Shown here: positions 1 through 64,000 of the stretch, in pieces
Numbering within the stretch: the stretch's first letter is position 1
How the letters are laid out: every line of letters begins with the position of its first letter
Origin: an uncultured Heliobacteriaceae bacterium
Lineage (GTDB): Bacteria; Acidobacteriota; Blastocatellia; RBC074
DNA: 64,000 nt
Assembly (NCBI GenBank): GCA_964631865.1
Contig: CAZWAK010000015.1
Coordinates: 89 to 64,088, forward strand
Direction: 5' to 3'
Notes under the pieces: model-generated
What the model was told of the DNA's origin: nothing
What the model saw: only the letters and a program-made list of their open reading frames with translations
Databases searched by the model: none
Made by a program: the position numbers and the translations under genes

Positions 1-995
1 CTCCAGCCCATTGCTCACTTTCGTCCATTGATTGCGCGCGAGTGCTGCATACGCCGCTTCAATCACTTCCACCGAAGCAATCGCGTCCTGCGCCGTCACA
101 AGCAACGCTTCTTCACCGCGAATCGCACCGCAGAAATTGATGATGTTGCTTTTGAAGGCTTGCACCTTATCGTAGCCTTGCCCAAAGACAATCCATTCGT
201 TGTTGCCGTTCTGGCGAAACTTCGACTCTTTCCAACCCACTACGACCGTGCCTTTCGTGCCGTAAATCTGAATGTAATGTTCCAACTCTTTGTTGATGCT
301 CCACGAAAGATCAATGCGACCCAAGACGCCGTTGGCACTGCGCACGAACATCTGCACGGTCTCTTCGACTTCGAGGTTATGTGCGCGCACGCCTTCGATG
401 GCTTGCACCTCGTCCAGCGGCCCCAGGAAATACCGCATAATGTCTATCGAATGCGTGCCGTTATCAATCAACACGCCGCCGCCGCTGATCTCGCGCTGCG
501 CATTCCACCGCTGCGACATATCAATGCGCGATGTGAACGCATTTTCGACCAGCAGAATCTCACCGAGAATGCCAGAGCGCACGATGCTTTTTGCCCGCAC
601 GACATCTTCGACATACCGAAACTTCGACGCCATCGTCAACTTCACGCCGTTGCGCTGCGCCGTGTCGAGCATCAACTCCGCGCTGCTGACATCAATGCTC
701 AGCGGCTTTTCGCACAGGACGTGAACTTTGCGCTGGCAAAAGTACAACGCAATTTCGGGATGCGCGCTGGGCGGCGTGCAAATGATGACCGCGTCCAGTG
801 GCCATTCGCTGGCCATCGCTTCGTAGGAAACATAGTTGCGACAGCCAATTTGCGAGGCCAGCTTGCGTGCCGCATCAGCATTCACGTCAGCCACACCGAC
901 CAGACGCGCGATCTTCAAATCCTTGAAGGCTTGCACATACGCTTGCGCGATACCACCAGCGCCGACCAATCCAAAACGGATGATCTCTTCTGCCA
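1..995 (-). CDS. Gfo/Idh/MocA family NAD(P)-dependent oxidoreductase (sugar-nucleotide dehydrogenase type); C-terminus runs off the window edge
   Basis: Reverse-strand translation from ATG at 995 reads MAEEIIRFGLVGAGGIAQAY..., a Rossmann GxGxxG N-terminus typical of Gfo/Idh/MocA. 17 nt downstream of the DegT stop on the same strand. Not in the ORF track because the ORF is open at the window edge. Confidence 0.75.
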
Positions 996-1011
996 TGGTC
1001 TTGCTCCTGTT

Positions 1012-2247
1012 TCAGTGCGCCAATTCGTTGACCGCTTGATGAATCGAATCGGCGATGTAGTGAACGTGTTCGTCGGTGTAACGTTCGTTCCAGGGCAGGA
1101 CGAGAATGCTTTCCAATCCGGCAAACGTGCCGGGAAATTTGGCGCGACTGTAATCCACCGCTTCAGGACGTGCCAGCGTAAACGGCCAGCGACTGTTGCC
1201 GAACGTGCGTTGTTCGGCAAAGACCTGACATTGAAACGCAGGCTTTTGAATGTAGCGCGGCGCAGAGAAAATGCCGCGTTCGTCTTTGAGCTTTTTGGCG
1301 AGGCCAACCGCGCCGCCGGGAATGACATCGCCGTCCACGCGCAGACAATATTTCCAGAAGCTGCTGGCATTGCCGGGCGCAACGTACGGCGTTTCGATGC
1401 CGCGCACGCCGACCAGCAATTCGGACAATTGATTCGCGGTGCGCTGCCGTTGTTGCACGGACCAATGCAGCTTGTCGAGCTGCGCCAATGCCACCGCACC
1501 CGTGAGTTCATTCATCCGGTAATTCAAGGCGATGAAGTAATGATCGGGATTCGGATCGCCGTAGCCGAACGCTTTGTTGATGAGCAGGAACAAGCGCCGC
1601 GCAAGCGCATCATCATTGGTCGTGACGATGCCGCCTTCGCCCGTCGTGATGTGTTTGCCTTGCTGCAAACTGAAGCAGCCGATGTCGCCAATCGTGGCCA
1701 CGTATTGCCCGCGATACTTGGACAAAAACGCCTGCGCCGCGTCTTCGATGACGGGGATGTTGCGCGCCTGTGCGAGCCGCAGAATCGCGTCCATTTCGCA
1801 CGGATTGCCGAACAGATGCGTGACGATGATCGCTTTCGTGCGCTCGCTCAAGCACGGTTCAATCGTTTCCGCCGTGACGTTCCAGGTTCTCGGATCAACG
1901 TCAGCAAAGACAGGGATCGCGCCTTGATACAAAATCGGCGTCAGCGCGCCCATATCGGTGATCGAAGTCGTGATGACTTCATCGCCCGGTTCCGGGTCAA
2001 TCGCAGCGATGGCGATGTGAACCGCCGCCGAGCCGGATGAGCAAGCGTAAGCGTGCTTGACGCCGAGCATTTCGGCAAAATGTTTTTCGAGCGTTTTGAC
2101 GAATTTGCCTTTGGTGCTGGTGAGGGTTCCTGCGTTGATGGCTTCGGCCAAAGCGGCAATTTCAGAAGTACCTAAGGTACGGCCCGAAGCGTCCTGATCC
2201 GAAGGCAAAGTCAGGATTTCCGTTGATGATAGGACGGTAGTAGTCAT
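1012..2247 (-). CDS. DegT/DnrJ/EryC1/StrS family PLP-dependent sugar aminotransferase
   Basis: 411-aa ORF. Family-typical layout (..GVKHAYACSSGSAAVHIAI.., ..DAAQAF.., FSLQQGKHITTGEGG). Paired with an upstream oxidoreductase, as in WbpB/WbpE-type amino-sugar pathways. Confidence 0.88.
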   Translation of the reverse strand: MTTTVLSSTEILTLPSDQDASGRTLGTSEIAALAEAINAGTLTSTKGKFVKTLEKHFAEMLGVKHAYACSSGSAAVHIAIAAIDPEPGDEVITTSITDMGALTPILYQGAIPVFADVDPRTWNVTAETIEPCLSERTKAIIVTHLFGNPCEMDAILRLAQARNIPVIEDAAQAFLSKYRGQYVATIGDIGCFSLQQGKHITTGEGGIVTTNDDALARRLFLLINKAFGYGDPNPDHYFIALNYRMNELTGAVALAQLDKLHWSVQQRQRTANQLSELLVGVRGIETPYVAPGNASSFWKYCLRVDGDVIPGGAVGLAKKLKDERGIFSAPRYIQKPAFQCQVFAEQRTFGNSRWPFTLARPEAVDYSRAKFPGTFAGLESILVLPWNERYTDEHVHYIADSIHQAVNELAH

Positions 2248-2356
2248 TGGTCTATATCCTTAACCTGTAGGAAATAACTCTACAGTTGCTTTTTCTCTCT
2301 CGTGGTTCGTCAGGTTGGCTTGCAAAGTACCGCAACCGGGGATGGTGGCGGCAGGG

Positions 2357-4057
2357 TTACTTAATTGTAACATCGCGTATTTGCAGATTTTGTTGCGAAC
2401 CATCACTAATAGTTTTACGGGCAGATAATCGCAGTCTCAGTAAGCGGGACAAGAGCCGCAAATGTCCGAAGATAGTTTTCAATAACTTCATTTTTGAGTA
2501 CCCGAATAACCGCACCGCTAACGTGGCCGGATACTCAACGATAGGTTCTCCTTGTAGGTCTAACTTCCCTAATAGTTCCGCTATACCTAAGAAGTTATCT
2601 TCTTCCAGTTGTAGCTTTTCAACCACGCTCTTTCTATACACGCGAAAACAACTGGTATACGTCGCTAAGTTCTGACGTAAGACCTGGCGGTACAAAAACG
2701 AAGAACCTTTGGATAAAGTCAGCCGCCAAGCGGGAACATTTAGCACTTTTCCCTCGGCGTGATAAGGCGAGGCCGTGACGAGCGAAACTCCCTCTTGTAA
2801 TCGTGGGATCATGTTTTTCAGTTCGTGCGGATCATACGAACAATCACAATCCATCGAACAAACAATCTCGGTTTTCGCCGCGTGAATGCCCGTCATAATC
2901 GCTGCTGCCACGCCCTGATTTTGCTTGTGTCGCAGGATGGCGAAGTTCGGTTTCTGGGAAAATAGTCGCTGTAAACTTTCCTGCGTTTGATCCGTACTAC
3001 AATCGTCCACAAAGATAAAGCTTGGTTTATACTTTTCCCCCAACGTTTCTTCCACACTAACTAAAGTGTTGGCTAAGTAAGGCAACGTAGATTCTTCATT
3101 AAAGCAGGGGATCACGATACTAACGGGGACTTTATTCGTTGCCTCGGAATTGATAGTGATAAGTTTCGGCTTATTTAATGATTTCGCTTTAACTAACTCT
3201 GGCGCTAATTTGGTGTCTAAGTGTAAGTACTCGGCAAAAGACGTGAAGTTATACTTCTTCAGATAATCCTCAATGACCCAATACATTTTACCGAGGTTGC
3301 GGTAATGTCGGATTTTAGCCAAAGGCGAAGCGCTGTTGATGCGCGGTTGCAGGCGATCCAGTTCCCAGACGTGAAAATACATCACGAACGGCGCATCGTG
3401 CGACTCGTGCCAGTTTTTGACGGCTTGCTTGAGAATCGTATGAGGAAATTGCCGGAAGAAATTGCCGCCCGCAATCGGCAGTAAAACGCCGGGCATTTTC
3501 CAGGTCGAAACCGGGAACTCCCGTAGCGACTTCGTACCGAATTGTAATTCATGGGCAAATTGTTTGGCGGGGTCGCGGCGCAATTCGTCGCGCGTCGGGA
3601 CGATGCTGGCGTCGTAGGCAAATCCTTCCTGCGCCAAAATTTCCAACGCCCATTGCACGGTTTTGAATTGCCATCGCTGCGCCGCGCGGAAGCCCACGAC
3701 TTGAGCTTGACCCGCCTCCGCCAACGTGTCGCGCGCGCGCAGAAGTTCTTCGCGGAAGTCTTCTGGACTAATGCGGTCGAGTTCCAGATTGGAATAGAGC
3801 GCGATTTCATGCCCGCGCCGCGTGATTTCACGGATGATATCGGGTTGGCGCTCGGCAATCCAACCGAGCGAAAAAAAGGTGACTTTGGCTTGAAAGCGAT
3901 CCAGCAGGTCGAGCGCCATCAGCGTGTTGTGCTCAAAGCGCGCTTCAAAGTGCGCCCATTGCCCACGCTGAATCAGATAATTGAACGCACCTACGTGATA
4001 GTAGTCTTCGAGCAAGACCGCCAGAAGGTGTCGCTTTGTCGGTAGCGGCTGGGTCAT
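2357..4057 (-). CDS. Fusion protein: N-terminal CE4 polysaccharide deacetylase (DUF3473/PEP-CTERM-locus type) + C-terminal family-2 glycosyltransferase
   Basis: 566 aa. N-terminal half has deacetylase-like blocks (VTFFSLGWIAERQPDIIREI..GHEIALYS). C-terminal half is GT2 (VSIVIPCFNEE..VDDCSTDQT..CSMDCDCSYDP). Confidence 0.8.
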   Translation of the reverse strand: MTQPLPTKRHLLAVLLEDYYHVGAFNYLIQRGQWAHFEARFEHNTLMALDLLDRFQAKVTFFSLGWIAERQPDIIREITRRGHEIALYSNLELDRISPEDFREELLRARDTLAEAGQAQVVGFRAAQRWQFKTVQWALEILAQEGFAYDASIVPTRDELRRDPAKQFAHELQFGTKSLREFPVSTWKMPGVLLPIAGGNFFRQFPHTILKQAVKNWHESHDAPFVMYFHVWELDRLQPRINSASPLAKIRHYRNLGKMYWVIEDYLKKYNFTSFAEYLHLDTKLAPELVKAKSLNKPKLITINSEATNKVPVSIVIPCFNEESTLPYLANTLVSVEETLGEKYKPSFIFVDDCSTDQTQESLQRLFSQKPNFAILRHKQNQGVAAAIMTGIHAAKTEIVCSMDCDCSYDPHELKNMIPRLQEGVSLVTASPYHAEGKVLNVPAWRLTLSKGSSFLYRQVLRQNLATYTSCFRVYRKSVVEKLQLEEDNFLGIAELLGKLDLQGEPIVEYPATLAVRLFGYSKMKLLKTIFGHLRLLSRLLRLRLSARKTISDGSQQNLQIRDVTIK

Positions 4058-4460
4058 CGTCTTTCTCTATGGGTTTGTCGGATGAGGCGTGGGAGGAGGC
4101 CACGCAGTATGTAACAACGGGCCGTCGCTTTTTTATTGCATCATCGTGACAAACGCTCTTTTCAATCGTGCAGGCCGTTCAGATAAAACGCTCTGCCTTC
4201 AACCCAACTAAAATAATAAAGATCGTTCGGTAATAGGTTTCTTTCGTCCTTTGCACAGCAATCCTTTGCGGGGGAGATTGCCACAGCTTATGCTCAGCGA
4301 GAATCGAGCGGGAACGTTAAGAAGAAACACTTGCTGGCCGGCTCGCGTCTTCGGTCATAATACACAAATTATACAATTAGGAATCACAACGTGAATGGCG
4401 CTGCGACAATATACTGTCCCCGTCGAGAGAACGCAAGTTCACCGCTTTTTTCGGGTGCGC

Positions 4461-5792
4461 TTACTTTTTCCGGGCCGCTTCAATCTTCTCGCTCAGCATG
4501 GCGACAAAATCTTCTCTGGCGTTGTAGCCCGCTTGCCGAAAGCTCACTTGCCCTTGCCGGTCGAACACGATGGTCGTCGGTATCGAAGTGATGCGGTATT
4601 CGGCATCCAGGTAATTCGCGTAGACCACCGGCAATTTGATCTTCTGCCCTTTGACGTAGGGTTCGACGTAGTTGCGATCATCGTCGGTATTGATCGCCAA
4701 AAAGACCACGTCCGGGTCGCCTTTGTATTTTTCCATCGCCTGTTCCAGCAGCGGCATTTCGACGCGACACGGCCCGCACCACGTGGCCCAAAAATTCGCC
4801 ACGATCACCTTGCCTTTGTAATCGGCCAGTCGTACGTCGCCGCCGTTGAGTTTCGTGAGCTTGAATTGCAGCGGGTCGTTGATGTTTTCGTTGGGATTCG
4901 GCGGGTCAAGCTTGGCCAAACGTTCGGCATGGTCTTTCGTAATCGCATCGTAAGCCTTGAGCAATTTGTCGCCCAAGCCATTTTCGGAGCCGTGTTTCGC
5001 CGCGTAAAGCTGACCAAGTTTGCGGCGGAGATCATCGCGGTTGACGCCTTCGGCAGCTTCTATGGAGTGAACAAACGCCTGCAAATAATATTCGATGGCT
5101 TGCTCGGTATTCTTTCGTTTTTCGGCAATGTCGGCCAGCGTCGCAACGCTCGCGGCGAGCGGCGATTGCTTGTAACTTTTGAGCAGGTCGCTTTCGGCCT
5201 TGTCGAGGTTGCCGAGATCGTTCTGCACCTGTCCGCGCAGCAAATAGACCGAAGCAAAAGTGCGGCCTTTTTGCTGTTCCCATTGACCGGGACTCACGCG
5301 CGCGGGTTTGGTGCGAGTAGCAAAAATGTCTTCGACGGCTTTGACCATTTTGTCGCCGTACGTGAGAGCTTTGGCCAAATCGCCCGCGCCTTTGCGGTCG
5401 CGCAGCGCCGTGACGAGGAAGGTCATTTTCACGAGGTCATTGCCGTTCGCGGCGACGAGTTTTTCGGCGTATGTGATTTGCCGATTGCGGTCGCGGAGTT
5501 CCTCAGCCATCTTGTACAACTCGCGTTCGATTTCGGCGCGGCGCGTGGTGTTGGGATAAGTTTTGAGGAAGGCTTCGAGATTGACGATGATCTGCTGCTG
5601 GTTGCCGCGTGAATCTTCAATCGCTTTGCGCAACGCTTCGTCTTCTGCTTCGTCGTTGTCTTTGGTGGAGGCCGCGGCGTCCGTCTTCGTCAACTCTTCA
5701 TTCGCTTTGGCCTTTGTTTTGTCTTGCGCCGCCGTTGGGAGATTGACCAACAGCGCCAGCGTCAACAGTAACCACATGATTTTCAGTTTCAT
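4461..5792 (-). CDS. Secreted TPR-like/thioredoxin-fold protein (TlpA/ResA-like thiol:disulfide oxidoreductase)
   Basis: Signal peptide MKLKIMWLLLTLALLVNLPTAAQ. C-terminal redoxin domain with WCGPC active site (ANFWATWCGPCRVEMP). The opposite-strand 405-aa ORF is antisense noise. Confidence 0.78.
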   Translation of the reverse strand: MKLKIMWLLLTLALLVNLPTAAQDKTKAKANEELTKTDAAASTKDNDEAEDEALRKAIEDSRGNQQQIIVNLEAFLKTYPNTTRRAEIERELYKMAEELRDRNRQITYAEKLVAANGNDLVKMTFLVTALRDRKGAGDLAKALTYGDKMVKAVEDIFATRTKPARVSPGQWEQQKGRTFASVYLLRGQVQNDLGNLDKAESDLLKSYKQSPLAASVATLADIAEKRKNTEQAIEYYLQAFVHSIEAAEGVNRDDLRRKLGQLYAAKHGSENGLGDKLLKAYDAITKDHAERLAKLDPPNPNENINDPLQFKLTKLNGGDVRLADYKGKVIVANFWATWCGPCRVEMPLLEQAMEKYKGDPDVVFLAINTDDDRNYVEPYVKGQKIKLPVVYANYLDAEYRITSIPTTIVFDRQGQVSFRQAGYNAREDFVAMLSEKIEAARKK

Positions 5793-5891
5793 CGCTCACT
5801 CCGCTCAAGAGGCTTGGGGTTGATTTTGGGGGGCCAATTATATCGGCGGCGAAAGTAAACTACAGGCCGGAGGACATTGCAACCAATTACT

Positions 5892-6950
5892 TTAGCGCGC
5901 GACACCTGCCGCGCGTGCGTCTTGCGGCGTTTCCACTGTGGCCGGAAAGCTTGCGTAGCTCCACTGCCAGGTCTTTTGATTGCGCAGGTCGGCCAGACGC
6001 AACGTGAATTCCAACACGTCGCCGGGGCGTTGCGTCGTCGCCTCGACACGGTAGAGCGGCAGGCTCCAATGCGTGTGCAACGTGCCCGCGCGCACAGGCG
6101 CAGTCGTGAAAGAAATCTCGTCGTCGAAGATTGCCTTGAAATACAAACAAAAGCCGTCCAAGCGTCCGCCCGTCGTCACAACGCGCCGATAATGCAGCGT
6201 CGCGGGAATGTCTTCTTGGCGCAGCGTGGCCAGATCAAACGTCAACACGGCTTTGGGTTGGCACAGCAATTGTCGCACCTGCTGCGGCTTGATGGTGGTC
6301 TGAAAATGATCTGCGCCGATTTGCGTTTTCAGCGATTTCAAATGGTCGAACTGAATCGTCGCAATGTTTTGCTCCCAGATAAACGGCACGCGGTCTTCGT
6401 CGTTGAGTTGCACCGGTTCAATGAACAACTCAAACCGACCGGGCAGAATTTTGCCGCCCGCCTTCAGCAATCGGTCGCGCGCGTCCAACACGCTCTCAAT
6501 CATATTTTCATTGAAGAGCCACGACCCCATTTGTTCTTGCACGAGAATGTCAACTTTTTCGGGCAGCACGACGCTTTGGCTGGGCGACTTGATGAACGTG
6601 ATGTTGATGATGTTGTTGTGTGCCGCGACGAGCTTGGCGGTTTCAATCATCTCGCCGTGATCTACGGCGTACACTTGTTTCGGCTGCTGGCGCGCGGCGA
6701 GAAACGACAAAATGCCCGTGCCTGTGCCGAGATCAAGCACGACATCGCGTTCCGTCACGTGTTTGGCGAGCGCCCACGCATACGCCTGGATGCGCACCGT
6801 GTCGGCCAACATCGTTTCGTGAATGGATAAGCCGCTGAAATGTTCCTGGTTTGCAATCTGCCGGTAAAGCGAAGCCAGGCGAGGATGAGCAAGAACTTTG
6901 GTTTTCAGACGAAGCAATAACCGGAAGACAGCCCCGATCAGTTTTTTCAT
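5892..6950 (-). CDS. Class I SAM-dependent methyltransferase, protein arginine N-methyltransferase (PRMT)-like
   Basis: VLDLGTGTGILSF SAM-binding motif I, followed by PRMT-like blocks (ILVQEQMGSWLFNENMIESV; ..TLHTHWSL.., a THW-loop-like element). Confidence 0.6.
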   Translation of the reverse strand: MKKLIGAVFRLLLRLKTKVLAHPRLASLYRQIANQEHFSGLSIHETMLADTVRIQAYAWALAKHVTERDVVLDLGTGTGILSFLAARQQPKQVYAVDHGEMIETAKLVAAHNNIINITFIKSPSQSVVLPEKVDILVQEQMGSWLFNENMIESVLDARDRLLKAGGKILPGRFELFIEPVQLNDEDRVPFIWEQNIATIQFDHLKSLKTQIGADHFQTTIKPQQVRQLLCQPKAVLTFDLATLRQEDIPATLHYRRVVTTGGRLDGFCLYFKAIFDDEISFTTAPVRAGTLHTHWSLPLYRVEATTQRPGDVLEFTLRLADLRNQKTWQWSYASFPATVETPQDARAAGVAR

Positions 6951-7140
6951 GAAGCAAATTTATTAAGGGGCTTCACAACAGATGCTCGTAACGTAACAAA
7001 AACAATCGTCAGTCATTAGTGCAGATGCACTGGCCGGGTAGTAGAACATCAGCGCATCCGCTTTTTTTATTAGTTCAATCAAAGTAGCTCAAGGTCAACA
7101 ACGTGATCCTGAATTCTAGCGCAGAATTGAGAGAAGGGGA

Positions 7141-8977
7141 TTACTTGCCGTGCAATTCAGCGTAATGTCTGAAAAACCAGTAAGTAATTCCTGCCCACGC
7201 CAACAGGTTAATCAAGGACACAATGAGTCCGACACTTTTCACCTGGCTACTGCGTGTGCCGTGCGCGCTTTTTTTGCCATACATTAGCATCACCACCAAC
7301 AAACCTACCACGACCCAGAAGAAGAGGCGAATGCCATAATCCAGGCTCGTCGCATTGGCAATGTAGGTGTTCACTTGCCAACTGGTCAGGATGAGCGTCG
7401 CCGCGATGCCGATCAGTGCCGCGACCGGGGGCTGGTACGGTTGCACGGTGCCGGAATCCGTTTCCACTGCGGGAGCAGAACTCAGTCGGCTGTTGGAGTA
7501 GCTGTAGGCAAAGTAAACCACCAGTCCGATGGACATCCAGTCAATCAGCCGAATCCAGGTGTCCAGCGGCAGACTGTTCATCAAATAGGCAGCGGAAAGA
7601 ACGGTGGCTATCGGAACGATGGGCGATAAGGGAACCTTGAACGGGCGATGCATGTTGGGGTTGGTGGCGCGCAAAATGATGATGCCCGTGCCCACAATCA
7701 CAAAAGCAAACAGCGTTCCGATGCTGACGAGTTCGCCGAGCAGGCTGATGGGAACAAATCCAGCCAAAATGGCGACGATGACGCCGGTAATCGCGGTCGT
7801 AATGTGCGGCGTCTGAAATTTGGGATGAACCTTCGCGGCCCAAGTTGGGAGCAAACCGTCTTTCGACATCGAATAAAAAACGCGCGGCTGTCCCATCACC
7901 ATCACGACCATTGTCGAACTCAAGCCCAGCACCGCGCCAACTTTGATGATGGTCGGGAAGACCGCCAGAATCGTCCCCATCGTCGTTCCTTGTGCCTGTT
8001 GCAGCGCGGCGTCAATGGCGACAGCAATCGGAGCGGCGGCATTGGTCAGCAGTTTGTAATCTACTAACCCGACCATGATCCCGGCGACCAGGATGTACAG
8101 CACCGTACAAATCGCCAGCGAGCCGAGAATCCCCATCGGCATGTCGCGTTGCGGGTTGCGCGCTTCTTGCGCGGCGGTCGAAACTGCGTCAAAGCCGATG
8201 TAGGCAAAGAAGATCACCGCCGCGCCGGTAATCACACCGCCAAAACCGAAGGGCATAAAATCCGCGCAACCCGGCGTGCCCGGCGCACAGCCCATCCCCA
8301 AATTGCCTTTATTCACGTAGCCGATGCCCGCGATGATGAACAACACCACGACCAGCACCTTGATGACCACGATGGCTGAATTGAAGCTCGCGGATTCCTT
8401 GATGCCTCGAATCAGCAATAACGTGACGGCGACGGCAATGAGCAGTCCCGGCAAATTCACCAGCCCGGAGACTTGGCTGCCATCCGCAAGCGTTACTTTG
8501 TCGAACGGCCCCGCCGTTAAAATCGCCGGTAGATTGACCGAGACCCCCAGCCATTGGCTGATGTCTTTCAATAAACTGACCACGTAGCCCGACCATCCGA
8601 CCGCCACAGTTGCCGCGCCGAAGGCATATTCCAGAATCAAATCCCAGCCAATGATCCACGCCACAAATTCGCCGAGCGTGCCATAGCCATACGCGTATGC
8701 CGAACCGGAGATCGGGACGCTGGCCGCAAACTCCGAATAGCAAAGCGCGGCAAACGCACTCACGATGCCCGCGAGAATCATAGAAATGACGACTGCCGGG
8801 CCTGCGTGTTTGCCTGCCGCCTGACCAGTCAGCACAAAGATGCCCGTGCCGATGATAGCTCCGACGCCTAACAGCGTCAGGTCAAGCGAGGTCAGGGTTT
8901 TCTTCAAGGTATGCTCGCCCGTTTCCTGGGCTTCGGCAATGATTTGGTCAATGGGCTTGGTCGCAAATAGTGACATC
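7141..8977 (-). CDS. APC-superfamily amino-acid permease with C-terminal extension
   Basis: [32 protein letters not shown].. multi-TM permease. Start moved to the ATG at 8977, which is preceded by GGAGGA. The track ORF extends further upstream to 9126. Confidence 0.82.
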
Positions 8978-9218
8978 AAATCCTCCTGTGGTTTCAGTGG
9001 CGGATGGTCAAGGATGTAAAGCATCCGCGTTTTGGGAATCGGTACTACCGCAATTGAGCGATGGCCAGGGAAGAGTTTCCGCCATCGAGTGGCGCTTACT
9101 CTAAACGCAAGCGTGCAGTGGGTCAATGCTTGAACGGCAGGAATTGATGCAATAACAGACTGATCAAAAACAAAACCGGGCGCGACATTGCTGCCAGCGC
9201 CCGGTCGTTGTGTACTGC

Positions 9219-10607
9219 TTATTTGCCCGGCGCAGGAGAGGCTTGCGCGGCGGGCGGCGGATTCGCGGATTTGCCGAAGGGCAGAATCTTGGCGATGTCA
9301 TTGAAAATCACGAAGCCCATCAACAGCATCAGCGCGACAAAGCCGACCTGTTGGAAGCGTTCGCGCACCTTCATCGTCAGCGTCATGCCAACCAGTCCCA
9401 GCAAGGCTTCGACGAAGATCAGCAAAATCATCCCGCCGTCCAAGACCGGAATCGGCAGCAGGTTCATGATGCCGAGGCTCAGGCTCAACAAGCCCATCAA
9501 TTGAATCGTGTCCGCCCAGCCGCCGGATTCGTAGGTTTCCGCCGTGATCTTCGCAATGCCAATCGGGCCGGAGAGCGAATCACGCGCGGACAAACGCCCG
9601 ACGATCATTTGCTTGAACGCGACAAAATTCATCTTGAGGATGCGCCAGTTGTAATCAATCGCGAAGCCCAGGGCCGAGACGATGCCCGTGCGCTGAATGA
9701 ACACGGATTCCTGCTGAATTTCTACGCCGATGCCGAACAAATCGTTTTTGACCGCATCGTTCACCGTGATTTTGGCTGTCGCCGCCTGGCCGCCGCGCTC
9801 CAGATTCAGCGTGACTTCTTTGCCTTTGCTATCCTTGATGGTCTCGAACATTTTGCTCATCGTTTGGAGCGGCTGTCCGTTGATGCCAGTGATGTGGTCT
9901 CTGGCTTGGAGACCGGCGCTGGCGGCAGCCGAGTCAGGTTTGACGTTGGCGACGAGAATTTGTTTCAGATACGGCTCAATGCCAATGCGTGCGCCCTGAC
10001 CGCCGTCGGTTTTGGGACGCACGACGACGTTCAGTTGCTGACCGTTGCGCTCAATCGTCATCGGAATGTCTTCGTCCGGGTGCATCATCACATCCACTTT
10101 GAAGTCATTGAAGGCCGGGTCTTGAATGCCGTGCGAAACGAGGATGCGATCCATCGGTTGTAAGCCTGCTTTTTCGGCGGGCGAATCTTTGACGACGTGA
10201 CCGATGATGATGGGCTGCGAATTCTGCGCGCTTTCCTGAAAGCCAATCATAATTGCCACGAGCGGAATCAGGATCGCCGTAAAAATATTGAAGGCTGGCC
10301 CCGCAAGCGCGACCAAAAATCGCTTCCACTTCGCGTGCGAGAGAAATTCTTCGACCGAGCCTTCGCTCTTGCCTTGAATCATTTCCAAGTTCTCGCCGCG
10401 AAATTTGACATAGCCGCCGAGCGGAATCGCGCTGATGCGAAAATCCGTCCCGCCCCAATTGAAGCCGAACAAGCGCGGCCCAAACCCGACCGAAAACACT
10501 TCGGCAGGAATGCCCAGCACTTTGGCCACGATGAAATGCCCGAACTCGTGAATCGTCACCATCAATGCCAAGACAATTAAAAAAACGACAATGCCTGAAA
10601 TAGTCAC
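9219..10607 (-). CDS. rseP: RIP metalloprotease RseP (site-2 protease, PDZ domains)
   Basis: [14 protein letters not shown] HExxH motif at the N-terminus, PDZ-like middle, C-terminal TM. GTG start at 10607 preceded by AAGGAG. The track ORF over-extends to 10751. Confidence 0.82.
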
Positions 10608-10756
10608 GTAACGCTCCTTAAAACTGCACCGCAACGAAAATTCGATTGCGGCAGACCGCTGTCGCTGCAAAAATACGCTCGCAACCAAAAGACGCTCAGC
10701 GACGAATGCGTGCCAGTGTAGGCCAGCGGCGAAGAGAGTGTCAAACTGCAAATATT

Positions 10757-11524
10757 ATGTCCACGTTCACCGAATTCTTTCACCCGCATCAACAAGCCGC
10801 GCGCGTCCCATTGTGGCGCGAAGTCGGACTCCTGGCCGAATTATGGCAACTCAAAACTTCGCCCGTGTTGACAGGCCAAAATATTCCGCCCGGCAACGGC
10901 GCGGCAGTCGTCACGATCCCCGGTTTTATGTGCAGCGATTTGTACACGAGCCGCCTGACAAGTTGGTTGCAGCAGGTCGGCTATCGCGCGTATCCGTCAG
11001 GACTTGCACGCAACAACGATTGCCTTGAAAAAGTGCTCCATCAAGTGCTGGCGACGATTGAACGTGCGGCGGCAGAAACGAACGGCCCTGTCCATTTGAT
11101 CGGGCATAGCCTGGGCGGCGTGCTGGCGCGCATCGCGGCGGTGCAGCGGCCTGAGCGAATTGCTTCCGTGCTGACTTTAGCCTCGCCGTTTCGCGGCATC
11201 CGAGCGCATTGGTATATCTTGTGGCTGGGGCAGCGCGTGCGCCAGCGCGTGCAAAACGCAGCCGCCCCGCACTGCTTCACGGGCTTTTGCGCTTGTCCTG
11301 CTGTGACCACGTTGCACCAGGATCTGCCCGCTGCGATCCCGAGTTGCGCGGTGTACACCCGAACCGACGGCATCGTGGATTGGCGCGCGTGCATCCACGA
11401 CGATCCTCGGTCTAATGCCGAAGTGTCGGGCACGCATGTTGGTTTGGTCTTCAACCCGCAAGTCTACCAGTTGATTGGACAGTGGTTGGCGACCAGTCAG
11501 CGTAATCGTGCGATGGCGGCTTGA
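10757..11524 (+). CDS. Alpha/beta-hydrolase (lipase/esterase-like)
   Basis: GHSLGG nucleophile elbow (VHLIGHSLGGVLARIAA). Start chosen at MSTFTEFF (ATG 10757). Confidence 0.65.
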   Translation: MSTFTEFFHPHQQAARVPLWREVGLLAELWQLKTSPVLTGQNIPPGNGAAVVTIPGFMCSDLYTSRLTSWLQQVGYRAYPSGLARNNDCLEKVLHQVLATIERAAAETNGPVHLIGHSLGGVLARIAAVQRPERIASVLTLASPFRGIRAHWYILWLGQRVRQRVQNAAAPHCFTGFCACPAVTTLHQDLPAAIPSCAVYTRTDGIVDWRACIHDDPRSNAEVSGTHVGLVFNPQVYQLIGQWLATSQRNRAMAA

Positions 11525-11537
11525 CGCTCTACAAATT

Positions 11538-12542
11538 ATGGTTGTGACGCGACGAATCATTTGGTTGTGTTTTGTGTTGATGTTGGCCTCGCCTTCGTGG
11601 GCGCAACCCGCTTCGCTTGCGCCTGCCACACCGCCCAAGTCTGAAGCCCCCATCAAAGCTCCGCTGAAAATTCCGGTTTGGGTGGAAACGGAGCAAGGCG
11701 TGTTTTGGGAAGACGGCAAACGGCAATCTTTCAAAGTCTTCCTCGAAGACAAAGAAGTCGTCGTCAAAAGTTTTCAGCATCCGAAAAGCAGCACAGTGCT
11801 GTTGGTCGTCTTCGATACGGTCGCCGACTTAACCCGTGTGGATGAAGCCCGCAACGCCTTGCAAGACGCGATCAAAGGTCTCGGTGAGCAATACTGGATC
11901 GGCTTGCTCAAAGCGCAGGACGGCTTGTCGGTGTTGCAAGAGCCGACTGCGAATCGCGCCGTGCTCAGCGAAAAAATTCAAAGCATTCCTGTCAACGGCA
12001 AAGCGGGTTTGCTCGACACGCTCGAACCTGTTTCGCAACTCGCGACTGCAATGTTGCAAAAAGCCGCCGTGCGCTTGTCTGTGCTTTACATCACCGACAG
12101 CGGCATCGCCAATTACCGCGCCGATTATTTGAACCCGGTCATCAATTCGAGCGATTCAGGCGACCTGAGCCGCCGCTTTTCGGATCGCGCCATTCAAGAG
12201 CGCCTGAGTCGTCTGTCCGAATCGCTGAGCCAGTTCACTGTACCCATCTTCGTTTTGCATTTGGAATATCGCGGCGACAGCTTGAATCTGGCCTATCAAA
12301 GTGGCCTCGAACGCCTCGCCGCTGAATCGGGCGGCGCGGCGGTGTTGTGTCGCACAACGGATGAAATTCGCCCCGCTTTGACCAGCCTCCTCAATCGGAT
12401 TCGCGCGGGTTATCTCGTGACCGTTGAGCCACCCAACACGAAGCGCCAGGCGCTGAAAGTCCGCATTGCCGCGCAGGACGCCGCTGGTCAAAACCTCGAC
12501 CGCGTCACGCATCCCAATTCGTTGACGATCAAGAAGAAGTAG
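11538..12542 (+). CDS. Secreted hypothetical protein (possible VWA-like fold)
   Basis: Signal peptide MVVTRRIIWLCFVLMLASPSWAQP. No recognisable catalytic motif. Confidence 0.55.
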   Translation: MVVTRRIIWLCFVLMLASPSWAQPASLAPATPPKSEAPIKAPLKIPVWVETEQGVFWEDGKRQSFKVFLEDKEVVVKSFQHPKSSTVLLVVFDTVADLTRVDEARNALQDAIKGLGEQYWIGLLKAQDGLSVLQEPTANRAVLSEKIQSIPVNGKAGLLDTLEPVSQLATAMLQKAAVRLSVLYITDSGIANYRADYLNPVINSSDSGDLSRRFSDRAIQERLSRLSESLSQFTVPIFVLHLEYRGDSLNLAYQSGLERLAAESGGAAVLCRTTDEIRPALTSLLNRIRAGYLVTVEPPNTKRQALKVRIAAQDAAGQNLDRVTHPNSLTIKKK

Positions 12543-12599
12543 CTTGACAGTCTCCTGCCCAGCATTTACCATCGCGCTTTGTTTTTGCAGCCAGCGGCG

Positions 12600-13133
12600 A
12601 TGACTAAGAGCGTAGGCACAACCAAACGAACCGCTAAATCATCCCGCGCGCTCCTTGAAAAATTGCCTGCAAATCCGCCAGAAAGTCTAAAAGACGAATT
12701 CTGGATGAACTTCGCATTGGCCGAAGCGCGGCAGGCTGTGCGAGTTGACGAAGTGCCGATTGGCGCGGTGATTGTGCTCGACAACGAAATCATCGGGCGC
12801 GGTCACAATCAACCGATGCGCCGTTGTGATCCAACCGCACATGCCGAAATCCTTGCGCTGCGCGAGGCTGCAAAGCACATTGAAAACTATCGCCTGACCG
12901 AGGCGACGATGTATGTCACGATTGAGCCGTGCGCGATGTGCGCTGGGGCAATCGTCAACGCGCGCATCAAACGGTTGGTTTATGGCGCGACAGAGCCGCG
13001 ACAGGGTGCGGTAAATTCCGTCTTTCAGATTTGTACGAACAGTTCTTTGAATCATCAAGTCGAAGTTACAGCAGGCGTCCAAGAAGAAGACTGCAAAGCG
13101 TTAATGCAGGCGTTCTTCAAAATGCGCCGCTAA
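12600..13133 (+). CDS. tadA: tRNA-specific adenosine deaminase TadA
   Basis: CDA-fold zinc motifs HAE ([10 protein letters not shown]) and PCxxC ([10 protein letters not shown]). Sits directly upstream of tRNA genes. The start could instead be ATG 12705. Confidence 0.8.
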
Positions 13134-13140
13134 ACAATTC

Positions 13141-13370
<230 letters not shown>

Positions 13371-13412
13371 GTTTCTGTAATCTCAAATCTGAAATTTCCA
13401 ATTTGAGATTCT
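13371..13412. repeat. Second copy of the TCTCAAATCT/ATTTGAGATT palindromic repeat
   Basis: gtaatctcaaatctgaaatttccaatttgagattc, an inverted repeat. Confidence 0.55.
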
Positions 13413-13413
13413 T

Positions 13414-13520
13414 ATCAGGCTCCGGCCTTGTGCAATCTTGAGCGCATGAACCCCGCCAGGATCGGAAGATAGCAACGGTAGTGATGCTCGGATGTGCCGC
13501 AGGCCACCGGAGCCTGGCCT
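13414..13520 (+). ncRNA. ffs: Probable signal-recognition-particle RNA (4.5S/small SRP RNA, ffs)
   Basis: Long terminal helix (CAGGCTCCGGCC ... GGCCaccGGAGCCTG). It encloses a domain-IV-like core CCAGGATC-GGAA-GATAGCAAC, resembling the conserved CAGGUCC-GGAA-GGAAGCAGC with GGAA tetraloop. Position upstream of dnaX-ybaB-recR matches the classical scr/ffs synteny. Confidence 0.5.
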
Positions 13521-13560
13521 TCTTTCAATTTCAAATTTGAGATGTCAGATTTGAGATGAA
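13521..13560. repeat. Direct repeats of the ATTTGAGATG motif (third copy of the tRNA-flanking repeat family)
   Basis: caaatttgagatgtcagatttgagatg. Confidence 0.5.
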
Positions 13561-13638
13561 TTACGATCCATACCCAACGAAAAAAGCCACCGCGATTCCG
13601 AGGTGGCTTTTGTTATTTGCCGAGAAGCTGGGGCCAAA

Positions 13639-13911
13639 CTATTTTTTCTTTTTGGCCGTGCCCTTCGCTTTGGCTTCAGCCCAGCGTTTTTGCTGTGCTT
13701 CGCGAATCTTTTGTTTGGCTTCTTCCGACATCGGTCGTTTCTTTTTGCGGGGCTTCGCTGGGGCAGCCGCTTTCGTCGTTTTGCTGCCGCCGACGATGGA
13801 AGCCAACTGATTGCGTTTTGCCTGTAATTGCGCAATCTGCGCATCTATTGCTGCCACCGCTTTGGTGATATGTTCGTTCGGATCGAAGGTTTCGGTTTTA
13901 CCTCGTGGCAT
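13639..13911 (-). CDS. Small lysine-rich basic protein (histone-like tail), hypothetical
   Basis: 90 aa. AAGGAG 8 nt upstream of the ATG at 13911. C-terminal KKKRP...AKKKK tail. Confidence 0.55.
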   Translation of the reverse strand: MPRGKTETFDPNEHITKAVAAIDAQIAQLQAKRNQLASIVGGSKTTKAAAPAKPRKKKRPMSEEAKQKIREAQQKRWAEAKAKGTAKKKK

Positions 13912-14095
13912 TTTATTCTCCTTAAAGATTTAATAGTTTAGTAGGTGAAGACTAAACTTCGTTTCCATGTTGCGGCGGATTGTACTGGAAAGATTTTATT
14001 TTTTCTACAGGTAAGGAGTAGAAAAGTAATTTTTCCCAAAATGATTTATCCCTCGAAGTAATCCAAAATAGTTTCTACTGAAGAAAGCTGGAGTT

Positions 14096-15883
14096 ATGAG
14101 TTATCAGGTTATCGCGCGCAAATATCGCCCTCAAACCTTTGCGGACTTAGCCGGGCAGGAACATATTTCCCGTACACTCAAGAATGCCATTGAAAATCAG
14201 CGCCTGCATCACGCTTATTTATTTTCAGGTGTGCGCGGAACAGGGAAAACCACGACCGCACGCATTCTGGCGAAATGTCTGAATTGCCTCAAGGGAGTTA
14301 CCAGCGAACCTTGTTTGCAATGCCCTTCGTGTACGGAAATTGCGGCGGGTAATGCGCTCGATGTAATCGAAATTGATGCTGCCTCCAATACCGGCGTAGA
14401 TAACGTGCGGGAAGTGATCGTCAATAGTATCTCTATCGCGCCCGCGCGAGATCGGTACAAAGTCTTCATCATTGACGAAGTTCACATGCTCTCGAATCAA
14501 GCCTTCAATGCGCTGCTGAAAACATTAGAGGAGCCGCCCGCACACGTTGTGTTTCTGATGGCCACGACGGAACTGCATAAAGTTCCTGACACCATTCTAT
14601 CGCGTTGCCAGCAGTTCGAGTTTCGGCAAATTCCCGTCGAGAAAATCTTTCAGCGATTGCGCGACATTGCGGACGCTGAGCAAGTCAAAATCAATAATGA
14701 TGCGTTACGCGAAGTCGCGCGCGCAGGCAATGGCAGCCTACGCGATGCGCAATCTGCTTTGGATCAGGTTATTTCTTTCAGCGGGACAGAGATTACTGAA
14801 CAAGACGTAATTCATTCGCTCGGTTTGGTAAGTGCGAAAATATTGGGAAAGACTATCGAAGCACTGGCTGAACAAAATACTGCTGACTTACTCAACGTCG
14901 TAGAAGAATTGGATGCGAGCGGGCACGACCTGCGGTTCTTCACGCGCGAGTTGATGACTTACTTTCGGCACTTATTGGTTATCAAAGCGGGGCTTACTGA
15001 CAGCGACGTTTTGGGCTTGGCTGAAACTGAAATTGCGAAGCTCAAACAGGTATCGCCGCAGTTCTCCGAAGAAGATTTGGTGCGCTTTTTCCACTTACTG
15101 ACAGAGATCGAAAAGCAAATCAAAGATTCTCCTCAACCGCGCTTTCAGTTGGAAATCGGCTTAGTCAAACTCGCGCACGCGACGCGCCTGCGAACTTTGG
15201 ACGAAGTTATCAAACGGCTCGAAGAATTAGCGAGTAACTTTGGCGGCGGAACTCTACCTAAGATGAATTCTGCGCCGCTTCCCGCGAAATCAACCACTCC
15301 TGCGCGCAGCACTGCGCCGCCTGCCACTTCTCAGCGAACCGCGCCACGAATCGAAGAACCTGTTCCTTCCGTTGCCGCGAACTCGTTTGAGGAGCCGCCC
15401 GGCTTCAGTGATTCGTTCGCACAAGATTCGTTGGCGGAACCAACCGTAGAAGCAATGCCGGAACCTGTTGCGCGCCCCGTCGCTGCCGCTGCGCCGTCAT
15501 CGCCAGTTGCGGCGGGGCGTGAAATTGGGGCCATCAAGATGGAGTTGGAAAAGCGCCGCAAACCGCTGATTGTAATGGCGCTGGAAGAAGCGCGCGTCGA
15601 GTACCACAACGGCAAACTTACGGCAACTTTTGCCAGCGAAAATACGTTTTCCAAACGACTGAAAGAAAGCTCGGATTTATTCCGCGAGATCGGCGAACAG
15701 TTGCTCGGACAGCCCTTGCGCGTGGAAGTCAGACTCAATGGGGAAGCGGTTGCGATGCCCGCGCAGGAACCCCAACAAGCGCGCGAAACGTTGCTGGAAA
15801 GCGTCCAAAACAATCCGGCGGTGAAGTTGTTGTTGGAAACTTTTCGTGGCGAAATTGTAGATGTGCGGGAATTGCGGTCTTGA
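14096..15883 (+). CDS. dnaX: DNA polymerase III subunits gamma/tau
   Basis: [49 protein letters not shown], a clamp-loader AAA+ N-terminus, with Pro/Ala-rich tau linker. Confidence 0.92.
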
Positions 15884-15960
15884 GAGTCTGAGGAGTCTGG
15901 AGAGTCTGGAGAGTCAAAAGAATCATTGCCGTCAGCGACTCAAGACTCCTTAGACTTTGA
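15884..15960 (+). terminator. Repeat-rich stem-loop region after dnaX (GAGTCTG x4 direct repeats with inverted AGACTC copies)
   Basis: gagagtctgaggagtctggagagtctggagagtc ... gactcaagactccttagactt can form an extended hairpin. No clean T-run. Confidence 0.35.
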
Positions 15961-16028
15961 TGTGCTATGATGCGGCTTCGCCCCACGAGCTTTATTCACC
16001 ACTAACTATTTTTCAGAGGAGTAATACT

Positions 16029-16340
16029 ATGAGATTTCCTGGCGGGAATGACATGCGGCAGATGATGAAACAAGCGCAGAAGATGCAAGAAACGATGACG
16101 AAAGAACTGGAAGCGATGCGCGTGGATGCCTCAGCCGGCGGCGGGATGGTCAAATGCGAAATGACCGGAACGAAGGAGTTGACCTCCATCAAAATCGAAC
16201 CCGAAGCCGTGAACGACATCGAGATGCTGCAAGACTTGATTGTCGCGGCCATCAACGAAGCCAATCGCAAAGTCGAAGAAGCGATGCAAGGCAAACTGGG
16301 CGGCATGCTCGGCGGCTTGAAGATTCCGGGCTTGATGTAA
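16029..16340 (+). CDS. ybaB: Nucleoid-associated protein YbaB/EbfC
   Basis: [21 protein letters not shown]...KIPGLM. GAGGAG RBS. Conserved dnaX-ybaB-recR order. Confidence 0.85.
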
Positions 16341-16415
16341 GATCAGTTTCGCGTTTCGCGTTTTGTGTTTCGTGGCAAACGCGCGAAACTGGAAAGCGCG
16401 AAACTCGAAACTAAA
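16341..16415. repeat. Imperfect ~70-nt palindrome (GTTTCGCG x2 ... CGCGAAACT x2) between ybaB and recR
   Basis: gtttcgcgtttcgcgttttgtgtttcgtggcaaacgcgcgaaactggaaagcgcgaaactcgaaact. Confidence 0.45.
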
Positions 16416-16419
16416 ACCT

Positions 16420-17034
16420 ATGCTTGATTACGCTGAACCTGTTACCAAATTGATTGATGAATTCAAACGCTTGCCCGGCGTCGGGTACAAATCTGCGCAA
16501 CGGCTCGCGTTTCACATGCTCAAAGCCACGCCGGAAGAAGCTGACCGCTTGATCGAAGCCATCCGCGAAGTCAAAGAGAAGATCACGTTTTGCTCGATTT
16601 GCAATAATCTGACGGACACCGATCCGTGCCGGTACTGCGACAATCCGACGCGCGATCAAACGACCATTTGTGTGGTCGAAGAGCCGTATAACCTCGTCGC
16701 GATTGAAAAGACGCGCGAGTATCACGGCCTCTATCACGTGTTGCACGGCGCGCTCTCGCCGATTCGCGGCATCGGCCCGGACGAATTGAAAATCCGCAGC
16801 CTGATCGAACGTCTGCGCCCGCGCGAAGACCAAGGGCCGGAAGTCGAAGAAGTGATTCTGGCGACGAACCCCAACACCGAAGGCGAGGCGACGGCGAATT
16901 ACCTAAGCCGTTTGCTGAAGCCGCTCGGCGTCAAGGTCACGCGCATCGGTATGGGCTTGCCGGTCGGCAGCGATTTGGAATATGCCGACGAAGTGACGAT
17001 GCACAAGGCGCTGACGAATCGTCACGAAATGTGA
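16420..17034 (+). CDS. recR: Recombination protein RecR
   Basis: [32 protein letters not shown].., Cys4 zinc finger [16 protein letters not shown], Toprim domain. Confidence 0.9.
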
Positions 17035-17036
17035 GT

Positions 17037-17498
17037 ATGAACAGCCTGCTGAAAATGCTGCCTGCGATGATTCAGTTGTCTGGCGACAACGAAGAAGTGC
17101 GCGAGCAGGCCGTTTTTGCCGCCTGGAAAGCGACCACGAATTATCAACTCTCACAAGCGTGCGCGCCCTTTCGGCTCTATCGCAAAACGCTCGTCATTGC
17201 GACCAAAGACCTGACCTGGAAGACGCAAATGGAACGCGAGAGCGCGGGGCTGATCTTCAAGCTGAACTCCAAGCTCGGCGCACCGCTCGTGACCTTCATC
17301 GAATTCCGCGTAGACCCGCACCACGTCGCGCAAATGCGCCCGAAAGAGGCCGACGATTTCCACTTTCAGCACACCGACGAATTGGTCAATGAATTAGCGG
17401 CCAATGCCGCGAAGATTAAAGACGACGCACTGCGCGAAACGTTTTTGCGTGCGGCAGCACGTTGCTTAGAGCGAAAAGAAACAGGAACTCAAAGTTAG
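17037..17498 (+). CDS. DUF721/DciA-like protein (candidate replicative-helicase loader family)
   Basis: Block [40 protein letters not shown] fits the DUF721 signature (..W..EL.....L..KLN..LG...V..I.FRVG). Overlaps the recR stop. Confidence 0.55.
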
Positions 17499-17500
17499 CT

Positions 17501-17803
17501 ATGCCCATCTCCAAAGAAGAAGTCACCAAAATCGCTACGCTCTCGAACCTCGCGCTAACGCCCGAAGAAACGGAATCGTTTTCGGTGCAACTCGCGGGCA
17601 TCGTCGCCTACATTGACCAGCTCAGCGAACTCGACACCGCGAACGTGAAAGCGTGGCAACAACGCAGCGCCGGCGATGCGACCGCTTCGTATGCGTCGCG
17701 CGAAGATCGTGTCGAGCCGAGCTTAGGCACAGACATTGCGCTGTCGAATGCGCCTGATCCTGACCTCGGCCATTTCGGTGTACCCAAAGTCATCGGCAGT
17801 TAG
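17501..17803 (+). CDS. gatC: Asp/Glu-tRNA(Asn/Gln) amidotransferase subunit C
   Basis: [27 protein letters not shown].., about 100 aa, directly upstream of gatA. Confidence 0.85.
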
Positions 17804-17827
17804 CCTTCATCCCCGACCCAACGTTTC

Positions 17828-19252
17828 ATGAGCATCCATTTCTCCATTGACGAACTGCACCAACTTTATGCTTCCGGCGATGCGAAGCCGAGCGAAGTGA
17901 TCGCTGCCGCACTGGCGCGTATCGAACAAACGAACGAACGGCTCAACACCTTCATCACGATCAATAAAGACGCGGCTTTGCAGCAAGCACAGGCTGCCGA
18001 CGCGAACATCAAAGACGCTCTCGCCACACAACCGCTCGCAGGCATTCCGGTCGCCGTCAAAGACAATATGTGTACGACGGGGCTGCGCACAACGTGCGGC
18101 TCGAAGATTCTCGGCAACTTCCTTCCGCCCTACACCGCGACCGCCGTTGCCAAGCTCGAAGCTGCGGGCGCGATCCTCGTCGGCAAAACGAATTGCGATG
18201 AATTTGCGATGGGGTCGTCGAATGAAAACTCGGCGTTCGGGCCAGTGCGCAATCCCGTCAATGAAGACTACGTGCCGGGCGGCAGTTCGGGCGGTTCTGC
18301 CGTCGCGGTCGCAGCGGATTTGTGTTCCGTGACGCTCGGTTCCGACACGGGCGGTTCGATTCGCCAACCCGCTTCGTTTTGCGGCGTCGTCGGATTGAAA
18401 CCGACGTATGGTCGCGTGTCGCGCTACGGCCTTGTCGCGTTTGCATCATCGCTCGATCAAATTGGCCCATTTGGCAACAACGTCCGCGACGTCGCACGAA
18501 CGCTCGGCGTGATTGCGGGGCGAGATCGCTATGATGCGACATCCTCAAATCAACCTGTGCCGAATTTCGTGAATGCTTTGACTGGCGACATCAAAGGCTT
18601 GCGCATCGGCGTGCCGCCCGAATGCTTTGGCGAAGGGCTGGATGCGGAAGTCAAAGTGAGCGTCGAAGCCGCCATCCAGAAGCTCGCCGGACGCGGCGCG
18701 GAAATTGTCGAAGTCACATTGCCGCACTCGAAATATGTGGTTGCTGTTTACTACTTGATTGCGACCGCCGAAGCGTCATCGAACCTCGCGCGCTTCGATG
18801 GCGTGCGCTATGGCTATCGCTCCGCGACCGCGAAAACATTGGCTGAAATGTATCAGCACTCGCGCGACGAAGGTTTCGGCGCAGAAGTCAAACGCCGCAT
18901 CATGCTCGGCACATTTGCGTTATCGTCGGGCTATTACGACGCCTATTACGAAAAAGCCCAGCGCGTCCGCACGATGCTGTGTCAGGACTTTGCCGCCGCG
19001 TTTGAGCAATGTGATGTGATTGCGACGCCGACCGCGCCGACGCCTGCTTTTAAGCTCGGCGAAAAAGTGGATGATCCGTTGGCGATGTATCTGGACGACA
19101 TTTTCACGGTGACGATCAACCTCGTCGGCGTGCCTGCGATCAGCGTTCCGTGCGGCACGTCGAGTGCGGGCTTGCCGATTGGCTTGCAGTTGATCGGGAA
19201 TCATTTTGACGAAGCGCGGTTGCTGAATGCCGCGTATGCTTATGAAAATTGA
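17828..19252 (+). CDS. gatA: Glu-tRNA(Gln) amidotransferase subunit A
   Basis: Amidase signature [36 protein letters not shown]. Confidence 0.9.
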
Positions 19253-19265
19253 ACCTACTACGACT

Positions 19266-20426
19266 ATGAAAACTCAACGCCGCGAATTTCTCAAAACTAC
19301 TGGCCTTGCCACTTTGTCTCTTGCTATGCCCGCTGCTGCCAAATCGAATGAACTGCTCGTCTATGTCGGCACGTACACGAACAAAGGCACGAGCGAGGGC
19401 ATTTACGTTTGCAAACTGAATTTGGCGACAGGCGCGCTGACAAAATTCAGCTCAATCAAATCCGACAATCCGGCGTTTCTCGCGCTGGATCGCAAGCGCA
19501 GGTTTCTCTATGCCGCGAATGAAATCGGCGAGTTTGCGGGCAAAAAATCCGGCGCGGTCAGCGCGTTTGCCATCAACCAGAAAACCGGCGAACTCACGTT
19601 CCTCAATCAGCAGGCGACGAACAGCCCGGGGCCGTGCAGCGTCATTGTGGACAAAACCGGCAAATGCGTGCTGACCGCGAATTATTCGGGCGGCAGCATC
19701 ACGGCGTTTCCGGTCAAGCCCGACGGCAGCTTGAGCGAGGCGAGTGATCTCGTTCAGCATCAAGGCTCCAGCGTGAACCCAGATCGGCAGAAAGAGCCGC
19801 ATGCGCACACGATCATCATTGACGACAGCAATCGCTTTGCGTTTTGCGCGGACTTGGGAATGGACAAGGTGATGATTTACAAACTTGATGCGAGGCGCGG
19901 CAAGTTGACGCCGAATACGCAGGCTTTCGCGCCCGTCAAATCTGGGGCTGGGCCGCGTCATTTCAAGCTTCATCCGAACAACAAATTTGCCTACGTCATC
20001 AATGAATTGGATTCGACGGTCACGGCCTTTGCGTATGACAAGACGCAAGGCACGCTGAAAGAAATCCAAACGATTCCCACGTTGCCGGGCGATTTTACAG
20101 GGATGAATTACTGCGCCGACATTCACGTGCATCCTTCCGGCAAATTCCTGTACGGCTCCAATCGCGGGCACGACAGCATCGTCGCGTTTGCGGTGGATGG
20201 CGCGACAGGCAGGCTGAGCGTCGTTCAGCATCAAGCGACGGGTGGCAAATGGCCGCGCAATTTCGCGGTTGATCCGACCGGGCAATTTTTATTGGTCGCC
20301 AATCAGAACACGGACAACATTGTGGTCTTTCGTCTGAACCAACAAAACGGTCAGCTCACGCCCACCGGGCACACGCTGGAACTCCCCCTGCCGGTCTGCC
20401 TGAAACTGATCCCGAGTTTTTCCTGA
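19266..20426 (+). CDS. TAT-exported 7-bladed beta-propeller lactonase (6-phosphogluconolactonase/YbhE-like)
   Basis: Twin-arginine signal QRREFLKTTGLATLSLAMPAAA. Lactonase family blocks (LLVYVGTYT.., PHAHTIIIDD, HPSGKFLYGSNRGHDSI). Confidence 0.72.
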   Translation: MKTQRREFLKTTGLATLSLAMPAAAKSNELLVYVGTYTNKGTSEGIYVCKLNLATGALTKFSSIKSDNPAFLALDRKRRFLYAANEIGEFAGKKSGAVSAFAINQKTGELTFLNQQATNSPGPCSVIVDKTGKCVLTANYSGGSITAFPVKPDGSLSEASDLVQHQGSSVNPDRQKEPHAHTIIIDDSNRFAFCADLGMDKVMIYKLDARRGKLTPNTQAFAPVKSGAGPRHFKLHPNNKFAYVINELDSTVTAFAYDKTQGTLKEIQTIPTLPGDFTGMNYCADIHVHPSGKFLYGSNRGHDSIVAFAVDGATGRLSVVQHQATGGKWPRNFAVDPTGQFLLVANQNTDNIVVFRLNQQNGQLTPTGHTLELPLPVCLKLIPSFS

Positions 20427-21415
20427 GACCTCTTCTGCTTTGCAAAAATATAGCGAAAGGATGTTAACTTATCACTTGACTCCCTTCGGCGCTGTGTGTA
20501 TTCTCCCCCTCGCTAGGCTAACTAATCTTTGTTTAAGAAAAGTGATTGTTAGACAATTACTCATTCTGGCTGAGAAGTACAGACTATAGTGACTTTAGAA
20601 TGGGCAGTTCCTTGTGAGCTAACCTGGCGAAAGCAAAGTTGCTATATTCGCAGTTTCCAGACACTGGTGGCGTGGTACTGCGGATTGCTAGTCACACCAC
20701 TTCGTGCTCAAGAAAACAGGCGTTTCTTTAGCAGAGCAAGGTGCTGGGAGTTTTCTTGAAAATTAAGCAAGAAACCCCTAAGCATTTGTAACGTTGGTAT
20801 AAGAAACCAACCCTCAATTCCTGAGTTGTACCCGGCAGCAACTTAGTATTCCCCCATATTACTGTTTCGTTACCTTTCGGAGTGCCCCAGTACTCCTTCC
20901 TTGGTGTTTCTACTGTAAAGCGCAAGGAATCGCGATTTTTTTGGGGACTGTTCGGAAAGCGAACTACACGGTCAGGTGTACGTGTATGCCATTTGCCCCA
21001 GCAACAAAATGTCTAAAAGGCACTCACAAAATGCTTCTATCTCTCAGGGCGAAGTTCTGTCGTTTTTTTCCTGTAGTTAGTCGCGCTTTGCATTGCGCTG
21101 AAAAAAAGTCGTTGCAAGGCAACGGAGGCTGTGTTGGCACGAACATTATTGAGGCCCGGCAGCGGTAGAAGAGAACGCTCCTGGCAACGCTAGAGCGAAG
21201 GACATCAGGTGGAACCCTTATGTTGTTATTGATCACTCAGCAAGAGCCTTTCCTGCTGCTGTTATTGGGAATTTTATTGCTGTGTGTGGCGGCAGGGCTG
21301 GAGCGGAATCGGCTGAGTTGGATGAAAAGCAAATTCGTCGGGAAGGGACTCGAGGCTCGGTCATTGCTATCGCACAAACGAGTCTCCCCAACCATTAACT
21401 ATCATCGAGGTCGCA

Positions 21416-22978
21416 ATGGGAAATATTAGACCACGCAAAATAAGTGAATTAGCGGCTGTTATCTGGCAGCGTAAAGGCGTCATTATTTTAGTGACGACAG
21501 CAATGTTGCTCGCAACAATACTCATCGTCAAACGGATCCCGGATACCTACGAATCACGCGGACTTGTGATTGTTTCTGCCGCTGCTGCGGACTCGCCCGT
21601 GGTGACTTCACAAATCACGGCAGCTTCTCAGCAACTAACCAGTCAGCATCAACTCACCGCACTGGTGCGCAAATACTCATTGTACCCGGCCCTGAAAGAC
21701 GAAGATGCCATTCAGGTCTTGGGCAAAGCGATTAAGACGGAAGTCAAGCAGCGGGGCTATTATCCCGATGGCCCGGAATCCTTCAAAGTTTCATATCGCC
21801 ACCCCGATCCTAAACTGGCGCAGCAGGTTGTGAGTGAGTTGGTCGAGGTATTCAATCAATCCAATGAAACAACGAAAAAACAAGCAGGGCAGGAACTGAA
21901 CAAACTGGGGCAGGAGTTGACAGAAGTGGAAACCCAGCTTCAGAAATTAGCCGCTTTGGCCAAACAAGAGGAGCGCCTGCTGCAAAGTGGGCCGAAAGTC
22001 GTTACGGATTCTACGGCGGTCCATACGCAACGGATCACAACCATTGAGGCAATTGGAAGTTTGACCGATAAACAATTTAGTCTGGAACAGCAAATTGCAG
22101 CTCTCAAGAAACAAATTGCCGACCAGGAAAAACTGGTGAAACAGACCGCTCCCCCCAGCCCTTCAAAAAGTGCGCAAGGGCCGCTGTTGGTACGCAAAGC
22201 CGAATTAGAAGCTCAACTCAAGGAGTACGCGAAGCAATACACGGCCAAAAACCCGAAAGTGATTACCGCACAAACGGCATTGGCGGAGGTCAATCGCCAA
22301 TTGGCGGCTTTGGAAGCGACACCCGATGGCGAGTTCTCCGCCGCCGCCTCGTTAGAAGCACAGGAACTACGAGCGTATCGGCGAGACTTAAATCGGCTCG
22401 AAGCCGACTTGGAGATCACCCGTCGTGAGTTGACGCGCAAACAGGAGTTCCTGGCCAAGTTGCCGTCGGTAGACCCTAACGCTGTATACACGAAACCAGA
22501 TACGACAACACCGACTGAGCAGCCTGCGAATCTTGAGGGAGCCGTTTATGCCAACCTCAGTGAACGCTATCGAACCTTGCTGGCACGGCGCGAGGGGTTG
22601 CAGAAAATTGTGACTGGAACGGGCGTGTTTCAGGTTCTGGATTATCCGGTTCTGGCACAAGTTCCAGTCGGCCCAAACCGTCTGCTCTTCAAATTATTAG
22701 GCGCGGCTTTGGGATTGCTGATCGGGCTGGCCGTTGCTTTGGCGCTTGAATTGCCCCGCTTGACCCGGATTCAGGATGAGCGAGACGTAGATTACCTGTT
22801 AGGCGCTCCGGTCTTAGCCTTGATTCCTGAGACGTTAACTCCTGCCGAAAGCACGCGCGTGCAGCGCCTGCATTTGGCCCGCGGAGTTTTGGTGCTGATG
22901 TTGGTGGGAGGGCTGATCCCGGCAGTTTATTTTTTACTTAAGGGCATCGGCGTCCTCCAAATGTTGGGCGGGCGCTAA
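21416..22978 (+). CDS. Polysaccharide chain-length determinant (PCP/Wzz-GumC family, EpsF-like)
   Basis: N-terminal TM (VIILVTTAMLLATILIV), long coiled-coil periplasmic region, C-terminal TM (LLGAALGLLIGLAVALALE). Confidence 0.78.
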   Translation: MGNIRPRKISELAAVIWQRKGVIILVTTAMLLATILIVKRIPDTYESRGLVIVSAAAADSPVVTSQITAASQQLTSQHQLTALVRKYSLYPALKDEDAIQVLGKAIKTEVKQRGYYPDGPESFKVSYRHPDPKLAQQVVSELVEVFNQSNETTKKQAGQELNKLGQELTEVETQLQKLAALAKQEERLLQSGPKVVTDSTAVHTQRITTIEAIGSLTDKQFSLEQQIAALKKQIADQEKLVKQTAPPSPSKSAQGPLLVRKAELEAQLKEYAKQYTAKNPKVITAQTALAEVNRQLAALEATPDGEFSAAASLEAQELRAYRRDLNRLEADLEITRRELTRKQEFLAKLPSVDPNAVYTKPDTTTPTEQPANLEGAVYANLSERYRTLLARREGLQKIVTGTGVFQVLDYPVLAQVPVGPNRLLFKLLGAALGLLIGLAVALALELPRLTRIQDERDVDYLLGAPVLALIPETLTPAESTRVQRLHLARGVLVLMLVGGLIPAVYFLLKGIGVLQMLGGR

Positions 22979-23004
22979 TTTTATGACTTCGAAGGAGATC
23001 TGAA

Positions 23005-23904
23005 ATGGGTAAGGTTTTTGAGGCAGTCAGCAATAATGAGGACGAATCTCTATCTGAGCCAGACGTGGAAGCGCAAGAACAGGAGCATCCGCACAATGAG
23101 CAAGGCACCTTTTTGGCCCGCACCAATGGTCGCATGCTGGAACCTGTGGAAAAAATCAATCTGAAACGTGCTCCCTCCACTGCGCTGGCTGAAAAAGACC
23201 GGTTCCGGTTGGACGAATTCGCCCTCGTGCGCAAAGCGTTGGCTCGGACCCGGGCGGTCACGCTTGATCCTGATCGCCTGGCGCCCCACTTGGTGACGTT
23301 GCAGGAACTGCCCTCGCCCGAAGCCGAGCAGCAATATCGCCGTCTTGCTGTCGGGTTGATTACGGCGGCGATGGATCGGCCTTTCAAGCGCATTTTGTTC
23401 ACCTCCGCACAGCACGGGGAGGGACGCACGTCGGTCATGCTGAATCTCGCCGGCACGCTGGCCCGCGCCCGCAAGCGCGTGCTTGTCATTGAGACAGACC
23501 TCACGCGCCCGTCTGTGATGCGTTTGCTGGGGTTGGAGTCTGAAGTCGGAATAGCAGAAGTGTTCACCGATAATGCGCGCCTCGATGAGGCCGCTGTTAC
23601 GATTCAGCCCTTCGGCATCACCGTTCTGGTCACGCGGGAAGCGATTGACAACCCGGCAGAAATTCTCGCTTCCAATGAATTCCGTGAACTGCTCAATCTG
23701 TTCGAGCAGGACTTCGATTTTATTCTCTTTGACTCGCCCCCTTTGTTGGATTCCGCCGATGCCAATTTGCTGACGCGCATGGTGGATACAACGTTGTTAG
23801 TGATTCGCCCCGGCAAAACGAGTACCGCGCAAATGGCCCAGGCCGTCGCGTTGCTCGACCGGGAAGACATCTCCGGGGTGGTAATGAACCGTGTCCCGCA
23901 TTGA
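23005..23904 (+). CDS. BY-kinase-like P-loop ATPase partner of the PCP (EpsG-like), apparently degenerate
   Basis: CpsD/ParA-like fold (ILFTSAQHGEGRTSVMLNLA; VLVIETDLTRP; FILFDSPPLL). Walker A carries R where K is expected (GEGRTS). No C-terminal Tyr cluster. Confidence 0.65.
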   Translation: MGKVFEAVSNNEDESLSEPDVEAQEQEHPHNEQGTFLARTNGRMLEPVEKINLKRAPSTALAEKDRFRLDEFALVRKALARTRAVTLDPDRLAPHLVTLQELPSPEAEQQYRRLAVGLITAAMDRPFKRILFTSAQHGEGRTSVMLNLAGTLARARKRVLVIETDLTRPSVMRLLGLESEVGIAEVFTDNARLDEAAVTIQPFGITVLVTREAIDNPAEILASNEFRELLNLFEQDFDFILFDSPPLLDSADANLLTRMVDTTLLVIRPGKTSTAQMAQAVALLDREDISGVVMNRVPH

Positions 23905-23959
23905 TGAGAGGCTGCCCCGCCCCATCATCGTGCATTACCCGAAGCATTGAGGAGACGTT

Positions 23960-24766
23960 ATGAATAAGCATCTTTGTCCCGCGAGTTGCTGCGTGCCTCG
24001 CCTAATCCTGACCAGCTTGATCGTTGCCTTGGTGGTTTGTCTCAGCCTGTCCGTTAGGGCGCAACAGACCGCCACGCTGACCAAAGAAAAATCTACCGCG
24101 ATCAAAACCGAAGGCACTCAACCACCTGCGCAGGCGGGAGTTTCTGAGGAGCAGGTGTTTCAAAACGCCTATCGCAAGTTTTACGAAAGCTACAAGCTTG
24201 GCCCGAACGACGAACTGGCCATCCGCGTGCAAGGCGAGCCGGAATACTCACTGGAAAAAGTCAAAATCTCGCCCGTTGGTCGCATCTATCATCCGCTCCT
24301 CGGCGATGTCGAAGTCGCCGGGCGAACCGTTCAGCAATTGACCGAGGAACTGGCCAAAGAACTGACCGAATACCTGCTGAACCCGAAGGTGAGCATTTCG
24401 CTCCTGGAAACCAGAAGCGCCAAGGTCGGCGTGCTGGGCGAAGTGGTGAATCCGGGCATCCTCGTGATGGCGGAGCCGATGCGCGTGCTGGACGCGATCA
24501 AGGCGGCGGGCGGCTTTAGCGACTTAGGCAGCAAATCCAATGTCATTGTCTATTCGCAGGCCGAAAATGGTGCCATTAGCAAGCGTCAAGTGAACATCGC
24601 CAAGCTGCTGGACGGCAAAACCTCGGCGCAGGAAAACGTTGAGTTGCATCCGGGCGACACGGTCGAGGTGCAAGGCAATGCCAAGAAAAAGGTCGGCGTC
24701 ATCATGTCCCTCACCGGCCTCAGCAATTTTATGAATGTGGTGGGGCGCGGAGGCGGAGGGCGCTGA
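23960..24766 (+). CDS. Outer-membrane polysaccharide export protein (Wza/OPX family, Poly_export + SLBB)
   Basis: Signal/lipoprotein-like N-terminus. Blocks YKLGPNDELAIRV (Poly_export), VGVLGEVVNPG and HPGDTVEV (SLBB). Confidence 0.8.
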   Translation: MNKHLCPASCCVPRLILTSLIVALVVCLSLSVRAQQTATLTKEKSTAIKTEGTQPPAQAGVSEEQVFQNAYRKFYESYKLGPNDELAIRVQGEPEYSLEKVKISPVGRIYHPLLGDVEVAGRTVQQLTEELAKELTEYLLNPKVSISLLETRSAKVGVLGEVVNPGILVMAEPMRVLDAIKAAGGFSDLGSKSNVIVYSQAENGAISKRQVNIAKLLDGKTSAQENVELHPGDTVEVQGNAKKKVGVIMSLTGLSNFMNVVGRGGGGR

Positions 24767-24790
24767 AGAGTTTACGAAGGGAGGTTAGCA

Positions 24791-25255
24791 ATGAATCTAC
24801 AAGGTGAGAATGGCTCCTCGAATCTACCGGGCTTGAATGGCTCCTCCTCGTTGGTGGATTCGCCTCACCATCAGCTCGAGACGGCTATGAATTCTACGGA
24901 CGCAGAGTTGGGTGAACACCATATCCGGGACGGGTTTGCCCGGCACACCCCGCTTTCAATCTTCGTGCGCGAACGCCTGACCGAACTGGGCATGAAGCAG
25001 GCCGATTTCTGCCGCCTGAACATGTTTGATCAAGGCATGCTCTCGCGCATTCAGAACTCGATGGTCTTCAACCTGAATCTGGAAAGCGCCCTGCGCTTGG
25101 CGATTGGCCTGCGAGTTTCGCCCCTCAAAATTCTCGAATTGATTGAACGCCCGGACTTACACCAATTGATCCTGGGGGCGTATGCCCATGAGTTGCCCGA
25201 ACTGGCGACGTTGTCATCGCACCCGAACCCACAAATCCCCCGAAACGCCCCATAA
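24791..25255 (+). CDS. XRE-type helix-turn-helix transcriptional regulator embedded in the EPS locus
   Basis: HTH-like segment IFVRERLTELGMKQADFCRLNMFDQGMLSRIQN. N-terminal NGSSNLPGLNGSS repeat. Confidence 0.5.
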   Translation: MNLQGENGSSNLPGLNGSSSLVDSPHHQLETAMNSTDAELGEHHIRDGFARHTPLSIFVRERLTELGMKQADFCRLNMFDQGMLSRIQNSMVFNLNLESALRLAIGLRVSPLKILELIERPDLHQLILGAYAHELPELATLSSHPNPQIPRNAP

Positions 25256-25277
25256 CCTACGAATGGAGAGTCACCAG

Positions 25278-26528
25278 ATGGTAGCAGAAATCGTTTTCCT
25301 CACTGCGATTGCGTTGATTATCTATAGTTATATTGGGTACCCAATAGTTTTGTTTGTCCTGAGTTCCTTGTTCTCGCGGCAAACACGGCGTGCCGACATC
25401 ACCCCACGGGTCTCGCTCATTATTACGGCGCGCAACGAAGAGAAGGATATTCGAGCCAAACTCGAAAATGCCCTCGACATGGATTACCCAGAGGAATTGT
25501 ATGAAATCATTGTCGCGTCGGATTGTTCGACCGACCGCACCGACGACATTGTCCGCAGCTTTGCTGACCGGGGGGTCATTCTTTATCGAGAAGACCGTCA
25601 CTACGGCAAAACTATCACGCAAAATCACGCGGTCAAACACTCGACCGGTGAAATCCTGGTGTTCTCGGACGCCACCACGATTTACGAAAAACACGCCTTG
25701 CGCGCCATTGTGCGGCAATTTGCTGACCCACAAGTCGGCTGCGTGGCGGGGCAATTGATTTACATAGACCCGAATTCGACCACCGTTGGCAAAGGCTGTA
25801 GTTCGTATTGGAACTACGAAAAACTCATCAAGCATTTCGAGAGCAGGCTGGGGTCGTTGATTGGCGTCAGCGGTTGTTTATATGCCGTGCGGCGAAGCTG
25901 CCAGGTGCGCCTGCGCGATGACATGATTGACGATTTCGTCATCGCCTCGGAAATCCGCGGGATGGGTTTGCGCACCGTGTACGAGCCGGAAGCGATGGCC
26001 TTCGAGGACACCAACAAAGGCTACCGCGACGAATTCAAAATGCGCGTGCGCATCGTCAAACAAACCCTCAACGCCATCTGGCGCTATCGCTCGTTGATGA
26101 AGGGGCACGAAGACGGCAGCTATGCCTTTCAAATGATCTCGCACAAGGTCATGCGCTATCTCGTGCCATTTTTCCTGCTCGCGGTTTTGATCTCCAACTG
26201 TTTTCTGGTGGAGCCGAATGATCTGCTCGCACTCTTTGAGCGCCGTTGGGACTGGCCGACAGCGGACACATTCTGGCCGCAGCTATTGACGCTCAGCCTC
26301 GTGGGGCAAGTGCTCTTCTATTTGGCTGCCGCATTTGGCTACGTGCTCAACCGCTTGGGGATCAAACGACTTGGCCCGCTCGCGTTGCCGGTTTACTTCG
26401 TGCTGGTCAATTTGGCCGTCCTGTTTGCGATGGTGAAATCGGTGGGCGGCGAGAACTACGTTGTGTGGGAACCAAACCGGGACGCCGAAACGGCCAAGAT
26501 GGACAATCTTCACCCGATGCGGGGGTAA
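25278..26528 (+). CDS. Family-2 glycosyltransferase with multiple TM helices (processive/synthase-like)
   Basis: N-terminal TM. Blocks VSLIITARNEE.. DCSTDRT.. VFSDATT.. and QxxRW-like RIVKQTLNAIWRY. C-terminal TMs. GGAGAG RBS before ATG 25278. Confidence 0.82.
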   Translation: MVAEIVFLTAIALIIYSYIGYPIVLFVLSSLFSRQTRRADITPRVSLIITARNEEKDIRAKLENALDMDYPEELYEIIVASDCSTDRTDDIVRSFADRGVILYREDRHYGKTITQNHAVKHSTGEILVFSDATTIYEKHALRAIVRQFADPQVGCVAGQLIYIDPNSTTVGKGCSSYWNYEKLIKHFESRLGSLIGVSGCLYAVRRSCQVRLRDDMIDDFVIASEIRGMGLRTVYEPEAMAFEDTNKGYRDEFKMRVRIVKQTLNAIWRYRSLMKGHEDGSYAFQMISHKVMRYLVPFFLLAVLISNCFLVEPNDLLALFERRWDWPTADTFWPQLLTLSLVGQVLFYLAAAFGYVLNRLGIKRLGPLALPVYFVLVNLAVLFAMVKSVGGENYVVWEPNRDAETAKMDNLHPMRG

Positions 26529-26582
26529 AAGAGGGTTGGCGATGGAAACAGGGGGCGACCTGAAAGCGGGAGTTTTGTTGTA

Positions 26583-27584
26583 ATGAAACAAGCTGTTCTG
26601 AACATGATGCTGAAGACGGGGGTTTTTGCGCCATTTCGTTTGGCGCACCGTTCCCAGGCGCTCATTCTGTGCTATCACCGGTTCAGCGCGCAACCAGGGA
26701 GCCGCACCACCTCGGCTCCGCTGTTGGCCGAAAATCTCCGCTACCTCAAAGCGCATTACACCATCGTCTCGCTGGCCGAACTGGCGGCGCGGCTCCAGCG
26801 GGGACAATCTGTGCGTGGCCTCGCCGCCATCACCATTGATGACGGCTACGCGGATGCGTACGAAGTTGCGTTCCCGTTGCTGCGGCAATATCAAGCGCCC
26901 GCGACGCTGTTTGTGACGACGGATTTTTTGTCGCGCAAGACGTGGCTCTGGACGGACAAACTGCGCTACATCGCGCTGCGCACGGCGGCGCGCGAGTTGC
27001 GATTCACGCTCAAAGGACAAACGCGATGTCTGCCGCTCAACGGGCAATATTCGCGGCTGGCCGCTTCCGATCAGGCCAATGACCAACTCAAGGCGTTGCC
27101 CGATGAGGTCAAAGACCGCGAAATCGTGCGCCTGGCCCAGGCGCACGACGTGACGTTGCCGCCGTTGCCGCCGGAGGAATACCGCGCCATCACCTGGGCC
27201 CAAGCGCGCGAAATGGATGCGCAGGGCGTGGCGATTGAATCGCATACCGTCACGCACCCGATTCTGACGCAAGTGGACAGCCAACGATTGCGCTTCGAGA
27301 TGGGCGAAGCGCGGCGACAACTCGCGGCGGAACTGGACCGTGACGTACGACTTTTTTGCTATCCCGATGGCGCGTATAACGCAAGTGTGCGCGCCGCTGC
27401 TGCCGAAGCAGGTTATGCCTGTGCGGTGACAACCACGCACGGGCTGAACGCCGCCCACAGCGATTTGCTCACCTTGCGCCGTGTGCATGGCGAAGCCGAT
27501 CACGCGCATTTTGTGCAAGCGACGAGCGGGTTCGAAGCCTTCAAAATGAAATGGATCAAACGAACAAAACAACGAACAGGATAA
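26583..27584 (+). CDS. Polysaccharide deacetylase (CE4)
   Basis: ITIDDGYADAYEVAFPLL.. and IESHTVTHPIL.. NodB motifs. The 429-aa antisense ORF opposite is an artefact. Confidence 0.8.
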   Translation: MKQAVLNMMLKTGVFAPFRLAHRSQALILCYHRFSAQPGSRTTSAPLLAENLRYLKAHYTIVSLAELAARLQRGQSVRGLAAITIDDGYADAYEVAFPLLRQYQAPATLFVTTDFLSRKTWLWTDKLRYIALRTAARELRFTLKGQTRCLPLNGQYSRLAASDQANDQLKALPDEVKDREIVRLAQAHDVTLPPLPPEEYRAITWAQAREMDAQGVAIESHTVTHPILTQVDSQRLRFEMGEARRQLAAELDRDVRLFCYPDGAYNASVRAAAAEAGYACAVTTTHGLNAAHSDLLTLRRVHGEADHAHFVQATSGFEAFKMKWIKRTKQRTG

Positions 27585-27652
27585 AGATTGCTGCCCCAGG
27601 CATGCCCGAACTGAAACAGGCGTTTTAGTTGGGGTTTCTAAGGAGGTCTTTG

Positions 27653-27892
27653 ATGTCGAATCACCGCAAGAGTTTTCATCCCCAATCCAGTTTGACTGGA
27701 ACTGCTGCTCTCTGGCGGACTAATGCGTCGTCCTCAAAACGACAAGGAGTGTTATTCAAGAAAGTAAAAACCTGGTTTACGCGGACGACCCCGAGTCCCG
27801 AACCCAGGCTTGAGCAGCAGAATGCACGGCTGCTTTCGCTGTGTGCCACGCCGTTGCCGCTCGTCGAGAGCGGCGTGGAAGAAAACGAATAA
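27653..27892 (+). CDS. Small hypothetical protein (79 aa)
   Basis: AGGAGG 6 nt before ATG 27653. No recognisable domain. Confidence 0.3.
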   Translation: MSNHRKSFHPQSSLTGTAALWRTNASSSKRQGVLFKKVKTWFTRTTPSPEPRLEQQNARLLSLCATPLPLVESGVEENE

Positions 27893-27912
27893 GGAGTTAA
27901 GCGTCTAAGCCG

Positions 27913-29985
27913 ATGGCAGTAGGAGTGGCAAAACTGAAAAAGCTCACCAACCTGCACGAACTTCGCGTGCGTGGTTGGCAGGAGTTGAGCAAACTGCGCG
28001 ACCGCGTGCTCAATGCACATCCGACCGAGATGAGCGACGAGGCGTTGTACAAGGCATTTACGCCCGCCGCGCGCAACGGTTCGGGCACAGGCACGGCGGC
28101 ACTCCTACTCCATCGGTTACGGACGCAAAGCGGTTTGTTTTTGCCCGCGTTCGCCGCACGCCCCGGCATCGTTGCCACGATGCAGCAGCGGTTTCCGACC
28201 GAATGCGCCGCCATTCTGGCGAGTGCAGAAAAAGCCTGCGCCGGGAAATTCGATTTGCTCGGATATGACAATCTCGATTTCGGAACGCCGATTGACTGGC
28301 ATCTGGAGCCACGCACGGGCCAGCACACGCCGATGCTTCATTGGAGCCAAATTGACCCGGTCAATCCGGTGGCGGCGCTAGACCCGAAGATTGTTTGGGA
28401 ACTCAACCGGCATTCACACTTTGTCACACTGGCGCAAGCGTATTGGCTGACGGGCGAGCAACGCTTTGTCCAAGCCTTCGTCGAACAAACCAGCGCGTGG
28501 ATTGACGCCAATCCCGTCGGCATCGGCATCAATTGGGCGTCCGCCATCGAAGCCGCCTTTCGCGCGGTGGTGTGGCTCTGGGCCTTGCATTGGTGTGCCG
28601 ATTCGCCGTGCATCACGCCGCAGTTCGTCAGCAAAATCGTCAAGTCGCTGCTGGAACAAGGGCGGCACGTGGAGAAATATCTCTCGACCTATTTCAGCCC
28701 GAACACGCATTTGACGGGCGAGGCGTTGGGGTTGCTCTACATCGGTTTGGCGCTGCCGGAACTGCGCGTCGCCGAACATTGGCGCAAACTTGGACTGCGG
28801 ATTTTGCTGGAACAATTGCCCCGGCACGTGCGCGCGGACGGCGTGTATTTCGAGCAAAGTTCGTACTACCACCGCTACACGACCGATTTCTATTTGCATT
28901 TGCACGCACTGCTGCGTGCCAACGATCTGCGTTTGCCGGCGGCGGAAGAGCAATTGTTGTGGCAGAAGTTGGAACTGCTCTACGAACATTTGCTGTGGCT
29001 GCAACGCCCCGACGGCACGTCGCCTTTGTTTGGCGATGACGACGGCGGACGACTGCTCAAATTTGCGCCGCGTGCCAGCAATGATTTTCGCGACACGTTG
29101 GCAACGGGCGTTCTGCTCTTCAGACGCGGCGACTGGAAACACGCTGCCGGGTCTGCGCCTGCCGAATTGCTCTGGCTGTTCGGCGTCGAAGGCTTGCAAC
29201 AGTACGACGAAGTCGAAGCGACAGCGCCCGCGACCAAAGCACGCGCGTTTGCGACGAGCGGGTACTTCGTGTTGCGCAGCGGTTGGGAACGCGCGGCGAG
29301 TTCAGTGCTGATGGATTGCGGGCGACACGGCGCAGAAAGCGGCCCCGGTCACGCGCATTCCGATGCGCTCTCGCTGGAATATGCCGCGCGCGGGACGACG
29401 TGGATCGTTGATCCGGGCACATTTATTTACGGCGCGGATGCGGCCACGCGCGATTGGTTTCGCTCGACCGAAGCCCACAACACTGTGATGGTGGATGAGC
29501 AGCCGCAGTCGCAACCCAGCGTGCCGTTTGCGTGGCGCACGCAGGCCGATGGCGAGTTAATCGAATTCAAAGACGGCGGCGACTGGGCCGTGATGGAGGG
29601 TCGGCATAATGGCTATGCGACGCTCAGCGATCCGGTCACGCACGCGCGCGCGGTTGTACTGCTGCGCGAAAAAGTTTGCCTGCTGGTGACGGACAAATTC
29701 ACCGCGCAAGCCACACACAAATACACATTGCGTTTTCATCTGACTCCAGCCTGCACGGCGCGTGCGGTCGGGAATCGCATCGAAGCGCAAACGGTGCGAG
29801 GCGAACAACTCACAATCACTGTCTTCGCGGCGGGCGATGTGCAAAACAAAGTGCAAGCGCGAGTGGAAGACGGTTGGGTGTCGAGTTGTTATGGGCAACG
29901 CGCCGCTGCCCCCGTGGCGGCGTTTGAAGTTTCCAGTGTGGGGATTACGGAGTTGGTTTCGGTGTTAGCAAGCACTTGTAGTTGA
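27913..29985 (+). CDS. Heparinase II/III-like protein (alginate-lyase-superfamily N-terminal domain + heparinase_II_III C-terminal domain)
   Basis: 690 aa. Blocks NWASAIEAAFRAVVWLWA.., HSDALSLEYAARG. Common member of EPS loci. Confidence 0.7.
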   Translation: MAVGVAKLKKLTNLHELRVRGWQELSKLRDRVLNAHPTEMSDEALYKAFTPAARNGSGTGTAALLLHRLRTQSGLFLPAFAARPGIVATMQQRFPTECAAILASAEKACAGKFDLLGYDNLDFGTPIDWHLEPRTGQHTPMLHWSQIDPVNPVAALDPKIVWELNRHSHFVTLAQAYWLTGEQRFVQAFVEQTSAWIDANPVGIGINWASAIEAAFRAVVWLWALHWCADSPCITPQFVSKIVKSLLEQGRHVEKYLSTYFSPNTHLTGEALGLLYIGLALPELRVAEHWRKLGLRILLEQLPRHVRADGVYFEQSSYYHRYTTDFYLHLHALLRANDLRLPAAEEQLLWQKLELLYEHLLWLQRPDGTSPLFGDDDGGRLLKFAPRASNDFRDTLATGVLLFRRGDWKHAAGSAPAELLWLFGVEGLQQYDEVEATAPATKARAFATSGYFVLRSGWERAASSVLMDCGRHGAESGPGHAHSDALSLEYAARGTTWIVDPGTFIYGADAATRDWFRSTEAHNTVMVDEQPQSQPSVPFAWRTQADGELIEFKDGGDWAVMEGRHNGYATLSDPVTHARAVVLLREKVCLLVTDKFTAQATHKYTLRFHLTPACTARAVGNRIEAQTVRGEQLTITVFAAGDVQNKVQARVEDGWVSSCYGQRAAAPVAAFEVSSVGITELVSVLASTCS

Positions 29986-30595
29986 CATCATCAAGCGCAG
30001 ACAGCGGGCGCTGGTTAAAACCGGGTGAAAAAGCTCTGGAAAAAAGTGATGAATCGCAATTGAGAATATATTTAGGAGCGTATCCAAATTTTATGAAGAT
30101 CGTGCCGAGCAAAGCGGCCTTGAACCCAAGCCGTGCTGAAATGTCGTGGTGGCATCCCTCCCACGACCAAGTGCGTCGGTGTTCGTGCTTTGGTGCGTTC
30201 GAGTCATCTGTTCTGGCCCTCGTGCCGGAACGGCAGAAAAGACCAAAACCGACTTCTTTCCCCTCGTTTCGCTGCACGTCGGCGCGGTTCCTGACCGATT
30301 GGATGGTGGTGCAATGTGAATGAATAGCGATTGTGCGCTGGTTGCCTGTCCGCAACCGCCGCGCCGAATTCGTGCCCGTCAAAGCAAACGGTACAGTCTT
30401 GATCCCAGCAGGCCGAAAAAGATCAATCACTTAATGACTGACCGCATCCCCGAGATTCTTTGTTGACGCCGATCCCCTACGCTGGCCGAGTTTGCCAATG
30501 TGCGTCTACGGCGGCGCACGCAATCAGCAGCGGCTGAGCGTAGTTGGGGCTACTGAGAATGAACGGAACTTTGAGTTATTAGGAGTAGAGAACCA

Positions 30596-31915
30596 ATGAA
30601 ATTGAGCATTTTTGGTCTGGGTTATGTCGGGTGCGTGTCCGCCGCGTGTTTCGCTGCGGCGGGACACGATGTGCTGGGTGTAGACGTCAATCAAGTGAAG
30701 GTGGACATCATCAACGGCGGTCTCAGCCCGATAGTCGAACCGGGCGTGGATGATCTGATCGCTGCGGCTGTGAAAGAACAACGACTGCGCGCGACGACCG
30801 ATGTGGCGCAGGCGGTCGCGGACTCCGATGTGTCGCTAATTTGCGTTGGCACGCCGAGCAATCATAACGGCAGCCTCGACCTGCGCTATATCAAGCGCGT
30901 GTGCCAGGAAATCGGCGCGGCGCTGGAGAAAAAGCAAAGCTATCACATCGTTGCCATTCGCAGCACGATGCTGCCCGGCACGATTGCCAGCCTCGTCACG
31001 CCGACGCTCGAAGTTTATTCGGGCAAACGCGCGGGACGGGATTTTGGCGTCGCCATCAATCCAGAATTCCTGCGCGAAGGCACTTCGATTCACGACTTCA
31101 ATCATCCGCCGTTCACGCTCATCGGCGCGGACGACGAAGACGCGGCGGCTCCGCTCCGACGGCTCTACGCGCATTTGGACGCGGCAGTGCTGACCGTCGG
31201 GATCAAGGAAGCCGAGATGGTCAAGTATGCGTGCAACTCGTTCCACGCGGTGAAAGTGACGTTTGCGAATGAAATCGGGATGCTGGCCAAAGCTCTCGGC
31301 GTGGACAGTCATCGCGTGATGGAAGTCTTCTGCCAGGACACGAAGCTGAACCTCTCGCCGTATTACTTGAAACCGGGCTTCGCGTTCGGCGGCTCGTGTT
31401 TGCCGAAAGATTTGCGCGCACTGAATCACAAGGCGAAAGAACTCGATGTGGATTTGCCGATGCTCAGTTCGGTGTTGCCGAGCAATCAATTTCAGATTGA
31501 GCGCGTCGTCGAGATGGTGTTGCGCACGGGGCGCAAGAAAGTCGGACTGCTCGGTTTGAGCTTCAAACCCAACACCGATGACTTGCGCGAAAGCCCGCTC
31601 GTGACGTTGGTCGAGCGGTTGCTGGGCAAAGGCTTGAAGCTTTCGATCTATGACCGCGAAGTCGAATTGGCGCGCTTGTTCGGCGCGAACAAAGAATTCA
31701 TCGAAAACGAAATCCCGCATATTTCTTCGCTGATGTGCAAGGACTTGCAGGACGTCGTGGATCACTCGGAAGTCCTCATCATCGGCAAGAAAGACGAAGA
31801 GTTTCGCAAGATCGTCGAAGCCAACGGGCGCTTGATGATTGACCTCGTGCGGCTGACCGAGCGCCCCGACGGAAAAGAAGACAAGCAGGAAAATTATCAC
31901 GGCATTTGCTGGTAA
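30596..31915 (+). CDS. GDP-mannose 6-dehydrogenase (AlgD-like nucleotide-sugar dehydrogenase)
   Basis: MKLSIFGLGYVGCVSAACFAAAGHDVLGVDVNQVKVDIINGGLSPIVEPG.. is near-collinear with AlgD of P. aeruginosa. Catalytic GFAFGGSCLPKD. C-terminal ..HGICW. Confidence 0.85.
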   Translation: MKLSIFGLGYVGCVSAACFAAAGHDVLGVDVNQVKVDIINGGLSPIVEPGVDDLIAAAVKEQRLRATTDVAQAVADSDVSLICVGTPSNHNGSLDLRYIKRVCQEIGAALEKKQSYHIVAIRSTMLPGTIASLVTPTLEVYSGKRAGRDFGVAINPEFLREGTSIHDFNHPPFTLIGADDEDAAAPLRRLYAHLDAAVLTVGIKEAEMVKYACNSFHAVKVTFANEIGMLAKALGVDSHRVMEVFCQDTKLNLSPYYLKPGFAFGGSCLPKDLRALNHKAKELDVDLPMLSSVLPSNQFQIERVVEMVLRTGRKKVGLLGLSFKPNTDDLRESPLVTLVERLLGKGLKLSIYDREVELARLFGANKEFIENEIPHISSLMCKDLQDVVDHSEVLIIGKKDEEFRKIVEANGRLMIDLVRLTERPDGKEDKQENYHGICW

Positions 31916-31919
31916 ACGC

Positions 31920-33467
31920 ATGAACCCAACAGAGGTCACAACTGAAAAGACCGAAGCGCCCCAGCAAGGACTGACGCAGCGCGCGGCGTTGTTGATGGTG
32001 GCGAATGTGGTCGCCACGGCCATCACCGTCGCCTTGCCGTTGGTGTTGGTGCGGACGATGAGTCAGACAGATTACGGGCTGTACCGACAAGCGTTCCAGA
32101 TTATGACGACCGCGCTCACGCTGCTGAATTTACAGGTCGCCGTCAGCGTCTTCTATTTTTCCGCGCGCGAGCCGGAGAAGAAATTGCAGGTGGCGCTGAA
32201 CGTGATGATCTTCTACAGCCTCGTCGGCGCGCTGGTCTTTCTCACGTTTCTGTTTTGGCCGAGTTGGGTGACGTTAATTTTTCAAGGCGCGGAGTTAGTG
32301 CCGCACGTGCCGCTGTTGGGCTTGGCGATTCTGTGTTCGCTCGTTTCGACGAACTTGGATGCGATTCCGATTGCCGCGGGTGATGTCGCCAAAGCGTCGG
32401 CGCTGATCGTGCTTGCGCAACTCTCGAAAGCGATTGTGATGATCGTCGCGGCGCTGGTCTTCGGCAGCCTCACCGCGATTCTGATTGCGTCGGTGCTTCA
32501 GAGCCTCGCACAGATCGCGTTCATGCTGATCTACATTCGCGGGCGCTACGGGCGCTGCTTCGCGGCGTTTGAGTGGCCGCTTTTCAAAGCGCAGATCGGC
32601 AATGCGTTGCCGTTCGGCATCGGCGGCATTGTGGCCATTGTGCAAAACGACATGCACAACTATTTCGTGTCGCATCACTTCGATCCGGCCACGTTTGCCG
32701 TGTACGCGATTGGCTGTTTTCAATTGCCGATTCTGGGGATGCTCGCCGGGTCGTTTGCCAGCGCGTTGAATCCTGAACTGGCCGCGCATAAAGAGGCGCG
32801 GGATAAGCGGGCGATCATCAAACTCTGGATGGAAGTGATCGGCAAGCTGGCGTTTTTCTTTGTGCCGATGTTCGCCGCGTTGCTGGTGTTGCGACGGGAA
32901 TTCATCACGGCGCTGTTCACGGCGGACTACGTGGCTTCCGTGCCGATCTTCGCGCTCAATTTGTTCAGCATCCTGGCCGGGACGTTGGTTCACATGCATA
33001 TTTTGCGGCTCTTCGAGGAACTCAAATATTTTCGCTTGAAGCTGTATTTAGTGCTTGTTCCCGTGACGTGGGGCGCGCTTTCGCTCGGCTTGCATTGGCG
33101 TGGGTTGATGGGCGTGGCGCTGGCGGCGGTCGGCATGCAAATGCTCGATCTGGGGCTGACGCTGGCGCGCATCAATCGGGAGTTGAAAGTGACGCGGCGC
33201 GACTTGCGTGCGTTGGCTTCCGTGCTGCGGGCGACCGCCGCAGCGGTTGTGGCGGCGCTCCTGACGCTGGGCGTCAAATCGTTGTTGCCGCCTGCGCCGC
33301 CGCTCGTGATCTTTTTGCTCTGCGGGGCACTGTTCGGGTTGGTTTACTTGTTGACGGCGTTTGCCGTTGGGGCTGTGAGCGCCGAGGAAAAGGCGCTTTT
33401 GCGCAAGCTTTGGCACAAGCTCACGCGCCATCGGTTGCTGCGGGTTTCTTCGGCAACGGAATGTTAA
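31920..33467 (+). CDS. Wzx-like oligosaccharide flippase (MOP/polysaccharide biosynthesis protein family)
   Basis: 515 aa, about 12-14 TM helices. The 'polysacc_synt' family architecture. Confidence 0.78.
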   Translation: MNPTEVTTEKTEAPQQGLTQRAALLMVANVVATAITVALPLVLVRTMSQTDYGLYRQAFQIMTTALTLLNLQVAVSVFYFSAREPEKKLQVALNVMIFYSLVGALVFLTFLFWPSWVTLIFQGAELVPHVPLLGLAILCSLVSTNLDAIPIAAGDVAKASALIVLAQLSKAIVMIVAALVFGSLTAILIASVLQSLAQIAFMLIYIRGRYGRCFAAFEWPLFKAQIGNALPFGIGGIVAIVQNDMHNYFVSHHFDPATFAVYAIGCFQLPILGMLAGSFASALNPELAAHKEARDKRAIIKLWMEVIGKLAFFFVPMFAALLVLRREFITALFTADYVASVPIFALNLFSILAGTLVHMHILRLFEELKYFRLKLYLVLVPVTWGALSLGLHWRGLMGVALAAVGMQMLDLGLTLARINRELKVTRRDLRALASVLRATAAAVVAALLTLGVKSLLPPAPPLVIFLLCGALFGLVYLLTAFAVGAVSAEEKALLRKLWHKLTRHRLLRVSSATEC

Positions 33468-33471
33468 TGAC

Positions 33472-34941
33472 ATGAGTGTTTGGAGTGACAAATCAGATGA
33501 TCTTGCCTCGCGCGTCGGCGTGTTGTTTCAACGTCCGCGACAAGCGCGCATGTTTGCGCCGCGCCCAACAGCGGACACTGCTGCGACGACGGCACAGAAC
33601 CGCACGGAAGAGCGCAGCAATGGGAAGCACCGCTGGGCGTTCGCGGGTCTCTATCTGGTGATGTCGCTGGTGTACTTTCGCCCACAGGAAGTGCTGCCGG
33701 ATGTGTTTGGCGAGGCCCCATTGGTCAAGGTGGCGACCATCGTGACGATTGTCTTATACCTCTTCTCCAAAATTGCCGCGTCTGAGCGAATCGTTAGCTG
33801 GCCTTTGGAAATGAAGATGGTCGTGCTGATGTGGACGTTGGGCGTGCTCTTCTGGCCTATCGCCGTTTCGCCGCAGGACAGCTTCAATGTGTTGTTCGAT
33901 CCGTTTATCAAAACGATCATCGTCTTCGTTATGCTGCTTGGGCTGGTGGACACGCGCCAACGATTGCGGCGGTTGTTCGCCATCATGGTGTTTGGCCAGG
34001 TGATGTATGCCCTCAGCGCGATTAAGACGTTTCTGGAAGGCGGCTACAGCGAAGCCGCATCCTTTCACCAGCGCATTGCGGGCTGGGGCGTCACCTACGC
34101 CAACCCGAACGATTTGGCTTCGGTACTGAATCTGATTCTGCCCTTTGCCGTGTGCTTTGGCTTGACGCGGCAGAAACTGGTGCGGCCCGTCTACTTTGCC
34201 TTTGCGGCGCTTTCAGCGGTCGGCGTCTTCGTCACCTTCTCGCGTAGCGGCTTCATTGGATTGGTGATTGTCAGCGTCTTCTTAGTTTGGAAACTCTCGC
34301 GGGGCTATCGCGTGCGTGTTTTGCTGGGGGCTTTGTTGGTGTCGGCGGTATTGGTCGCGGCGCTGCCGGGCCGCTATGTGGCGCGACTTTCCACCATCGT
34401 CAACCCGGAGGCGGATGCGACGCACTCGGCGCAGGAACGCCGGAAGTTGCTGGAACGCGCGGTAGAAGTGGCCGTGAAACGCGCTGTCGTTGGCATTGGC
34501 GTGGGCAATTTTCATATTTTCTCCGTCAACGAACGGGTGGCGCACAATTCGTATCTGGAAACGGCGGCGGAACTGAGCGTCATTGGTTTGATCGCTTACC
34601 TGATACTGATTTTCGCGCCTTTTCGGTCGCTGCGGCGCATTGAACACGAGACGTACAAGAATGGCCCCCACCCGGATTGGGAGGCCTACATCATCAGTAT
34701 CTGTCTGCAAGCCTCAATGGTCGCCTACATCGTCTATGGTTTCTTCGGCTCAGTGCAATATCTCAATTTCCTGTATTTCGGCGTCGCGTACATCGTGACG
34801 TTCCGACAAATCTACACAGCGGAAAAGGAGAAGAAGGAGATTGCGAAAGCCGTCGCGGAGGCCAGCACTTCTTTGACGAAGGGTGTTCTGTGGCACTCAC
34901 CGCAAGAGAAGCGCCTGCAACTCACCAGCGGTACGCAATAA
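33472..34941 (+). CDS. O-antigen-ligase-like/Wzy-type polymerase (PEP-CTERM-locus O-antigen ligase-like)
   Basis: Multi-TM protein with Wzy_C-like loop (FVTFSRSGFIGL ... ERVAHNSYLETAAE). Confidence 0.78.
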   Translation: MSVWSDKSDDLASRVGVLFQRPRQARMFAPRPTADTAATTAQNRTEERSNGKHRWAFAGLYLVMSLVYFRPQEVLPDVFGEAPLVKVATIVTIVLYLFSKIAASERIVSWPLEMKMVVLMWTLGVLFWPIAVSPQDSFNVLFDPFIKTIIVFVMLLGLVDTRQRLRRLFAIMVFGQVMYALSAIKTFLEGGYSEAASFHQRIAGWGVTYANPNDLASVLNLILPFAVCFGLTRQKLVRPVYFAFAALSAVGVFVTFSRSGFIGLVIVSVFLVWKLSRGYRVRVLLGALLVSAVLVAALPGRYVARLSTIVNPEADATHSAQERRKLLERAVEVAVKRAVVGIGVGNFHIFSVNERVAHNSYLETAAELSVIGLIAYLILIFAPFRSLRRIEHETYKNGPHPDWEAYIISICLQASMVAYIVYGFFGSVQYLNFLYFGVAYIVTFRQIYTAEKEKKEIAKAVAEASTSLTKGVLWHSPQEKRLQLTSGTQ

Positions 34942-34972
34942 GTTTGTGCGCCGCGCAAGTTTTACGATTGGT

Positions 34973-36376
34973 ATGAGCAATTTGGCTAGAACAACTCGTG
35001 ACTGGTTATCCCGTCGGGCGTTAGTGCCCTCGACGCACTTGTTGCAGATGGTGCGCGGTGCGCGCCACGAGCGCGCTGTGTACTTCACCGGTCTGCGCTT
35101 TCGGCGCGAAACTGCCGGGTGGAACCGCGATCAGAAGATGGCGTGGATGCTCGACCGCTTGCGCTTTTCGGTGCGTCGCGCCTATCGCGAAACAAATTAC
35201 TACCGCGAACAATTTGATCGCATCGGTTTTGACCCGCGCGCCGATTTTGGCTTTGCCGACTTCGCGCATTTGCCTGCGCTCGGTCGTGAAGACATCCATC
35301 GGGCGGGACAACAACTGGTCTCGAACGCCGTTCCGCGCGAACTGTTGCAACGCGATGCGACGGGCGGATCGAGCGGCACGCCGACTGAAATTTGGCTCGG
35401 CCCCGAAGAACGTGGCTGGCGCGAAAGTTCCGGCGAGACGTTTATGCGACGACTGGGGCTGCCGCTCGGCACGCGGATGGGCTATTTCTGGGGACATCAT
35501 CTCGATCCGTTGATGACCGACAGCTTGCGGATGCGACTGCATTGCTTCATCAACAACACGAAGACCTTCAATTGTTTTCGGCTCTCGCCTGAAGTGTTCG
35601 AGAGCTATCACCAGGAATTCGAGCGGTGGCGTCCGACCTGCATTGTGGCGTATGCCGCCGCGCTCGGTCATTTCGCCGAATATGTGTTGGAGCGGGGCTA
35701 CCAGCCGAACTACCCGACGAAGTGTTTCGTGACGGGGGCGGAGAAGCTCGTGCCGCAGCATCGCGAGTTGATCGAAGCCGCGTTTGGCAAGCCCGTTCAC
35801 GAACGCTATGGCAGCCGCGATGTGGGCTACATTGCGTACCAAATGAACCCGGCGCAATCGTACGACTTTGAAATTGATTGGGCGGATTTGCTGCTCGAAC
35901 CGGAAACGCCCATTGAACCGGGAGCTGAGCGGTCATCCATCCTCGTCACGAAGCTGCACGCCGATGGCATGCCGATGCTGCGCTATCGCATTGACGATGT
36001 CGGGCATTTCCCGACGGACAGTCGCGCCGGGCATCCGACGTTTTTCCTGCACGAAGTCGTCGGGCGCGTGACGGACGGCGTTTGGCTGCCGGATGGGCGC
36101 TGGATTCACGGCATCGAGTTTCCGCACCTGCTGAAAGATCACCCGGTGCGCGAATTTATGTTGCTGCAACGCCCGGATTATTCCGTGCGCCTGATGATCG
36201 TGCCGAAGAACGGCTTCGGCGCAGAGAGCCAGCACAAGATCGAAAACATCGTGACGGCCAATTTGCCCGGCCTCGACGTGAAGGTCGAAGTCGTTGAGGA
36301 AGTGCCGCGCACCAAAGCCCGCAAATGGCGACCAGTCGTCAGCGAAGTGAAATCGGCGAAAGGAGTCCTGCAATGA
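34973..36376 (+). CDS. Phenylacetate-CoA-ligase family adenylate-forming enzyme (PaaK/CapK/F390-synthetase-like)
   Basis: TGGSSGTPTEIW adenylation P-loop. PaaK-like C-terminal domain. Start at MSNLARTTRD (ATG 34973). Confidence 0.78.
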   Translation: MSNLARTTRDWLSRRALVPSTHLLQMVRGARHERAVYFTGLRFRRETAGWNRDQKMAWMLDRLRFSVRRAYRETNYYREQFDRIGFDPRADFGFADFAHLPALGREDIHRAGQQLVSNAVPRELLQRDATGGSSGTPTEIWLGPEERGWRESSGETFMRRLGLPLGTRMGYFWGHHLDPLMTDSLRMRLHCFINNTKTFNCFRLSPEVFESYHQEFERWRPTCIVAYAAALGHFAEYVLERGYQPNYPTKCFVTGAEKLVPQHRELIEAAFGKPVHERYGSRDVGYIAYQMNPAQSYDFEIDWADLLLEPETPIEPGAERSSILVTKLHADGMPMLRYRIDDVGHFPTDSRAGHPTFFLHEVVGRVTDGVWLPDGRWIHGIEFPHLLKDHPVREFMLLQRPDYSVRLMIVPKNGFGAESQHKIENIVTANLPGLDVKVEVVEEVPRTKARKWRPVVSEVKSAKGVLQ

Positions 36377-37824
36377 AAGAAGCACGAGCAGAAAAGCTTC
36401 CGAGCCTGTTAGAAGACGCGCGGGTCGCAGCGGCGGCGCTGTCTGCGTACGACTCCAATTTGGTGGAAGAATCGTTGGCGCGCGTAACGACCGAGTTGGG
36501 TTGGAGCGACGACCGCGGCCCGTTTGGCAAGGTGATTCCGGCGCGCGCGCGCGTGCTGGTCAAACCCAATCTCGTGCTGCACGAAAATCAAGGGCCGTGG
36601 GGCATGGAACCGGTTGTGACGAATCTCGCGCTGATCCGTGTGGTCGTGGAAGCCGCGTTGCGCGCCGGGGCGGCAGAAGTTTTGGTTGGCGATGCGCCGT
36701 TGCAGGGCTGCGATTTTGAGCGCCTTTTGCGCGTGACAGGGATGGCCGAATGGGCCGCGCAGTTGATGCAACGCGAGCCGCGCTTCAAAGGCATCCGCGA
36801 CTTTCGCCGCACAACCTGTGTGTTTGTGAACGGCGTGCGACAGGCCAGCGAAGGCTTGCAGACGGAAGATCATTTCACCCTGTTTGATTTGGGCGCGAAC
36901 AGTCTGCTGGAACCGATCACGAATGACCGCGCGCCGTTTCGCGTTACCTGTTACGACCCGCGTTTGCTGGCACGCACGCACGCGCCGGGACGGCATCAGT
37001 ATCTGGTTGCGCGCGAAATCGTCGAAGCCAATGTCGTCATCAATTTGCCCAAGCTGAAAACGCATAAAAAAGCCGGCATCACCAACGCGCTCAAAAATCT
37101 GATTGGGATCAACGGCAACAAAGAATATCTGCCGCATCATCGCGTCGGCGGAACAACGGCAGATGGGAGTGGCGGTGACTGTTACCCCAAACGCAATCCG
37201 CTCAAACGAGCGATTGAATATGCCTCTGACCGCGAATATATGACCCCGTCGTTCAGCGCCGCGCGTGCCTGGCACAGCGTCGGGAAACAGTTTGATCGAG
37301 CGGCGCGTTTGCTCGGCGATCAACTCGGCGTGGAAGGGTCGTGGTCGGGTAACGACACGATTTGGCGCACCTGTTTAGACCTCAATCGCATTCTGTTGTA
37401 TGGCCGTGCGGACGGCACGATGAGCGACGAACCGCAGCGCCAGATATTGCATGTCGTGGATGCGGTGGTGGCCGGGCAGGGCGATGGCCCGTTGGCTCCC
37501 GAACCGCTGCCGCTGGGGCTGCTTTTGGCGGGACAGAATGCCGCCGCCGTAGATTGGGTGGGTGCGTTTTTGTTGGGCTACGAACCAGAGCGGGTTCCTC
37601 TAACCCGCGAGGCCTTTGGGAATTTTCCCTGGCCGCTTACCACCTTCCCCGCGATAGAGGTCAGGTTCCTGAGGGGGTGGAGGAAACACGAAAAAGCTTT
37701 CGAAGCAGGGGGCCTTACCTTGCCAGTTAAGCATCCCATTGGCTGGCGTGACGCTGCACGCTCCGCTTCGAGAGAGGATGAAACTATTTATGCTGAAGAA
37801 GTTGAAGCAAGTGACTTTGGGTAG
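36373..37824 (+). CDS. DUF362-domain protein
   Basis: ARVLVKPNLVLHENQGPWG ... TNLALIRVVVEAALRAGAAEVLVGDAP is a DUF362-like core. AAGGAG RBS. The start overlaps the previous stop (ATGA). Confidence 0.6.
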   Translation: MKEARAEKLPSLLEDARVAAAALSAYDSNLVEESLARVTTELGWSDDRGPFGKVIPARARVLVKPNLVLHENQGPWGMEPVVTNLALIRVVVEAALRAGAAEVLVGDAPLQGCDFERLLRVTGMAEWAAQLMQREPRFKGIRDFRRTTCVFVNGVRQASEGLQTEDHFTLFDLGANSLLEPITNDRAPFRVTCYDPRLLARTHAPGRHQYLVAREIVEANVVINLPKLKTHKKAGITNALKNLIGINGNKEYLPHHRVGGTTADGSGGDCYPKRNPLKRAIEYASDREYMTPSFSAARAWHSVGKQFDRAARLLGDQLGVEGSWSGNDTIWRTCLDLNRILLYGRADGTMSDEPQRQILHVVDAVVAGQGDGPLAPEPLPLGLLLAGQNAAAVDWVGAFLLGYEPERVPLTREAFGNFPWPLTTFPAIEVRFLRGWRKHEKAFEAGGLTLPVKHPIGWRDAARSASREDETIYAEEVEASDFG

Positions 37825-38872
37825 CTTGAAAACCGTTGGTGCATTTTCTCTCATGCAGGACAGCAAATGGCGACGAGGCCGCTTGTTGATCCTCGCCTAT
37901 CACGGGCTTTCTTTGAAGGACGAGCATGAGTGGGATCCGGACTTGTACATGTCGCCGGACTACTTTTACTCCCGCTTGAAAATGCTCAAAAAGTTCGGAT
38001 GCAACGTGTTGCCCCTGGAGGAGGCGCTCCAACGCTTGTATGCCCATGATTTGCCGGAACATTGCGTGGCCCTGACGTTCGATGACGGCTATTACAATTT
38101 TTATAAGCTGGCGCATCCCATGCTGAAAGAGTTCAACTTTCCCGTCACCCTGTATCTGGCGACGTCTTACGTGCATCGCAATCAACCGATGATCCATACG
38201 ATGTACTCGTACTTGCTGTGGCGGGGACGGAAGGAAAGGCTCAATTTACGGGCGCTGACAGGGCAGGAAGGAGAGTTTGTGCTGGCCGATGGCGCGGCGC
38301 GCGCCCTTGTCCAGCAACGGCTGATGGCGTTTGTCCGGCGCGAGAATTTATCCGCCGACGAACAAAATGCGCTGGCGGGTAAATTAGCCCAGCACCTCAA
38401 AATTGATTACGAGGCGCTGTGTAGCAGGCGAAAACTCCATCTGCTAACTGCGGCGGAAGTGCAGCAATTAGCAGCGGAAGGCGTAGACATCCAGTTGCAT
38501 ACGCATCATCACGACTTGCCCCTGAATTATGAATTATTCAATCGGGAAATCGAGGACAACCGAACCAGCATTCAAGAGATGACCAAACAGAATGCCACTC
38601 ATTTTTGTTACCCCAATGGCTTATTCAGCCGGGAGTTTCTGCCCTGGCTGGAGCGCTTGGGCATTCAATCTGCCACCACCTGTGAGCCGGGCTTTGCCAC
38701 CCCTCAGACGGATCGTTTGTTGTTGCCTCGGTTGGTTGATCATACGGTGTTATCGCCAATTGAGTTCGAGGGTTGGTTGACCGGTGTGTCGGCGTCGCTG
38801 CCCCGCCGCCATCACATCTACAACCCGCCCCTCACGGTTCCAGGAAAAGAAGAAAGGATCGAAGCACGGTGA
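37791..38872 (+). CDS. Polysaccharide deacetylase (CE4)
   Basis: ALTFDDGYYNFYKLAHPML.. and DIQLHTHHHD motifs. Confidence 0.75.
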
Positions 38873-40041
38873 AATTCAGAGTGCTCCAACTAATCGGTAA
38901 TTTGTATCCAGGCGGGTCAGAGCTTCAGGCGGCGCAATTGACGCGGCTCCTGACTGAAAGCGGGCGCTATGAGGTGTTTGTGGCCTGCATGGATACGCGC
39001 GGGTCGTTGCGAGAGGAATTCCAGGCCATGGGATTTCACGACATTCCCGCCTTCTCCATCAGAAGGTTTTACGATCACACGATGCTCAGGCAACAACTTC
39101 GTTTTGCCCGGTTTCTCAAAAAGAATCGGATAGATGTGGTGCAGACCCACGACTTCTATACGAACGTTTTCGGAATGACGGGGGCCGCGTTGGCGGGCGT
39201 GCCCGTGCGGATTGCGGCGCGGCGTGAGACCACCAGTTTGCGCAGCCCGGCCCAAAAATTTGTCGAACGACGGGCCTATCAACTGGCGCAGGCGATTGTC
39301 ACCAATGGGCAGATCGTGCGGCAACATCTGATCGCGGAAGGCGTTAATAGCGAGAAAGTCGTGACTATCTACAACGGCTTGCCGCGGGAGCGCGTGACCA
39401 CCCAAAAGGATCGGGAAACCGTTCTGCGGATGTTCAATTTGCCGCTCGACGAGTCGTGCCGCTTCGTCACCATCCTGGCGAATCTGTTACATCCGGTCAA
39501 AGATCATCCGACGTTTTTGCGTGCGGCGCAGCGGGTTCATCAGGTGCTTCCCGACGCCCGCTTTGTGCTGGCGGGGCAAGGTCATCTCACGGAGCCGATG
39601 CGGGCTTTGGCGCATGAACTGGGGTTGGCGGGCAAGGTCTTTTTCACCGGGCCTTGTGAACATGTGGCGGAGTTGCTCTCTATTTCGGATGTTTGTGTGT
39701 TGAGTTCGTTGGCGGAAGGGTTTTCCAACTCCATTCTCGAATACATGGGGGCGGGACGTCCCGTCGTCGCCACGAACGTCGGGAGCGCGAAGGAAGTCGT
39801 GATTGAAGGAGAAACGGGCTATCTCGTCACCCCCGGTGATGACGAAACGATGGCCGCGCGCATTATCCGGCTTTTGCGCGACACCGCGCATGCCCGGATG
39901 TTAGGCCGCCAAGGGCAGCAGGTTGTCGCCGAAGGATTTTCCACCACCGCGCAACTCACGCGGACGGAGGAACTGTATGAGCGTTTGTTGTCGCGCCGCA
40001 AGGCCGTGAACGACAAAAAACTGTTACCCCTTATTGATTGA
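38869..40041 (+). CDS. Family-4 glycosyltransferase (GT-B, glycosyl transferases group 1)
   Basis: FRVLQLIGNLYPGGSE.. N-terminus. C-terminal EGFSNSILEYMGAGRPVVATNVGSAKEVV (E-x7-E region). Likely GTG start at 38869, overlapping the previous stop. Confidence 0.78.
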   Translation: MKFRVLQLIGNLYPGGSELQAAQLTRLLTESGRYEVFVACMDTRGSLREEFQAMGFHDIPAFSIRRFYDHTMLRQQLRFARFLKKNRIDVVQTHDFYTNVFGMTGAALAGVPVRIAARRETTSLRSPAQKFVERRAYQLAQAIVTNGQIVRQHLIAEGVNSEKVVTIYNGLPRERVTTQKDRETVLRMFNLPLDESCRFVTILANLLHPVKDHPTFLRAAQRVHQVLPDARFVLAGQGHLTEPMRALAHELGLAGKVFFTGPCEHVAELLSISDVCVLSSLAEGFSNSILEYMGAGRPVVATNVGSAKEVVIEGETGYLVTPGDDETMAARIIRLLRDTAHARMLGRQGQQVVAEGFSTTAQLTRTEELYERLLSRRKAVNDKKLLPLID

Positions 40042-40048
40042 CTCGCGT

Positions 40049-41089
40049 ATGAAAGTTTTGCTCATGGGGCCGTACCCACCGCCACACGGCGGCGTGCAAA
40101 CAAATTTGGTAGCCATTCGGCGCTATTTGCTGGCGCGCGGCATTCCGTGTGCTGTCATCAACCTGACACGGCATCGCGGCCCGGAGAAAGACGACATCTA
40201 CTTCCCGGAAAACCCGTTGGAAGTCGTCCGGCTGCTGCGGCGGTTGGACTACGACATCATTCATTTGCACTTCGGCGGCAATCTGTCGTTGCGCCTGATT
40301 TTATTGGCGTTCGTTTGTACTTTGATGCCGCGCCGCAAAACCGTACTCACGTTTCATTCGGGCGGTTATCCGAGTTCCGAAGCGGGGCAAAGCGCGCGAC
40401 CCGGCACACTGCGCGGCTTCGTGCTGCGACGGTTTGATCGGCTCATCGCAGTCAATCAGGAGTTGGTGGAACTCTTCGAGCGCTTCGGCGTCGCACCGAA
40501 CCGCATACGCTTGATTTTGCCACACGCGATTGCACTGGATTCGATTGAAGAAACCTTGCCCGAACCGTTGGCGCGCTTTTTTCAACGGCACGATCCGGCG
40601 TTGGTTACAGTCAGCGGTCTGGAGCCGGAATATGAAATTCCGCTGCAAATCGAAACGCTCGGTACGGTGCGGCAACGCTTTCCCAACGCGGGGTTGGCGA
40701 TCATCGGCGCGGGCAGTCAGGAAGCCGAGGTGCGGCAGCAAATTCAAAGCAAGCCGTATGCGGAAAACATTTTGCTCTGCGGCGATGTGCCGCACGCGAT
40801 CACATTGCGCGTGTTGGCCGAGAGCGATTTGTCGCTGCGCACCACGCTCTATGACGGCGATTCGATTTCGGTGCGCGAAGCCTTGCTGATCGGCACGCCC
40901 GTCATTGCGACCGACAACGGAATGCGCCCGCAAGGAACACATCTGGTTCCGTGTTCTGACCCGCAGGCGCTGAGTCAGGCGATTGAACGTGTCTTGACGC
41001 AAGTCCCGCGTCGCCAATCGCAAGGCGACACGGGCGAGAAGAATATCGAAGAAGTCTTTCGGCTCTATCAGGAGTTGCTCAAACCGTGA
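40049..41089 (+). CDS. Family-4 glycosyltransferase
   Basis: MKVLLMGPYPPPHGGVQT.. and C-terminal ..SVREALLIGTPVIATDNG. Confidence 0.78.
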   Translation: MKVLLMGPYPPPHGGVQTNLVAIRRYLLARGIPCAVINLTRHRGPEKDDIYFPENPLEVVRLLRRLDYDIIHLHFGGNLSLRLILLAFVCTLMPRRKTVLTFHSGGYPSSEAGQSARPGTLRGFVLRRFDRLIAVNQELVELFERFGVAPNRIRLILPHAIALDSIEETLPEPLARFFQRHDPALVTVSGLEPEYEIPLQIETLGTVRQRFPNAGLAIIGAGSQEAEVRQQIQSKPYAENILLCGDVPHAITLRVLAESDLSLRTTLYDGDSISVREALLIGTPVIATDNGMRPQGTHLVPCSDPQALSQAIERVLTQVPRRQSQGDTGEKNIEEVFRLYQELLKP

Positions 41090-41115
41090 TGGTGCAAGTT
41101 TAGAGGAATGATTTT

Positions 41116-43077
41116 ATGTGTGGAATCTGCGGCATAGCCGTTCCAACCCAACTCAATCGGCGCGTGAATGAAGCGCGGCTGGTGGCGATGCGCGATGCGA
41201 TTACGCATCGCGGCCCCGATGACGCAGGCATCTGGTTGGATAGCACGGTTGGGCTGGGACATCGCCGCTTGTCCATCGTGGATTTGGGCACGGGACATCA
41301 ACCGATGACCAATGAAGACGGCACGGTCTGGCTCGCGTTCAATGGCGAGATTTACAACCATCAGGAATTGCGCCCAATGCTCCAGGCGCGCGGCCATCGC
41401 TATCACAGTTCCTCCGACAGCGAGACGATCATTCATCTCTACGAAGAGTTCGGCACGGCGGGCGTCGAGCAATTGCGCGGCATGTTTGCCTACGCGCTTT
41501 GGGATTCAACCAAGCGTCAACTTGTGATTTCACGCGACCGGCTCGGCATCAAGCCGCTGTATTACGCGCTGAACGATGACGGCACATTTTACTTTGCTTC
41601 GGAGATCAAAGCGTTGATTGAAGCGCGCGCCGTGACGCCGGAATTGAATCACAACGTGCTCGCCGATTACGCGGCGAATCGCTACACGTCGGGCGACGAA
41701 ACGCTCTTTCGCGGCGTGAAGCGATTGCTGCCCGGCCACACGCTGGTCTGGCGCGAGGGCAAAATCAAGATCGAACGCTACTGGGATTTGAGCTTCACGA
41801 AGCCAAGCGAACAGTTGAGCGAAAAGGAGTACGTCCGACGTTTTGGCGAATTGTTCCGCGAATGTGTCGAGTCGCATTTGATGGCCGATGTGCCGCTTGG
41901 CATGTTCCTTTCGGGCGGCATTGATTCGAGCGCGATTGCGGCGGTGATGAGTCAGATGGTGAAAGAGCCGATCAAAACGTTCTCAGTCGCGTTTGCCGAA
42001 CGCGATGCGAACGAATTGGAGTTTGCGCGGCAGGTCGCACAAGCCTACAAAACCGAGCATCACGAAATCGTCGTTACGCCTGAACAGTTCTTCGCGCATC
42101 TGCCGTCGCTGGTGTATCAGGAAGACGAACCCATCGCGCATCCATCGAGCGTGCCGCTCTATTTCGTCTCCGACCTCGCGCGCAAGCACGTCAAAGTCGT
42201 GCTGACGGGCGAAGGCTCGGACGAGTTGCTCGCAGGCTACAACAAATATCGCGTGGCAATTTACAACCTGCGTTTGGGCCGCACCTACGAGCGATTGACG
42301 CCTGCGTTCGTGCGCCGTGCGGTCAAGCATCGGATCAAAGGTTTGCCGGGCGCATCGCGTGCGCGGCGCATCTTGCAGCGAACGTTTCTGTGTCTTCCGG
42401 CGGAAATCAAAGATGTCTACTTCGACAACTTCGCTGTGTATTCGCCGACGATGCAGCGGCAGTTGTTCACGGCTGCGACCTACGAACAGATGCAGGAGCA
42501 CGACCCCTATCGCACGTCGCTCGCGTACATCGAGGAGTCCGATGCGGAATCGTTGCTTGATCAATTGCTCGCGGCGGATTTGAAAACGTACTTGCACGAA
42601 CTGCTGATGAAGCAGGATCAGATGAGCATGGCTGCGTCGCTCGAAAGCCGCGTGCCGTTCCTTGATCACAAGTTGGTCGAGTTCGCCACCCATTTGCCTG
42701 AAGCGATGAAGTTGCGCGGCTGGACGACGAAGTATGTGCTGCGCGAAGCGATGCGCGATCTGTTGCCGCCGGAGATTCTGACGCGCAAGAAGATGGGCTT
42801 CCCCGTGCCGATAGAAAGCTGGTTTCGCGGGCCGTATCGCAACATCGTGGAGGAATACGTCTTGAGCGAACGCGCGTTGGAGCGCGGCATTTTCAATGCG
42901 AATTACGTGCGCGAATTGGCCGCACGGCACAACGCAGGCGAGAACCACGCCGAGCGTTTGTGGATGCTCGTCAATTTTGAAATCTGGCAGCGCCGCTTCT
43001 TTGATGGCGAAGCGGCAAAGGTCGCCGCGGATTACCCCATCGCGTTGCACGCAAGTTTTAGTTCAATCGGAGTGTAG
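41116..43077 (+). CDS. asnB: Asparagine synthase (glutamine-hydrolysing) family amidotransferase (EPS-associated AsnB type)
   Basis: MCGICGI N-terminal nucleophile Cys2 (class II GATase). PP-loop SGGIDSS. 653 aa. Confidence 0.88.
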   Translation: MCGICGIAVPTQLNRRVNEARLVAMRDAITHRGPDDAGIWLDSTVGLGHRRLSIVDLGTGHQPMTNEDGTVWLAFNGEIYNHQELRPMLQARGHRYHSSSDSETIIHLYEEFGTAGVEQLRGMFAYALWDSTKRQLVISRDRLGIKPLYYALNDDGTFYFASEIKALIEARAVTPELNHNVLADYAANRYTSGDETLFRGVKRLLPGHTLVWREGKIKIERYWDLSFTKPSEQLSEKEYVRRFGELFRECVESHLMADVPLGMFLSGGIDSSAIAAVMSQMVKEPIKTFSVAFAERDANELEFARQVAQAYKTEHHEIVVTPEQFFAHLPSLVYQEDEPIAHPSSVPLYFVSDLARKHVKVVLTGEGSDELLAGYNKYRVAIYNLRLGRTYERLTPAFVRRAVKHRIKGLPGASRARRILQRTFLCLPAEIKDVYFDNFAVYSPTMQRQLFTAATYEQMQEHDPYRTSLAYIEESDAESLLDQLLAADLKTYLHELLMKQDQMSMAASLESRVPFLDHKLVEFATHLPEAMKLRGWTTKYVLREAMRDLLPPEILTRKKMGFPVPIESWFRGPYRNIVEEYVLSERALERGIFNANYVRELAARHNAGENHAERLWMLVNFEIWQRRFFDGEAAKVAADYPIALHASFSSIGV

Positions 43078-43086
43078 AAAACGACC

Positions 43087-44334
43087 ATGAAAATTTTGTG
43101 GGTCAAAACAGGCAAACTGGTTCCGGTGGATACGGGCGGCAAGATTCGCTCGTACAACATTCTGCGCAAATTGCAGGAACGCCACGATGTGACCTTTCTG
43201 TCGTACTACAACGGACGACGTGATGAAGCGTACGAGCGCGAAGTCAAAGAGCATATCTGGGGGACACACGTGATGTACACGGGCACGCCCGATGCCACGC
43301 CGCTCGAACGCAATTTGCTGTATCTGCGACGGCTGCCGATGAGCGCGCCGTTCGGGGTCACGAAGTTTGTGTCGCGCGACGTGCAGCAGTTGTTGGCGCA
43401 ATGGCTGAACGAAGATCGGTTTGATGTGGCCGTGTGTGATTTTCTCGGCTCGACGCTGAACTTTCCGCGCAAGCGCACGACGCCGGTCGCGCTGTTTCAG
43501 CACAACGTCGAATCCATTTTGTGGGGGCGTCACGCCGAACACGAAGCGCATCCGATCAAAAGCATCGCTTTCAAGATTGAAGCCGCGAAGATGCTGCGTT
43601 ACGAACGCGCTGCCGTAGGCCGCTTCGATCACGTGATTGCGGTGTCGGATTACGACCGCGAGCAGATGAAAACGATGACCGATGGCGCGCGCATCAGCGT
43701 TGTGCCGACGGGCGTGAACCTGGATCAATATGCTGCGGCTGCGGGTGCGAGCGCGACTGAGCCGATTGTGATGTTTCTCGGCTCGATGGACTGGGAAGCC
43801 AATATTGACGGCGTCTTGTACTTCTGCCGCGACATCTGGCCGCAGGTGAAACGCGCCGTGCCGAACGCGCGCTTCCGCATTGTGGGTCGCAGCCCCGATG
43901 CACGAATCAAACAACTCGCGTCGGATGACATTGAAGTGACAGGGCGTGTGGAATCGGTGATCGAACATCTGCGCGATGCCGCCATCTTCGTTGTGCCGTT
44001 GCGTATTGGCGGCGGGACGCGGCTCAAGATTTACGAGGCGATGGCGATGCGCAAAGCCGCTGTCTCGACGACGGTCGGCGCGGAAGGCTTAGACGTGAAT
44101 CATGGGCGCGACATTTTGCTCGCCGATGAGCCGCAAGCGTTTGCCGACAGCGTGATCGAATTGTTGCGCGATCCGGTCAAGCGGCAACAGATGGAGATGG
44201 CCGCTGGCGAACAGGCCGCGCGCTACGATTGGTCAGTCGTGACAGATCGTTTTGAAGAATCATTGGCGCAAACGATTCGGGATGCGCGCGTCACCAGACT
44301 GAGCACAGCGCGAACGGTGACGGTCAATCCTTGA
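43087..44334 (+). CDS. Family-4 glycosyltransferase (PEP-CTERM/Eps-locus 'stp' sugar-transferase-like)
   Basis: MKILWVKTGKLVPVDTGGKIRSYN.. and C-terminal ..RIGGGTRLKIYEAMAMRKAAVSTTVGAEG. Confidence 0.82.
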   Translation: MKILWVKTGKLVPVDTGGKIRSYNILRKLQERHDVTFLSYYNGRRDEAYEREVKEHIWGTHVMYTGTPDATPLERNLLYLRRLPMSAPFGVTKFVSRDVQQLLAQWLNEDRFDVAVCDFLGSTLNFPRKRTTPVALFQHNVESILWGRHAEHEAHPIKSIAFKIEAAKMLRYERAAVGRFDHVIAVSDYDREQMKTMTDGARISVVPTGVNLDQYAAAAGASATEPIVMFLGSMDWEANIDGVLYFCRDIWPQVKRAVPNARFRIVGRSPDARIKQLASDDIEVTGRVESVIEHLRDAAIFVVPLRIGGGTRLKIYEAMAMRKAAVSTTVGAEGLDVNHGRDILLADEPQAFADSVIELLRDPVKRQQMEMAAGEQAARYDWSVVTDRFEESLAQTIRDARVTRLSTARTVTVNP

Positions 44335-44341
44335 GTGATGA

Positions 44342-45187
44342 TTGATGATGAAAACAGGCACTGAAAAAAGACGGGCGATTTCCTTGATGTACCACGACGT
44401 GGTCGAACAGGCGGCGCATCAGACGAGCGGCTTCGGCAGCGCCGACGCGGCACTCTACAAATTGGAGCCGGAGGATTTCGCGCGCCATCTCGCTGCGATC
44501 AAAGCCGTCGTTGCAGGTCGTCCCCAATTGGTAACGGAGTTGTTGGCGGGAACTGTTGCGCCGTCGAACCCCTGGATGCTGACGTTCGATGATGGTGGTG
44601 CGAGTTTTTATCCCTTCATCGCGGATCGCCTGGAAGCGTTGGGCTGGCGCGCGCATTTCTTCATCACGACCGATTACATCGGCACGCCCGCGTTTCTGAC
44701 GCGCGCGCAGATTCGTGCCTTGCATCAGCGCGGCCACATCATCGGCTCGCACTCGTGCTCGCATCCGCTGCGGTTTGCGGCGCGGCCCTGGCACGAACTG
44801 AAACACGAATGGAGCGAGAGTGTGAAGGTGCTTGCCGATTTGCTGGGCGAGCCGGTGCAAACCGCTTCGATTCCCGGCGGGCAATATTCGCGGGCAGTCG
44901 CCGACGCTGCTGCTGCTACTGGCCTCAAGGCGCTCTTTACTTCCGAGCCGACCAGCGGTTGCGCCGAAGTCAATGGCTGTCTGGTCTTGGGGCGCTACGC
45001 GATTCAACGTTGGACTTCACCCGCTGTCGCCGCCGCCATGGCTTCCGGTCACTTCGCACCACGCTTCAAACAGTGGTTGTGGTGGGAAACCAAGAAGAGC
45101 TTCAAGGCACTGGGCGGCGACTACTATTTGAAATTACGTGCGTCCTGGACAGACGGACTGAATCGAACTTCTCAAGAGAAGGTATAG
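44342..45187 (+). CDS. Polysaccharide deacetylase (CE4)
   Basis: MLTFDDGGASFYPFIADRLE.. and HIIGSHSCSHP motifs. Confidence 0.78.
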   Translation: MMMKTGTEKRRAISLMYHDVVEQAAHQTSGFGSADAALYKLEPEDFARHLAAIKAVVAGRPQLVTELLAGTVAPSNPWMLTFDDGGASFYPFIADRLEALGWRAHFFITTDYIGTPAFLTRAQIRALHQRGHIIGSHSCSHPLRFAARPWHELKHEWSESVKVLADLLGEPVQTASIPGGQYSRAVADAAAATGLKALFTSEPTSGCAEVNGCLVLGRYAIQRWTSPAVAAAMASGHFAPRFKQWLWWETKKSFKALGGDYYLKLRASWTDGLNRTSQEKV

Positions 45188-45330
45188 AAAAAACAATAGA
45201 AAAAATATTGAGGAGGAAGCTCACGCTCAAACAACCAATCAGCGATTCGCAGTATCGAGTTTTAAGACTCATCGCAAAACCCTCACAGCGCGTTGAGCCA
45301 AAGATCAAGGTTTTCAATCTGGAGGGGCAA

Positions 45331-47742
45331 ATGAAAGCTTGTATGACTTATATGAAGAGGCATTTGGTAATTTTTGTGGCCGTGCTGACCGCAGCATTGA
45401 TGGGGGTGAATTGTGGGGCGCTGGGCAAAGGAGCTGGCAGCACGCTAACGGAAGCGGAGGTCGAAGCCATTGCGAAACGCATGGCTCCCAACCTCGCGGC
45501 TGCCGGGAATGACCCCGAACTCCCGCGCGTTTTTCTCAACACCGATTATGTTCCCCCAACCGGCAGAACGATTGCGGTCGGGGCCGGCGGCGATTTTCAG
45601 TCCGCCATCAATCAAGCCCAACCGGGCGACATTATTACTTTGCAAGCCGGTACCAGCTATACCGGCAATTTCACCCTGCCTGCCAAAACCGGGAATGGTT
45701 GGATCGTGATTCGCACCTCTGCGCCGGACAGCAGTCTGCCCGCACCGGGCATACGGATGACTCCGGCCTATAGCAGCTTGTTGCCGAAGCTGATTACCCC
45801 GAACAGCAGTCCCGCGCTGGAAGCTCTCGATGGCGCGCATCACTATCGCATTATCGGAGTGGAATTCGCCCAGGCGACGGGCGTTGAGCTGACCTTCAAT
45901 CTGGTGGCCTTTGGGGACGTCCAAAACTCCCTCGACCGCATGCCGCACAATTTGATTCTGGATCGGGTGTACATTCACGGCAATCCCACGACCAAGCTGC
46001 GTCGTGGCGTGCGGCTCAACAGCGCCACCAGCGCCGTTATTGATTCGTACATTTCGGATTGCAAGGACATTGGCTTTGATTCGCAAGCCATTGGTTCCTG
46101 GAACGGCCCCGGCCCTTTCAAGGTCGTCAACAACTATCTGGAAGGCGCGGGCGAAAACATCATCTTCGGCGGCGGCGATCCGCAGATCGCGAACCTCGTG
46201 CCGTCGGACATCGAATTTCGGCGCAACCATTGCTTCAAACCGCTCACGTGGCGTCAGGAAGACCCCAGTTATGCGGGTCGTCCCTGGAGCGTGAAGAACA
46301 TTCTGGAACTCAAAAACGCGCAACGGGTGTTGATTGACGGCAACATTTTTGAGAACAACTGGACGAATGCGCAGAACGGCTACGCGATTCTCTTTACCGT
46401 GCGGAATCAAGACGGAAGTGCGCCCTGGTCGGTGGTGCAGGACGTGACCTTCACCAACAACATTGTGCGCAGTTCCGGGGGCGGCTTCAATATGCACGGA
46501 ACGGATAACCTGCAACGAAGCGTGTTCACGCGGCGCATCCGCATTGCCAACAATCTGCTCGTGGACATCAGCCGCCAGCGGTGGGCCGGCAACGGAACAG
46601 GCTTTCAGCTTTATGGTGGCCCCCACGAAGTGACGATTGACCACAACACCGTTCTGCACGACTACACGATCATCGCAACGGCAGATGTGCCGAGTGAAAA
46701 CTTTGTCTTTCGGAACAACTTATTCCCCCACAACGAGTATGGCGTCGTGGGCGATAATCGCGGCACCGGAAACTCAACGATCAATTACTATTTCCCCTCG
46801 GCCATCTTCGTCAAGAATGTGCTGGCCGGCGGGACAAGCGCGCTCTACCCGCCGGATAACTTCTTTCCGACCACCTTGGATGACGTGCGCTTTGTGGATC
46901 GCAACGGCGGCAATTACCGCCTGGCCGCGAACAGCCCATATAAAAACGCGGGAACAGATGGCAAAGACCTGGGCTGCGACTTCGATGCGTTAGAAGCCGC
47001 GCTGGTCCGCAATATCACCACCGCCTACAGCGTCTCGGCGGCCAGCTACAGCGCCAACGCCCCGCTCGCGGCGGAATCTATTGTTTCCGCTTTCGGGACG
47101 GGCCTGGCAACCGGTACACAGGCGGCCATGACCACCCCGCTTCCGACGACGCTGGCGGGCACGACGGTCAAGGTTCGAGACAGTGCCGGAACCGAACGTC
47201 TGGCCGCGCTGTTTTATGTTTCTCCCACGCAAGTGAACTATCAAATCCCGGCGGGAACCGCCGCCGGAACAGCGATTGTCACCATGACGAGTGGGAACTC
47301 TATCGTCGCTACGGGCGCGCTGCAGATCACCTCTGTGTCTCCTGGTCTCTTCACGTTTGAAGCGACCGGACGTGGGGTAGCGGCAGGTGAATCCGCCCGC
47401 TTCAGGGGTGGTGTAAAACAAGCCGAAGCGCGGCTGGCCCGCTTTGATGCGACCCAGAACAGATGGATTCCGATTCCCGTGGACCTGTCCTTCACTTCCG
47501 ATCAGGTCTTTCTGATCCTCTATGGCACAGGCATCCGCGCGCGCAATCCAAATGGAACCGTCACGGCTCAGGTTGGCGGCGTCGCTTGCCAGGTGACTTA
47601 TGCCGGAATCCAGTCCACCAATGTGGGATTGGATCAAGTGAATATTCTTTTGGCCAATAGTTTGGCGGGGCGTGGTGTGGTGGATGTGGTCTTCACGATT
47701 GACGGCGTGACGGCCAATACAGTTCAGGTCACGATTCAATGA
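45331..47742 (+). CDS. Secreted right-handed parallel beta-helix (pectate-lyase-fold) protein with Solibacter-type C-terminal domain; candidate polysaccharide lyase/depolymerase
   Basis: Signal peptide MKRHLVIFVAVLTAALMG. Central region is rich in beta-helix-like repeats (NNIV.., NNLL..). C-terminal ~215 aa (..SAASYSANAPLAAESIVSAFGTGL ... LFYVSPTQVNYQIPAG ... VSPGLFTF..) match the paralogous C-terminal domain abundant in Solibacter usitatus. The track ORF start at 44755 is an over-extension; GGAGGGG RBS before ATG 45331. Confidence 0.72.
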   Translation: MKACMTYMKRHLVIFVAVLTAALMGVNCGALGKGAGSTLTEAEVEAIAKRMAPNLAAAGNDPELPRVFLNTDYVPPTGRTIAVGAGGDFQSAINQAQPGDIITLQAGTSYTGNFTLPAKTGNGWIVIRTSAPDSSLPAPGIRMTPAYSSLLPKLITPNSSPALEALDGAHHYRIIGVEFAQATGVELTFNLVAFGDVQNSLDRMPHNLILDRVYIHGNPTTKLRRGVRLNSATSAVIDSYISDCKDIGFDSQAIGSWNGPGPFKVVNNYLEGAGENIIFGGGDPQIANLVPSDIEFRRNHCFKPLTWRQEDPSYAGRPWSVKNILELKNAQRVLIDGNIFENNWTNAQNGYAILFTVRNQDGSAPWSVVQDVTFTNNIVRSSGGGFNMHGTDNLQRSVFTRRIRIANNLLVDISRQRWAGNGTGFQLYGGPHEVTIDHNTVLHDYTIIATADVPSENFVFRNNLFPHNEYGVVGDNRGTGNSTINYYFPSAIFVKNVLAGGTSALYPPDNFFPTTLDDVRFVDRNGGNYRLAANSPYKNAGTDGKDLGCDFDALEAALVRNITTAYSVSAASYSANAPLAAESIVSAFGTGLATGTQAAMTTPLPTTLAGTTVKVRDSAGTERLAALFYVSPTQVNYQIPAGTAAGTAIVTMTSGNSIVATGALQITSVSPGLFTFEATGRGVAAGESARFRGGVKQAEARLARFDATQNRWIPIPVDLSFTSDQVFLILYGTGIRARNPNGTVTAQVGGVACQVTYAGIQSTNVGLDQVNILLANSLAGRGVVDVVFTIDGVTANTVQVTIQ

Positions 47743-48059
47743 TCGTGACCTAAACAGGAAAGAAGGAGGTTCAACCGTCAAAGAGACAAGGTTTGCATAA
47801 GCTCGCGATGCGATGGACTGGCAGGGGAAACTCAATAGGTGAACCGCCCAGTGTCAGCAGTTTCCCCGCCAGTCCGCAGACGTGAAACGGATGGGACGTC
47901 TGTGCCCCACTTTCTCCTCTCGCACTTTACTTTGTCGTCGGCGAACCCCGACGCGCCCCAACGCGCTACGGCAAAGGGAGTGAAAGACGGGAATGCTGAA
48001 ACGGACGAGCGGCAGAAAGTGGAGCGCGTTTCTGCCCTAAGACAAGAAAGAACCTCACA

Positions 48060-48749
48060 ATGGCGACAGATTATTACCGCGTTAGCAATGTCGTCCGAAG
48101 CAATATAGATAGCTTCGGCCTCGTAAAAACTATTTATGATCTATTTTACAAAATAGCCAATCGTATTTGGCTGTTTCGAGTCTTGAAATGCATGGTAATT
48201 AGCAAAGTTGACCCAAACTATCTGAAAAGTGCCGGTCAATATCAATATCTCTTTCTTGATACAGAGATGCTTTATAAGTTCGCGCAACGCCCAGAGTACG
48301 ATCTTTCGGAAGCATTTTTGCGCCACGCCGAAGAGCGCGGCGACGAATGTTACGCCATTCTGGATGGAGATACGTTAGCGAGCTATGGCTGGTATTCCAA
48401 TCGCCCTGTCAACGTAGGTTTTGAAGGTGACGAGGGAGAAGGAGAGACTCTGCGCCTGCATTTCAATGACCGATACATCTATATGTATAAGGGCTATACG
48501 CACACCGCCTATCGCGGACAGCGCCTGCATGCTATCGGGATGACGCACGCCCTGGAAGCGTATTTGAAGCGCGGCTTCAAAGGGTTGGTTTCTTATGTCG
48601 AGGCCAACAATTACCGCTCCTTGAAGTCTGTCTACCGGATGGGCTATCAGGACTTCGGCAAAATTTCTATCTTCAGAATTTTGGGTAAGTATCTGATCTA
48701 CAACAGCAAGGGCTGCAAAGAGTATGGATTTAAAATGGAAGTACTTTGA
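48060..48749 (+). CDS. GNAT-family acyltransferase in a visibly AT-richer segment
   Basis: YRGQRLHAIGMTHAL resembles the GNAT motif A (Q/R-x-x-G-x-G/A). Local GC is clearly lower than the flanks. Confidence 0.55.
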   Translation: MATDYYRVSNVVRSNIDSFGLVKTIYDLFYKIANRIWLFRVLKCMVISKVDPNYLKSAGQYQYLFLDTEMLYKFAQRPEYDLSEAFLRHAEERGDECYAILDGDTLASYGWYSNRPVNVGFEGDEGEGETLRLHFNDRYIYMYKGYTHTAYRGQRLHAIGMTHALEAYLKRGFKGLVSYVEANNYRSLKSVYRMGYQDFGKISIFRILGKYLIYNSKGCKEYGFKMEVL

Positions 48750-48898
48750 CTAAATACAGTGTAAGTGAAACTCCCCGATGATTTTCTGCCCCATATCTTT
48801 CTGGAAAAAGATAAATTACAGGGCGATATGAAGTAGAAGATTAACTCTGCAAAATACGTTAGAAGTTAGCTTATACTAGACGAAATGAGGTAATCACT

Positions 48899-49957
48899 AT
48901 GTATTCGAACACCACACCAGAAGGTAATGGAGGTCAACCCACCCAGACTTCTATTGAAATCTTTGCCACTTGTCCGCAATCGAGTCAGGTGCCGAAAGAA
49001 ACTTATCTCAATCACGTGATCGAGGTCGCCCAATGGAGCGAGAAATATGGCTGCAAAGGCATTCTGGTTTACACCGACAACTCGTTGGTAGACCCCTGGC
49101 TGGTTTCGCAGGTTATCATCGAAAACACCCAGACCCTGTGCCCACTGGTTGCTGTCCAACCCATTTACATGCATCCCTACACCGCTGCCCGGATGTGCGC
49201 TACTTACGGGTATCTCTACAATCGCCAGATTTATCTGAATATGCTGGCGGGGGGATTCAAAAATGACTTGTTGGCCTTGAATGACCCGACACCGCATGAC
49301 CAACGCTATGAGCGGATGGTGGAATATGTGGAAGTCATCAAGCGGCTGCTGGCCAACGACTTTGGCGTGAGTTACAGCGGCGAATTCTATACTGTTGATA
49401 AATTGCGCATGCGACCACCGCTGCCGCCGGAACTCTTCCCCGGTATTCTGGTTTCAGGTTCTTCTGAGGCTGGATTGGCGGCGGCCAAAGCCATTGGCGC
49501 GACGGCGGTCAAGTATCCGAAACCGCCGGGCGATTACGAAAATGATCCGCCGAACGAAAACCTCAACGCTGGCGTGCGGGTCGGGATCATCGCGCGGGAC
49601 AATGCGGATGAAGCCTGGCGCGTCGCGCACGAACGCTTCCCCGAAGACCGCAAAGGCGAACTGGCCCATCAAATGGCCATGAAAGTTTCCGATTCGGTCT
49701 GGCACAAACAACTCTCGGACTTAGGCAAGACGACGGAAAACAATCCGTACTGGTTGACGCCTTTTCAGCATTACAAAACCTTCTGCCCATATCTGGTCGG
49801 CAACTACGCGACGGTTGCGGCAGAAGTCGCCCGCTACATTGCGCTGGGCTTTCAAACCTTCATCGTAGACATTCCGCCGAGCGAAGAAGAGTTGTACCAC
49901 ATGGACATTGTGTTCCAACAAGCTGCCGCGCGCCTGACGCTGAAGGAGGCTGCGTGA
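48899..49957 (+). CDS. LLM-class (luciferase-like) flavin-dependent oxidoreductase, secondary-metabolite-associated subtype
   Basis: TIM-barrel LLM blocks (IEIFATCPQS.., GVRVGIIARDNADEAW). Stop overlaps the start of the adenylation gene (ATGA), i.e. translational coupling. GAGGT RBS. Confidence 0.75.
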   Translation: MYSNTTPEGNGGQPTQTSIEIFATCPQSSQVPKETYLNHVIEVAQWSEKYGCKGILVYTDNSLVDPWLVSQVIIENTQTLCPLVAVQPIYMHPYTAARMCATYGYLYNRQIYLNMLAGGFKNDLLALNDPTPHDQRYERMVEYVEVIKRLLANDFGVSYSGEFYTVDKLRMRPPLPPELFPGILVSGSSEAGLAAAKAIGATAVKYPKPPGDYENDPPNENLNAGVRVGIIARDNADEAWRVAHERFPEDRKGELAHQMAMKVSDSVWHKQLSDLGKTTENNPYWLTPFQHYKTFCPYLVGNYATVAAEVARYIALGFQTFIVDIPPSEEELYHMDIVFQQAAARLTLKEAA

Positions 49958-51567
49958 TGAGTTCATTATTACAACAGTTGGTTACGAACCAGGCGGAGCA
50001 GCGCCCGGAAGCCACCGCCATCGTCTACAAACAGGAGCGCCTGACCTACGGCGAGTTGGAAGCGTCGTCCAATCGGTTGGCACGGCTGCTGAAAGAAGCG
50101 GGTTGCCAACGCGGCGACCGCGTGGGGTTTCTCATTCCGAAAACGCCCGCGGCCATCATCACGATCCTCGGCATTCTGAAGGCCGATTGCGCGTATGTGC
50201 CGCTCGATCCTTCAAGCCCCGCGCCCCGTTTGGAAATGATCGTGGATGCCTGCGCGCCGCGCTTCATCATTGCGGGCGGCTCGGTCACGTCGTTGCTTGA
50301 TGAAGTGATGGCGGATGAGTTGCGTCGCAAAGGCACGGCGATTGGCTGGATGGGCGAAGGCAAAGGCGAAGGCCACAACTTCAAAGTGCAATTTTCGCGC
50401 GCCGACTTGAATGGCTACGACGGTGCTGCGCTGGATTACCAAAACACCAGCAGCGATGCGGCCCATATCCTTTTCACGTCGGGTTCAACCGGCGTGCCGA
50501 AAGGCGTGGTGATTACGCACGCCAATGTGTTGCCGTTCATCAATTGGGCCGTGAATTATTTCGGCACACAAGCAGGCGAGAAGATTTCCAGTCATCCGCC
50601 GCTGCACTTCGATCTTTCGACCTACGACATCTACGGCACGCTGTCGAGCGGCGCTGAGTTGCACATCGTGCCGACGGAATTGAATCTGCTGCCGCACAAA
50701 CTCGCGGACTTCATTCGCAACTCGGAATTGACGCAGTGGTTTTCGGTGCCTTCGGTCTTGAACTTTATGGCGAAGGCCGATGTCGTGAAGCAGGATGATT
50801 TTCCCACGCTCAAACGGTTGATGTGGTGCGGCGAAGTCTTTCCGACGCCACCGCTGATCTACTGGATGCAACGGCTGCCGCGCGTGCAATTCACGAACCT
50901 CTACGGCCCGACCGAAGCGACGATTGCCAGCAGTTACTACACCGTGCCTGAATGCCCGGCGAACGAGCGCGTAGACATTCCCATTGGCTTGCCGTGCGAC
51001 GGCGAAGAGTTGGTCGTGCTGGATGAAGAATTGAAGCCGTTGCCGCCGGGCGAAATCGGTGATCTGTACATCGCGGGTGTGGGCTTGAGTCCGGGTTACT
51101 GGCGCGATGCCGAAAAGACGAACGGCGTGTTTATTCGTCGTCCCGGCAGTTCTGATCCGAATGACCGCATTTACAAAACGGGCGATCTGGCCAAGCTCGG
51201 TGAAGACGGCCTCGTGTACTACCTGGGACGTGCGGATTCGCAAATCAAGAGTCGCGGCTATCGCATTGAGTTGGGCGAAATCGAGACGGCCTTGAATGCG
51301 CTCAATGTTACGGAAGAATGTGCCATCGTGGCCATCAACACGGGCGGCTTTGAAGGCGTGGCGATTTGCTGCGCGTATGTGCCGCTCCCTGATGCCGACG
51401 TAACGCCGACGCGATTGCGTGCGGATTTGAGCAAAGCGTTGCCGAGTTACATGCTCCCGGCGCGTTGGATGCAGTTCGAGCGGTTGCCCAAGAATGCCAA
51501 CGGCAAGATTGATCGCAAAGTGCTGCGCGAACAATTCCAACAAGAAGCGCAAGGCACGGCGAGTTAA
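49957..51567 (+). CDS. Stand-alone NRPS-type adenylation (A) domain protein
   Basis: Full set of A-domain cores: LFTSGSTGVPKGV (A3), NLYGPTE (A5), YKTGDLAK (A7), GRADSQIKSRGYRIELGEIE (A8), LPKNANGKIDR (A10). No condensation or thioesterase domain. Confidence 0.85.
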   Translation: MSSLLQQLVTNQAEQRPEATAIVYKQERLTYGELEASSNRLARLLKEAGCQRGDRVGFLIPKTPAAIITILGILKADCAYVPLDPSSPAPRLEMIVDACAPRFIIAGGSVTSLLDEVMADELRRKGTAIGWMGEGKGEGHNFKVQFSRADLNGYDGAALDYQNTSSDAAHILFTSGSTGVPKGVVITHANVLPFINWAVNYFGTQAGEKISSHPPLHFDLSTYDIYGTLSSGAELHIVPTELNLLPHKLADFIRNSELTQWFSVPSVLNFMAKADVVKQDDFPTLKRLMWCGEVFPTPPLIYWMQRLPRVQFTNLYGPTEATIASSYYTVPECPANERVDIPIGLPCDGEELVVLDEELKPLPPGEIGDLYIAGVGLSPGYWRDAEKTNGVFIRRPGSSDPNDRIYKTGDLAKLGEDGLVYYLGRADSQIKSRGYRIELGEIETALNALNVTEECAIVAINTGGFEGVAICCAYVPLPDADVTPTRLRADLSKALPSYMLPARWMQFERLPKNANGKIDRKVLREQFQQEAQGTAS

Positions 51568-51588
51568 ATCGAAGCGGGAGGGTTGCAC

Positions 51589-52545
51589 TTGAACATACTA
51601 CTGGTGGGCGAAGAATCGGCAGGCACGCAAACACTGAAGATGCTGGCGAACAGCGAGCATAAGTTAGTGGGCGTGATGGCCTCGGCGACTCGACAAGCGA
51701 CGGGCGGGATGACGCTGTGGCAGTTCGCTGAAAAGCAGGGCTGTCGCACGTGGCCGGCGGCGCTGGTGAAAGATCCGGCGTTTGCCGAGGTGGTCAGGGC
51801 GGAACAAGTGGATTTGTTGCTCAACGTGCATTCGCTCTTTGTGATTAAGGGGGAGATTGTGGCTGCCCCGCGTATTGGCAGTTTCAATCTACATCCCGGC
51901 CCGCTGCCGCGTTACGCCGGACTGAACGCGCCGAGTTGGGCCATCTATCACGACGAAAAAGTTCACGGCGTCACGCTGCACCGCATGCTCGCCGGAATTG
52001 ACACAGGCACTATCGCGTATCAGGCGCTCTTTGACATCGAAGCGCGCGACACTGGGTTTTCGCTGAGCGCGAAATGTATCCGCGCGGGGTTGGAGTTGAT
52101 CAAACAGTTGCTGGCCACAGCCGCTGTTGATCCACAGCGAATCCCCGCGCTTGAGCAGGACTTCACGGAGCGGCAATACTTCGGCAAAGAAACACCGGAG
52201 GACGGTTGGCTCGCGTGGTCACGTCCGGCGCGCAGGATTCACAACTTTGTGCGTGCGGCGGATTACTCCCCGTTTACCTCTCCCTGGAAAACCCCACGTT
52301 CCAGACTGGGAGGCGAAGAAATCGGTTTTGTGAAAACCACTCTGACCGGACAACCGTGCGCTGTGCCGCCCGGCACTATCGGGTCGGTGCTCGGCACGCA
52401 AGTGCAGGTAGCCTGTGCGGATCAATGGTTGGCGGTCGAACGAGTGCTACACAATGGCAAGCCCGCTCCGGCGGCGACTGTACTCAAACCGGGCGAACGG
52501 CTCGTGGGGAAGGAAGAACTCGAATTTCATAACGAACACAAATAA
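51589..52545 (+). CDS. Formyltransferase-family protein (Fmt/ArnA-N-terminal-like)
   Basis: SFNLHPGPLPRYAGLNAPSWAIYHDEKVHGVTLHRMLAGIDTGTI corresponds to the formyl_trans_N active-site region (N..H..SLLP.YRG-type). TTG start at 51589 or 51583 after GGGAGG. Confidence 0.7.
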   Translation: MNILLVGEESAGTQTLKMLANSEHKLVGVMASATRQATGGMTLWQFAEKQGCRTWPAALVKDPAFAEVVRAEQVDLLLNVHSLFVIKGEIVAAPRIGSFNLHPGPLPRYAGLNAPSWAIYHDEKVHGVTLHRMLAGIDTGTIAYQALFDIEARDTGFSLSAKCIRAGLELIKQLLATAAVDPQRIPALEQDFTERQYFGKETPEDGWLAWSRPARRIHNFVRAADYSPFTSPWKTPRSRLGGEEIGFVKTTLTGQPCAVPPGTIGSVLGTQVQVACADQWLAVERVLHNGKPAPAATVLKPGERLVGKEELEFHNEHK

Positions 52546-52557
52546 GGAGTAAGTCAA

Positions 52558-52824
52558 ATGACAAATAACGCTGTCACACACGAACAAATCATGCGATTGC
52601 TGGCCGACCGGGTACATATCGAAGCCCCGTCGGTGGACACCGATTTGATGGACTCAGGCTTGCTCGACTCGCTCACGCTGGTCGAGTTGATGAGCAGCCT
52701 GGAAGAAGAGTTTGGCATTGCCATCTCGTTCGACGAAATCGAATTAGACAATTTTCGCTCGGTGGCGCGCATCACGGACTTTGTGCGCGAGCGCAGTGGC
52801 GTCATGGAATTGGCGGTGGCTTAA
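52558..52824 (+). CDS. Acyl/peptidyl carrier protein
   Basis: 88 aa. Phosphopantetheine attachment motif LMDSGLLDSLTLVELMSSLEEEFG. AAGGAG RBS. Confidence 0.8.
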   Translation: MTNNAVTHEQIMRLLADRVHIEAPSVDTDLMDSGLLDSLTLVELMSSLEEEFGIAISFDEIELDNFRSVARITDFVRERSGVMELAVA

Positions 52825-52885
52825 CTCCACACGCCGTGCCGCGCCCCCTGCTTGAGCGAACGACATTCAAGGGAGAAAAACGACT

Positions 52886-53302
52886 ATGCAGTTACAGCAA
52901 AAACACACAAAGCCAACCTTTCGGGCGGAGCGCGAGTTCGGTCTGCTGGTGGGGGCCGTGCTGCTCCTGTTGGGCAGTTGGTGGCTTTATCGCGGACATT
53001 GGCCGACCGTTGCCAAAGTGTTCGCCGGACTTAGTTCGGTCTTGATTCTGTTTGGCGCTTTGTTCCCCAAGGCGCTGGTGCTGCCCAACCGCGCCTGGAT
53101 GGGCTTAGCCAAATGGATTTCTTTAGTCACGACCCCGATCATTCTCGGATTAGTCTATTTCTTAATCATTATGCCTATCGGCGTGGTGAAGCGGTGGTCG
53201 GGTTGGGACCCACTACGCCGTCGCGCGCCTGCCGCCACTTCGTACTGGACAACCTATAACGCGCGGCAACGTGACCCGCAACATTTTGAAAAGATGTTCT
53301 AA
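52886..53302 (+). CDS. SxtJ-family small membrane protein
   Basis: 138 aa, 3-4 TM helices. Composition and position typical of SxtJ homologues, which accompany carbamoyltransferases. Confidence 0.55.
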   Translation: MQLQQKHTKPTFRAEREFGLLVGAVLLLLGSWWLYRGHWPTVAKVFAGLSSVLILFGALFPKALVLPNRAWMGLAKWISLVTTPIILGLVYFLIIMPIGVVKRWSGWDPLRRRAPAATSYWTTYNARQRDPQHFEKMF

Positions 53303-53320
53303 CTTCAGGAGAAAACTTAT

Positions 53321-53479
53321 ATGTCAAGATTAAGCGTCGTTGGTGAACTTTGGCAGTTCATGAAGCACAACAAAAAATTCTGGCTGGCCCCGATTGTCAT
53401 TGTTCTGGTGACGATTGGCGTGCTTCTGGCAGTGGCCGGAAGCTCCGCGTTGGCTCCATTCATCTATACACTCTTTTAA
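53321..53479 (+). CDS. SxtK-like/DUF5989-type micro-membrane protein (52 aa); too short for the ORF track
   Basis: atg at 53321 after AGGAG. Translation MSRLSVVGELWQFMKHNKKFWLAPIVIVLVTIGVLLAVAGSSALAPFIYTLF, a single TM. Confidence 0.5.
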   Translation: MSRLSVVGELWQFMKHNKKFWLAPIVIVLVTIGVLLAVAGSSALAPFIYTLF

Positions 53480-53480
53480 T

Positions 53481-53566
53481 CAGCTATCAGCTATCAGCCA
53501 TTAGCCATCAGCTAATGGCTGATAGCTAATGGCTAATAGCTAATAGCTGATAGCTAATGGCTAATA
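53481..53566. repeat. Heptanucleotide tandem array (12 units) forming a long imperfect palindrome
   Basis: CTATCAG CTATCAG CCATTAG CCATCAG, then the reverse-complement units CTAATGG CTGATAG CTAATGG CTAATAG CTAATAG CTGATAG CTAATGG CTAATAG. Ends 9 nt before the carbamoyltransferase RBS. Confidence 0.85.
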
Positions 53567-53581
53567 GGAAGGTTTAGTTTT

Positions 53582-55507
53582 ATGACCAGTATTCTGGGAA
53601 TCTCTGCGTTTTATCACGATTCTGCGGCCTGCCTCGTCGTTGATGGCGAGATCATTGCTGCTGCACAGGAAGAGCGCTTCACCCGCGTCAAGCACGATCA
53701 TCGCTTCCCCGGCAACGCTGTGATGTACTGTCTCAAAGAAGCAGGCATCACGCCGGAGCAAATTGATTACGTCGGCTTCTACGATAAGCCGCTGCTCAAA
53801 TTCGACCGCTTGCTGGAAACCTATCTGGATTACACTCCGGCAGGCTTCGTGTCGTTCCTCAAATCCATGCCGATGTGGATGAAGGAAAAGTTGTGGGCAC
53901 CCGATTTGATCCGCACCGATTTCGCCAAAGCTCTCGGCGCAGAAGATGATCGCGCCGCGCGCAAGATGGCGAAAACATTCAAATGGAAGCTGCTCTTCGG
54001 CGATCATCACGAGAGCCACGCGGCCAGCGCCTTTTATCCTTCGCCGTATGAAGAAGCCGCCGTTCTCACGCTCGATGGCGTCGGCGAATGGGCGACCAGT
54101 TCGATTGGGATTGGGCGCGGCAACGAATTGACAATGCTCAAGGAATTGCGCTTCCCCGACAGCCTCGGACTGCTCTACAGCGCGTTTACTTACTACACGG
54201 GCTTCAAGGTCAACAGCGGCGAATACAAAGTCATGGGACTGGCTCCGTACGGCGAACCTAAATATGTTTCGTTGATCAAAGACAAAGTGGTGGAAATCTG
54301 CGACGACGGCAGCCTGCGCATGAATCAGGACTATTTTGAATACAGTCAGGGCTTGCGCATGACGAACAACACGTTCGCCAAACTCTTCGGCGCTCCCGCG
54401 CGTGAACCGGAATCGAAGGTCACACAACGCGAGATGGATTTGGCGCGCAGCGTGCAGGAAATCACCGAAGAAGCCGTGATGAAGATGGCGGAGTTTACGC
54501 GCAAGGAAACCGGCCTGAAGCGGCTTTGTATGGCGGGCGGCGTGGCGCTGAATTGCGTGGCCAATGGCAAGCTCTTACGCAAAGGCATCTTTGATGACAT
54601 CTGGATTCAACCGGCGGCAGGTGATGCCGGCGGTGCGCTCGGCATTGCGCTGGCAATCTGGCATCGCTATCTCGGCAAAGGTCGCACCAGCCCGGAAAGC
54701 CAGGGGACGTGGGTCTCGTCGCGTTCGTATGCCAATGGTGTTCCATTGCCTTACGCCGACAGCATGAAAGGCTCCTATCTCGGTCCGAAAAATTCGGAAG
54801 AAGAGATTGAGCGATACCTCAAAGCGAACAATTATCCCTACACCAAATACAGCCGCGAAGAATTGCCGCATGCCGTAGGCAGGTTGCTGGCTTCAGAAAA
54901 AGTCATCGGCTTGCATCAAGGCCGCATGGAATTTGGCCCGCGCGCGTTGGGCGGTCGCAGCATCATCGGTGACGCCCGCTCTACCAAGATGCAATCCATC
55001 ATGAATCTGAAGATCAAGTACCGGGAAAGCTTCCGCCCGTTTGCGCCGAGCGTGCTGCGGGAACATGTGGCTGATTGGTTTGATCTGAATACTGACAGCC
55101 CGTACATGCTGTTGGTGGCCGATGTGCGCGAGAACCGTTGCCGCCAGATGACGAGAGACGAAGAAGAACTCTGGGGCATCGAGAAGCTAAATGTTGTGCG
55201 CTCGGAAATCCCGGCGGTCACGCACGTGGATTACTCGGCGCGCATTCAAACCGTGCGCCACGACGTCAATCCGCTCTACTGGGAAATCATGGAAGCATTT
55301 CGGAAACTCACCGGCTGCCCTGTGATCGTCAACACCAGCTTCAATGTGCGCGGCGAACCGATTGTTTGTTCACCCGAAGACAGCTATCGCTGCTTTATGC
55401 GCACCGAGATGGACGCATTGGTACTGGAAACGTGCGTGTTAGAGAAAAAAGATCAGCCTGAATTCAAAGATAAGACCGATTGGCGGTCAGAATTCACGCT
55501 CGACTAA
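53582..55507 (+). CDS. NodU/CmcH-family O-carbamoyltransferase
   Basis: MTSILGISAFYHDSAACLV.. Carbam_trans_N and Carbam_trans_C. 641 aa. Confidence 0.9.
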   Translation: MTSILGISAFYHDSAACLVVDGEIIAAAQEERFTRVKHDHRFPGNAVMYCLKEAGITPEQIDYVGFYDKPLLKFDRLLETYLDYTPAGFVSFLKSMPMWMKEKLWAPDLIRTDFAKALGAEDDRAARKMAKTFKWKLLFGDHHESHAASAFYPSPYEEAAVLTLDGVGEWATSSIGIGRGNELTMLKELRFPDSLGLLYSAFTYYTGFKVNSGEYKVMGLAPYGEPKYVSLIKDKVVEICDDGSLRMNQDYFEYSQGLRMTNNTFAKLFGAPAREPESKVTQREMDLARSVQEITEEAVMKMAEFTRKETGLKRLCMAGGVALNCVANGKLLRKGIFDDIWIQPAAGDAGGALGIALAIWHRYLGKGRTSPESQGTWVSSRSYANGVPLPYADSMKGSYLGPKNSEEEIERYLKANNYPYTKYSREELPHAVGRLLASEKVIGLHQGRMEFGPRALGGRSIIGDARSTKMQSIMNLKIKYRESFRPFAPSVLREHVADWFDLNTDSPYMLLVADVRENRCRQMTRDEEELWGIEKLNVVRSEIPAVTHVDYSARIQTVRHDVNPLYWEIMEAFRKLTGCPVIVNTSFNVRGEPIVCSPEDSYRCFMRTEMDALVLETCVLEKKDQPEFKDKTDWRSEFTLD

Positions 55508-55638
55508 CGTTTAGTCACAATGCGCAAAGTACAATTGTGTAAGTTACTTCTTTCAGGATCAAAGCTGAGGATTTGAACTTACGGCGCACTAACTTATCTG
55601 ACGTCAGCGTATTACGCTGACATCGTTGGAGAGTTGAG

Positions 55639-56622
55639 ATGAGCGATCTCTGGAAAAAAAGAATTGCTTTATTGCTTTCGTCGCTCTTATTTTGTGTGTT
55701 TCTGCTCTTACTCTTTGAAGTCGGTGTACGGCTCTTCGGTCCAACCATCAACTTCCAGGGGACGGAAATGTCTTTACAACAGCAGCGGGTCTTCGGTACC
55801 GCGCACGGCTGGGTGCCGAATGCTAGTGGGCTGTGTTTTGGCAAGCAAGTCGAGATAGATGAATATGGTTTCCGCAAACAGAATTCTCCGCAAGAGTATG
55901 ATTCTTCGTGGTTGATTCTGGGGGATTCAGTTACTTTCGGAGTCGGTGTGGATGGAGAGGCTACTTATATTCAACTACTTCAGAACGAACTTCAGAGAAT
56001 AAGATTGTGGAATACTTCTGTGATCGGCTACGACGTGGACAACTACAAAAGTGTCCTCAATCACTTCCTGGCTGAAAGCCAGAAAATTCCCAATATAAAG
56101 AAGGTGATTTTGTTCTTTTGCCTGAATGACGTTGATCTGGTCGAAGGTAATTCTCACGTCCGACCGCCTTCGTCGGAATTTGCCGGAAAGATATTGTCGC
56201 TGCTGGGCCATAACTCAAAATCCTATATCTTATTGAAAGATACGATTTCGGACCGCAGTAAATTTTATTATCAGCACGACTCTGATTTGTATGCAGACTC
56301 TGCGGGTAAATTTACGAAGGCGATGCGTATAATAAGTGAGATACAGGCCGCTTTGCGTGCCAGAGATATAGACTTTTCAGTCGTTATACTTCCTTATGAG
56401 TATCAACTGAGAACCAGGGAAGGGCAGCATTTACTGCCCCAAAAGCGTCTCGCTCAGTACTTTCAGGAAAATGGAATTCGATATATTGACGCTTACGAAC
56501 ATTTCGACCGCTCAGGGCTTAGTACCAAAGAAACCTTTTTATACGCCGACTTCTGTCATTTCTCCAAGGCGGGGCATCAGGTGATGGCGAATCTACTCAA
56601 AGAGCATTATAAGGCGGAGTAG
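55639..56622 (+). CDS. Membrane-anchored SGNH/GDSL-like hydrolase/acyltransferase-fold protein (paralog 1)
   Basis: N-terminal TM. Block I ILGDSVTFGVG. Block V DFCHFSKAGH (DxxH). Low local GC. Confidence 0.65.
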   Translation: MSDLWKKRIALLLSSLLFCVFLLLLFEVGVRLFGPTINFQGTEMSLQQQRVFGTAHGWVPNASGLCFGKQVEIDEYGFRKQNSPQEYDSSWLILGDSVTFGVGVDGEATYIQLLQNELQRIRLWNTSVIGYDVDNYKSVLNHFLAESQKIPNIKKVILFFCLNDVDLVEGNSHVRPPSSEFAGKILSLLGHNSKSYILLKDTISDRSKFYYQHDSDLYADSAGKFTKAMRIISEIQAALRARDIDFSVVILPYEYQLRTREGQHLLPQKRLAQYFQENGIRYIDAYEHFDRSGLSTKETFLYADFCHFSKAGHQVMANLLKEHYKAE

Positions 56623-56727
56623 TTTTGCGTTATTAAAAGACAACTTTCCAAATTAAATGCTCTATGCCGCTACGGTTTTATAAGGCTGAATAGCGGAACT
56701 TACTACACACAAAGGGGGTAACAGCAA

Positions 56728-58521
56728 ATGTACATCCTCGGTATTTCTGGACATCATCGCAACGCATCTGCTGCGCTTATCAAAGACGGGCGGCTTATTG
56801 CTGCCATTGAGGAAGATAAGTTAGTACGTGTCAATCATATTGGCATTGCTCAATCGGGCGGACTGCCTTATGCCGCGATTGGCTATTGTTTGGAAGCAGC
56901 GGGCATCGGAATTGATGAAATAGATTACGTCACATATTATCAAAAGCCGCGCCGCTTGTTGCAACGACAACTACGCTTCAGCGAGCAGTTCAAGCCAGGG
57001 AATGGCGCTGGCTCCGAAGATCACCAAGCGGCCAGTGTAAATGAATTCCACGACCGCCTGAAAACACTGCACTTGACCCGGCGTTTGTTGGGACAACGGG
57101 CCAAAGTAATCGCGGTAGATCATCAACTGGCGCACGCGGCCAGCGCCTTTTATTTATCAGGCTTTGAGCGCTCCGCCGTCCTGGTACTTAGTGGGCGCGG
57201 CGATTACATTTCCATTGCTGTCGGCATCGGCGAGGGGCGCAAAGTGCGCATTCTCAAACGCATCGAATTTCCGCATTCGCTCGGTTTGGTCTACAGTCTG
57301 ATGACAGAGCACCTGGGCTTTAGTGCGGGTGGTGGCGAACACAACACGCAATGGCTCAGCACCACAGGCGAACCGGAATTTCTCGCCCCCTTTCAGGAGA
57401 TGATTAAGATTTGCCCCAATGGTATGCCATCGGTGGACACCTCCTTTTTTACTCCTTCTTTGCAAGCCCCTGATGCTTTTTCAGAGAAGTTTTATAGTCG
57501 GTTCGGCGATCATTCCCGTCGTCACCATCATCGCTTCAATGGCAGTGCAAAGAAGCGTTCGTGGACAGAGTTGGTGGGAGAGATGACTGGACGTCAACAC
57601 CTCTCGCTGCCCAGCAACAGCTATCGCCGCAATGTGGCGCACAGTCTCCAACAACATCTCGAACAAGTCGTGCTGGCCTTAGCGGAAAGCATCCGCCACG
57701 AGTACAAAGTAGATGCCTTATGCCTGGCCGGTGGCGTAGCACTCAACAGTTTGATCGTCGCTCGACTGGAGCGCGAAAGCGGTTATCAACATCTTTTTGT
57801 CCAGCCTGCTACGGGGAATTCCGGGTGCAGCATCGGCTCCGCGCTTTTCCATTGGCATCATCAACTTGAACAAGGGCGACCGGAAGCGTTGGAACATGTC
57901 TTTCTCGGCCCTGAATTTTCTGACCAGGAAATCAAACCCGAACTAGACAATTGTAAATTAGCTTATCGCTACATTACTTCAGAAGAGAAGTTATTGGATG
58001 AGATCGTGAACTTACTACATCGCGGCAACATTCTTGCTTGGTTTCAAGGGCGTGCAGAGTTTGGCCCGCGTACTTTGGGGGCGAGAAGTATCCTGGCCGA
58101 TCCAACCTTGGATTACACCAAAGAGAACTTGAACTTATTCGTCAAGCATCGGGAAGCTTATCGCCCCTTTGCGGCGTCAGTCCCTGAAGAACGGGCGGCG
58201 GAATTTTTTGAGAATTGTGGATCGCTGTCGCGCTTTTTGCTGACCGTGTCGCAAGTCAGAGAAGACAAACGTCATTTGATTCCAGCCGCGTGCTTTGCCA
58301 ATGGAAAGGCGCGTGTTCATATCGTCAGTCGTAAGACCAACCCGCTGTTCTGGCGCTTACTCAATAAGTTTGGGGAAAAGACAGGGGTTCCAGTATTAGT
58401 CAATACTTCCTTTAATTTGTTCGGAGAGCCGATTGTTTGCACGCCCCGCGAAGCCGTGCGAAGCTTGTACTGCTCCGGACTGGATGCGTTGGTAATTAAC
58501 AATTTCCTGATTCAGAAATAA
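56728..58521 (+). CDS. NodU/CmcH-family O-carbamoyltransferase (second paralog)
   Basis: MYILGISGHHRNASAALIKDG.. 597 aa. Confidence 0.88.
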   Translation: MYILGISGHHRNASAALIKDGRLIAAIEEDKLVRVNHIGIAQSGGLPYAAIGYCLEAAGIGIDEIDYVTYYQKPRRLLQRQLRFSEQFKPGNGAGSEDHQAASVNEFHDRLKTLHLTRRLLGQRAKVIAVDHQLAHAASAFYLSGFERSAVLVLSGRGDYISIAVGIGEGRKVRILKRIEFPHSLGLVYSLMTEHLGFSAGGGEHNTQWLSTTGEPEFLAPFQEMIKICPNGMPSVDTSFFTPSLQAPDAFSEKFYSRFGDHSRRHHHRFNGSAKKRSWTELVGEMTGRQHLSLPSNSYRRNVAHSLQQHLEQVVLALAESIRHEYKVDALCLAGGVALNSLIVARLERESGYQHLFVQPATGNSGCSIGSALFHWHHQLEQGRPEALEHVFLGPEFSDQEIKPELDNCKLAYRYITSEEKLLDEIVNLLHRGNILAWFQGRAEFGPRTLGARSILADPTLDYTKENLNLFVKHREAYRPFAASVPEERAAEFFENCGSLSRFLLTVSQVREDKRHLIPAACFANGKARVHIVSRKTNPLFWRLLNKFGEKTGVPVLVNTSFNLFGEPIVCTPREAVRSLYCSGLDALVINNFLIQK

Positions 58522-58565
58522 AAAAACATCACGCCTGTCAATTGTTAGGCGTGAGGAAAGATGGC

Positions 58566-59801
58566 ATGAGTTTACTTAGGAAGTGTATTCAGGGAATCAA
58601 AGATGCCTGGATAATAGTGGGTATTGCGTTAGGATTGTTCATATTCACAGAGCTAGGGCTTTCACTTGCTTTTTACCTCAAAGACTCTTGGTCTCCGCCT
58701 GTTCCGAACTTTCGCCGGGACGCGGATACTTATTCTGATCGGGCCTGGGCCATACGTTATTATCAGGAGATTGACGAAATTGAAAAAGGCCGATCCATGC
58801 GATGGCACCCCTATACTTATTGGCGGCGCTCACCGCGCCAGGGAGAATTGATCAGTATTACGGCGGAAGGCCTGCGGAAAACTACGAATATTACAACGAC
58901 TACAACTCCAGCTACGAAGGTGTTTATGTTTGGCGGCTCTACTTTATGGGGGTTAGGGACAGAAGATAAAGAAACTATTCCTTCTCTTTTGGCTAAAGAA
59001 GCGAGCGATCAGGGCATAAACTGTGAAGTTGTTAATTATGGGCAATATGCTTATGTGAGTACGCAAGGGGTTGTCGAGTTGATGCGACAGCTTCAGCAAG
59101 GAAATATCCCGGATGTTGTTGTCTTCTACGATGGTACGAACGATACCTTTGGCGCTTTTCAACTTGGCCTCGCCGGTTTGCCGCACGATGAACATTACCG
59201 AGAGAAGGAGTTTGGACTGCTTAGAAGGCCAGAGCTATATCCTGCTGCTGCCCAGTCTGCGATCAGAAACTTAGCGACGATGCGCTTTTTGGATGGCGCA
59301 CTCAAGAAGATAGGGTTACGACATAACGACTTTCAGCCCGTTTCTATGGAATATGAAAAGCCTCTGGCGGATAAAAAAGTACTAGCTCGTGGGGTCGTTG
59401 AAACTTATCTTCAAAATGTGAGACTGGTACAGGCTCTGTCAAAATCCTATGGATTCAAATGTGTATTTTATTGGCAGCCTGTACTTTTTACCAAGCCACA
59501 TCTAACCGAGTATGAGCGTAAGTCTTTAGAAATGGACTTCAGTTTTCCAGGTATGAAAGAGTTTTACTTGGACACCTATAGAAACATCCAACAATGCTCT
59601 GTCGACTTAGAGAAAGAGATTGCGTTCCATGACATTAGTTTGATCTTTCAAGATACGCGGGAGCCGATTTATACAGACTTTAATCACATGGGCGATAAGG
59701 GAAACCGCGTCATCGCTAGAAGAATGATCCAGGATATGGAGCAACTCTTAACAAAAGTGGAGAGAGCAAAACCTGTTCAGCAGGGACTGGGGCGGGAGTA
59801 A
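58566..59801 (+). CDS. Membrane-anchored SGNH-like protein (paralog 2)
   Basis: N-terminal TM. Blocks FMFGGSTLWGLG and DFNHMGDKGN. GAGGA RBS before ATG 58566. Confidence 0.6.
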   Translation: MSLLRKCIQGIKDAWIIVGIALGLFIFTELGLSLAFYLKDSWSPPVPNFRRDADTYSDRAWAIRYYQEIDEIEKGRSMRWHPYTYWRRSPRQGELISITAEGLRKTTNITTTTTPATKVFMFGGSTLWGLGTEDKETIPSLLAKEASDQGINCEVVNYGQYAYVSTQGVVELMRQLQQGNIPDVVVFYDGTNDTFGAFQLGLAGLPHDEHYREKEFGLLRRPELYPAAAQSAIRNLATMRFLDGALKKIGLRHNDFQPVSMEYEKPLADKKVLARGVVETYLQNVRLVQALSKSYGFKCVFYWQPVLFTKPHLTEYERKSLEMDFSFPGMKEFYLDTYRNIQQCSVDLEKEIAFHDISLIFQDTREPIYTDFNHMGDKGNRVIARRMIQDMEQLLTKVERAKPVQQGLGRE

Positions 59802-59889
59802 TTAAGCTTGATTACCTAGCGATGGTGGGTTCTGAGCGAATTTGTATCTAATGGCCTAATAAACTCTTAAAAAGCGAGTGAGAGTCATA

Positions 59890-60948
59890 ATGAGAAAAGT
59901 AGTCAACCAAGTTACTTATATTTGTTTTATGGTGGGTCTTTCTCTTTTGTTATGCGAAGGTGTTATACGGGTATATTCGTGGCTATTTTTCCCCAAAATG
60001 ATGAAGATTGATCCGGCTTTGGGATGGTTTCATACAGTCAATGCACAGAAAAGTTTTACCAATGAAGAGCAGACTATCTTAATCGTTCATAATGCTGTGG
60101 GGCATCGGGGGCCTAATTACGAACCACAGAAAGCGCCAGGAAAACAACGGGTATTGGTGCTGGGAGACTCTTTTACCGAAGGGTCGCATGTAGGGGAAGG
60201 TGATCTGTTTTCGAATATAATTGCGAAGACGTATTCAGACCTTGAGGTAATGAATGCTGGGGTGGGGGGATATAGCTCGGTGCAAGAGTATCTTTACCTC
60301 AAACGAGAAGGATTAAGTTTTCAGCCAGACCTTGTTCTCCTACTCTTCTTTGAAAATGACTTACTGGAAAATTGCTTATCATCGGCTCCGGGGTTAGGCC
60401 CCAGGCCGTATGCTACGTTACAAGATGGACAATTGGTAATTCAGGAAACCCCTATACCCGGAGAGTGGGAGAAGTATGCGCTTCCTATCCCTTTTGCGGC
60501 GCAGCTCAATCAACACAGTCTTGCTTATAATTTTTTCAATTCTCGTGTCTATCAGGTATTGAGGGGATCATATCTCAATCGCCTGGAGCAAGAAGATTTT
60601 AGGCAAACTGATAACCTCCCCAGAGTAGAAATCATAAAGTTGATCTATCAGCAGATGCATCAGATATTGAAAGAGAGAGGGGGAAAGTTTGCCATAGGAT
60701 TAATTCCCAGTAGGGAAAATGCGCAAAGCGGCGTAGTAGGGGTTCAAGCTCCTTTGCTTTCCTTCTGCCAAGAAAAAGGTATTCCTTGTGTCTCGCTTAC
60801 CCCAGCACTCAAGGCCGAATATGATAGGGGGCGCAGGCCATATTTTCTGCACGACATTCATTGGAATAGCGTAGGGCACAAAGTAGCTGCGGAAGTGCTT
60901 GGGCCGTACGTGCGAGAGGTATTATCGCTTCCAACTATTACACCTTGA
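59890..60948 (+). CDS. Membrane-anchored SGNH-like protein (paralog 3)
   Basis: N-terminal TM. Blocks VLGDSFTEGSHV and DIHWNSVGH. Confidence 0.65.
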   Translation: MRKVVNQVTYICFMVGLSLLLCEGVIRVYSWLFFPKMMKIDPALGWFHTVNAQKSFTNEEQTILIVHNAVGHRGPNYEPQKAPGKQRVLVLGDSFTEGSHVGEGDLFSNIIAKTYSDLEVMNAGVGGYSSVQEYLYLKREGLSFQPDLVLLLFFENDLLENCLSSAPGLGPRPYATLQDGQLVIQETPIPGEWEKYALPIPFAAQLNQHSLAYNFFNSRVYQVLRGSYLNRLEQEDFRQTDNLPRVEIIKLIYQQMHQILKERGGKFAIGLIPSRENAQSGVVGVQAPLLSFCQEKGIPCVSLTPALKAEYDRGRRPYFLHDIHWNSVGHKVAAEVLGPYVREVLSLPTITP

Positions 60949-61130
60949 GCGGTGAAAGAGCCTACTTTGCCTAGACTAACCTTTAGTATAGTAGCTTTAC
61001 TGCCTCATATTACGGCGCTCATGTTTGATAAAGAATAGATTGTATTTCATACGAAGGTTTTTGCCGCCTGGTCGCTAGGTTGACAATAGTAATAATGGTA
61101 CTTATTTGAAAATGGTTCTGTAAACTATTT

Positions 61131-62333
61131 ATGAAAGCACTCAACATACAAAATCTATTCAAAGTTTTGTCCATCTGCTTCTCGCTGGTTATTGCTCTGG
61201 TGCTTTGCGAAGTGGTACTTAAACTTTGGTTTGGAACCACCCAAAGCCAGGGCTATTACTTTTGGCCACCCCGTTTGAGTGCGGTCTTCCAGCCAGTGCC
61301 GGAAATTATGCCGGGGATTACGGGCAATTCGCAGTTCATCGCCAATTCGGTGGGCATCAGAGGCGACGAACTTACGCCACAGCACACGCAGCGTATTCTG
61401 GCGATTGGCGCGAGCACCACACAATGCGCTTCGCTGGATCAAGCCGAGATGTGGACGCAGGTCTTACAAGGTAAACTGAACAGCCAGACGCAGGGACTGA
61501 GCGTTTGGGTTGGCAATGGGGGCGTGAGCGGACTAACTTCGAGAAATCATTTGGTTGCAATGCAGCATGTGCCCTTCAAGGAATGGAAGATCAACACCGT
61601 GATTATGTTGTTGGGGGTCAATGATTTCGTCAAACGTCTCTCCCACGATCAGGCTTACGACCCACATTTCCTGGACAAACCCGAAGCCGAGCGGGCTTTG
61701 CTGCTGGAAACGTTTACCGGAACGTATTCAGGGTTTGCGAATGATCCTTTCTACAAGCGGACGGCGCTCTGGCAACTCCTGCGCAAATCGAAGCGTCTCG
61801 TAGCGGCGGACTCTGGTTATCGCGAAGATAAAGACGGAAAGAATTTTGCTGTCTGGCGTAATCATCGGCAGCGGGCGGGCGAAATGCGGGAGACGCTGCC
61901 CGATCTGACGACGGCGCTGGAAGAGTATGCCCGCAATCTGAACCGCATCATTGACGTCGCTCAGCAGCAGTCTCTACGGATGATTTTTGTGACGCAGCCT
62001 AGTCTGTGGAAACCTGGCTTATCGCCTGAGTTGGAGGCGCTGTTGTGGTTAGGTGGAGTGGGCGATTTTCAGAAGGAGTTGGGCAAACCGTACTATTCGG
62101 CAGCGGCGCTGGAAAAGGGGATGACGGCGTATAACGAGACTTTGCTGCGGGTTTGTCGGGAGCGGCAAGTCGAGTGTTTCGATCTGGCTCCGAAGCTGCA
62201 AAAAGATACGACGGTGTTCTTTGATGATGTGCATTTCAATGAGAACGGCGCGCGGCTGGTCGCCGAGGAATTGTCTCGGTACCTGCTTGAGCGCAGCCCG
62301 TTTCGCGAGGCGCTCGCGGCGCATAAACAATAA
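61131..62333 (+). CDS. Membrane-anchored SGNH-like protein (paralog 4)
   Basis: N-terminal TM. Blocks AIGASTTQC, LGVNDF and DDVHFNENG. Confidence 0.65.
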   Translation: MKALNIQNLFKVLSICFSLVIALVLCEVVLKLWFGTTQSQGYYFWPPRLSAVFQPVPEIMPGITGNSQFIANSVGIRGDELTPQHTQRILAIGASTTQCASLDQAEMWTQVLQGKLNSQTQGLSVWVGNGGVSGLTSRNHLVAMQHVPFKEWKINTVIMLLGVNDFVKRLSHDQAYDPHFLDKPEAERALLLETFTGTYSGFANDPFYKRTALWQLLRKSKRLVAADSGYREDKDGKNFAVWRNHRQRAGEMRETLPDLTTALEEYARNLNRIIDVAQQQSLRMIFVTQPSLWKPGLSPELEALLWLGGVGDFQKELGKPYYSAAALEKGMTAYNETLLRVCRERQVECFDLAPKLQKDTTVFFDDVHFNENGARLVAEELSRYLLERSPFREALAAHKQ

Positions 62334-62339
62334 CGATCC

Positions 62340-63452
62340 ATGAACATTCGCTTTGCCGAAGAACAAGACCTTGCCGCCGTGGCCCGCTTCAACAGTCGTT
62401 TGAAGGCCGGGGGCCGCGAGGAGGAAATGCCTTTGGATCCGGCCTTGCCCGGCGAAGCGCGTTACCGCCCCGCAGGCTTTCCGTTGTATCGTCGTTTGAT
62501 TATTGCGGAGGATGGACAGGAAGTGCGCGCGGCGATGCTGCTGTGTCATCACAACGTTTTCATTCGTGGGGAAAGTCACGATTTCTATTGGACGAAAATG
62601 CCTTTGTCCGAGGGGATCGTCAATGCCAAATATTCGCTGGCGATCATCCACCTGATGAAAAAAGCGCTGGTGCATCACCCGTTTATGATGGGCGTGGGCG
62701 CAGGCACACCGGACTCGGACGGCTTCCGCTTGTTTGCCAGCCTGCGCTGGCGCTACGAAGCCGTGCCGTTTTTTTTCTTCCCCGTCCGCGTCGGCAAGGT
62801 TTTGCGGGGCTTGCGGTATTTGCAGAAAAGCGCCAAGCTGCGCTACGGTGCATTGCTCGGCGCGTACTCTGGTGCGGGCGCAGGCGTGAGCGGGTTGCTG
62901 GCCTTGCGGCGCAAGTTATTGACAAACTTGTCGGGGTATGAGACTTCGGTAGCCGAGACCTTTGCCGACTGGGCGGATGAGGTTTTTACGGCGGCCTTGC
63001 CGGAATACCCGGTGGCTGTTCGGTCGGACGCGGCGGCTTTGAATATCGTCTACCCGCCGGACGATCCGCGCTACATTCGGTTGCGCGTGCGGCGCAAAGG
63101 GCGAGAGGTGGGATGGATGGTTGTCGCCCGAAAACAGATGCAGAACAATCATTACTTCGGCGATTTGCAAGTCGGCACGTTGGTGGATGGGTTCGGACGT
63201 TCCGAAGAGGTGCCCGCCTTGATTGCGGCAGGTCTCAATCACCTGGTCGAAACCGGCGTGGACCTGATTGTGGCCAACTTTTCGCACGCGGCCTGGGCGG
63301 CGGCGTGTCGCCGGGTCGGGATGTTTGGGGGGCCGAGCAATTATCAAATTTTTGTCTCCCCACAAGGGCCGCCGCTGCTGGAAGCCGCTTGCCCGTTAGA
63401 CCAACTCCACATCGCGCGCGGGCACAGCGATGGCATGGATAACCTGATTTGA
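62340..63452 (+). CDS. GNAT-superfamily acyltransferase-like protein (370 aa, possibly tandem GNAT/FemAB-like folds)
   Basis: Weak GNAT-like blocks. Followed directly by another GNAT gene. Function inferred from context. Confidence 0.5.
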   Translation: MNIRFAEEQDLAAVARFNSRLKAGGREEEMPLDPALPGEARYRPAGFPLYRRLIIAEDGQEVRAAMLLCHHNVFIRGESHDFYWTKMPLSEGIVNAKYSLAIIHLMKKALVHHPFMMGVGAGTPDSDGFRLFASLRWRYEAVPFFFFPVRVGKVLRGLRYLQKSAKLRYGALLGAYSGAGAGVSGLLALRRKLLTNLSGYETSVAETFADWADEVFTAALPEYPVAVRSDAAALNIVYPPDDPRYIRLRVRRKGREVGWMVVARKQMQNNHYFGDLQVGTLVDGFGRSEEVPALIAAGLNHLVETGVDLIVANFSHAAWAAACRRVGMFGGPSNYQIFVSPQGPPLLEAACPLDQLHIARGHSDGMDNLI

Positions 63453-63470
63453 CGCTGCCAGGCGAACTAG

Positions 63471-64000
63471 CATGAAGCCCATCCGTCCTTTTGTGCGAGA
63501 CGATATTCCGCAGGTCGCAGACCTGCACCGCCGTGTCTTCAAGATCGGTGGCAAAGCTTTGCAGCAACCGATCTCAGCGCGTTTGGTGCAGGAATATGCG
63601 GATTACTTCGAGGCCATCTTTTTTCAGAATCCCTGGTACGACGACGCCTTTCCTTCGCTCGTCTCGCAAGACGCCACGGGGAAAGTCACAGGCTTTCTGG
63701 GGGTACTGCCGCGTTGGATGCACTGGCAGGGGCGACGCCTGTATGTCGCCATCAGCAGCCAGTTCATCGTCGAGCCAGATCAACGCGCGATGGGCGCGGG
63801 CGTAATGCTCTCGAAAGCCTTCCTTTCCGGGCCGCAAGACCTTTCGCTGACCGATGAAGCGAATGCCATCTCGCGCAAACTCTGGGAGGGATTGGGTGGT
63901 GTGACGTCGGTGTTCCACAGCCTGCATTGGACGCGGCTGTTGCGTCCCAGCCAATACGCGGTTTCGTTTCTCGCGTCAGGGCTGGGCGTGGAGAAGCTGG
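63471..64000 (+). CDS. GNAT-family acyltransferase (continues beyond the window)
   Basis: QRAMGAGVMLSKAF matches the Q/R-x-x-G-x-G/A acyl-CoA-binding motif. ORF still open at the window end. Confidence 0.55.

Follow-up and report, generated by a model that had tools for sequence, protein, structure and literature searches.

A conserved four-gene cassette in an acidobacterial exopolysaccharide locus may build a modified glycine on a free-standing carrier protein

What role might an amino-acid-activating enzyme of the NRPS type have in the middle of an exopolysaccharide (EPS) locus? In the window, that is, the whole stretch of 64,000 nucleotides from a Blastocatellia-like acidobacterium that was analysed, genes for an LLM flavin oxygenase, a stand-alone adenylation (A) enzyme, a formyltransferase and an 88-residue carrier protein follow each other closely on the + strand (48899-52824). 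This cassette lies in the middle of a Wzx/Wzy EPS array of about 42 kb, an operon-like cluster of co-directional genes that encodes Wzz, a tyrosine kinase, Wza, Wzx, Wzy, GT2, GT4, CE4, an AsnB-like amidotransferase and carbamoyltransferases, and the gene order is kept among Blastocatellia. In a preliminary description it had been proposed that an amino acid is loaded onto the carrier, tailored while tethered and then transferred to the polysaccharide. The five open reading frames named there, from 48060 to 52824, were found again on the + strand with unchanged coordinates, and together with other features of the locus they are:

48060-48749, + strand: small GNAT-like ORF (weak match to PF00583, E 1e-4)
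48899-49957, + strand: LLM-class (luciferase-like) flavin-dependent oxygenase, 352 aa (Bac_luciferase PF00296, E 1e-28)
49954-51567, + strand: stand-alone NRPS-type adenylation enzyme, DltA/AlmE type, 536-537 aa (TIGR01733)
51583-52545, + strand: N10-formyl-THF-type formyltransferase with Fmt-like C-terminal domain, 318-320 aa (PF00551 and PF02911, Formyl_trans_N and Formyl_trans_C)
52558-52824, + strand: free-standing carrier protein, 88 aa (PP-binding PF00550, E 3.5e-12)
62340-63452, + strand: c11, 370-aa tandem-GNAT protein with N-myristoyltransferase-like fold, candidate acceptor-side transferase
63472-64000, + strand: N-terminal 176 aa of c6, candidate transferase of an Acetyltransf_9-like GNAT family of about 372 aa; the gene continues past the window end
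26583, 37739 and 44342: CE4 deacetylases in the EPS array
2357-4057, - strand: fourth CE4 deacetylase, a GT2 fusion, outside the EPS array

The cassette genes are separated by 15-21 nt (A enzyme and formyltransferase) and 12 nt (formyltransferase and carrier), and at the LLM/A junction, which reads GCG TGA TGA, the LLM stop TGA (49955-49957) shares one base with ATG 49957, the likely start of the A enzyme. A Shine-Dalgarno sequence AAGGAGG lies 7 nt upstream, and the translational coupling described earlier for these two genes holds, although by this TGATG overlap and not by an ATGA overlap. Similarly, the view that the A enzyme has no condensation (C) or thioesterase (TE) partner is in agreement with tblastn searches of the whole window using seeds for C, TE, KS and AT domains, none of which was detected; a second A domain or carrier protein is also lacking from the window. 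Of four CE4 deacetylases that had been assigned to the locus, three lie inside the EPS array but the GT2-fused one does not. The DegT aminotransferase that had been reported was absent among the ORFs scanned, and neither a sugar aminotransferase nor a 4,6-dehydratase was found in the window's EPS array.

To what extent the four genes belong together was surveyed in 80 loci that had been recovered via the formyltransferase. The cassette spans at least ten bacterial phyla, with representatives in Acidobacteriota, Nitrospirota, Actinomycetota, Alpha- and Betaproteobacteria, Gemmatimonadota, Verrucomicrobiota, Chloroflexota, Rokubacteria, Calditrichota, Bacteroidota/Balneolaceae and Planctomycetota. 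The order LLM, A, formyltransferase, carrier is collinear in 34 of the 80 loci, and in about 20 more the order is permuted and three or all four of the genes are present. LLM orthologues are encoded directly upstream of the A enzyme in about 54 loci, four loci have the other three genes without LLM, and a flavin reductase gene (PF01613) adjoins the cassette in eight. As the genes occur together in most of the loci, their grouping is no chance juxtaposition, and the cassette is a conserved, uncharacterised unit. The GNAT-like ORF at 48060 is 80% identical in the nearest relative and has a single weak match elsewhere among the 80 loci; it is probably lineage-specific and outside the conserved unit.

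The A enzyme scored 382.5 bits against the amino-acid adenylation model TIGR01733 (cutoff 317.4), and all the cores claimed for it can be read in the translation (A3 TSGSTGVPKG, A5 NLYGPTE, A7 YKTGD, A8 GRADSQIKSRGYRIELGEIE and A10 NGKIDR). Extraction of the specificity-conferring residues, as had been suggested, gave the pocket code DLYSMCLIAK, a version of the nearly invariant family form DLFSLCLIAK, and DL[FY]S[LMI]CLIAK was encountered in 58 of 61 A orthologues, even at 33% overall identity. From this code the substrate is predicted to be glycine or some similarly small amino acid. When reference codes were taken from PDB alignments, it agreed at 8 of 10 positions with that of AlmE (4oxi, DLHSFCLIAK) and at 7 of 10 with that of Bacillus subtilis DltA (3e7w, DLMSMCTVAK); at positions 322 and 330 Leu and Ile are shared with the glycine-specific AlmE, whereas DltA has Thr and Val. 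From this agreement, glycine is the most likely substrate, an assignment for which we consider the chances somewhat better than even, and the resemblance to DltA means that D- or L-alanine may be used instead. A fatty-acyl or aryl ligase, a class with which the enzyme might have clustered, was rejected because Asp235 and Lys517 are retained and the small-pocket code is conserved and of the amino-acid type; the enzyme is thus predicted to be an amino-acid activator of the DltA/AlmE kind. Phosphopantetheine would be attached to the carrier protein at Ser38, within LLDSL; all of 52 orthologues keep this serine, and likewise Gly34, Leu44 and Glu49.

The best matches of the LLM enzyme were to SsuD, both in NCBIfam (119 bits, cutoff 510) and in the PDB (E 6e-25), Cys54 and His228 of SsuD not being kept, and the NCBIfam profile search gave no match to TIGR04020. 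By these comparisons, the enzyme belongs not to the MupA/Atu3671 group but to a subfamily that is distantly SsuD-like; its own subfamily has 324 representatives (E<=1e-30) in a set of 1.84 billion proteins. A likely place of action for both tailoring enzymes is indicated by uncharacterised fused proteins. In Ruegeria conchae (L082:9001-13617) one protein consists of Formyl_trans_N/C, an AMP-binding domain interrupted by Bac_luciferase, and PP-binding, that is, F-A(LLM)-T, and in Deinococcus a stand-alone formyltransferase, 41% identical to that of the window, is encoded beside A(LLM)-T and a FemAB-like gene. These two arrangements support tailoring on the carrier. Both A domains bear the canonical glycine code DIL-[ML]GM[IV]WK, the proteins are annotated 'MupA/Atu3671 family LLM', and the genes sit among glycan genes. 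A comparable insertion is the MOx of MtaG, located in a glycine A domain, for which Cα hydroxylation of glycine has been proposed (PMC11411415). The cassette shares with MtaG, MelG and the Ruegeria and Deinococcus proteins a physical coupling of an LLM oxygenase to a glycine-activating A enzyme and a carrier, but its LLM is a separate protein of another subfamily without BLAST match to the inserted MOx domains, and therefore the analogy with MtaG is functional and not based on homology.

We propose, with a probability of about 0.5, that the cassette is a free-standing four-protein NRPS initiation module in a polysaccharide locus, in which a modified glycine is built on the carrier and donated to the exopolysaccharide. 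In the well-supported first step, the A enzyme would activate a very small amino acid and load it as a thioester onto the phosphopantetheine of Ser38. The formyltransferase might then N-formylate the tethered aminoacyl group with N10-formyl-THF, like the F domains of LgrA and CongA, and the FMNH2-dependent LLM enzyme might oxidise the tethered residue by an uncertain chemistry, most likely alpha-hydroxylation as in MtaG-type MOx, so that an N-formyl-(2-hydroxy)glycyl or a glyoxylyl thioester would result. Finally, as the neighbourhood suggests, tandem-GNAT/FemAB-like enzymes (62340-63452, 63472 onward and genes just past the window) would move this group to the EPS repeat unit, the probable acceptors being sugar amines freed by the CE4 deacetylases of the locus. 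Which acceptor is used, in which sequence the steps occur and what LLM catalyses are our inferences, and transfer to the EPS is suggested by gene context; the tailoring on the carrier, the other part of the earlier proposal, is supported by the fused proteins.

Candidates for the last step are encoded at 62340-64000, which had been described as a single GNAT gene and in fact holds two, c11 and the truncated c6; the ORF at 48060, suggested as the GNAT on the other side of the cassette, is probably no part of the conserved unit. No Pfam or NCBIfam family matched c11. Its AF2 model (pLDDT 84.9, pTM 0.83) yielded N-myristoyltransferases (NMT) as all top 50 Foldseek matches in the PDB (E ~1e-11, TM ~0.5), and the modelled fold is that of an NMT-like tandem GNAT, which uses pantetheine-thioester acyl donors. 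Members of the c11 family occur in 12 of the 80 loci and directly adjoin the cassette in four. The window's c6 fragment is 56% identical (tblastn) to c6 of another locus (L006), and the GNAT signals of c6 are weak (PF13527; NMT and AAC(2') in the PDB). In diverse phyla, no other family adjoins the cassette as often as c6, which is present in 21 loci and lies within two genes in 13; on contig L083, where the c6 gene is complete, an ORF of 400 aa and an Acetyltransf_6/FemAB-like protein of 579 aa come next. Acceptor-side roles of c11 and c6 are suggested by this neighbourhood. Acetyltransf_6/FemAB-like neighbours were encountered in seven loci by seed search and as seven further proteins by Pfam, CE4 deacetylases in 25 diverse loci and glycosyltransferases in 26. 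The survey of neighbourhoods that had been called for thus places the cassette usually among polysaccharide genes, and uncharacterised tandem-GNAT/FemAB-like transferases and CE4 deacetylases are its commonest neighbours. The SGNH enzymes that had also been considered as transferases showed no consistent link to it.

Does the formyltransferase act on the carrier at all? Its start is most likely TTG 51589 (MNILLVGEES, as in homologues) and not 51583, the triad Asn102/His104/Asp140 is invariant in the alignment, and 3206 homologues were obtained at E<=1e-10. The best sequence matches were to the ArnA formyltransferase domain and, with the AF2 model (pLDDT 89), Foldseek placed Fmt, the ArnA domain and the hydrolase domain of 10-formyl-THF dehydrogenase (FDH) equally near (TM 0.8-0.88), the LgrA F domain not being among the top PDB sequence or fold matches. 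The modelled fold does not tell tRNA-, sugar- and Ppant-linked acceptors apart. The formyltransferase could therefore be a conventional N-formyltransferase for sugars, like ArnA, WbtJ or WbkC, that acts on an NDP-amino sugar or a glycan-bound amine, possibly that of the glycyl group after transfer, and LLM, A enzyme and carrier would then form the donor system on their own. Eight well-flanked loci encode orthologues of about 50% identity without A, carrier or LLM genes, six of them with a PglF/CapD-type UDP-GlcNAc 4,6-dehydratase, and FemAB-like genes and a fusion of formyltransferase and PIG-L deacetylase are also found beside such orthologues, which suggests that a sugar amine could be the substrate. 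Consistent with this, in an NJ tree of poor resolution the formyltransferase-only clades fall within the branches of the cassette enzymes, and of the four cassette genes that of the formyltransferase changes its position most, whereas the order LLM-A is fixed. However, its gene stands between those of A enzyme and carrier in 34 of the 80 loci, in many phyla and frequently in stop/start overlap with a neighbouring gene, the F domain of Ruegeria is fused to A(LLM)-T, the NRPS module found beside some cassettes (see below) would require a starter that is N-blocked, as it is in LgrA (PMC4504003), and neither a sugar aminotransferase nor a 4,6-dehydratase was found in the EPS array of the window. 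We consider this alternative unlikely, although more likely than those that follow.

Less probable still is that the cassette serves to load a small NRPS or hybrid pathway for an N-formyl dipeptide or similar product, its EPS location being incidental. F domains are known to formylate PCP-tethered amino acids, glycine in the cases of conglobatin (CongA), oxazolomycin (OzmO) and rhizopodin (PMC4504003), and the cassette comprises the same three activities as such F-A-PCP initiation modules. Moreover, a C-A-T-TE module, in which HHxxxDG is intact (HHIIFDG), GGHSL is present and the A code is DS[VA]CIAEVWK, lies directly upstream of the cassette in 14 Terriglobales loci, out of about 59 loci with at least three core genes, accompanied by sulfotransferase, methyltransferase and flavin reductase genes, and the fused F-A(LLM)-T and A(LLM)-T genes adjoin type I PKS genes. 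In contrast to the known modules, the activities of the cassette reside on separate proteins, the formyltransferase resembles the LgrA F domain less than it does ArnA, Fmt and FDH, the A enzyme is not of the canonical DILQLG glycine type, and the window holds no C, TE, KS or AT domain that could follow. Among 133 otherwise unlabelled neighbours from 29 diverse loci, no Condensation or ketosynthase family had two members, and GNAT/FemAB, glycosyltransferase, flippase and sugar-transferase families were enriched. Even the NRPS- and PKS-linked cassettes have glycan-type genes around them (carbamoyltransferase, SGNH and epimerase in Terriglobales; sugar transferase, GT2 and CapK in the PKS-linked plasmid loci), and the conserved mid-array position in Blastocatellia also speaks against an incidental location. 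Consistent residence beside C-domain megasynthases, named earlier as evidence against a glycan role, was thus seen in part, in the 14 Terriglobales loci, with the fused analogues beside PKSs. In those 14 loci the likely acceptor is the NRPS C domain and not a glycan, and we propose that elsewhere the same donor module serves other acceptors, namely C-A-T-TE NRPSs in Terriglobales and, where it is fused, the PKSs of Ruegeria and Deinococcus.

A plain Dlt-like alanylation, in which D- or L-alanine is loaded and passed on unmodified and LLM and formyltransferase serve unrelated steps, appears quite improbable. DltA/DltC also constitute a carrier-dependent aminoacyl donor for an envelope polymer (teichoic acid), DltA models were among the top matches of the A enzyme (332 and 318 bits), the pocket likeness has been noted, and the carrier matched DltC weakly (38.7 bits). 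But every one of these scores is below its family cutoff, residues 322 and 330 are those of AlmE, no MBOAT (DltB) or DltD match was obtained among the neighbours scanned, and the cassette has two additional tailoring enzymes, of which the oxygenase, strictly coupled to the A enzyme and inserted into it in the analogues, should belong to the same pathway. A closer precedent is found in Vibrio cholerae, where the DltA-like AlmE loads glycine onto a small free carrier and a separate transferase delivers it to lipid A (AlmE/AlmF/AlmG; PMC12930378). The stand-alone adenylating enzyme, the free small carrier and the pocket residues are alike, whereas overall sequence similarity is at family level, Alm lacks formyltransferase and flavin oxygenase, its transferase AlmG belongs with the LpxM-type lipid-A acyltransferases and not with the tandem-GNAT/FemAB-like proteins encoded nearby here, and the setting here is a Wzx/Wzy EPS locus. 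Our verdict is that the cassette joins carrier-dependent decoration of the Dlt/Alm type with F and MOx tailoring.

That the formyltransferase places formyl directly on the phosphopantetheine thiol of the carrier, with LLM oxidising or transferring the C1 unit, is hardly credible, since, strong as the matches to FDH hydrolase domains are (E 1.6e-19, TM ~0.8), those to ArnA and Fmt are as good or better and the conserved, pocket-constrained amino-acid A enzyme would be left without a role. The FDH hydrolase domain works with its ACP-like domain, and HypX works with CoA.

Also, XrtA/PEP-CTERM (EpsH) EPS loci combine an AMP-forming ligase, the exosortase-A-associated acyl-CoA ligase (TIGR03098), with an ACP. 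The A enzyme of the window differs in its predicted amino-acid type and scored 252 against TIGR03098 (cutoff 592), but the AsnB-like amidotransferase and the GT4 of the window resemble, at scores under the cutoffs, TIGR03108 (629, cutoff 817) and TIGR03087 (223, cutoff 317), respectively.

ORF listing and HMM scans confirmed five consecutive genes at 48060-52824, the last four of which form the cassette considered here:

48060-48749, + strand, weak GNAT (PF00583, E 1e-4)
48899-49957, + strand, luciferase-like monooxygenase (LLM; PF00296, E 1e-28)
49954-51567, + strand, stand-alone amino-acid adenylation enzyme (A; TIGR01733, 382.5 bits, cutoff 317.4)
51583-52545, + strand, formyltransferase with N- and C-terminal domains (FT, or F in domain strings; PF00551, PF02911)
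52558-52824, + strand, carrier protein of 88 aa (CP, or T in domain strings; PF00550)

There is little space between the cassette genes. A probably starts at ATG 49957, which overlaps the LLM stop codon TGA (49955-57) and has the Shine-Dalgarno sequence AAGGAGG upstream; the probable FT start, TTG 51589, lies 21 nt past the A stop with GGGAGGG between them, and FT and CP are 12 nt apart. Promoter and terminator counts at 47400-53700 were at or below the shuffled expectation and are uninformative on operon boundaries. The cassette lies mid-way in a one-directional EPS array that extends from ~21.4 kb to beyond 64 kb and begins with genes for a Wzz-like protein, a tyrosine kinase and Wza, followed by GT2, CE4 and heparinase II/III genes, by UDP-glucose dehydrogenase, Wzx and Wzy, by a PaaK/CapK-like ligase and DUF362, then CE4 and three GT4 genes, and by an AsnB-like amidotransferase resembling the XrtA/PEP-CTERM type and a further CE4 gene. 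A large ORF (roughly 45400-47742), whose counterpart in a related locus (L002:4909-6624) carries a beta-helix domain, lies between a CE4 gene and the cassette. On the 3' side follow SxtJ, DUF5989, a carbamoyltransferase, SGNH genes and a second carbamoyltransferase. The nearest relatives are Blastocatellia MAGs. In agreement with the preliminary description, which saw no condensation (C) or thioesterase (TE) partner for A, tblastn with C, TE, KS and AT seeds gave no match anywhere in the 64-kb window; the DegT aminotransferase that it had placed in the locus was not found among the ORFs scanned.

At E<=1e-10, 3206 homologues of FT were found, and a scan with one genome per species yielded 268 loci, the best 80 of which were kept. 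These came from Acidobacteriota, Nitrospira, Actinomycetota, Bradyrhizobium, Azospirillum, Betaproteobacteria, Gemmatimonadota, Verrucomicrobiota, Chloroflexia, Rokubacteria, Calditrichales, Balneolaceae, Phycisphaerales and Trueperaceae. Cultured strains among the sources are Azospirillum halopraeferens DSM 3675 (L076), Bradyrhizobium erythrophlei CGMCC 1.13002 (L047) and Bradyrhizobium sp. AUGA SZCCT0283 (L021). According to tblastn of the four window proteins against the best 80 of the 268 loci, the collinear order LLM-A-FT-CP occurs in 34 loci, LLM-A-CP-FT in 6, and FT-LLM-A-CP, or FT divergent from LLM-A-CP, in another 6; several loci show other permutations or are cut by contig ends, four with ample flank (L013, L015, L027, L056) have A-FT-CP without LLM, and FT stands alone in 12, 8 of them with ample flank. 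LLM almost always lies directly 5' of A, and FT is the member that changes position. The upstream GNAT, once thought to bracket the cassette, is probably outside the conserved unit: only the nearest relative shares it (80% identity), and it gave a single weak match in the 80 loci. LLM belongs to a small, specific subfamily: among 1.84 billion proteins, 324 cluster representatives matched at E<=1e-30, almost all of them free-standing and ~340 aa long. Gene fusions within the cassette family (LLM-A or FT-CP) were considered and rejected: the long 'A' ORFs (745-883 aa) of L056, L063, L070 and L077 reflect upstream over-extension in ORF calling, and LLM and A are separate overlapping genes in these loci.

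As had been proposed, A is a complete NRPS-type adenylation domain that scores above the TIGR01733 cutoff and has readable core motifs A3-A10. Its pocket code starts with D (Asp235) and ends with K (Lys517), as amino-acid substrates require, and because of these two residues the kinship with fatty-acyl or aryl ligases that the preliminary description had asked about is excluded. The carrier serine, a further concern there, is sound: CP matches PF00550 (PP-binding, 46.8 bits vs 20.8) and Ser38 is invariant in 52/52 orthologues. The ten Stachelhaus positions were placed by the motif landmarks FD(235)xS, (278)VPS, L(299)x(301)GE, N(322)YGPTE(+3, +4) and NGK(517), using a position mapping based on the GrsA-PheA sequence; the mapping reproduces the published code of that domain, DAWTIAAICK.

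Specificity codes of the window A domain and of related enzymes
Window A domain: DLYSMCLIAK
A family, 58/61 orthologues: DL[FYWH][SA][LMI]CLIAK
AlmE (PDB 4oxi): DLHSFCLIAK, 8/10 positions as in window A
B. subtilis DltA (PDB 3e7w): DLMSMCTVAK, 7/10 positions as in window A
Proline ligase (PDB 6o6e): DLLSLALVCK, 5/10 positions as in window A

The family code is kept in copies from Bradyrhizobium, Roseiarcus and Verrucomicrobiota at only 32-34% overall identity. A very small pocket is predicted from Leu322 and Ile330, shared with AlmE (presumably the protein of entry 4oxi, judging from its molecule name), and from the aromatic side chain at 239. Judged by this code, glycine is the probable substrate, and alanine a less likely second candidate.

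FT matches PF00551 and PF02911 (67.7 and 43.5 bits), both above the gathering score, as anticipated, and its Asn-His-Asp triad (N102, H104, D140) is invariant in the FT alignment. The predicted fold reaches TM 0.8-0.88 to Fmt and ArnA; it is equidistant from Fmt, ArnA and FDH, and the LgrA F domain is not among the top matches. Since Fmt, ArnA and FDH match equally well, the fold was set aside as an uninformative guide to the acceptor. For LLM, one of the two suggested family assignments was borne out (PF00296, 100.8 bits vs 27.9), but TIGR04020 (MupA/Atu3671 LLM) gave no match at E<=0.01. The likeness of LLM to SsuD is only distant. When the two were aligned (SsuD, 1m41), Arg226 was kept and Cys54 and His228 were replaced by Leu and Gly, respectively, so that SsuD-like desulfonation was set aside. 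Flavin reductase genes (PF01613) adjoin the cassette in 8 loci, which fits a two-component FMNH2 oxygenase.

F domains are known to formylate PCP-tethered amino acids, as in LgrA, and for conglobatin, oxazolomycin and rhizopodin the residue formylated in this way is glycine (PMC4504003). MOx (LLM) domains are inserted in the glycine A domains of MtaG/MelG, where hydroxylation of the glycine C-alpha has been proposed (PMC11411415). We favour a scheme in which LLM would alpha-hydroxylate an N-formyl-glycyl thioester; this is its least certain step. The alpha-carbon may owe its reactivity to N-acylation; in MtaG, too, the glycine nitrogen carries an acyl group.

Fused analogues were found by tblastn of FT against plasmids. 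In Ruegeria conchae (NZ_CP081104; L082:9001-13617), one 1538-aa protein combines Formyl_trans_N/C, an AMP-binding domain interrupted by Bac_luciferase, and PP-binding; the RefSeq name is only 'MupA/Atu3671 family LLM', and the F-A(LLM)-T gene sits among genes for a sugar transferase, a type I PKS, a GT2 and a PPTase. In Deinococcus actinosclerus (CP029777; L081:7939-18858), a free-standing FT with 41% identity to the window FT comes after a FemAB-like gene and precedes genes for an A(LLM)-T protein and a PKS; CapK and polysaccharide genes adjoin this group. The code DIL-[ML]GM[IV]WK, canonical for glycine in NRPSs, is shared by the two interrupted A domains, and thus the four activities are found elsewhere in covalent linkage, with an identical amino-acid prediction. 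When F and LLM are domains of a fusion, the tethered residue has to be their substrate. The inserted LLM domains gave no BLAST match from the window LLM; the parallel is one of function or convergence, not of orthology. Matches similar to these megaproteins were also seen in plasmids of Shinella, Parasedimentitalea and Aliiroseovarius.

Candidate transferases were sought among the cassette neighbours by all-against-all clustering and seed searches; in addition, 133 neighbours that had no other label, drawn from 29 diverse cassette loci, were scanned with Pfam. The family c6 (~372 aa, weak GNAT signals: PF13527; NMT and AAC(2') in PDB) occurs in 21 loci and directly adjoins CP, A or FT in L013, L014, L017, L025, L028, L031, L034, L036, L056, L060 and L072. 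The family c11, to which the protein at 62340-63452 belongs, occurs in 12 loci and adjoins the cassette in L027, L035, L063 and L070. Acetyltransf_6/FemAB-like proteins were found in 7 loci by seed search, with 7 further proteins by Pfam, CE4 deacetylases in 25 loci and glycosyltransferases in 26 loci. No Pfam or NCBIfam match was obtained for c11, nor any match in a profile search against PDB sequences; its AF2 model (pLDDT 84.9) matches N-myristoyltransferases at E about 1e-11, and its assignment comes from this fold search alone. N-myristoyltransferases (NMT) are tandem GNATs that use acyl-pantetheine thioesters. Merging c6 and c11 into one family was rejected (hhalign probability 3.5%, not significant). 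The c6 gene (63472 onward) is cut by the window end, and a search with its 176-aa fragment returned only fragments among the matches. On a contig with an identical c11 protein, c11 is followed by c6, a 400-aa ORF and a 579-aa FemAB-like protein; the full c6 gene is L083:6450-7568. With c11, c6 and the FemAB-like gene in series, the locus has three or more candidates for an N-acyl or aminoacyl transferase. The CE4 deacetylases could expose sugar amines, and gene context suggests that the candidate transferases would pass the carrier-bound group to the EPS. SGNH enzymes, also proposed earlier for this role, were rejected, as they co-occur mainly with carbamoyltransferases and in only 15/80 loci.

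The main rival for the formylation step is that FT acts as a sugar or glycan-amine N-formyltransferase. In the 8 well-flanked loci where an FT orthologue of ~50% identity occurs without A, CP and LLM, a PglF/CapD-type 4,6-dehydratase (PF02719) is present in 6 (L042, L046, L048, L050, L054, L068), and this combination fits such an enzyme. Some FT-only loci also have a FemAB-like gene or an FT-PIG-L fusion, and in a poorly resolved NJ tree the FT-only orthologues are nested among cassette FTs.

The expectation that homologous cassettes would stand apart from NRPS genes was contradicted in part. In 14 Terriglobales loci (L016, L019, L020, L023, L032, L033, L041, L044, L045, L051, L052, L055, L059, L062; roughly 800-7200 each), the cassette directly follows the gene of a single-module C-A-T-TE NRPS (PF00668, PF00501, PF00550, PF00975) with an intact HHIIFDG motif and GGHSL, so that the C and TE domains of a canonical NRPS assembly line, absent in the window, are present there. 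Neither Condensation nor ketosynthase formed a family with even two members among the 133 otherwise unlabelled neighbours of the 29 loci scanned with Pfam. The Terriglobales protein has the A code DS[VA]CIAEVWK, in which Glu322 may point to a basic amino acid. A sulfotransferase gene accompanies the NRPS gene upstream of the cassette, and flavin reductase, SGNH, methyltransferase, carbamoyltransferase and NHL-repeat genes lie downstream. In this setting the cassette resembles a split initiation module that would lead to a dipeptide-type product, which supports formylation on the carrier; the product may be N-formyl dipeptide-like or a peptide-decorated glycan.

For the window, we give the overall model, in which a group is tailored on the carrier and donated to the EPS, a probability of about 0.5. 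A more detailed version is tentative and rather doubtful: a split F/A/MOx/T module, found across at least 10 phyla, would yield an N-formyl-(alpha-hydroxy)glycyl or glyoxylyl thioester, dedicated NMT-like tandem-GNATs would graft it onto de-N-acetylated EPS sugars, and the same donor module would feed GNATs for glycans, C-A-T-TE proteins for peptides and PKSs for polyketides. As part of this version, such a glycan modification would be previously unrecognised.

Carrier-dependent decoration of surface polymers is, to our knowledge, known from few systems, namely Dlt, Alm and the Vibrio cholerae O1 tetronate genes, none of which has tailoring on the carrier. By analogy, AlmEFG and DltABCD resemble the cassette in that a free A enzyme and a free carrier feed a surface polymer; the cassette goes beyond them with an F step, as in initiation modules of the LgrA/CongA type, and with an oxygenase of the MOx type. 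AlmE, the closest in its pocket, activates glycine and loads AlmF with it (PMC12930378), and no AlmG-type lipid A acyltransferase family was found among the scanned neighbours. With respect to DltA, window A stays below the equivalog cutoffs (NF003417, 332 vs 476; TIGR01734, 318 vs 560), positions 239/322/330 are Y, L and I instead of the M, T and V of the B. subtilis enzyme, and no MBOAT (DltB) or DltD family matched among the window ORFs scanned. Similarly below equivalog cutoffs are FT for Fmt and ArnA (TIGR00460, 89.9 vs 201.5; NF005998, 113.9 vs 777) and LLM for SsuD (119.5 vs 510 and 116.1 vs 518), and the matches to families of the XrtA/PEP-CTERM EPS system are also below cutoffs (TIGR03108, 629 vs 817; TIGR03087, 223 vs 317; TIGR03098, 252 vs 592). 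By these scores, the cassette proteins are not equivalogs of DltA, DltC, Fmt, ArnA, SsuD, TIGR04020 or the XrtA-associated ligase. Papers on individual precedents were found in the literature, but none that describes the set of four genes or the families c6 and c11.

If the model of carrier-bound tailoring and donation holds, a conserved cassette common in soil bacteria (such as Acidobacteriota and Nitrospira) would define a new EPS substituent that could affect soil aggregates, metal binding, phage or immune recognition and EPS biotechnology, and two uncharacterised tandem-GNAT families would become candidate acyl-carrier-protein-dependent glycan acyltransferases. Also, such loci, which genome-mining tools, we assume, probably label 'NRPS-like', would be better read as glycan-tailoring loci, and one donor module would be combined with GNAT, NRPS or PKS acceptors.

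Some related loci have a second, divergent FT paralogue (25-36% identity). In Blastocatellia it adjoins c11 and c6 GNAT genes (L008:18503-19495, L009:19784-20659, L011:17877-18746); in Gemmatimonadales a PIG-L de-N-acetylase domain is joined to it (L046:4262-5998, L063:3516-5450, L070:609-2318), a fusion that would couple sugar-amine deacetylation to re-formylation. The family of the large ORF upstream of the cassette (c18) is kept at the same position in Blastocatellia loci; the domain in its L002 counterpart is a right-handed beta-helix (PF13229), and the ORF may encode a polysaccharide lyase or depolymerase. The PaaK/CapK/F390-synthetase-like ligase (34883-36376), a second adenylate-forming enzyme in the EPS array, has weak NCBIfam matches and no Pfam match, and overlaps the DUF362 gene (36325-37824); a CapK gene also lies near the Deinococcus F/A(LLM)-T locus.

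Directly 3' of the cassette, a trio resembling SxtJ/K/I of the saxitoxin cluster comprises an SxtJ-like membrane protein (PF19588; 52886-53302), DUF5989 (53321-53479; 52 aa) and a carbamoyltransferase (53582-55507); it is kept in Blastocatellia relatives (L086) and is followed by the second carbamoyltransferase (56728-58521) and three SGNH/AlgX-like genes, which suggests O-carbamoylation or O-acylation of the same EPS as well. The G+C content is 0.495 at 48001-50000 and 0.457-0.486 at 56001-62000, compared with ~0.57 elsewhere in the EPS array; the first stretch spans the upstream GNAT and LLM, the other the second carbamoyltransferase, the SGNH genes and the 58542 ORF, and both may reflect mosaic acquisition of tailoring genes. 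A CE4 polysaccharide deacetylase-DUF3473-GT2 fusion is encoded on the - strand at 2357-4057, ~17 kb upstream of the EPS array, and a near-identical JGI contig with the cassette and the carbamoylation block has an IS66-family transposase gene at its edge (L087:10678-11517).

Follow-up and report, generated by a model that had tools for sequence, protein, structure and literature searches.

A probable exopolysaccharide carbamoylation module built on a carbamoyltransferase-SxtJ-SxtK-SGNH cassette, with a candidate tyrosine shuttle in SxtK

The window (the entire stretch of 64,000 nucleotides that was analyzed) is best explained as holding the tailoring end of a Wzx/Wzy exopolysaccharide (EPS) locus from a Blastocatellia-like acidobacterium. 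The locus encodes an XrtA-type chain-length determinant, a tyrosine kinase, an export protein, glycosyltransferases and deacetylases. All of the genes named in a previous sequence-only reading were recovered on the + strand at the coordinates it gave (Table 1), and two other Blastocatellia-type genomes (L003 and L086) were used as relatives. The position of the flavin monooxygenase gene is matched in L086. The adenylation enzyme scores 332 and 318 bits against DltA models, both below their cut-offs, the formyltransferase-like protein scores 114 bits (ArnA-like) and 90 bits (Fmt) in NCBIfam, again below cut-off, and the carrier protein reaches 38.7 bits against a DltC cut-off of 68. These three genes lie directly upstream of SxtJ and SxtK, and their synteny is kept in both relatives.

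Table 1. Features of the tailoring region, with window coordinates and the principal evidence for each.
Feature	Position	Strand	Evidence or remark
Luciferase-like (LLM) flavin monooxygenase	48899..49957	+	Pfam Bac_luciferase 1.2e-28; opens conserved upstream sub-module
Adenylation enzyme, stand-alone, amino-acid type, DltA-like	49954..51567	+	TIGR01733 382.5 bits, cut-off 317.4
Formyltransferase-like protein (Fmt/ArnA type)	51583..52545	+	Pfam Formyl_trans_N and Formyl_trans_C
Carrier protein (PP-binding), 88 aa, weakly DltC-like	52558..52824	+	Pfam PP-binding 3.5e-12
SxtJ-family membrane protein, 138 aa	52886..53302	+	PF19588 42.5 bits, cut-off 24.4
SxtK/DUF5989 microprotein, 52 aa	53321..53479	+	PF19451 86.8 bits, cut-off 27
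Codons F47-I-Y49-T-L-F52, exact SxtK C-terminus	53459..53476	+	Fits FxYxxF 'acyl-shuttle' motif
Palindrome of heptamer repeats, long hairpin, SxtK-CT1 spacer	53479..53567	+	-52.9 kcal/mol, z -6.3
CT1, intact class III (TobZ/GdmN-type) O-carbamoyltransferase	53582..55507	+	Pfam N-terminal domain 334 bits, C-terminal domain 239 bits
AT-richer block: SGNH1, CT2, SGNH2, SGNH3	55508..61130		46.5% GC; 55.5% for 1-52885
SGNH1, 327 aa, N-terminal TM anchor	55639..56622	+	GDS...ND...DFCH; Lipase_GDSL_2 above cut-off
CT2, divergent carbamoyltransferase paralogue	56728..58521	+	Carbam_trans_N and Carbam_trans_C (latter 196 bits)
SGNH2, 419 aa from TTG start	58542..59801	+	GGS...ND...DFNH; most divergent of the four
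SGNH3, 356 aa, TM helix and SGNH domain	59878..60948	+	GDS...ND...DIHW; Lipase_GDSL_2 above cut-off
SGNH4, 400 aa, TM anchor	61131..62333	+	GAS...ND...DDVH; Pfam Lipase_GDSL_2 1.5e-12
Conserved 370-aa protein, no family	62340..63452	+	Syntenic with module

Pfam scores above cut-off bear out the earlier assignment of the two small membrane proteins to the SxtJ and SxtK/DUF5989 families. SxtJ has three predicted helices (residues 13-36, 40-59 and 61-104; AF2, pLDDT 82) followed by a conserved basic C-terminal tail. Only W71, P97, P61 and R103 are kept across phyla; the cross-phylum comparison revealed no conserved His, Ser or Cys, nor any conserved residue that is polar or catalytic, and a structure search returned no fold match. 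SxtK contains a single TM helix (residues 20-38) with a predicted N-in/C-out orientation, and its net charge is +2.8 over the N-terminal 20 residues and 0 in the C-tail. The possibility that this small ORF lacks DUF5989/SxtK homologs is contradicted by thousands of them (4852 cluster representatives at E<=1e-3). No mention of DUF5989 was found in the literature searched and saxitoxin papers give SxtJ and SxtK as 'unknown', which agrees with the earlier description of the trio as mechanistically uncharacterized.

Two carbamoyltransferases (CTs) are present as previously proposed, but only one is intact. CT1 and CT2 share 32% identity and both Carbam_trans_N and Carbam_trans_C, the Kae1-like plus YrdC-like two-domain architecture of the class III O-carbamoyltransferases TobZ, GdmN, NovN, NodU/NolO and CmcH. 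CT1 retains the catalytic His and the H/H/D/D iron site (H/H/H/D/D at GdmN positions H27/H133/H137/D156/D333). The NodU equivalog score, 136, is far under its cut-off of 1000. In contrast, CT2 has R/S/N at the H27/D156/D333 equivalents, replacing the catalytic His and two iron ligands, and the same replacement occurs in the orthologues of both relatives (three genomes in all). The YrdC-like domain of CT2 is conserved and its Kae1-like transfer site is degenerate; CT2 is probably a partner of CT1 that either forms an adenylate or serves as a scaffold. CT1 differs further from the characterized class III enzymes by a cassette-specific C-terminal tail (...DWRSEFTLD). Of 69 cassette CTs, 60 end in the consensus [FYL]x[LPAMK]D-COOH, which CT2 lacks.

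In each of the four SGNH proteins a net positive charge precedes a hydrophobic stretch at the N-terminus, and SGNH family matches uphold their designation as TM-anchored SGNH proteins. The suspicion that the catalytic Ser or His might be missing is unfounded, as both are present in all four. The motifs had been described as a GDS-like block I and a DxxH block V in every protein. The Ser and the block III ND are invariant, whereas GDS itself occurs in only two (GDS, GGS, GDS and GAS in order), and block V has an Asp and His in all four with DxH spacing in SGNH3. Across cassette SGNH proteins the Ser is found in 68/68, and the His in 66/68, and 60/68 have an acidic residue at the outer TM-helix end. 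With only 19-24% identity among them, the four are long-diverged paralogues, not the products of recent tandem duplication. Profile comparison by hhalign links SGNH1 (98.6%) and SGNH2 (probability 96.2%, E 2e-9, 314 columns) to the SGNH3 family, and gives 97.5% for SGNH4; SGNH1 also has a weak ALGX match (6e-5) and SGNH2 reaches only E 0.03 in Pfam. An alternative SGNH2 start at ATG 58566 (411 aa) is the one called in L001, and SGNH2 orthologues are duplicated in L003 and L086. The likely SGNH3 start is ATG 59890 (352 aa). SGNH3 has 441 homologues. The SGNH3-family profile matches AlgJ (5e-7), PatB1 (7e-6) and AlgX (2e-3) around block V, and one homologue with 43% identity shares its locus with an MBOAT ending in EFLYYQF. 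Foldseek placed the SGNH3 model (AF2, pLDDT 93.8) among SGNH esterases, with DltD and PatB absent from the top 50. The best match is CgnD of the crocagin pathway (PDB 8a2n; TMq 0.55, E 3e-8), which also includes a carbamoyltransferase, CgnI. CgnD has 14% identity to SGNH3 and differs as a soluble dimer and slow leader peptidase that lacks a TM anchor; the CgnD paper reports no SxtJ/K.

Recurrence of the cassette was measured across 80 loci, anchored on DUF5989 and drawn from more than 15 phyla. DUF5989 has a CT within 6 kb in 73/80 loci and SxtJ within 3 kb in 72/80, and at least 563 species gave matches, in support of the earlier claim that the trio recurs outside saxitoxin clusters. An SGNH protein of at least 280 aa was found within 6 kb in 38/80 loci, with a hydrophobic N-terminus in 28. 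Near the anchor, SGNH proteins occur at 0.55 per 10 kb compared to 0.13 farther off, and TM-anchored SGNH genes are enriched ~4-8-fold beside the trio. The SGNH proteins, formerly regarded as simply interleaved, thus count as a fourth cassette member by statistical linkage. No SGNH occurs within 6 kb in about half of the cassettes, one example being a glycan locus with SxtJ, SxtK and CT only (L006). One locus (L093) encodes a 1107-aa SGNH-CT fusion with no TM segment, so both domains are cytoplasmic in that lineage. The same four families (O-carbamoyltransferase, SxtJ, SxtK and GDSL/SGNH) form one block, sxtIJKL, in cyanobacterial saxitoxin clusters, with the SGNH likeness to SxtL at the family level. 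Here the cassette stands in an EPS locus with none of the other sxt genes, and its CT and SGNH families have two and four members.

SxtK is conserved most strongly at its extreme C-terminus, a feature that the sequence-only reading missed together with the DltA/DltC-like pair directly upstream. DUF5989 proteins end in APFIYTLF, with PFIYTLF-COOH near-invariant; in A2, P46, F47, I48, Y49, T50 and F52 show no variation. An exhaustive profile search, run without a motif pattern, yielded 146 DUF5989 representatives, 140 of which contain F[IV]Y..F, 121 at the exact C-terminus and 19 followed by a non-conserved tail. Among 9,514 ORFs of the fetched loci, the only other protein with an F.Y..F ending was an MBOAT. 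In DltX and bacterial MBOATs, an FXYXXF motif at the extracellular C-terminus holds the acyl group as acyl-Tyr and hands it to the catalytic Ser of SGNH proteins anchored by a TM segment (PMC12148441). Examples are FIYNEF (PMC5541007) and FLYFGF in two DltX proteins and FIYANF in NgPatA (PMC12148441). DUF5989 matches these proteins in motif and in its single-pass N-in/C-out architecture. It did not match the DltX HMM, an hhalign alignment to DltX covered the motif only without significance, and similarity to an MBOAT C-terminus was weak (E 0.009, a single comparison).

The cassette core is best explained as four parts: CT1, the three-helix SxtJ, the 52-residue SxtK/DUF5989, and N-terminally anchored, outward-facing SGNH proteins. 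EPS O-carbamoylation, as earlier suggested, is the natural reading because the cassette lies within an EPS locus of Wzx/Wzy type, and we consider it very likely that the whole is an EPS carbamoylation/ester-tailoring module. For its mechanism we tentatively propose, at somewhat less than even confidence, a tyrosine-shuttle relay in which SxtK Tyr49 hands the group to periplasmic SGNH transferases and no MBOAT takes part. CT1 would use ATP and carbamoyl phosphate to make cytoplasmic carbamoyl-AMP, chemistry established for the family, while SxtJ and SxtK may hold it at the membrane via its conserved C-terminal tail. The carbamoyl group would pass to Tyr49 of FIYTLF, as motif, position and topology suggest from the DltX/PatA-type MBOAT shuttle, and then to an SGNH catalytic Ser for delivery to a polysaccharide hydroxyl, by analogy to DltD, PatB and AlgJ. 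The four very divergent paralogues may each be directed to another acceptor position or handle another group. The Dlt (DltX-DltA-DltB-DltC-DltD), PatA/PatB and AlgI/AlgJ/AlgX systems likewise carry the FxYxxF end either on an MBOAT tail or on an N-in/C-out microprotein of ~50 aa, use N-terminally anchored SGNH proteins with a catalytic Ser and a cytoplasmic adenylate-forming enzyme, and modify a cell-envelope polymer; the adjoining DltA-like and DltC-like pair adds to the likeness with Dlt. The cassette differs in having a CT as the activating enzyme and the small SxtJ as the membrane partner, and in that the group moved would be carbamoyl instead of acyl. No MBOAT, AT3 or other obvious conduit was found in the window and SxtJ has neither a conserved catalytic residue nor a fold match, which counts against the passage of a cytoplasm-activated group to a periplasmic Tyr. 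Also counted against the relay were the failure of DUF5989 in the DltX HMM, the cassettes with no nearby SGNH, the cytoplasmic fusion, and the generic SGNH esterases, CgnD first, around SGNH3. No report of carbamoyl-Tyr was found in the literature searched. The SxtK motif provides a testable mechanism for the long-unexplained SxtJ and SxtK proteins.

Less likely is a scheme in which CT1 acts on the cytoplasmic side of the membrane, carbamoylating a nucleotide sugar or an undecaprenyl-PP-linked repeat unit, and SxtJ and SxtK do no more than tether or orient it there. The SGNH proteins would then be periplasmic esterases with a separate role, trimming or editing EPS O-acyl groups. This is essentially the view of the sequence-only reading. 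All characterized class III CTs act directly on the final acceptor (PMC9633730), the conserved CT and basic SxtJ tails fit docking, cassettes lacking a nearby SGNH still occur in glycan loci, and the structural neighbors of SGNH3 are esterases. However, this scheme leaves unexplained why SxtK is most conserved at an extracytoplasmic end with the form of an acyl-shuttle motif, and it accounts for neither the SGNH enrichment beside the trio nor the SGNH-CT fusion.

Speculatively, the adenylation enzyme, formyltransferase and carrier upstream may supply a second group, (N-formyl)aminoacyl, to the same or a parallel route. A stronger version, in which the shuttle and SGNH proteins mainly serve the DltA-like enzyme and DltC-like carrier to form D-alanylation-like (N-formyl)aminoacyl EPS esters and CT1 carbamoylation is a separate cytoplasmic step, is improbable. 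It draws on the syntenic adenylation, carrier and formyltransferase genes and a gene set that parallels dltXACD, but adenylation/carrier homologues occur in only ~4 to 5 of 80 loci (single-sequence phmmer), the CT is the constant companion of SxtJ/K, and DltB/MBOAT is absent.

The AT-richer block is the lowest-GC 5.6-kb stretch of the window, with GC3 of 0.43-0.54 compared to 0.64-0.77 in most other EPS genes; SGNH4 is already near normal (0.63). The earlier observation of AT-richness therefore stands, but the surroundings are about 55-58% GC (window ~55%), not ~60%. A recent horizontal insertion unrelated to the adjoining cassette, although compatible with this composition, is improbable. The CT2 and SGNH orthologues in both relatives have the same synteny and are likewise AT-richer than their flanks, so recent acquisition is unsupported; the closest homologues are acidobacterial (60-72% identity), and no tRNA or long flanking repeat was found at the borders.

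That the SGNH proteins strip carbamoyl groups for reversible or patterned carbamoylation is very improbable: SxtL, a GDSL lipase beside sxtIJK, is annotated 'decarbamoylation' (PMC2679770) and an intact-triad SGNH fold is compatible with hydrolysis, but that role of SxtL is no more than a prediction, it is difficult to see why one small group would need four divergent hydrolases, and the AlgJ/PatB1 similarity and shuttle motif favor transfer.

The hairpin was not found in the corresponding SxtK-CT1 spacer of L003 or L086. The 370-aa protein had no match in Pfam or NCBIfam. Its orthologue directly follows the SGNH genes in L003, and in L001 the proteins after it measure 372, 400 and 579 aa, with Acetyltransf_6 in the 579-aa one.

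The genes named in the sequence-only reading lie where it placed them, as nine co-directional ORFs with short spacers. Family assignments for the SxtJ-SxtK pair, the two carbamoyltransferases (CT1 and CT2) and the four SGNH proteins (SGNH1-SGNH4) are tabulated. The small ORF proposed as a DUF5989/SxtK protein passed the family HMM, and its homologues are 71-100% identical. The label "NodU-type" for the carbamoyltransferases holds at superfamily level only; they score 136.5 and 129.5 bits versus 1000 for the NF041651 equivalog. SGNH4 is followed by a conserved 370-aa protein without a family match (window 62340-63452), whose orthologue also follows the SGNH genes in L003, a Blastocatellia-type comparison locus. 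Past the window end (locus L001, 6450-10547) are 372- and 400-aa proteins without a family match and then a 579-aa protein with an Acetyltransf_6 (FemAB-like) domain.

Genes of the carbamoyltransferase-SGNH block and their family assignments
Feature	Window coordinates	Strand	Assignment
SxtJ	52886-53302	+	Pfam SxtJ (PF19588), 42.5 bits vs gathering cut-off 24.4
SxtK	53321-53479	+	Pfam DUF5989 (PF19451), 86.8 bits vs 27; profile positions 2-49 of 49, full length
CT1	53582-55507	+	Two-domain carbamoyltransferase (Pfam)
SGNH1	55639-56622	+	GDSL/SGNH, over Pfam cut-off
CT2	56728-58521	+	Two-domain carbamoyltransferase (Pfam)
SGNH2	58542-59801	+	Marginal Pfam match, E 0.03
SGNH3	59878-60948	+	GDSL/SGNH, over Pfam cut-off
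SGNH4	61131-62333	+	GDSL/SGNH, over Pfam cut-off

SxtK is a 52-residue microprotein with a single TM helix at residues 20-38 and the C-terminus FIYTLF. A charge bias of +2.8 at the N-terminus versus 0 in the tail predicts an N-in/C-out orientation. Conservation of DUF5989 is unusually high for a microprotein, and the exact C-terminus, APFIYTLF, is its most invariant part. A pattern-free, exhaustive profile search over 1.84 billion representatives clustered at 50% identity returned 4852 DUF5989 hits at E ≤ 1e-3. Among the best 146 of the 4852, 121 end in F[IV]Y[TSAV][LIV]F, 19 carry the motif ahead of unrelated tails, and the other 6 are truncated. This search gives the valid estimate of motif frequency; a count of 81/82 from the DUF5989 genome scan is biased because APFIYTLF was one of the two patterns used in that scan. 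Of the 9,514 ORFs on the retrieved loci, the only one besides SxtK with an F.Y..F end is an AlgI-type MBOAT.

The motif FXYXXF, known as the "acyl shuttle", stands at the C-terminus of two kinds of protein: DltX, a ~48-aa microprotein with one TM helix (N-in) and an extracellular C-terminus, and bacterial MBOATs such as PatA. The tyrosine of the motif brings the acyl group to the catalytic serine of an N-terminally anchored SGNH protein, e.g. DltD or PatB (PMC12148441). Published C-termini include FIYNEF (DltX; PMC5541007), FLYFGF (another DltX; PMC11035591) and FIYANF (NgPatA; PMC12148441). SxtK resembles DltX in size, single TM helix, charge bias, motif and motif position, its topology being predicted only. 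Membership of the DltX family (PF12459) was rejected, as SxtK gave no Pfam match at E ≤ 10 and a genuine DltX scores 75.7 bits. Profile alignment (hhalign) of DUF5989 with Bacillus thuringiensis DltX covered only the 7 motif columns at a non-significant probability of 0.5%, alignment with two MBOAT C-termini gave a single weak match (E 0.009), and PDB sequences gave no match. No homology to DltX or MBOAT tails can be demonstrated, and the claim is therefore one of functional analogy, not of family membership. By size, TM helix, predicted orientation and C-terminal FxYxxF, SxtK qualifies as a candidate DltX-like acyl-shuttle microprotein. DUF5989, although a family of ~4,850 cluster representatives, is mentioned in no paper within the searchable literature, which likewise has no link between the motif and DUF5989, SxtK or carbamoyltransferases.

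A scan of a genome collection with the DUF5989 alignment matched at least 563 species, and 80 loci around a DUF5989 gene (the anchor) were kept for comparison. They come from Acidobacteriota, Bacteroidota, Pseudomonadota, Planctomycetota, Nitrospirota, Omnitrophota, Actinomycetota and other phyla, and were searched with HMMs made from the window proteins. A carbamoyltransferase lies within 6 kb of the anchor in 73/80 loci and SxtJ within 3 kb in 72/80, counts that confirm the suggested recurrence of SxtJ/DUF5989 with carbamoyltransferases. In 38 of the 80, an SGNH protein of 280 aa or more lies within 6 kb of the anchor, and in 28 the near-anchor SGNH protein has 280-480 aa and a strongly hydrophobic N-terminus. 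Across all 80 loci, SGNH density is 0.55 per 10 kb near the anchor versus 0.13 farther out. SGNH is a statistically linked fourth member of the cassette. The SxtJ-SxtK-CT trio also occurs without SGNH within glycan loci (e.g. L006 and L088), so the SGNH partner is frequent and not obligatory, at least in cis. Polysaccharide context was detected in 24/80 loci by single-sequence phmmer with the window EPS proteins, which makes this number a lower bound. In an alphaproteobacterial MAG (L037, 5500-19500), about ten SGNH-family ORFs surround one SxtJ-SxtK-CT cassette, with an apparent second DUF5989 copy; the SGNH expansion of the window is here taken to an extreme.

The cassette is already known by name and is uncharacterised. 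The sxtI-J-K-L genes of saxitoxin clusters likewise combine an SGNH/GDSL protein with a carbamoyltransferase, SxtJ and SxtK; SxtL is annotated as a GDSL lipase, and SxtJ and SxtK have carried the label "unknown" from the description of these clusters onward (PMC2679770). L040, the sole cyanobacterial locus retrieved, does not belong to an sxt cluster.

All four window SGNH proteins begin with basic residues and a hydrophobic segment, in agreement with the membrane anchors proposed from sequence. The motifs attributed to them hold in part: the block I serine is invariant and the D..H of block V is present in 4/4, but block I reads GDS in only 2/4. The alignment also shows an invariant block III ND, the block II Gly and the blocks in order. 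Pairwise identity among SGNH1-SGNH4 is 19-24%. Against the SGNH3 family, the SGNH2 family profile aligns from the TM helix through block V (hhalign 96%, E 2e-9), and SGNH1 and SGNH4 match the SGNH3 family at 98.6% and 97.5%. The AF2 model of SGNH3 (pLDDT 93.8) combines an SGNH domain with a long helix at the N-terminus and a small beta-rich insert. Foldseek with this model returned SGNH esterases, and DltD and PatB were not in the top 50. The best match was CgnD, part of the pathway to the carbamoylated natural product crocagin. Alignment, the SGNH3 model with Foldseek, and profile-profile matches for the other three place all four proteins in the SGNH/GDSL superfamily. The SGNH3-family profile also matches AlgJ (5e-7), PatB1 of B. 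cereus (7e-6) and AlgX (2e-3), which are MBOAT-partnered polysaccharide O-acetyltransferases. This similarity is confined to the block V region; the window proteins keep the ordinary SGNH motif order and score 20.8-24.9 bits against Pfam ALGX, under the cut-off of 26.5.

The catalytic Ser and His expected of active SGNH proteins are intact in the four window proteins, and among 68 cassette-linked SGNH proteins Ser is present in 68 and His in 66. An acidic residue stands at the outer end of the N-terminal TM helix in 60 of these 68, often with Arg four residues on (for example LLLCEGVIR, window 59944-59970), and may be a contact point for a shuttle-bearing partner. The same residue is present in P0052, an SGNH3-family member (43% identity) from a gammaproteobacterial EPS locus (L093) with an MBOAT ending EFLYYQF. 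The SGNH3 clade thus occurs with either kind of FxYxxF carrier. This EPS locus encodes an SGNH-CT fusion and the MBOAT (12558-15881, minus strand, and 1708-3273, plus strand), with three further SGNH genes. The fusion has 1107 aa, no TM segment and a C-terminal extension of ~150 aa ending ...ESIYVMF; a metagenome scan turned up nothing related to this extension. The fusion is Rosetta-stone evidence for a functional link between SGNH and CT. Its lack of a TM segment warns that both domains may be cytoplasmic in some lineages.

CT1 and CT2 each combine a Kae1-like N-domain with a YrdC-like C-domain, the architecture of class III O-carbamoyltransferases of the TobZ/GdmN type, and match NovN, GdmN and TobZ in the PDB at 1e-60 to 1e-66. 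In GdmN, structures identify H27 as the catalytic His and H133, H137, D156 and D333 as Fe ligands (PMC9633730). Alignment to GdmN and NovN assigns H-H-H-D-D to these positions in CT1, as in 70/74 cassette carbamoyltransferases. CT2 has R-H-H-S-N, with R, S and N at H27, D156 and D333, and is identical there to its orthologues in the Blastocatellia-type loci L003 and L086. Two carbamoyltransferase genes are present, as the sequence-only reading had it, but only CT1 has an intact transfer site. CT2 was rejected as an active class III transferase because it lacks the catalytic His and two Fe ligands (D156 and D333). The YrdC-like domain of CT2 and its orthologues is still well conserved (196 bits). 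A C-terminal tail, [FYL]x[LPAMK]D-COOH, is conserved in 60/69 SxtJ/SxtK-linked carbamoyltransferases (loci L006-L085), including CT1 (window 55480-55507); examples are DWRSEFTLD (CT1) and DWKEEFELD. The tail, absent from CT2 and its orthologues, may be a docking motif for SxtJ/SxtK. From these residues, CT1 would be the docking and transferring enzyme and CT2 an adenylate-forming or structural partner. An acidobacterial glycan locus (L088, 7842-12088) has the order CT(586)-SxtJ-SxtK-CT(639); its extra CT lacks the catalytic His only (G-H-H-D-D), a degeneracy unlike that of CT2.

The sequence-only reading, O-carbamoylation of the EPS with SGNH editing or acyl transfer, was broadly right but incomplete. 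It lacked the tyrosine-shuttle motif, the SGNH linkage and the pseudo-CT, which ally the cassette to MBOAT/SGNH-type envelope-polymer modification systems. In the mechanism proposed here, a membrane-located CT1, held by SxtJ and SxtK, would form carbamoyl-AMP. The carbamoyl group would then move to Tyr49, the tyrosine of FIYTLF in SxtK, giving a putative covalent acyl-Tyr intermediate. On general chemical grounds, an aryl carbamate should be able to donate its carbamoyl group to a serine nucleophile. The outward-facing SGNH serine would accept the group and pass it to EPS hydroxyls, and the four old SGNH paralogues would differ in positional or group specificity. We tentatively propose, as a possibility short of an expectation, that CT-SxtJ-SxtK(-SGNH) is an unrecognised MBOAT-independent tyrosine-shuttle pathway that exports activated carbamoyl groups to the periplasm for transfer to envelope polysaccharides, with SxtK as the functional counterpart of DltX. 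The cassette occurs in thousands of bacterial lineages. By extension of the proposal, its cyanobacterial substrate would be decarbamoyl-saxitoxin, and SxtL would be the final transferase and not a decarbamoylase.

The main rival is a model in which SxtJ and SxtK only anchor the carbamoyltransferase and the SGNH proteins are independent esterases. It fits the known direct-transfer chemistry of the CT family and the SGNH-less cassettes, but explains neither the invariant extracytoplasmic FIYTLF nor the SGNH linkage. Assignment of the locus to a saxitoxin cluster was rejected, as core sxt biosynthetic genes are absent around the window cassette and its neighbours are EPS genes. The weak point of the tyrosine-shuttle model is membrane passage. 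The MBOAT-SGNH polymer acylation pathway differs from the window system in having an MBOAT; MBOAT and AT3 proteins are absent from the window, where the polytopic proteins are Wzx, Wzy, an amino-acid permease and RseP, none ending in FxYxxF. An MBOAT-type ORF ending in the motif was found in 1/80 cassette loci. SxtJ keeps only W71, P97, P61 and R103 across phyla, and Foldseek gave no meaningful match to its AF2 model.

Recognition of FxYxxF gives a hypothesis testable by mutation and a concrete experimental handle on SxtJ/SxtK. The tyrosine-shuttle model would extend the acyl-Tyr relay of the Dlt, Pat and Alg systems to carbamoyl chemistry and to an MBOAT-less system. For saxitoxin, it suggests that the site and protein of final carbamoylation are worth re-examining. 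The model also predicts that acidobacterial EPS is heavily decorated, with carbamoyl and possibly aminoacyl or formyl groups, a feature with a bearing on soil aggregation and desiccation tolerance.

An EPS locus of the Wzx/Wzy type occupies the window from ~21.4 kb onward, with genes for an XrtA-like chain-length determinant, a tyrosine autokinase, an export protein, GT2 and GT4 glycosyltransferases, UDP-glucose dehydrogenase, Wzx, Wzy, three polysaccharide deacetylases, a heparinase II/III-like protein and an AsnB-type amidotransferase. XrtA-specific models fell under their cut-offs and no exosortase was seen in the window, so the locus belongs to the generic Wzx/Wzy EPS class only. Directly upstream of SxtJ (window 48899-52824) are genes for an LLM (luciferase-like) monooxygenase, a stand-alone amino-acid adenylation enzyme (TIGR01733 over cut-off; DltA models 332 bits, below theirs), a formyltransferase-like protein and an 88-aa carrier protein weakly similar to DltC. 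This module suggests an (N-formyl or hydroxylated) aminoacyl decoration. The order in relatives is (Lux)-AMP-Fmt-ACP-SxtJ-SxtK-CT(641)-CT(593/597)-SGNH genes, with the monooxygenase in L086 (GCA_009612815.1) and from the adenylation enzyme onwards in L003 (GCA_035275345.1), where the fetched locus begins. SGNH gene content turns over between relatives: L003 and L086 each carry two SGNH2-like copies, and L003 has no SGNH1 or SGNH4 orthologue. The nearest homologues of SGNH3, SxtJ and SxtK are acidobacterial.

The AT-rich block described from sequence is real; at 46.5% GC, 55508-61130 is the lowest 5.6-kb stretch in the window, but the rest averages ~55%, not 60%. GC3 is 0.43-0.54 in the block versus 0.64-0.77 for the majority of the EPS genes around it. 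In L003, the CT2 and SGNH orthologues have GC3 of 0.51-0.58 versus 0.64-0.75 in most flanking genes; in L086, the values are 0.43-0.45 versus 0.47-0.56. At the block borders, neither a tRNA nor long repeats, direct or inverted, point to a mobile element. The shared AT-richness, conserved synteny and lack of mobile-element signs speak for an old trait common to these genes and against a recent insertion as the form of the horizontal acquisition suggested earlier. The block could stem from ancient acquisition or from a locus-specific bias common in variable polysaccharide genes. Other AT-richer patches occur at ~2-3 kb, 13-15 kb and 20-22 kb and in a GNAT gene (48060-48749; 45.7% GC, GC3 0.535), so the block is the largest, not the only, compositional dip.

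Promoter and terminator scans of the window gave fewer sites than shuffled controls and were set aside. The SxtK-CT1 spacer (window 53479-53567) consists of degenerate 7-nt repeats (AGCTAAT, AGCCATT and the like), which fold into a long, imperfect hairpin of -52.9 kcal/mol (z -6.3 versus shuffles); no such element is present in this spacer in L003 or L086. Far upstream of the EPS locus, two neighbouring tRNA-Ser genes (anticodons CGA and GGA) lie at window 13144-13370.

Follow-up and report, generated by a model that had tools for sequence, protein, structure and literature searches.

A heptanucleotide palindrome at an intercistronic stem-loop site upstream of an acidobacterial carbamoyltransferase gene

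The window, by which is meant the whole 64-kb stretch of acidobacterial (Blastocatellia-like) DNA analysed here, contains a short gene for a DUF5989 (SxtK-like) protein and a carbamoyltransferase gene that follows it (Table 1). Of the homologues that carry names, those closest to the carbamoyltransferase belong to Blastocatellia or Acidobacteria, and the protein cluster of the window's own protein has a single member. Between the DUF5989 stop codon and the ribosome-binding site of the carbamoyltransferase, the whole spacer is filled by a tract of heptanucleotide repeats, a placement that the initial annotation had given exactly, as the ORF list and Pfam confirm. The same annotation had counted 12 units over 86 nt (53481-53566), which is essentially right; direct reading of the sequence gives about 12.7 units over 89 bp (53479-53567). 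The array is intergenic, with the stop codon at 53479 and the ATG at 53582, and the TAA stop (53477-53479) adjoins the first paired base of the hairpin described below. At the other edge, homology to relatives picks up right after the array: the megablast alignment to locus L001 begins at 53567, and in the alignment with loci L001 and L004 the ribosome-binding region is invariant from GGAAGG on.

Table 1. Positions in the window of the junction features and of the other tandem-repeat hairpins
Feature	Position	Strand	Evidence
DUF5989 (SxtK-like) gene, 52 aa	53321..53479	+	ORF list; Pfam PF19451, E 9.5e-25
Left arm, five ATYAGCY units: ATCAGCT, ATCAGCT, ATCAGCC, ATTAGCC, ATCAGCT	53479..53513	+	Sequence, unit dissection
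Right arm, eight RGCTRAT units, the reverse complement of the left-arm unit	53510..53567	+	Sequence, TRF
Predicted stem-loop	53479..53551	+	Inverted repeat I3, RNA fold, DNA fold
Ribosome-binding region GGAAGGTTTAGTTTT, then carbamoyltransferase ATG at 53582	53568..53584	+	Alignment with L001 and L004
Carbamoyltransferase gene, 641 aa	53582..55507	+	Pfam Carbam_trans_N, Carbam_trans_C
Second example: GTTTCGC x4, then CGAAACT-type units	16345..16412	+	TRF, inverted repeat I8, sequence
Third example: 9-mer array (GTCTGGAGA x4.3) with inverted partner	15881..15959	+	TRF, inverted repeat I11
Three small AATCTCA/TGAGATT-type hairpins (about 13235-13283, 13377-13411, 13524-13560)	13235..13560	+	TRF, sequence

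The tract consists of a left and a right block that have a central AGCT in common. Tandem Repeats Finder (TRF) assigns period 7 to both, with 5.1 copies at 53479-53514 and 8.3 copies at 53510-53567, and the units of the right arm read, in order, AGCTAAT, GGCTGAT, AGCTAAT, GGCTAAT, AGCTAAT, AGCTGAT, AGCTAAT and GGCTAAT, followed by AG. Within this arm, for which TRF has rows at period 7, 14 and 28, lies a 28-nt (four-unit) duplication of 96% identity, and the spacer as a whole matches itself at lag 7 with a score of 0.73. When the window was searched with GCTRATRGCTRATRGCT, at most two mismatches being allowed, 11 matches were found against 0.05 expected, all of them within the tract; by these matches and by the TRF copy numbers, the 7-nt unit is repeated in tandem to a length far beyond chance. 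Stop codons in all three forward frames of the right arm and in all three reverse frames of the left-arm reverse complement rule out a leader peptide or other small ORF. An assembly artefact is also ruled out, as a single read exceeds the tract in length and synteny with relatives holds on both sides of it.

Two inverted arms of 34 nt each (53479-53512 and 53518-53551, inverted repeat I3) are 91% complementary. The minimum-energy fold pairs them into a stem of about 32 pairs interrupted by three 1x1 mismatches, which is slightly longer than the stem of about 28 bp first proposed, and leaves the last two units (53552-53567) unpaired. Folded as sense RNA, the tract reaches -51.3 kcal/mol (z -5.8), and none of 200 shuffles folds as well; the corresponding values are -28.9 kcal/mol (z -5.9) for DNA and -61.1 kcal/mol (z -11.2) for antisense RNA. 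TRF, the inverted repeat and the RNA fold thus agree with the original view of a simple-sequence array able to form a long hairpin. These inverted-repeat and shuffle-based scores were relied on instead of a raw sliding-window MFE ranking, which is dominated by GC-rich coding sequence and in which the tract is set apart only by its low GC content (0.39 for 53471-53570, the 100-nt stretch that contains the stem). Rfam returned nothing at the gathering score at the tract, the only hits being sub-threshold matches to eukaryotic miRNA precursors (33 bits versus 97), and a riboswitch is ruled out, the sequence of the tract not being conserved.

A stem-loop of such stability, placed directly 3′ of a stop codon, invites the interpretation that it is a transcription terminator or attenuator insulating the carbamoylation genes, and terminators lacking a U-tract have been proposed for some phyla. 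The stem, however, is AT-rich and is followed by AGCTAATGGCTAATAGGAAGG with no T-run, so that the combination of a GC-rich stem and a direct T/U run that marks a rho-independent terminator is absent at the tract; a consensus scan detected no terminator-like site at 53479-53581 and no promoter-like site, whether at the tract or between the array and the ATG. Moreover, the genes for DUF5989 and the carbamoyltransferase are separated by only 0-24 nt in more distant relatives (49 nt in one pair, L174/L175), a distance which implies that the two are co-transcribed as one unit, and similar hairpins are found in the window between tRNA genes expected to share one precursor. Termination or attenuation, although it was the first function to be proposed for the tract, is consequently judged improbable.

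The tract is not the only hairpin of its kind in the window. TRF, inverted repeats and folds reveal five further short-tandem-repeat hairpins built on other units, so the earlier statement that nothing like the tract occurs elsewhere in the window holds for the sequence of the AGCTRAT-type unit, which is confined to one locus of the window, and fails for the architecture. The second example (-37.9 kcal/mol, z -5.6) fills the spacer between putative ybaB-like and recR-like ORFs; this spacer (16341-16413) was treated by hand in the intergenic statistics, as the crude gene map had merged it into an over-long TTG ORF. The third (-36.6 kcal/mol, z -3.9) occupies the spacer after a 595-aa ORF (14096-15883), and the three small hairpins (z -2.0, -2.6 and -3.7) are located in the spacers around tRNA-Ser(cga), tRNA-Ser(gga) and the SRP RNA. 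Period 7 accounts for six of the nine window arrays with at least three copies, compared with 0.23 such period-7 arrays per dinucleotide shuffle, and none of 30 shuffles reaches six; as seen within these 64 kb, the host genome is enriched in this period. The host genome habitually fills short spacers with tandem-repeat hairpins.

The AGCTRAT-type unit is specific neither to this locus nor to this lineage. At least 120 loci (genome contigs) from Cyanobacteria, Acidobacteriota, Gemmatimonadota, Chloroflexota, Bacteroidota and others match GCTRATRGCTRATRGCTRATRGCT, for which about 0.3 random matches would be expected in 596 Gb by our own estimate, as do 79 stretches of viral contigs. Moorena, Scytonema, Stigonema, Symploca, Microcoleus and others represent the cyanobacteria among the listed matches of the GCTRATR unit. 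Period-7 arrays number 222 in 819 kb of the matched genomic loci versus 4 in 545 kb of carbamoyltransferase-orthologue loci, and 299 such arrays fall into 112 different heptamer classes. An inverted partner within 170 nt accompanies 18 of 106 same-unit arrays (about 17%); controls taken at a distance of 1 kb gave none. The related Blastocatellia MAG PMV_6.28 has arrays of the unit on three contigs; it carries (ATCAGCT)5...(GGCTGAG...) between two same-strand ORFs, as well as other heptamer hairpins. The occurrence of the unit at several loci of this MAG weighs against an origin in place, as it could equally mean that the tract was imported or that the genesis of such repeats is biased in sequence. 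The idea of a locus-specific element, which the initial annotation had left vulnerable to the discovery of a generic repeat at many unrelated loci, has largely yielded to these observations and to the six period-7 arrays of the window.

It has also been suggested that a regulator recognising the heptamer binds the tract as an array of sites. The sequence speaks for this in one respect, its 12-13 near-identical units being regularly spaced, and cold-shock-type OB-fold proteins have been raised as possible binders of heptamer repeats (PMC4679880). Yet no second site is present in the 64-kb window, the orthologous spacers retain a hairpin without the motif, and the motif recurs in viral contigs and, across unrelated phyla, at loci unrelated to this one, which leaves a dedicated regulator array scarcely credible.

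The orthologous junction provides the closest comparison. In locus L127 the spacer measures 11 nt, and there is no hairpin in L127 or in any more distant relative, which indicates that the hairpin is dispensable for the operon. Close relatives, in which the carbamoyltransferase is 91-97% identical, have an 81-88 nt spacer with a long hairpin in each (L001, L206, L207, L208, L209, L210, L211 and L004); the length is 87 nt in five of these loci, 88 nt in a sixth and 81-82 nt in the other two. Seven of the eight spacers fold at -31 to -37 kcal/mol (z -2.2 to -4.8), and that of L004 folds much more weakly (-18 to -20 kcal/mol, z -1.3). The spacer of the nearest relative, whose neighbouring gene is 89% identical at the nucleotide level, is non-repetitive. 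Of the 21 pairs that RNAalifold predicts for the non-repetitive orthologous spacers, 10 show compensatory changes; the input consisted of only seven partly redundant sequences, and the covariation term was slightly unfavourable (+0.59). Between L001 and L207 the identity of the stem is 0.52 and that of fourfold-degenerate sites 0.65; the stem thus evolves at a roughly neutral rate yet stays paired. Identity between the window tract and all orthologous hairpins is at the level of random sequences (0.17-0.38), and homology breaks exactly at the edges of the array.

The tract accordingly stands where the sampled sister lineages have a non-repetitive stem-loop of similar length and position. As stem sequences in these lineages have turned over with pairing kept, the conserved feature is the hairpin and not the heptamer. 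Repeat hairpins of other kinds occur at the same junction in L215, with the unrelated heptamer unit GTAGACR (-49.3 kcal/mol, z -7.6), and in L139, with a CTCTGTG-type repeat; further insertions are present there in L213 and in the L126-L129 group. Comparison of L127 with L126 shows an empty-site pattern for a different element.

The tract was also suspected to be a slipped-strand contingency locus, in which changes in unit number would render the carbamoylation of the exopolysaccharide (EPS) phase-variable. Several units seem to have been duplicated recently, to judge by the 28-nt period at 96% identity and by the five versus eight units of the arms, which is compatible with such a locus, and work on Haemophilus indicates that intergenic heptamer tracts can operate through 5′-UTR structure in other bacteria (PMC12721329). 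Here, however, the tract lies between a stop codon and a ribosome-binding site, outside ORFs and promoters alike and with no promoter-like hexamers on its flanks, so that it occupies none of the placements typical of phase variation (within an ORF, between the -35 and -10 elements, or at a critical spacing). Gain or loss of units would leave the distance between ribosome-binding site and ATG unchanged, the array being upstream of both. Its units are imperfect, and heterogeneous units lower slippage. The same architecture, furthermore, is found beside housekeeping and stable-RNA genes, and the orthologues have a non-repetitive hairpin. Phase variation through this tract must on these grounds be rated very improbable. 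More broadly, as the repeat belongs to a generic class and close relatives have an ordinary hairpin of similar length, the tract is probably not a dedicated carbamoylation switch, and nothing at this locus gives good grounds for expecting EPS carbamoylation to be switchable or under special regulation.

The explanation that is preferred here, with confidence and doubt about evenly matched, is that the tract is an STRR-like (short tandemly repeated repetitive) palindrome with a heptanucleotide unit, placed where an intercistronic stem-loop is conserved, that it originated by slippage, and that the stem-loop serves in processing, stability or insulation. Replication slippage would have generated the heptamer periodicity, as the 28-nt duplication and the unequal arms suggest, and the complementarity of the arms would then have been preserved by templated correction from arm to arm or by compensatory selection. 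At least one other lineage, L215, may have gone through the same process independently at this junction. On the polycistronic mRNA the tract is predicted from the folds to form an intercistronic stem-loop of 32-36 bp. By analogy with REP/BIME elements, this stem-loop might be a barrier in processing or mRNA stability, or an insulator of the sxtJ/sxtK-like cistrons from the carbamoyltransferase cistrons, and would be neither an on/off switch nor a sequence-specific operator. Among the proposed steps, the formation of the stem-loop on the mRNA and, above all, its role are the ones of which we are least certain.

It is also possible, if on balance unlikely, that the tract is non-functional palindromic simple-sequence DNA, either a mutational by-product or a tolerated selfish element, arising by slippage and quasi-palindrome correction with no selection. 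Similar hairpins fill many unrelated spacers, including those beside tRNA and SRP RNA genes, the heptamer units are very diverse in sequence, with the 112 classes noted above, and insertions have recurred at the junction in L213 and the L126-L129 group. The operon evidently works without a hairpin where the spacer is 0-49 nt (distant relatives) or 11 nt (L127). The fold preference by strand is, in addition, inconsistent, the antisense strand folding better in the window and in L001, the sense strand in L215, and the two about equally in the others, so that selection at the RNA level on the mRNA is not demonstrated, and the pairing possibly has a DNA-level or purely mutational origin. On the other side, six loci hold the spacer at 87-88 nt and two at 81-82 nt, with a long hairpin in most of them, at a fourfold-site identity of only 0.4-0.65, and unconstrained palindromes would be expected to decay or be deleted.

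A further and rather doubtful proposition can be put forward: ordinary intercistronic stem-loops that are conserved may turn in place into heptamer palindromes, through 7-nt slippage copied from arm to arm, and may have done so independently at this junction in at least two lineages, with the units AGCTRAT and GTAGACR. Repeats with heptanucleotide units, known since 1990, show statistical over-representation in many bacteria. In-place heptamerisation, if true and general, would explain concretely how STRR-type repeats originate, and would suggest that the patchy set of heptamer-rich phyla and their viruses share a lineage-specific property of replication or repair, or an unknown enzyme. The junction constitutes a natural series, which runs from no hairpin, through an ordinary hairpin whose stem turns over with pairing kept, to heptamer hairpins built on two unrelated units. 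This series bears on whether repeats grow out of pre-existing stem-loops, and on whether such stem-loops matter to the processing of operon mRNA in Acidobacteriota.

A literature search found no paper on heptamer palindromes in Acidobacteria, and comparison is made here with repeat families of other bacteria. REP and BIME elements are enterobacterial intercistronic palindromes, for example in the malE-malF spacer, and as transcribed stem-loops they can stabilise upstream mRNA segments; REPs form a high-copy family with one consensus and are mobilised by the RAYT transposase. The window tract resembles them as an imperfect palindrome that fills an intercistronic operon spacer. It differs in that its arms are internally tandem-repetitive and in that the hairpins of the window share no consensus: within the 64 kb there are six hairpins on different units and no second copy of the tract, and hence no high-copy consensus of the REP/REPIN/BIME type. 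A MITE is ruled out, as no target-site duplication flanks 53479-53567 and relatives show a different hairpin of similar length in place of an empty site.

Long simple-sequence repeats with units of 5-11 nt, heptanucleotides being the most abundant, were described by Mrazek et al. 2007, with polymerase slippage as their proposed origin, according to the summaries of that work in PMC4679880 and PMC4692102. The dominance of period 7 in the window, the intergenic position of the arrays and their patchy phylogenetic distribution agree with that statistical description as summarised; the summaries given by these two sources mention neither a palindromic order of the units nor a connection with a conserved stem-loop site. 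Individual heptamer families include the intergenic TAACTGA repeats of marine Beggiatoaceae, Cyanobacteria and Bacteroidetes (PMC4679880) and the GGGNATC repeats of Xanthomonas and Nostoc (PMC4692102). Both are direct repeats located just upstream of start codons and common to distant phyla, relatives that keep the gene neighbourhood do not have them, and it has been proposed that they act in translation or post-transcriptionally (PMC4679880, PMC4692102); a Beggiatoaceae genome has one inverted set among 170 TAACTGA arrays (PMC4679880). The window tract likewise is a heptamer repeat just 5′ of a start codon with a unit common to distant phyla and with relatives whose syntenic junctions do not have it, but its unit sequence is another one, and the inverted arrangement, which is its main feature, contrasts with the almost exclusively direct order of those repeats.

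The closest parallel is found in the STRR sequences, the heptanucleotide repeats reportedly described from filamentous cyanobacteria by Mazel et al. in 1990 (cited in PMC4692102). STRRs have a 7-nt unit and form intergenic tandem arrays of about 4-20 units. The window tract shares the unit length, the tandem order and the intergenic position, and the GCTRATR unit itself is present in several cyanobacteria. The host, in contrast, is an acidobacterium, which places the tract outside STRRs in the strict sense, a term tied to (heterocystous) cyanobacterial hosts. The AGCTRAT-type unit, moreover, is used once in the 64-kb window, where the other arrays are made of other units, and the tract consists of two inverted blocks that form a hairpin, an arrangement shared by only about 17% of same-unit arrays elsewhere. 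These differences aside, the tract belongs with the cyanobacterial STRRs as a long simple-sequence repeat that is palindromic and has a 7-nt unit.

The spacer between the DUF5989 (SxtK-like) gene and the carbamoyltransferase gene is filled by a heptamer-repeat hairpin, here called the tract. It begins with the third base of the DUF5989 stop codon and ends one base short of GGAAGG, the ribosome-binding site (RBS) of the carbamoyltransferase, whose ATG lies at 53582. The initial annotation had described an array and palindrome between the SxtK-like stop and this RBS, and TRF, inverted-repeat and folding analyses confirm it at window positions 53479-53567. Five ATYAGCY units are followed by eight RGCTRAT units, the second type being the reverse complement of the first; TRF reports a period of 7 with 5.1 and 8.3 copies and, in the right block, a 28-nt period as well (96% identity). 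The 28-nt duplication and the five-versus-eight asymmetry of the arms show that slippage has been altering the array. The folding energy check that had been proposed gives -51.3 kcal/mol for the sense RNA (z -5.8), with 0 of 200 dinucleotide shuffles folding equally well. The same stretch folded as DNA reaches -28.9 kcal/mol (z -5.9), and the antisense RNA (window 53470-53585, minus strand) reaches -61.1 kcal/mol (z -11.2) with an uninterrupted 36-bp stem. By direct reading, stop codons occur in all three plus-strand frames of the right block and in all three minus-strand frames of the left block's reverse complement.

It had also been stated that nothing like the tract occurs elsewhere in the window. 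This holds for the unit itself: a degenerate 17-nt two-unit pattern has 11 matches in the window against 0.05 expected, all 11 within the tract, and a pattern search found no second site of the heptamer elsewhere in the 64 kb. It fails for the class, as five other tandem-repeat hairpins are present (see table). Six period-7 arrays with at least three copies are found, as compared to 0.23 per dinucleotide shuffle (0 of 30 shuffles reaching six), and period 7 accounts for six of the nine window arrays of that copy number. A 127-aa ORF, which we take to be ybaB-like from a reading of the ORF, has tandem-repeat hairpins filling both flanking spacers, one of the 9-mer (spacer 15877-15956) and one of the GTTTCGC type (16345-16412). 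In addition, the stretch 13144-13560 holds tRNA-Ser(cga), tRNA-Ser(gga) and the SRP RNA one after the other; an AATCTCA/TGAGATT-type hairpin fills each spacer between or after them, and an inverted repeat in this region spans the second tRNA.

Coordinates of the repeat hairpins and of the spacers compared (L-numbers are database loci; identities are those of the carbamoyltransferase)
Feature	Coordinates	Setting	Length or fold
Best inverted arms of the tract	window 53479-53512 and 53518-53551		34 nt apiece, 91% complementary
GTTTCGC x4 / CGAAACT hairpin	window 16345-16412	spacer between ybaB-like and recR-like ORFs	-37.9 kcal/mol, z -5.6
9-mer array GTCTGGAGA x4.3 with inverted partner	window 15881-15959		z -3.9
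Three small hairpins, AATCTCA/TGAGATT-type units	window about 13235-13560	spacers around two tRNA-Ser genes and the SRP RNA	
Arms of inverted repeat spanning second tRNA	window 13250-13280 and 13380-13410	AATCTCA/TGAGATT-type region	
Spacer in L001, L206, L207, L208, L209		close relatives (91-97% identical)	87 nt
Spacer in L210		close relative (91-97% identical)	88 nt
Spacer in L004		close relative (91-97% identical)	82 nt
Spacer in L211		close relative (91-97% identical)	81 nt
Heptamer hairpin of L215	L215 1412-1491	same junction (88% identical)	-49.3 kcal/mol, z -7.6
Spacer in L213	L213 2012-2324		313 nt
Heptamer hairpin of L060	L060 1540-1649	MAG PMV_6.28, between two same-strand ORFs	
Further heptamer hairpins of L006	L006 3076-3141 and 6059-6139	MAG PMV_6.28	
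GDSL-upstream hairpin, regions compared	window 55595-55630; L209 11927-12058; L207 3427-3558	carbamoyltransferase-GDSL spacer	
Two neighboring strong hairpins	window 47811-47910	spacer 47743-48059	317-nt spacer

The comparison of this junction across relatives is the most informative part of the analysis, and the value of the finding lies in this comparative series rather than in a link to carbamoylation. In distant relatives (carbamoyltransferase 63-90% identical) the operon junction is tight: the spacer ranges from 0 to 49 nt, for the most part does not exceed 24 nt, and is 4 nt in many cases. In close relatives a long hairpin occupies the spacer, and a conserved tail made up of TCACTT, a variable base and GGAAGGTTTAGTTTT leads from it to the ATG. 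Folding energies are -31 to -37 kcal/mol (z -2.2 to -4.8) for most of these hairpins, that of L004 being far weaker (-18 to -20 kcal/mol, z -1.3). Their stem sequences are strongly divergent; in an RNAalifold prediction for seven of the hairpins, 10 of the 21 pairs show compensatory changes. Between L001 and L207 the stem identity is 0.52 and that of fourfold-degenerate sites in the adjacent gene 0.65, so that the stem evolves at a roughly neutral rate, yet its pairing is kept. The tract itself matches all of these hairpins only at random level (0.17-0.38), and homology between the window and L001 ends at the stop codon and restarts at 53567; it follows that the window spacer, except for the RBS, was replaced or built anew.

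Other lineages carry other hairpins at the same junction. That of L215 consists of five GTAGACR against five YGTCTAC units, which are unrelated to the unit of the tract, and the junction there lacks the conserved GGAAGG tail. The hairpin of L139 is 159 nt long and made of CTCTGTG-type repeats. In L126, L128 and L129 the spacer measures 123-143 nt and has two hairpins, different again, between CGTAA and GGTTTT. Their sister L127 has a spacer of only 11 nt, CGTAAGGTTTT, and the comparison looks like the empty and filled states of a site for an inserted hairpin element. The spacer of L213 combines the ordinary hairpin with an insertion of about 220 nt, possibly a MITE-like element, whose stem is near-perfect and very long (total fold -130 kcal/mol). 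The main rival explanation is that the tract is functionless neutral or selfish palindromic DNA, as the absence of a hairpin from L127 and from the distant relatives would suggest, but length and pairing are conserved across lineages whose fourfold-site identity is 0.4-0.65. In the sister lineages this spacer contains a stem-loop whose position and length are conserved.

Selection on the mRNA structure of this stem-loop is plausible. Sense and antisense folds were compared for all the hairpins: the antisense is favored in the tract and L001, the sense in L215, and the remainder are about equal. The sense strand of the tract has four transition mismatches, each of them C-A and so G-U on the antisense, a bias also seen in L001 and absent in the other orthologues. 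Given the mixed strand preference, this G-U asymmetry is uninformative.

The locus-specific interpretations put forward initially are mostly rejected. A terminator or attenuator is made unlikely by the lack of a T-run after the stem; in relatives the two genes lie close together or overlap, which argues for co-transcription, and a consensus scan of 53479-53581 found no terminator-like or promoter-like site. A phase-variable switch of exopolysaccharide (EPS) carbamoylation is unlikely for a tract that lies outside ORF and promoter, has heterogeneous units and leaves RBS-ATG spacing independent of unit number. A binding array for a heptamer-recognizing regulator is disfavored by the single site in the window, by the lack of motif conservation in orthologous spacers and by the presence of the motif at unrelated loci across phyla. 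In membership tests the tract did not qualify as an intrinsic terminator, a contingency locus, a MITE or, on the 64 kb compared, a REP/REPIN, nor as a member of any Rfam family, Rfam giving sub-threshold noise only.

Further hairpins are found in the window. A small one lies just 5′ of the GGAGAG RBS of the GDSL/SGNH gene; a comparison of three lineages shows that compensatory changes preserve its pairing (GACGTCAGCG/CGCTGACATC, GATGTCGGAG/CCCGACATT and AATGCCGGAA/CCCGGCATT). The two neighboring strong hairpins, GGACTGGCAGGGGAAACT...AGTTTCCCCGCCAGTCC then GCAGACGTG...CGTCTGTGC, could be paired terminators that precede the gene cluster.

Homologues of the carbamoyltransferase number in the hundreds at 80-97% identity, those with names coming from Blastocatellia or Acidobacteriota MAGs. 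In a scan of one genome per species, the GCTRATRGCTRATRGCTRATRGCT pattern was found at at least 120 loci, with about 0.3 hits expected by chance on our own estimate. Among the 80 listed matches with titles, about 23 are cyanobacterial (Moorena, Scytonema, Stigonema, Symploca, Microcoleus and others) and 8-9 are from Acidobacteriota, including three contigs of the Blastocatellia MAG PMV_6.28; Gemmatimonadota, Chloroflexota, Bacteroidota, Planctomycetota, Patescibacteria, Vibrio and others are also represented. In PMV_6.28, locus L060 has (ATCAGCT)5, a loop, and then (GGCTGAG ... AGCTGAC ...), the architecture and unit of the tract, and L006 has more heptamer hairpins. There are 222 period-7 and 69 period-14 arrays in 819 kb of matched loci, as compared to 4 period-7 arrays in 545 kb of carbamoyltransferase-orthologue loci. 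As the 299 period-7 arrays fall into 112 unit classes, the common factor is the 7-nt period and not one sequence. An inverted partner within 170 nt accompanies 18 of 106 same-unit arrays and none of the controls 1 kb away. The pattern also occurs in 79 stretches of IMG/VR viral contigs. One 47-kb viral or proviral contig, IMGVR_UViG_3300044798_000503 (L226, L229, L242, L260, L262 and L283), has at least eight GCTRATR arrays, and two further viral contigs have three to five apiece.

The tract is one of a generic class of repeats, common both in this genome and in a scattered set of phyla. Its periodic arms would be the product of slippage, and their complementarity may be kept through arm-to-arm templated correction or compensatory selection. 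If it has any role, the tract would act as a stem-loop between cistrons in the mRNA of the operon, possibly as a processing or stability barrier, or by decoupling the sxtJ/sxtK-like cistrons from the carbamoyltransferase cistrons.

Heptanucleotide tandem repeats (STRR) were reported in Calothrix in 1990, and in 2007 heptamers were described as the most over-represented long simple-sequence repeats (SSR) in many bacteria (both as cited in PMC4679880 and PMC4692102). Later surveys covered the TAACTGA heptamer in Beggiatoaceae, Cyanobacteria and Bacteroidetes (PMC4679880), GGGNATC in Xanthomonas and Nostoc (PMC4692102) and the heptanucleotide elements of Geobacter (PMC2700814). In the open-access literature, no paper was found that deals with heptamer repeats of Acidobacteria or with palindromic ones. 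The tract is a further case of this known kind of repeat, a long SSR with a heptanucleotide unit, palindromic and of STRR type.
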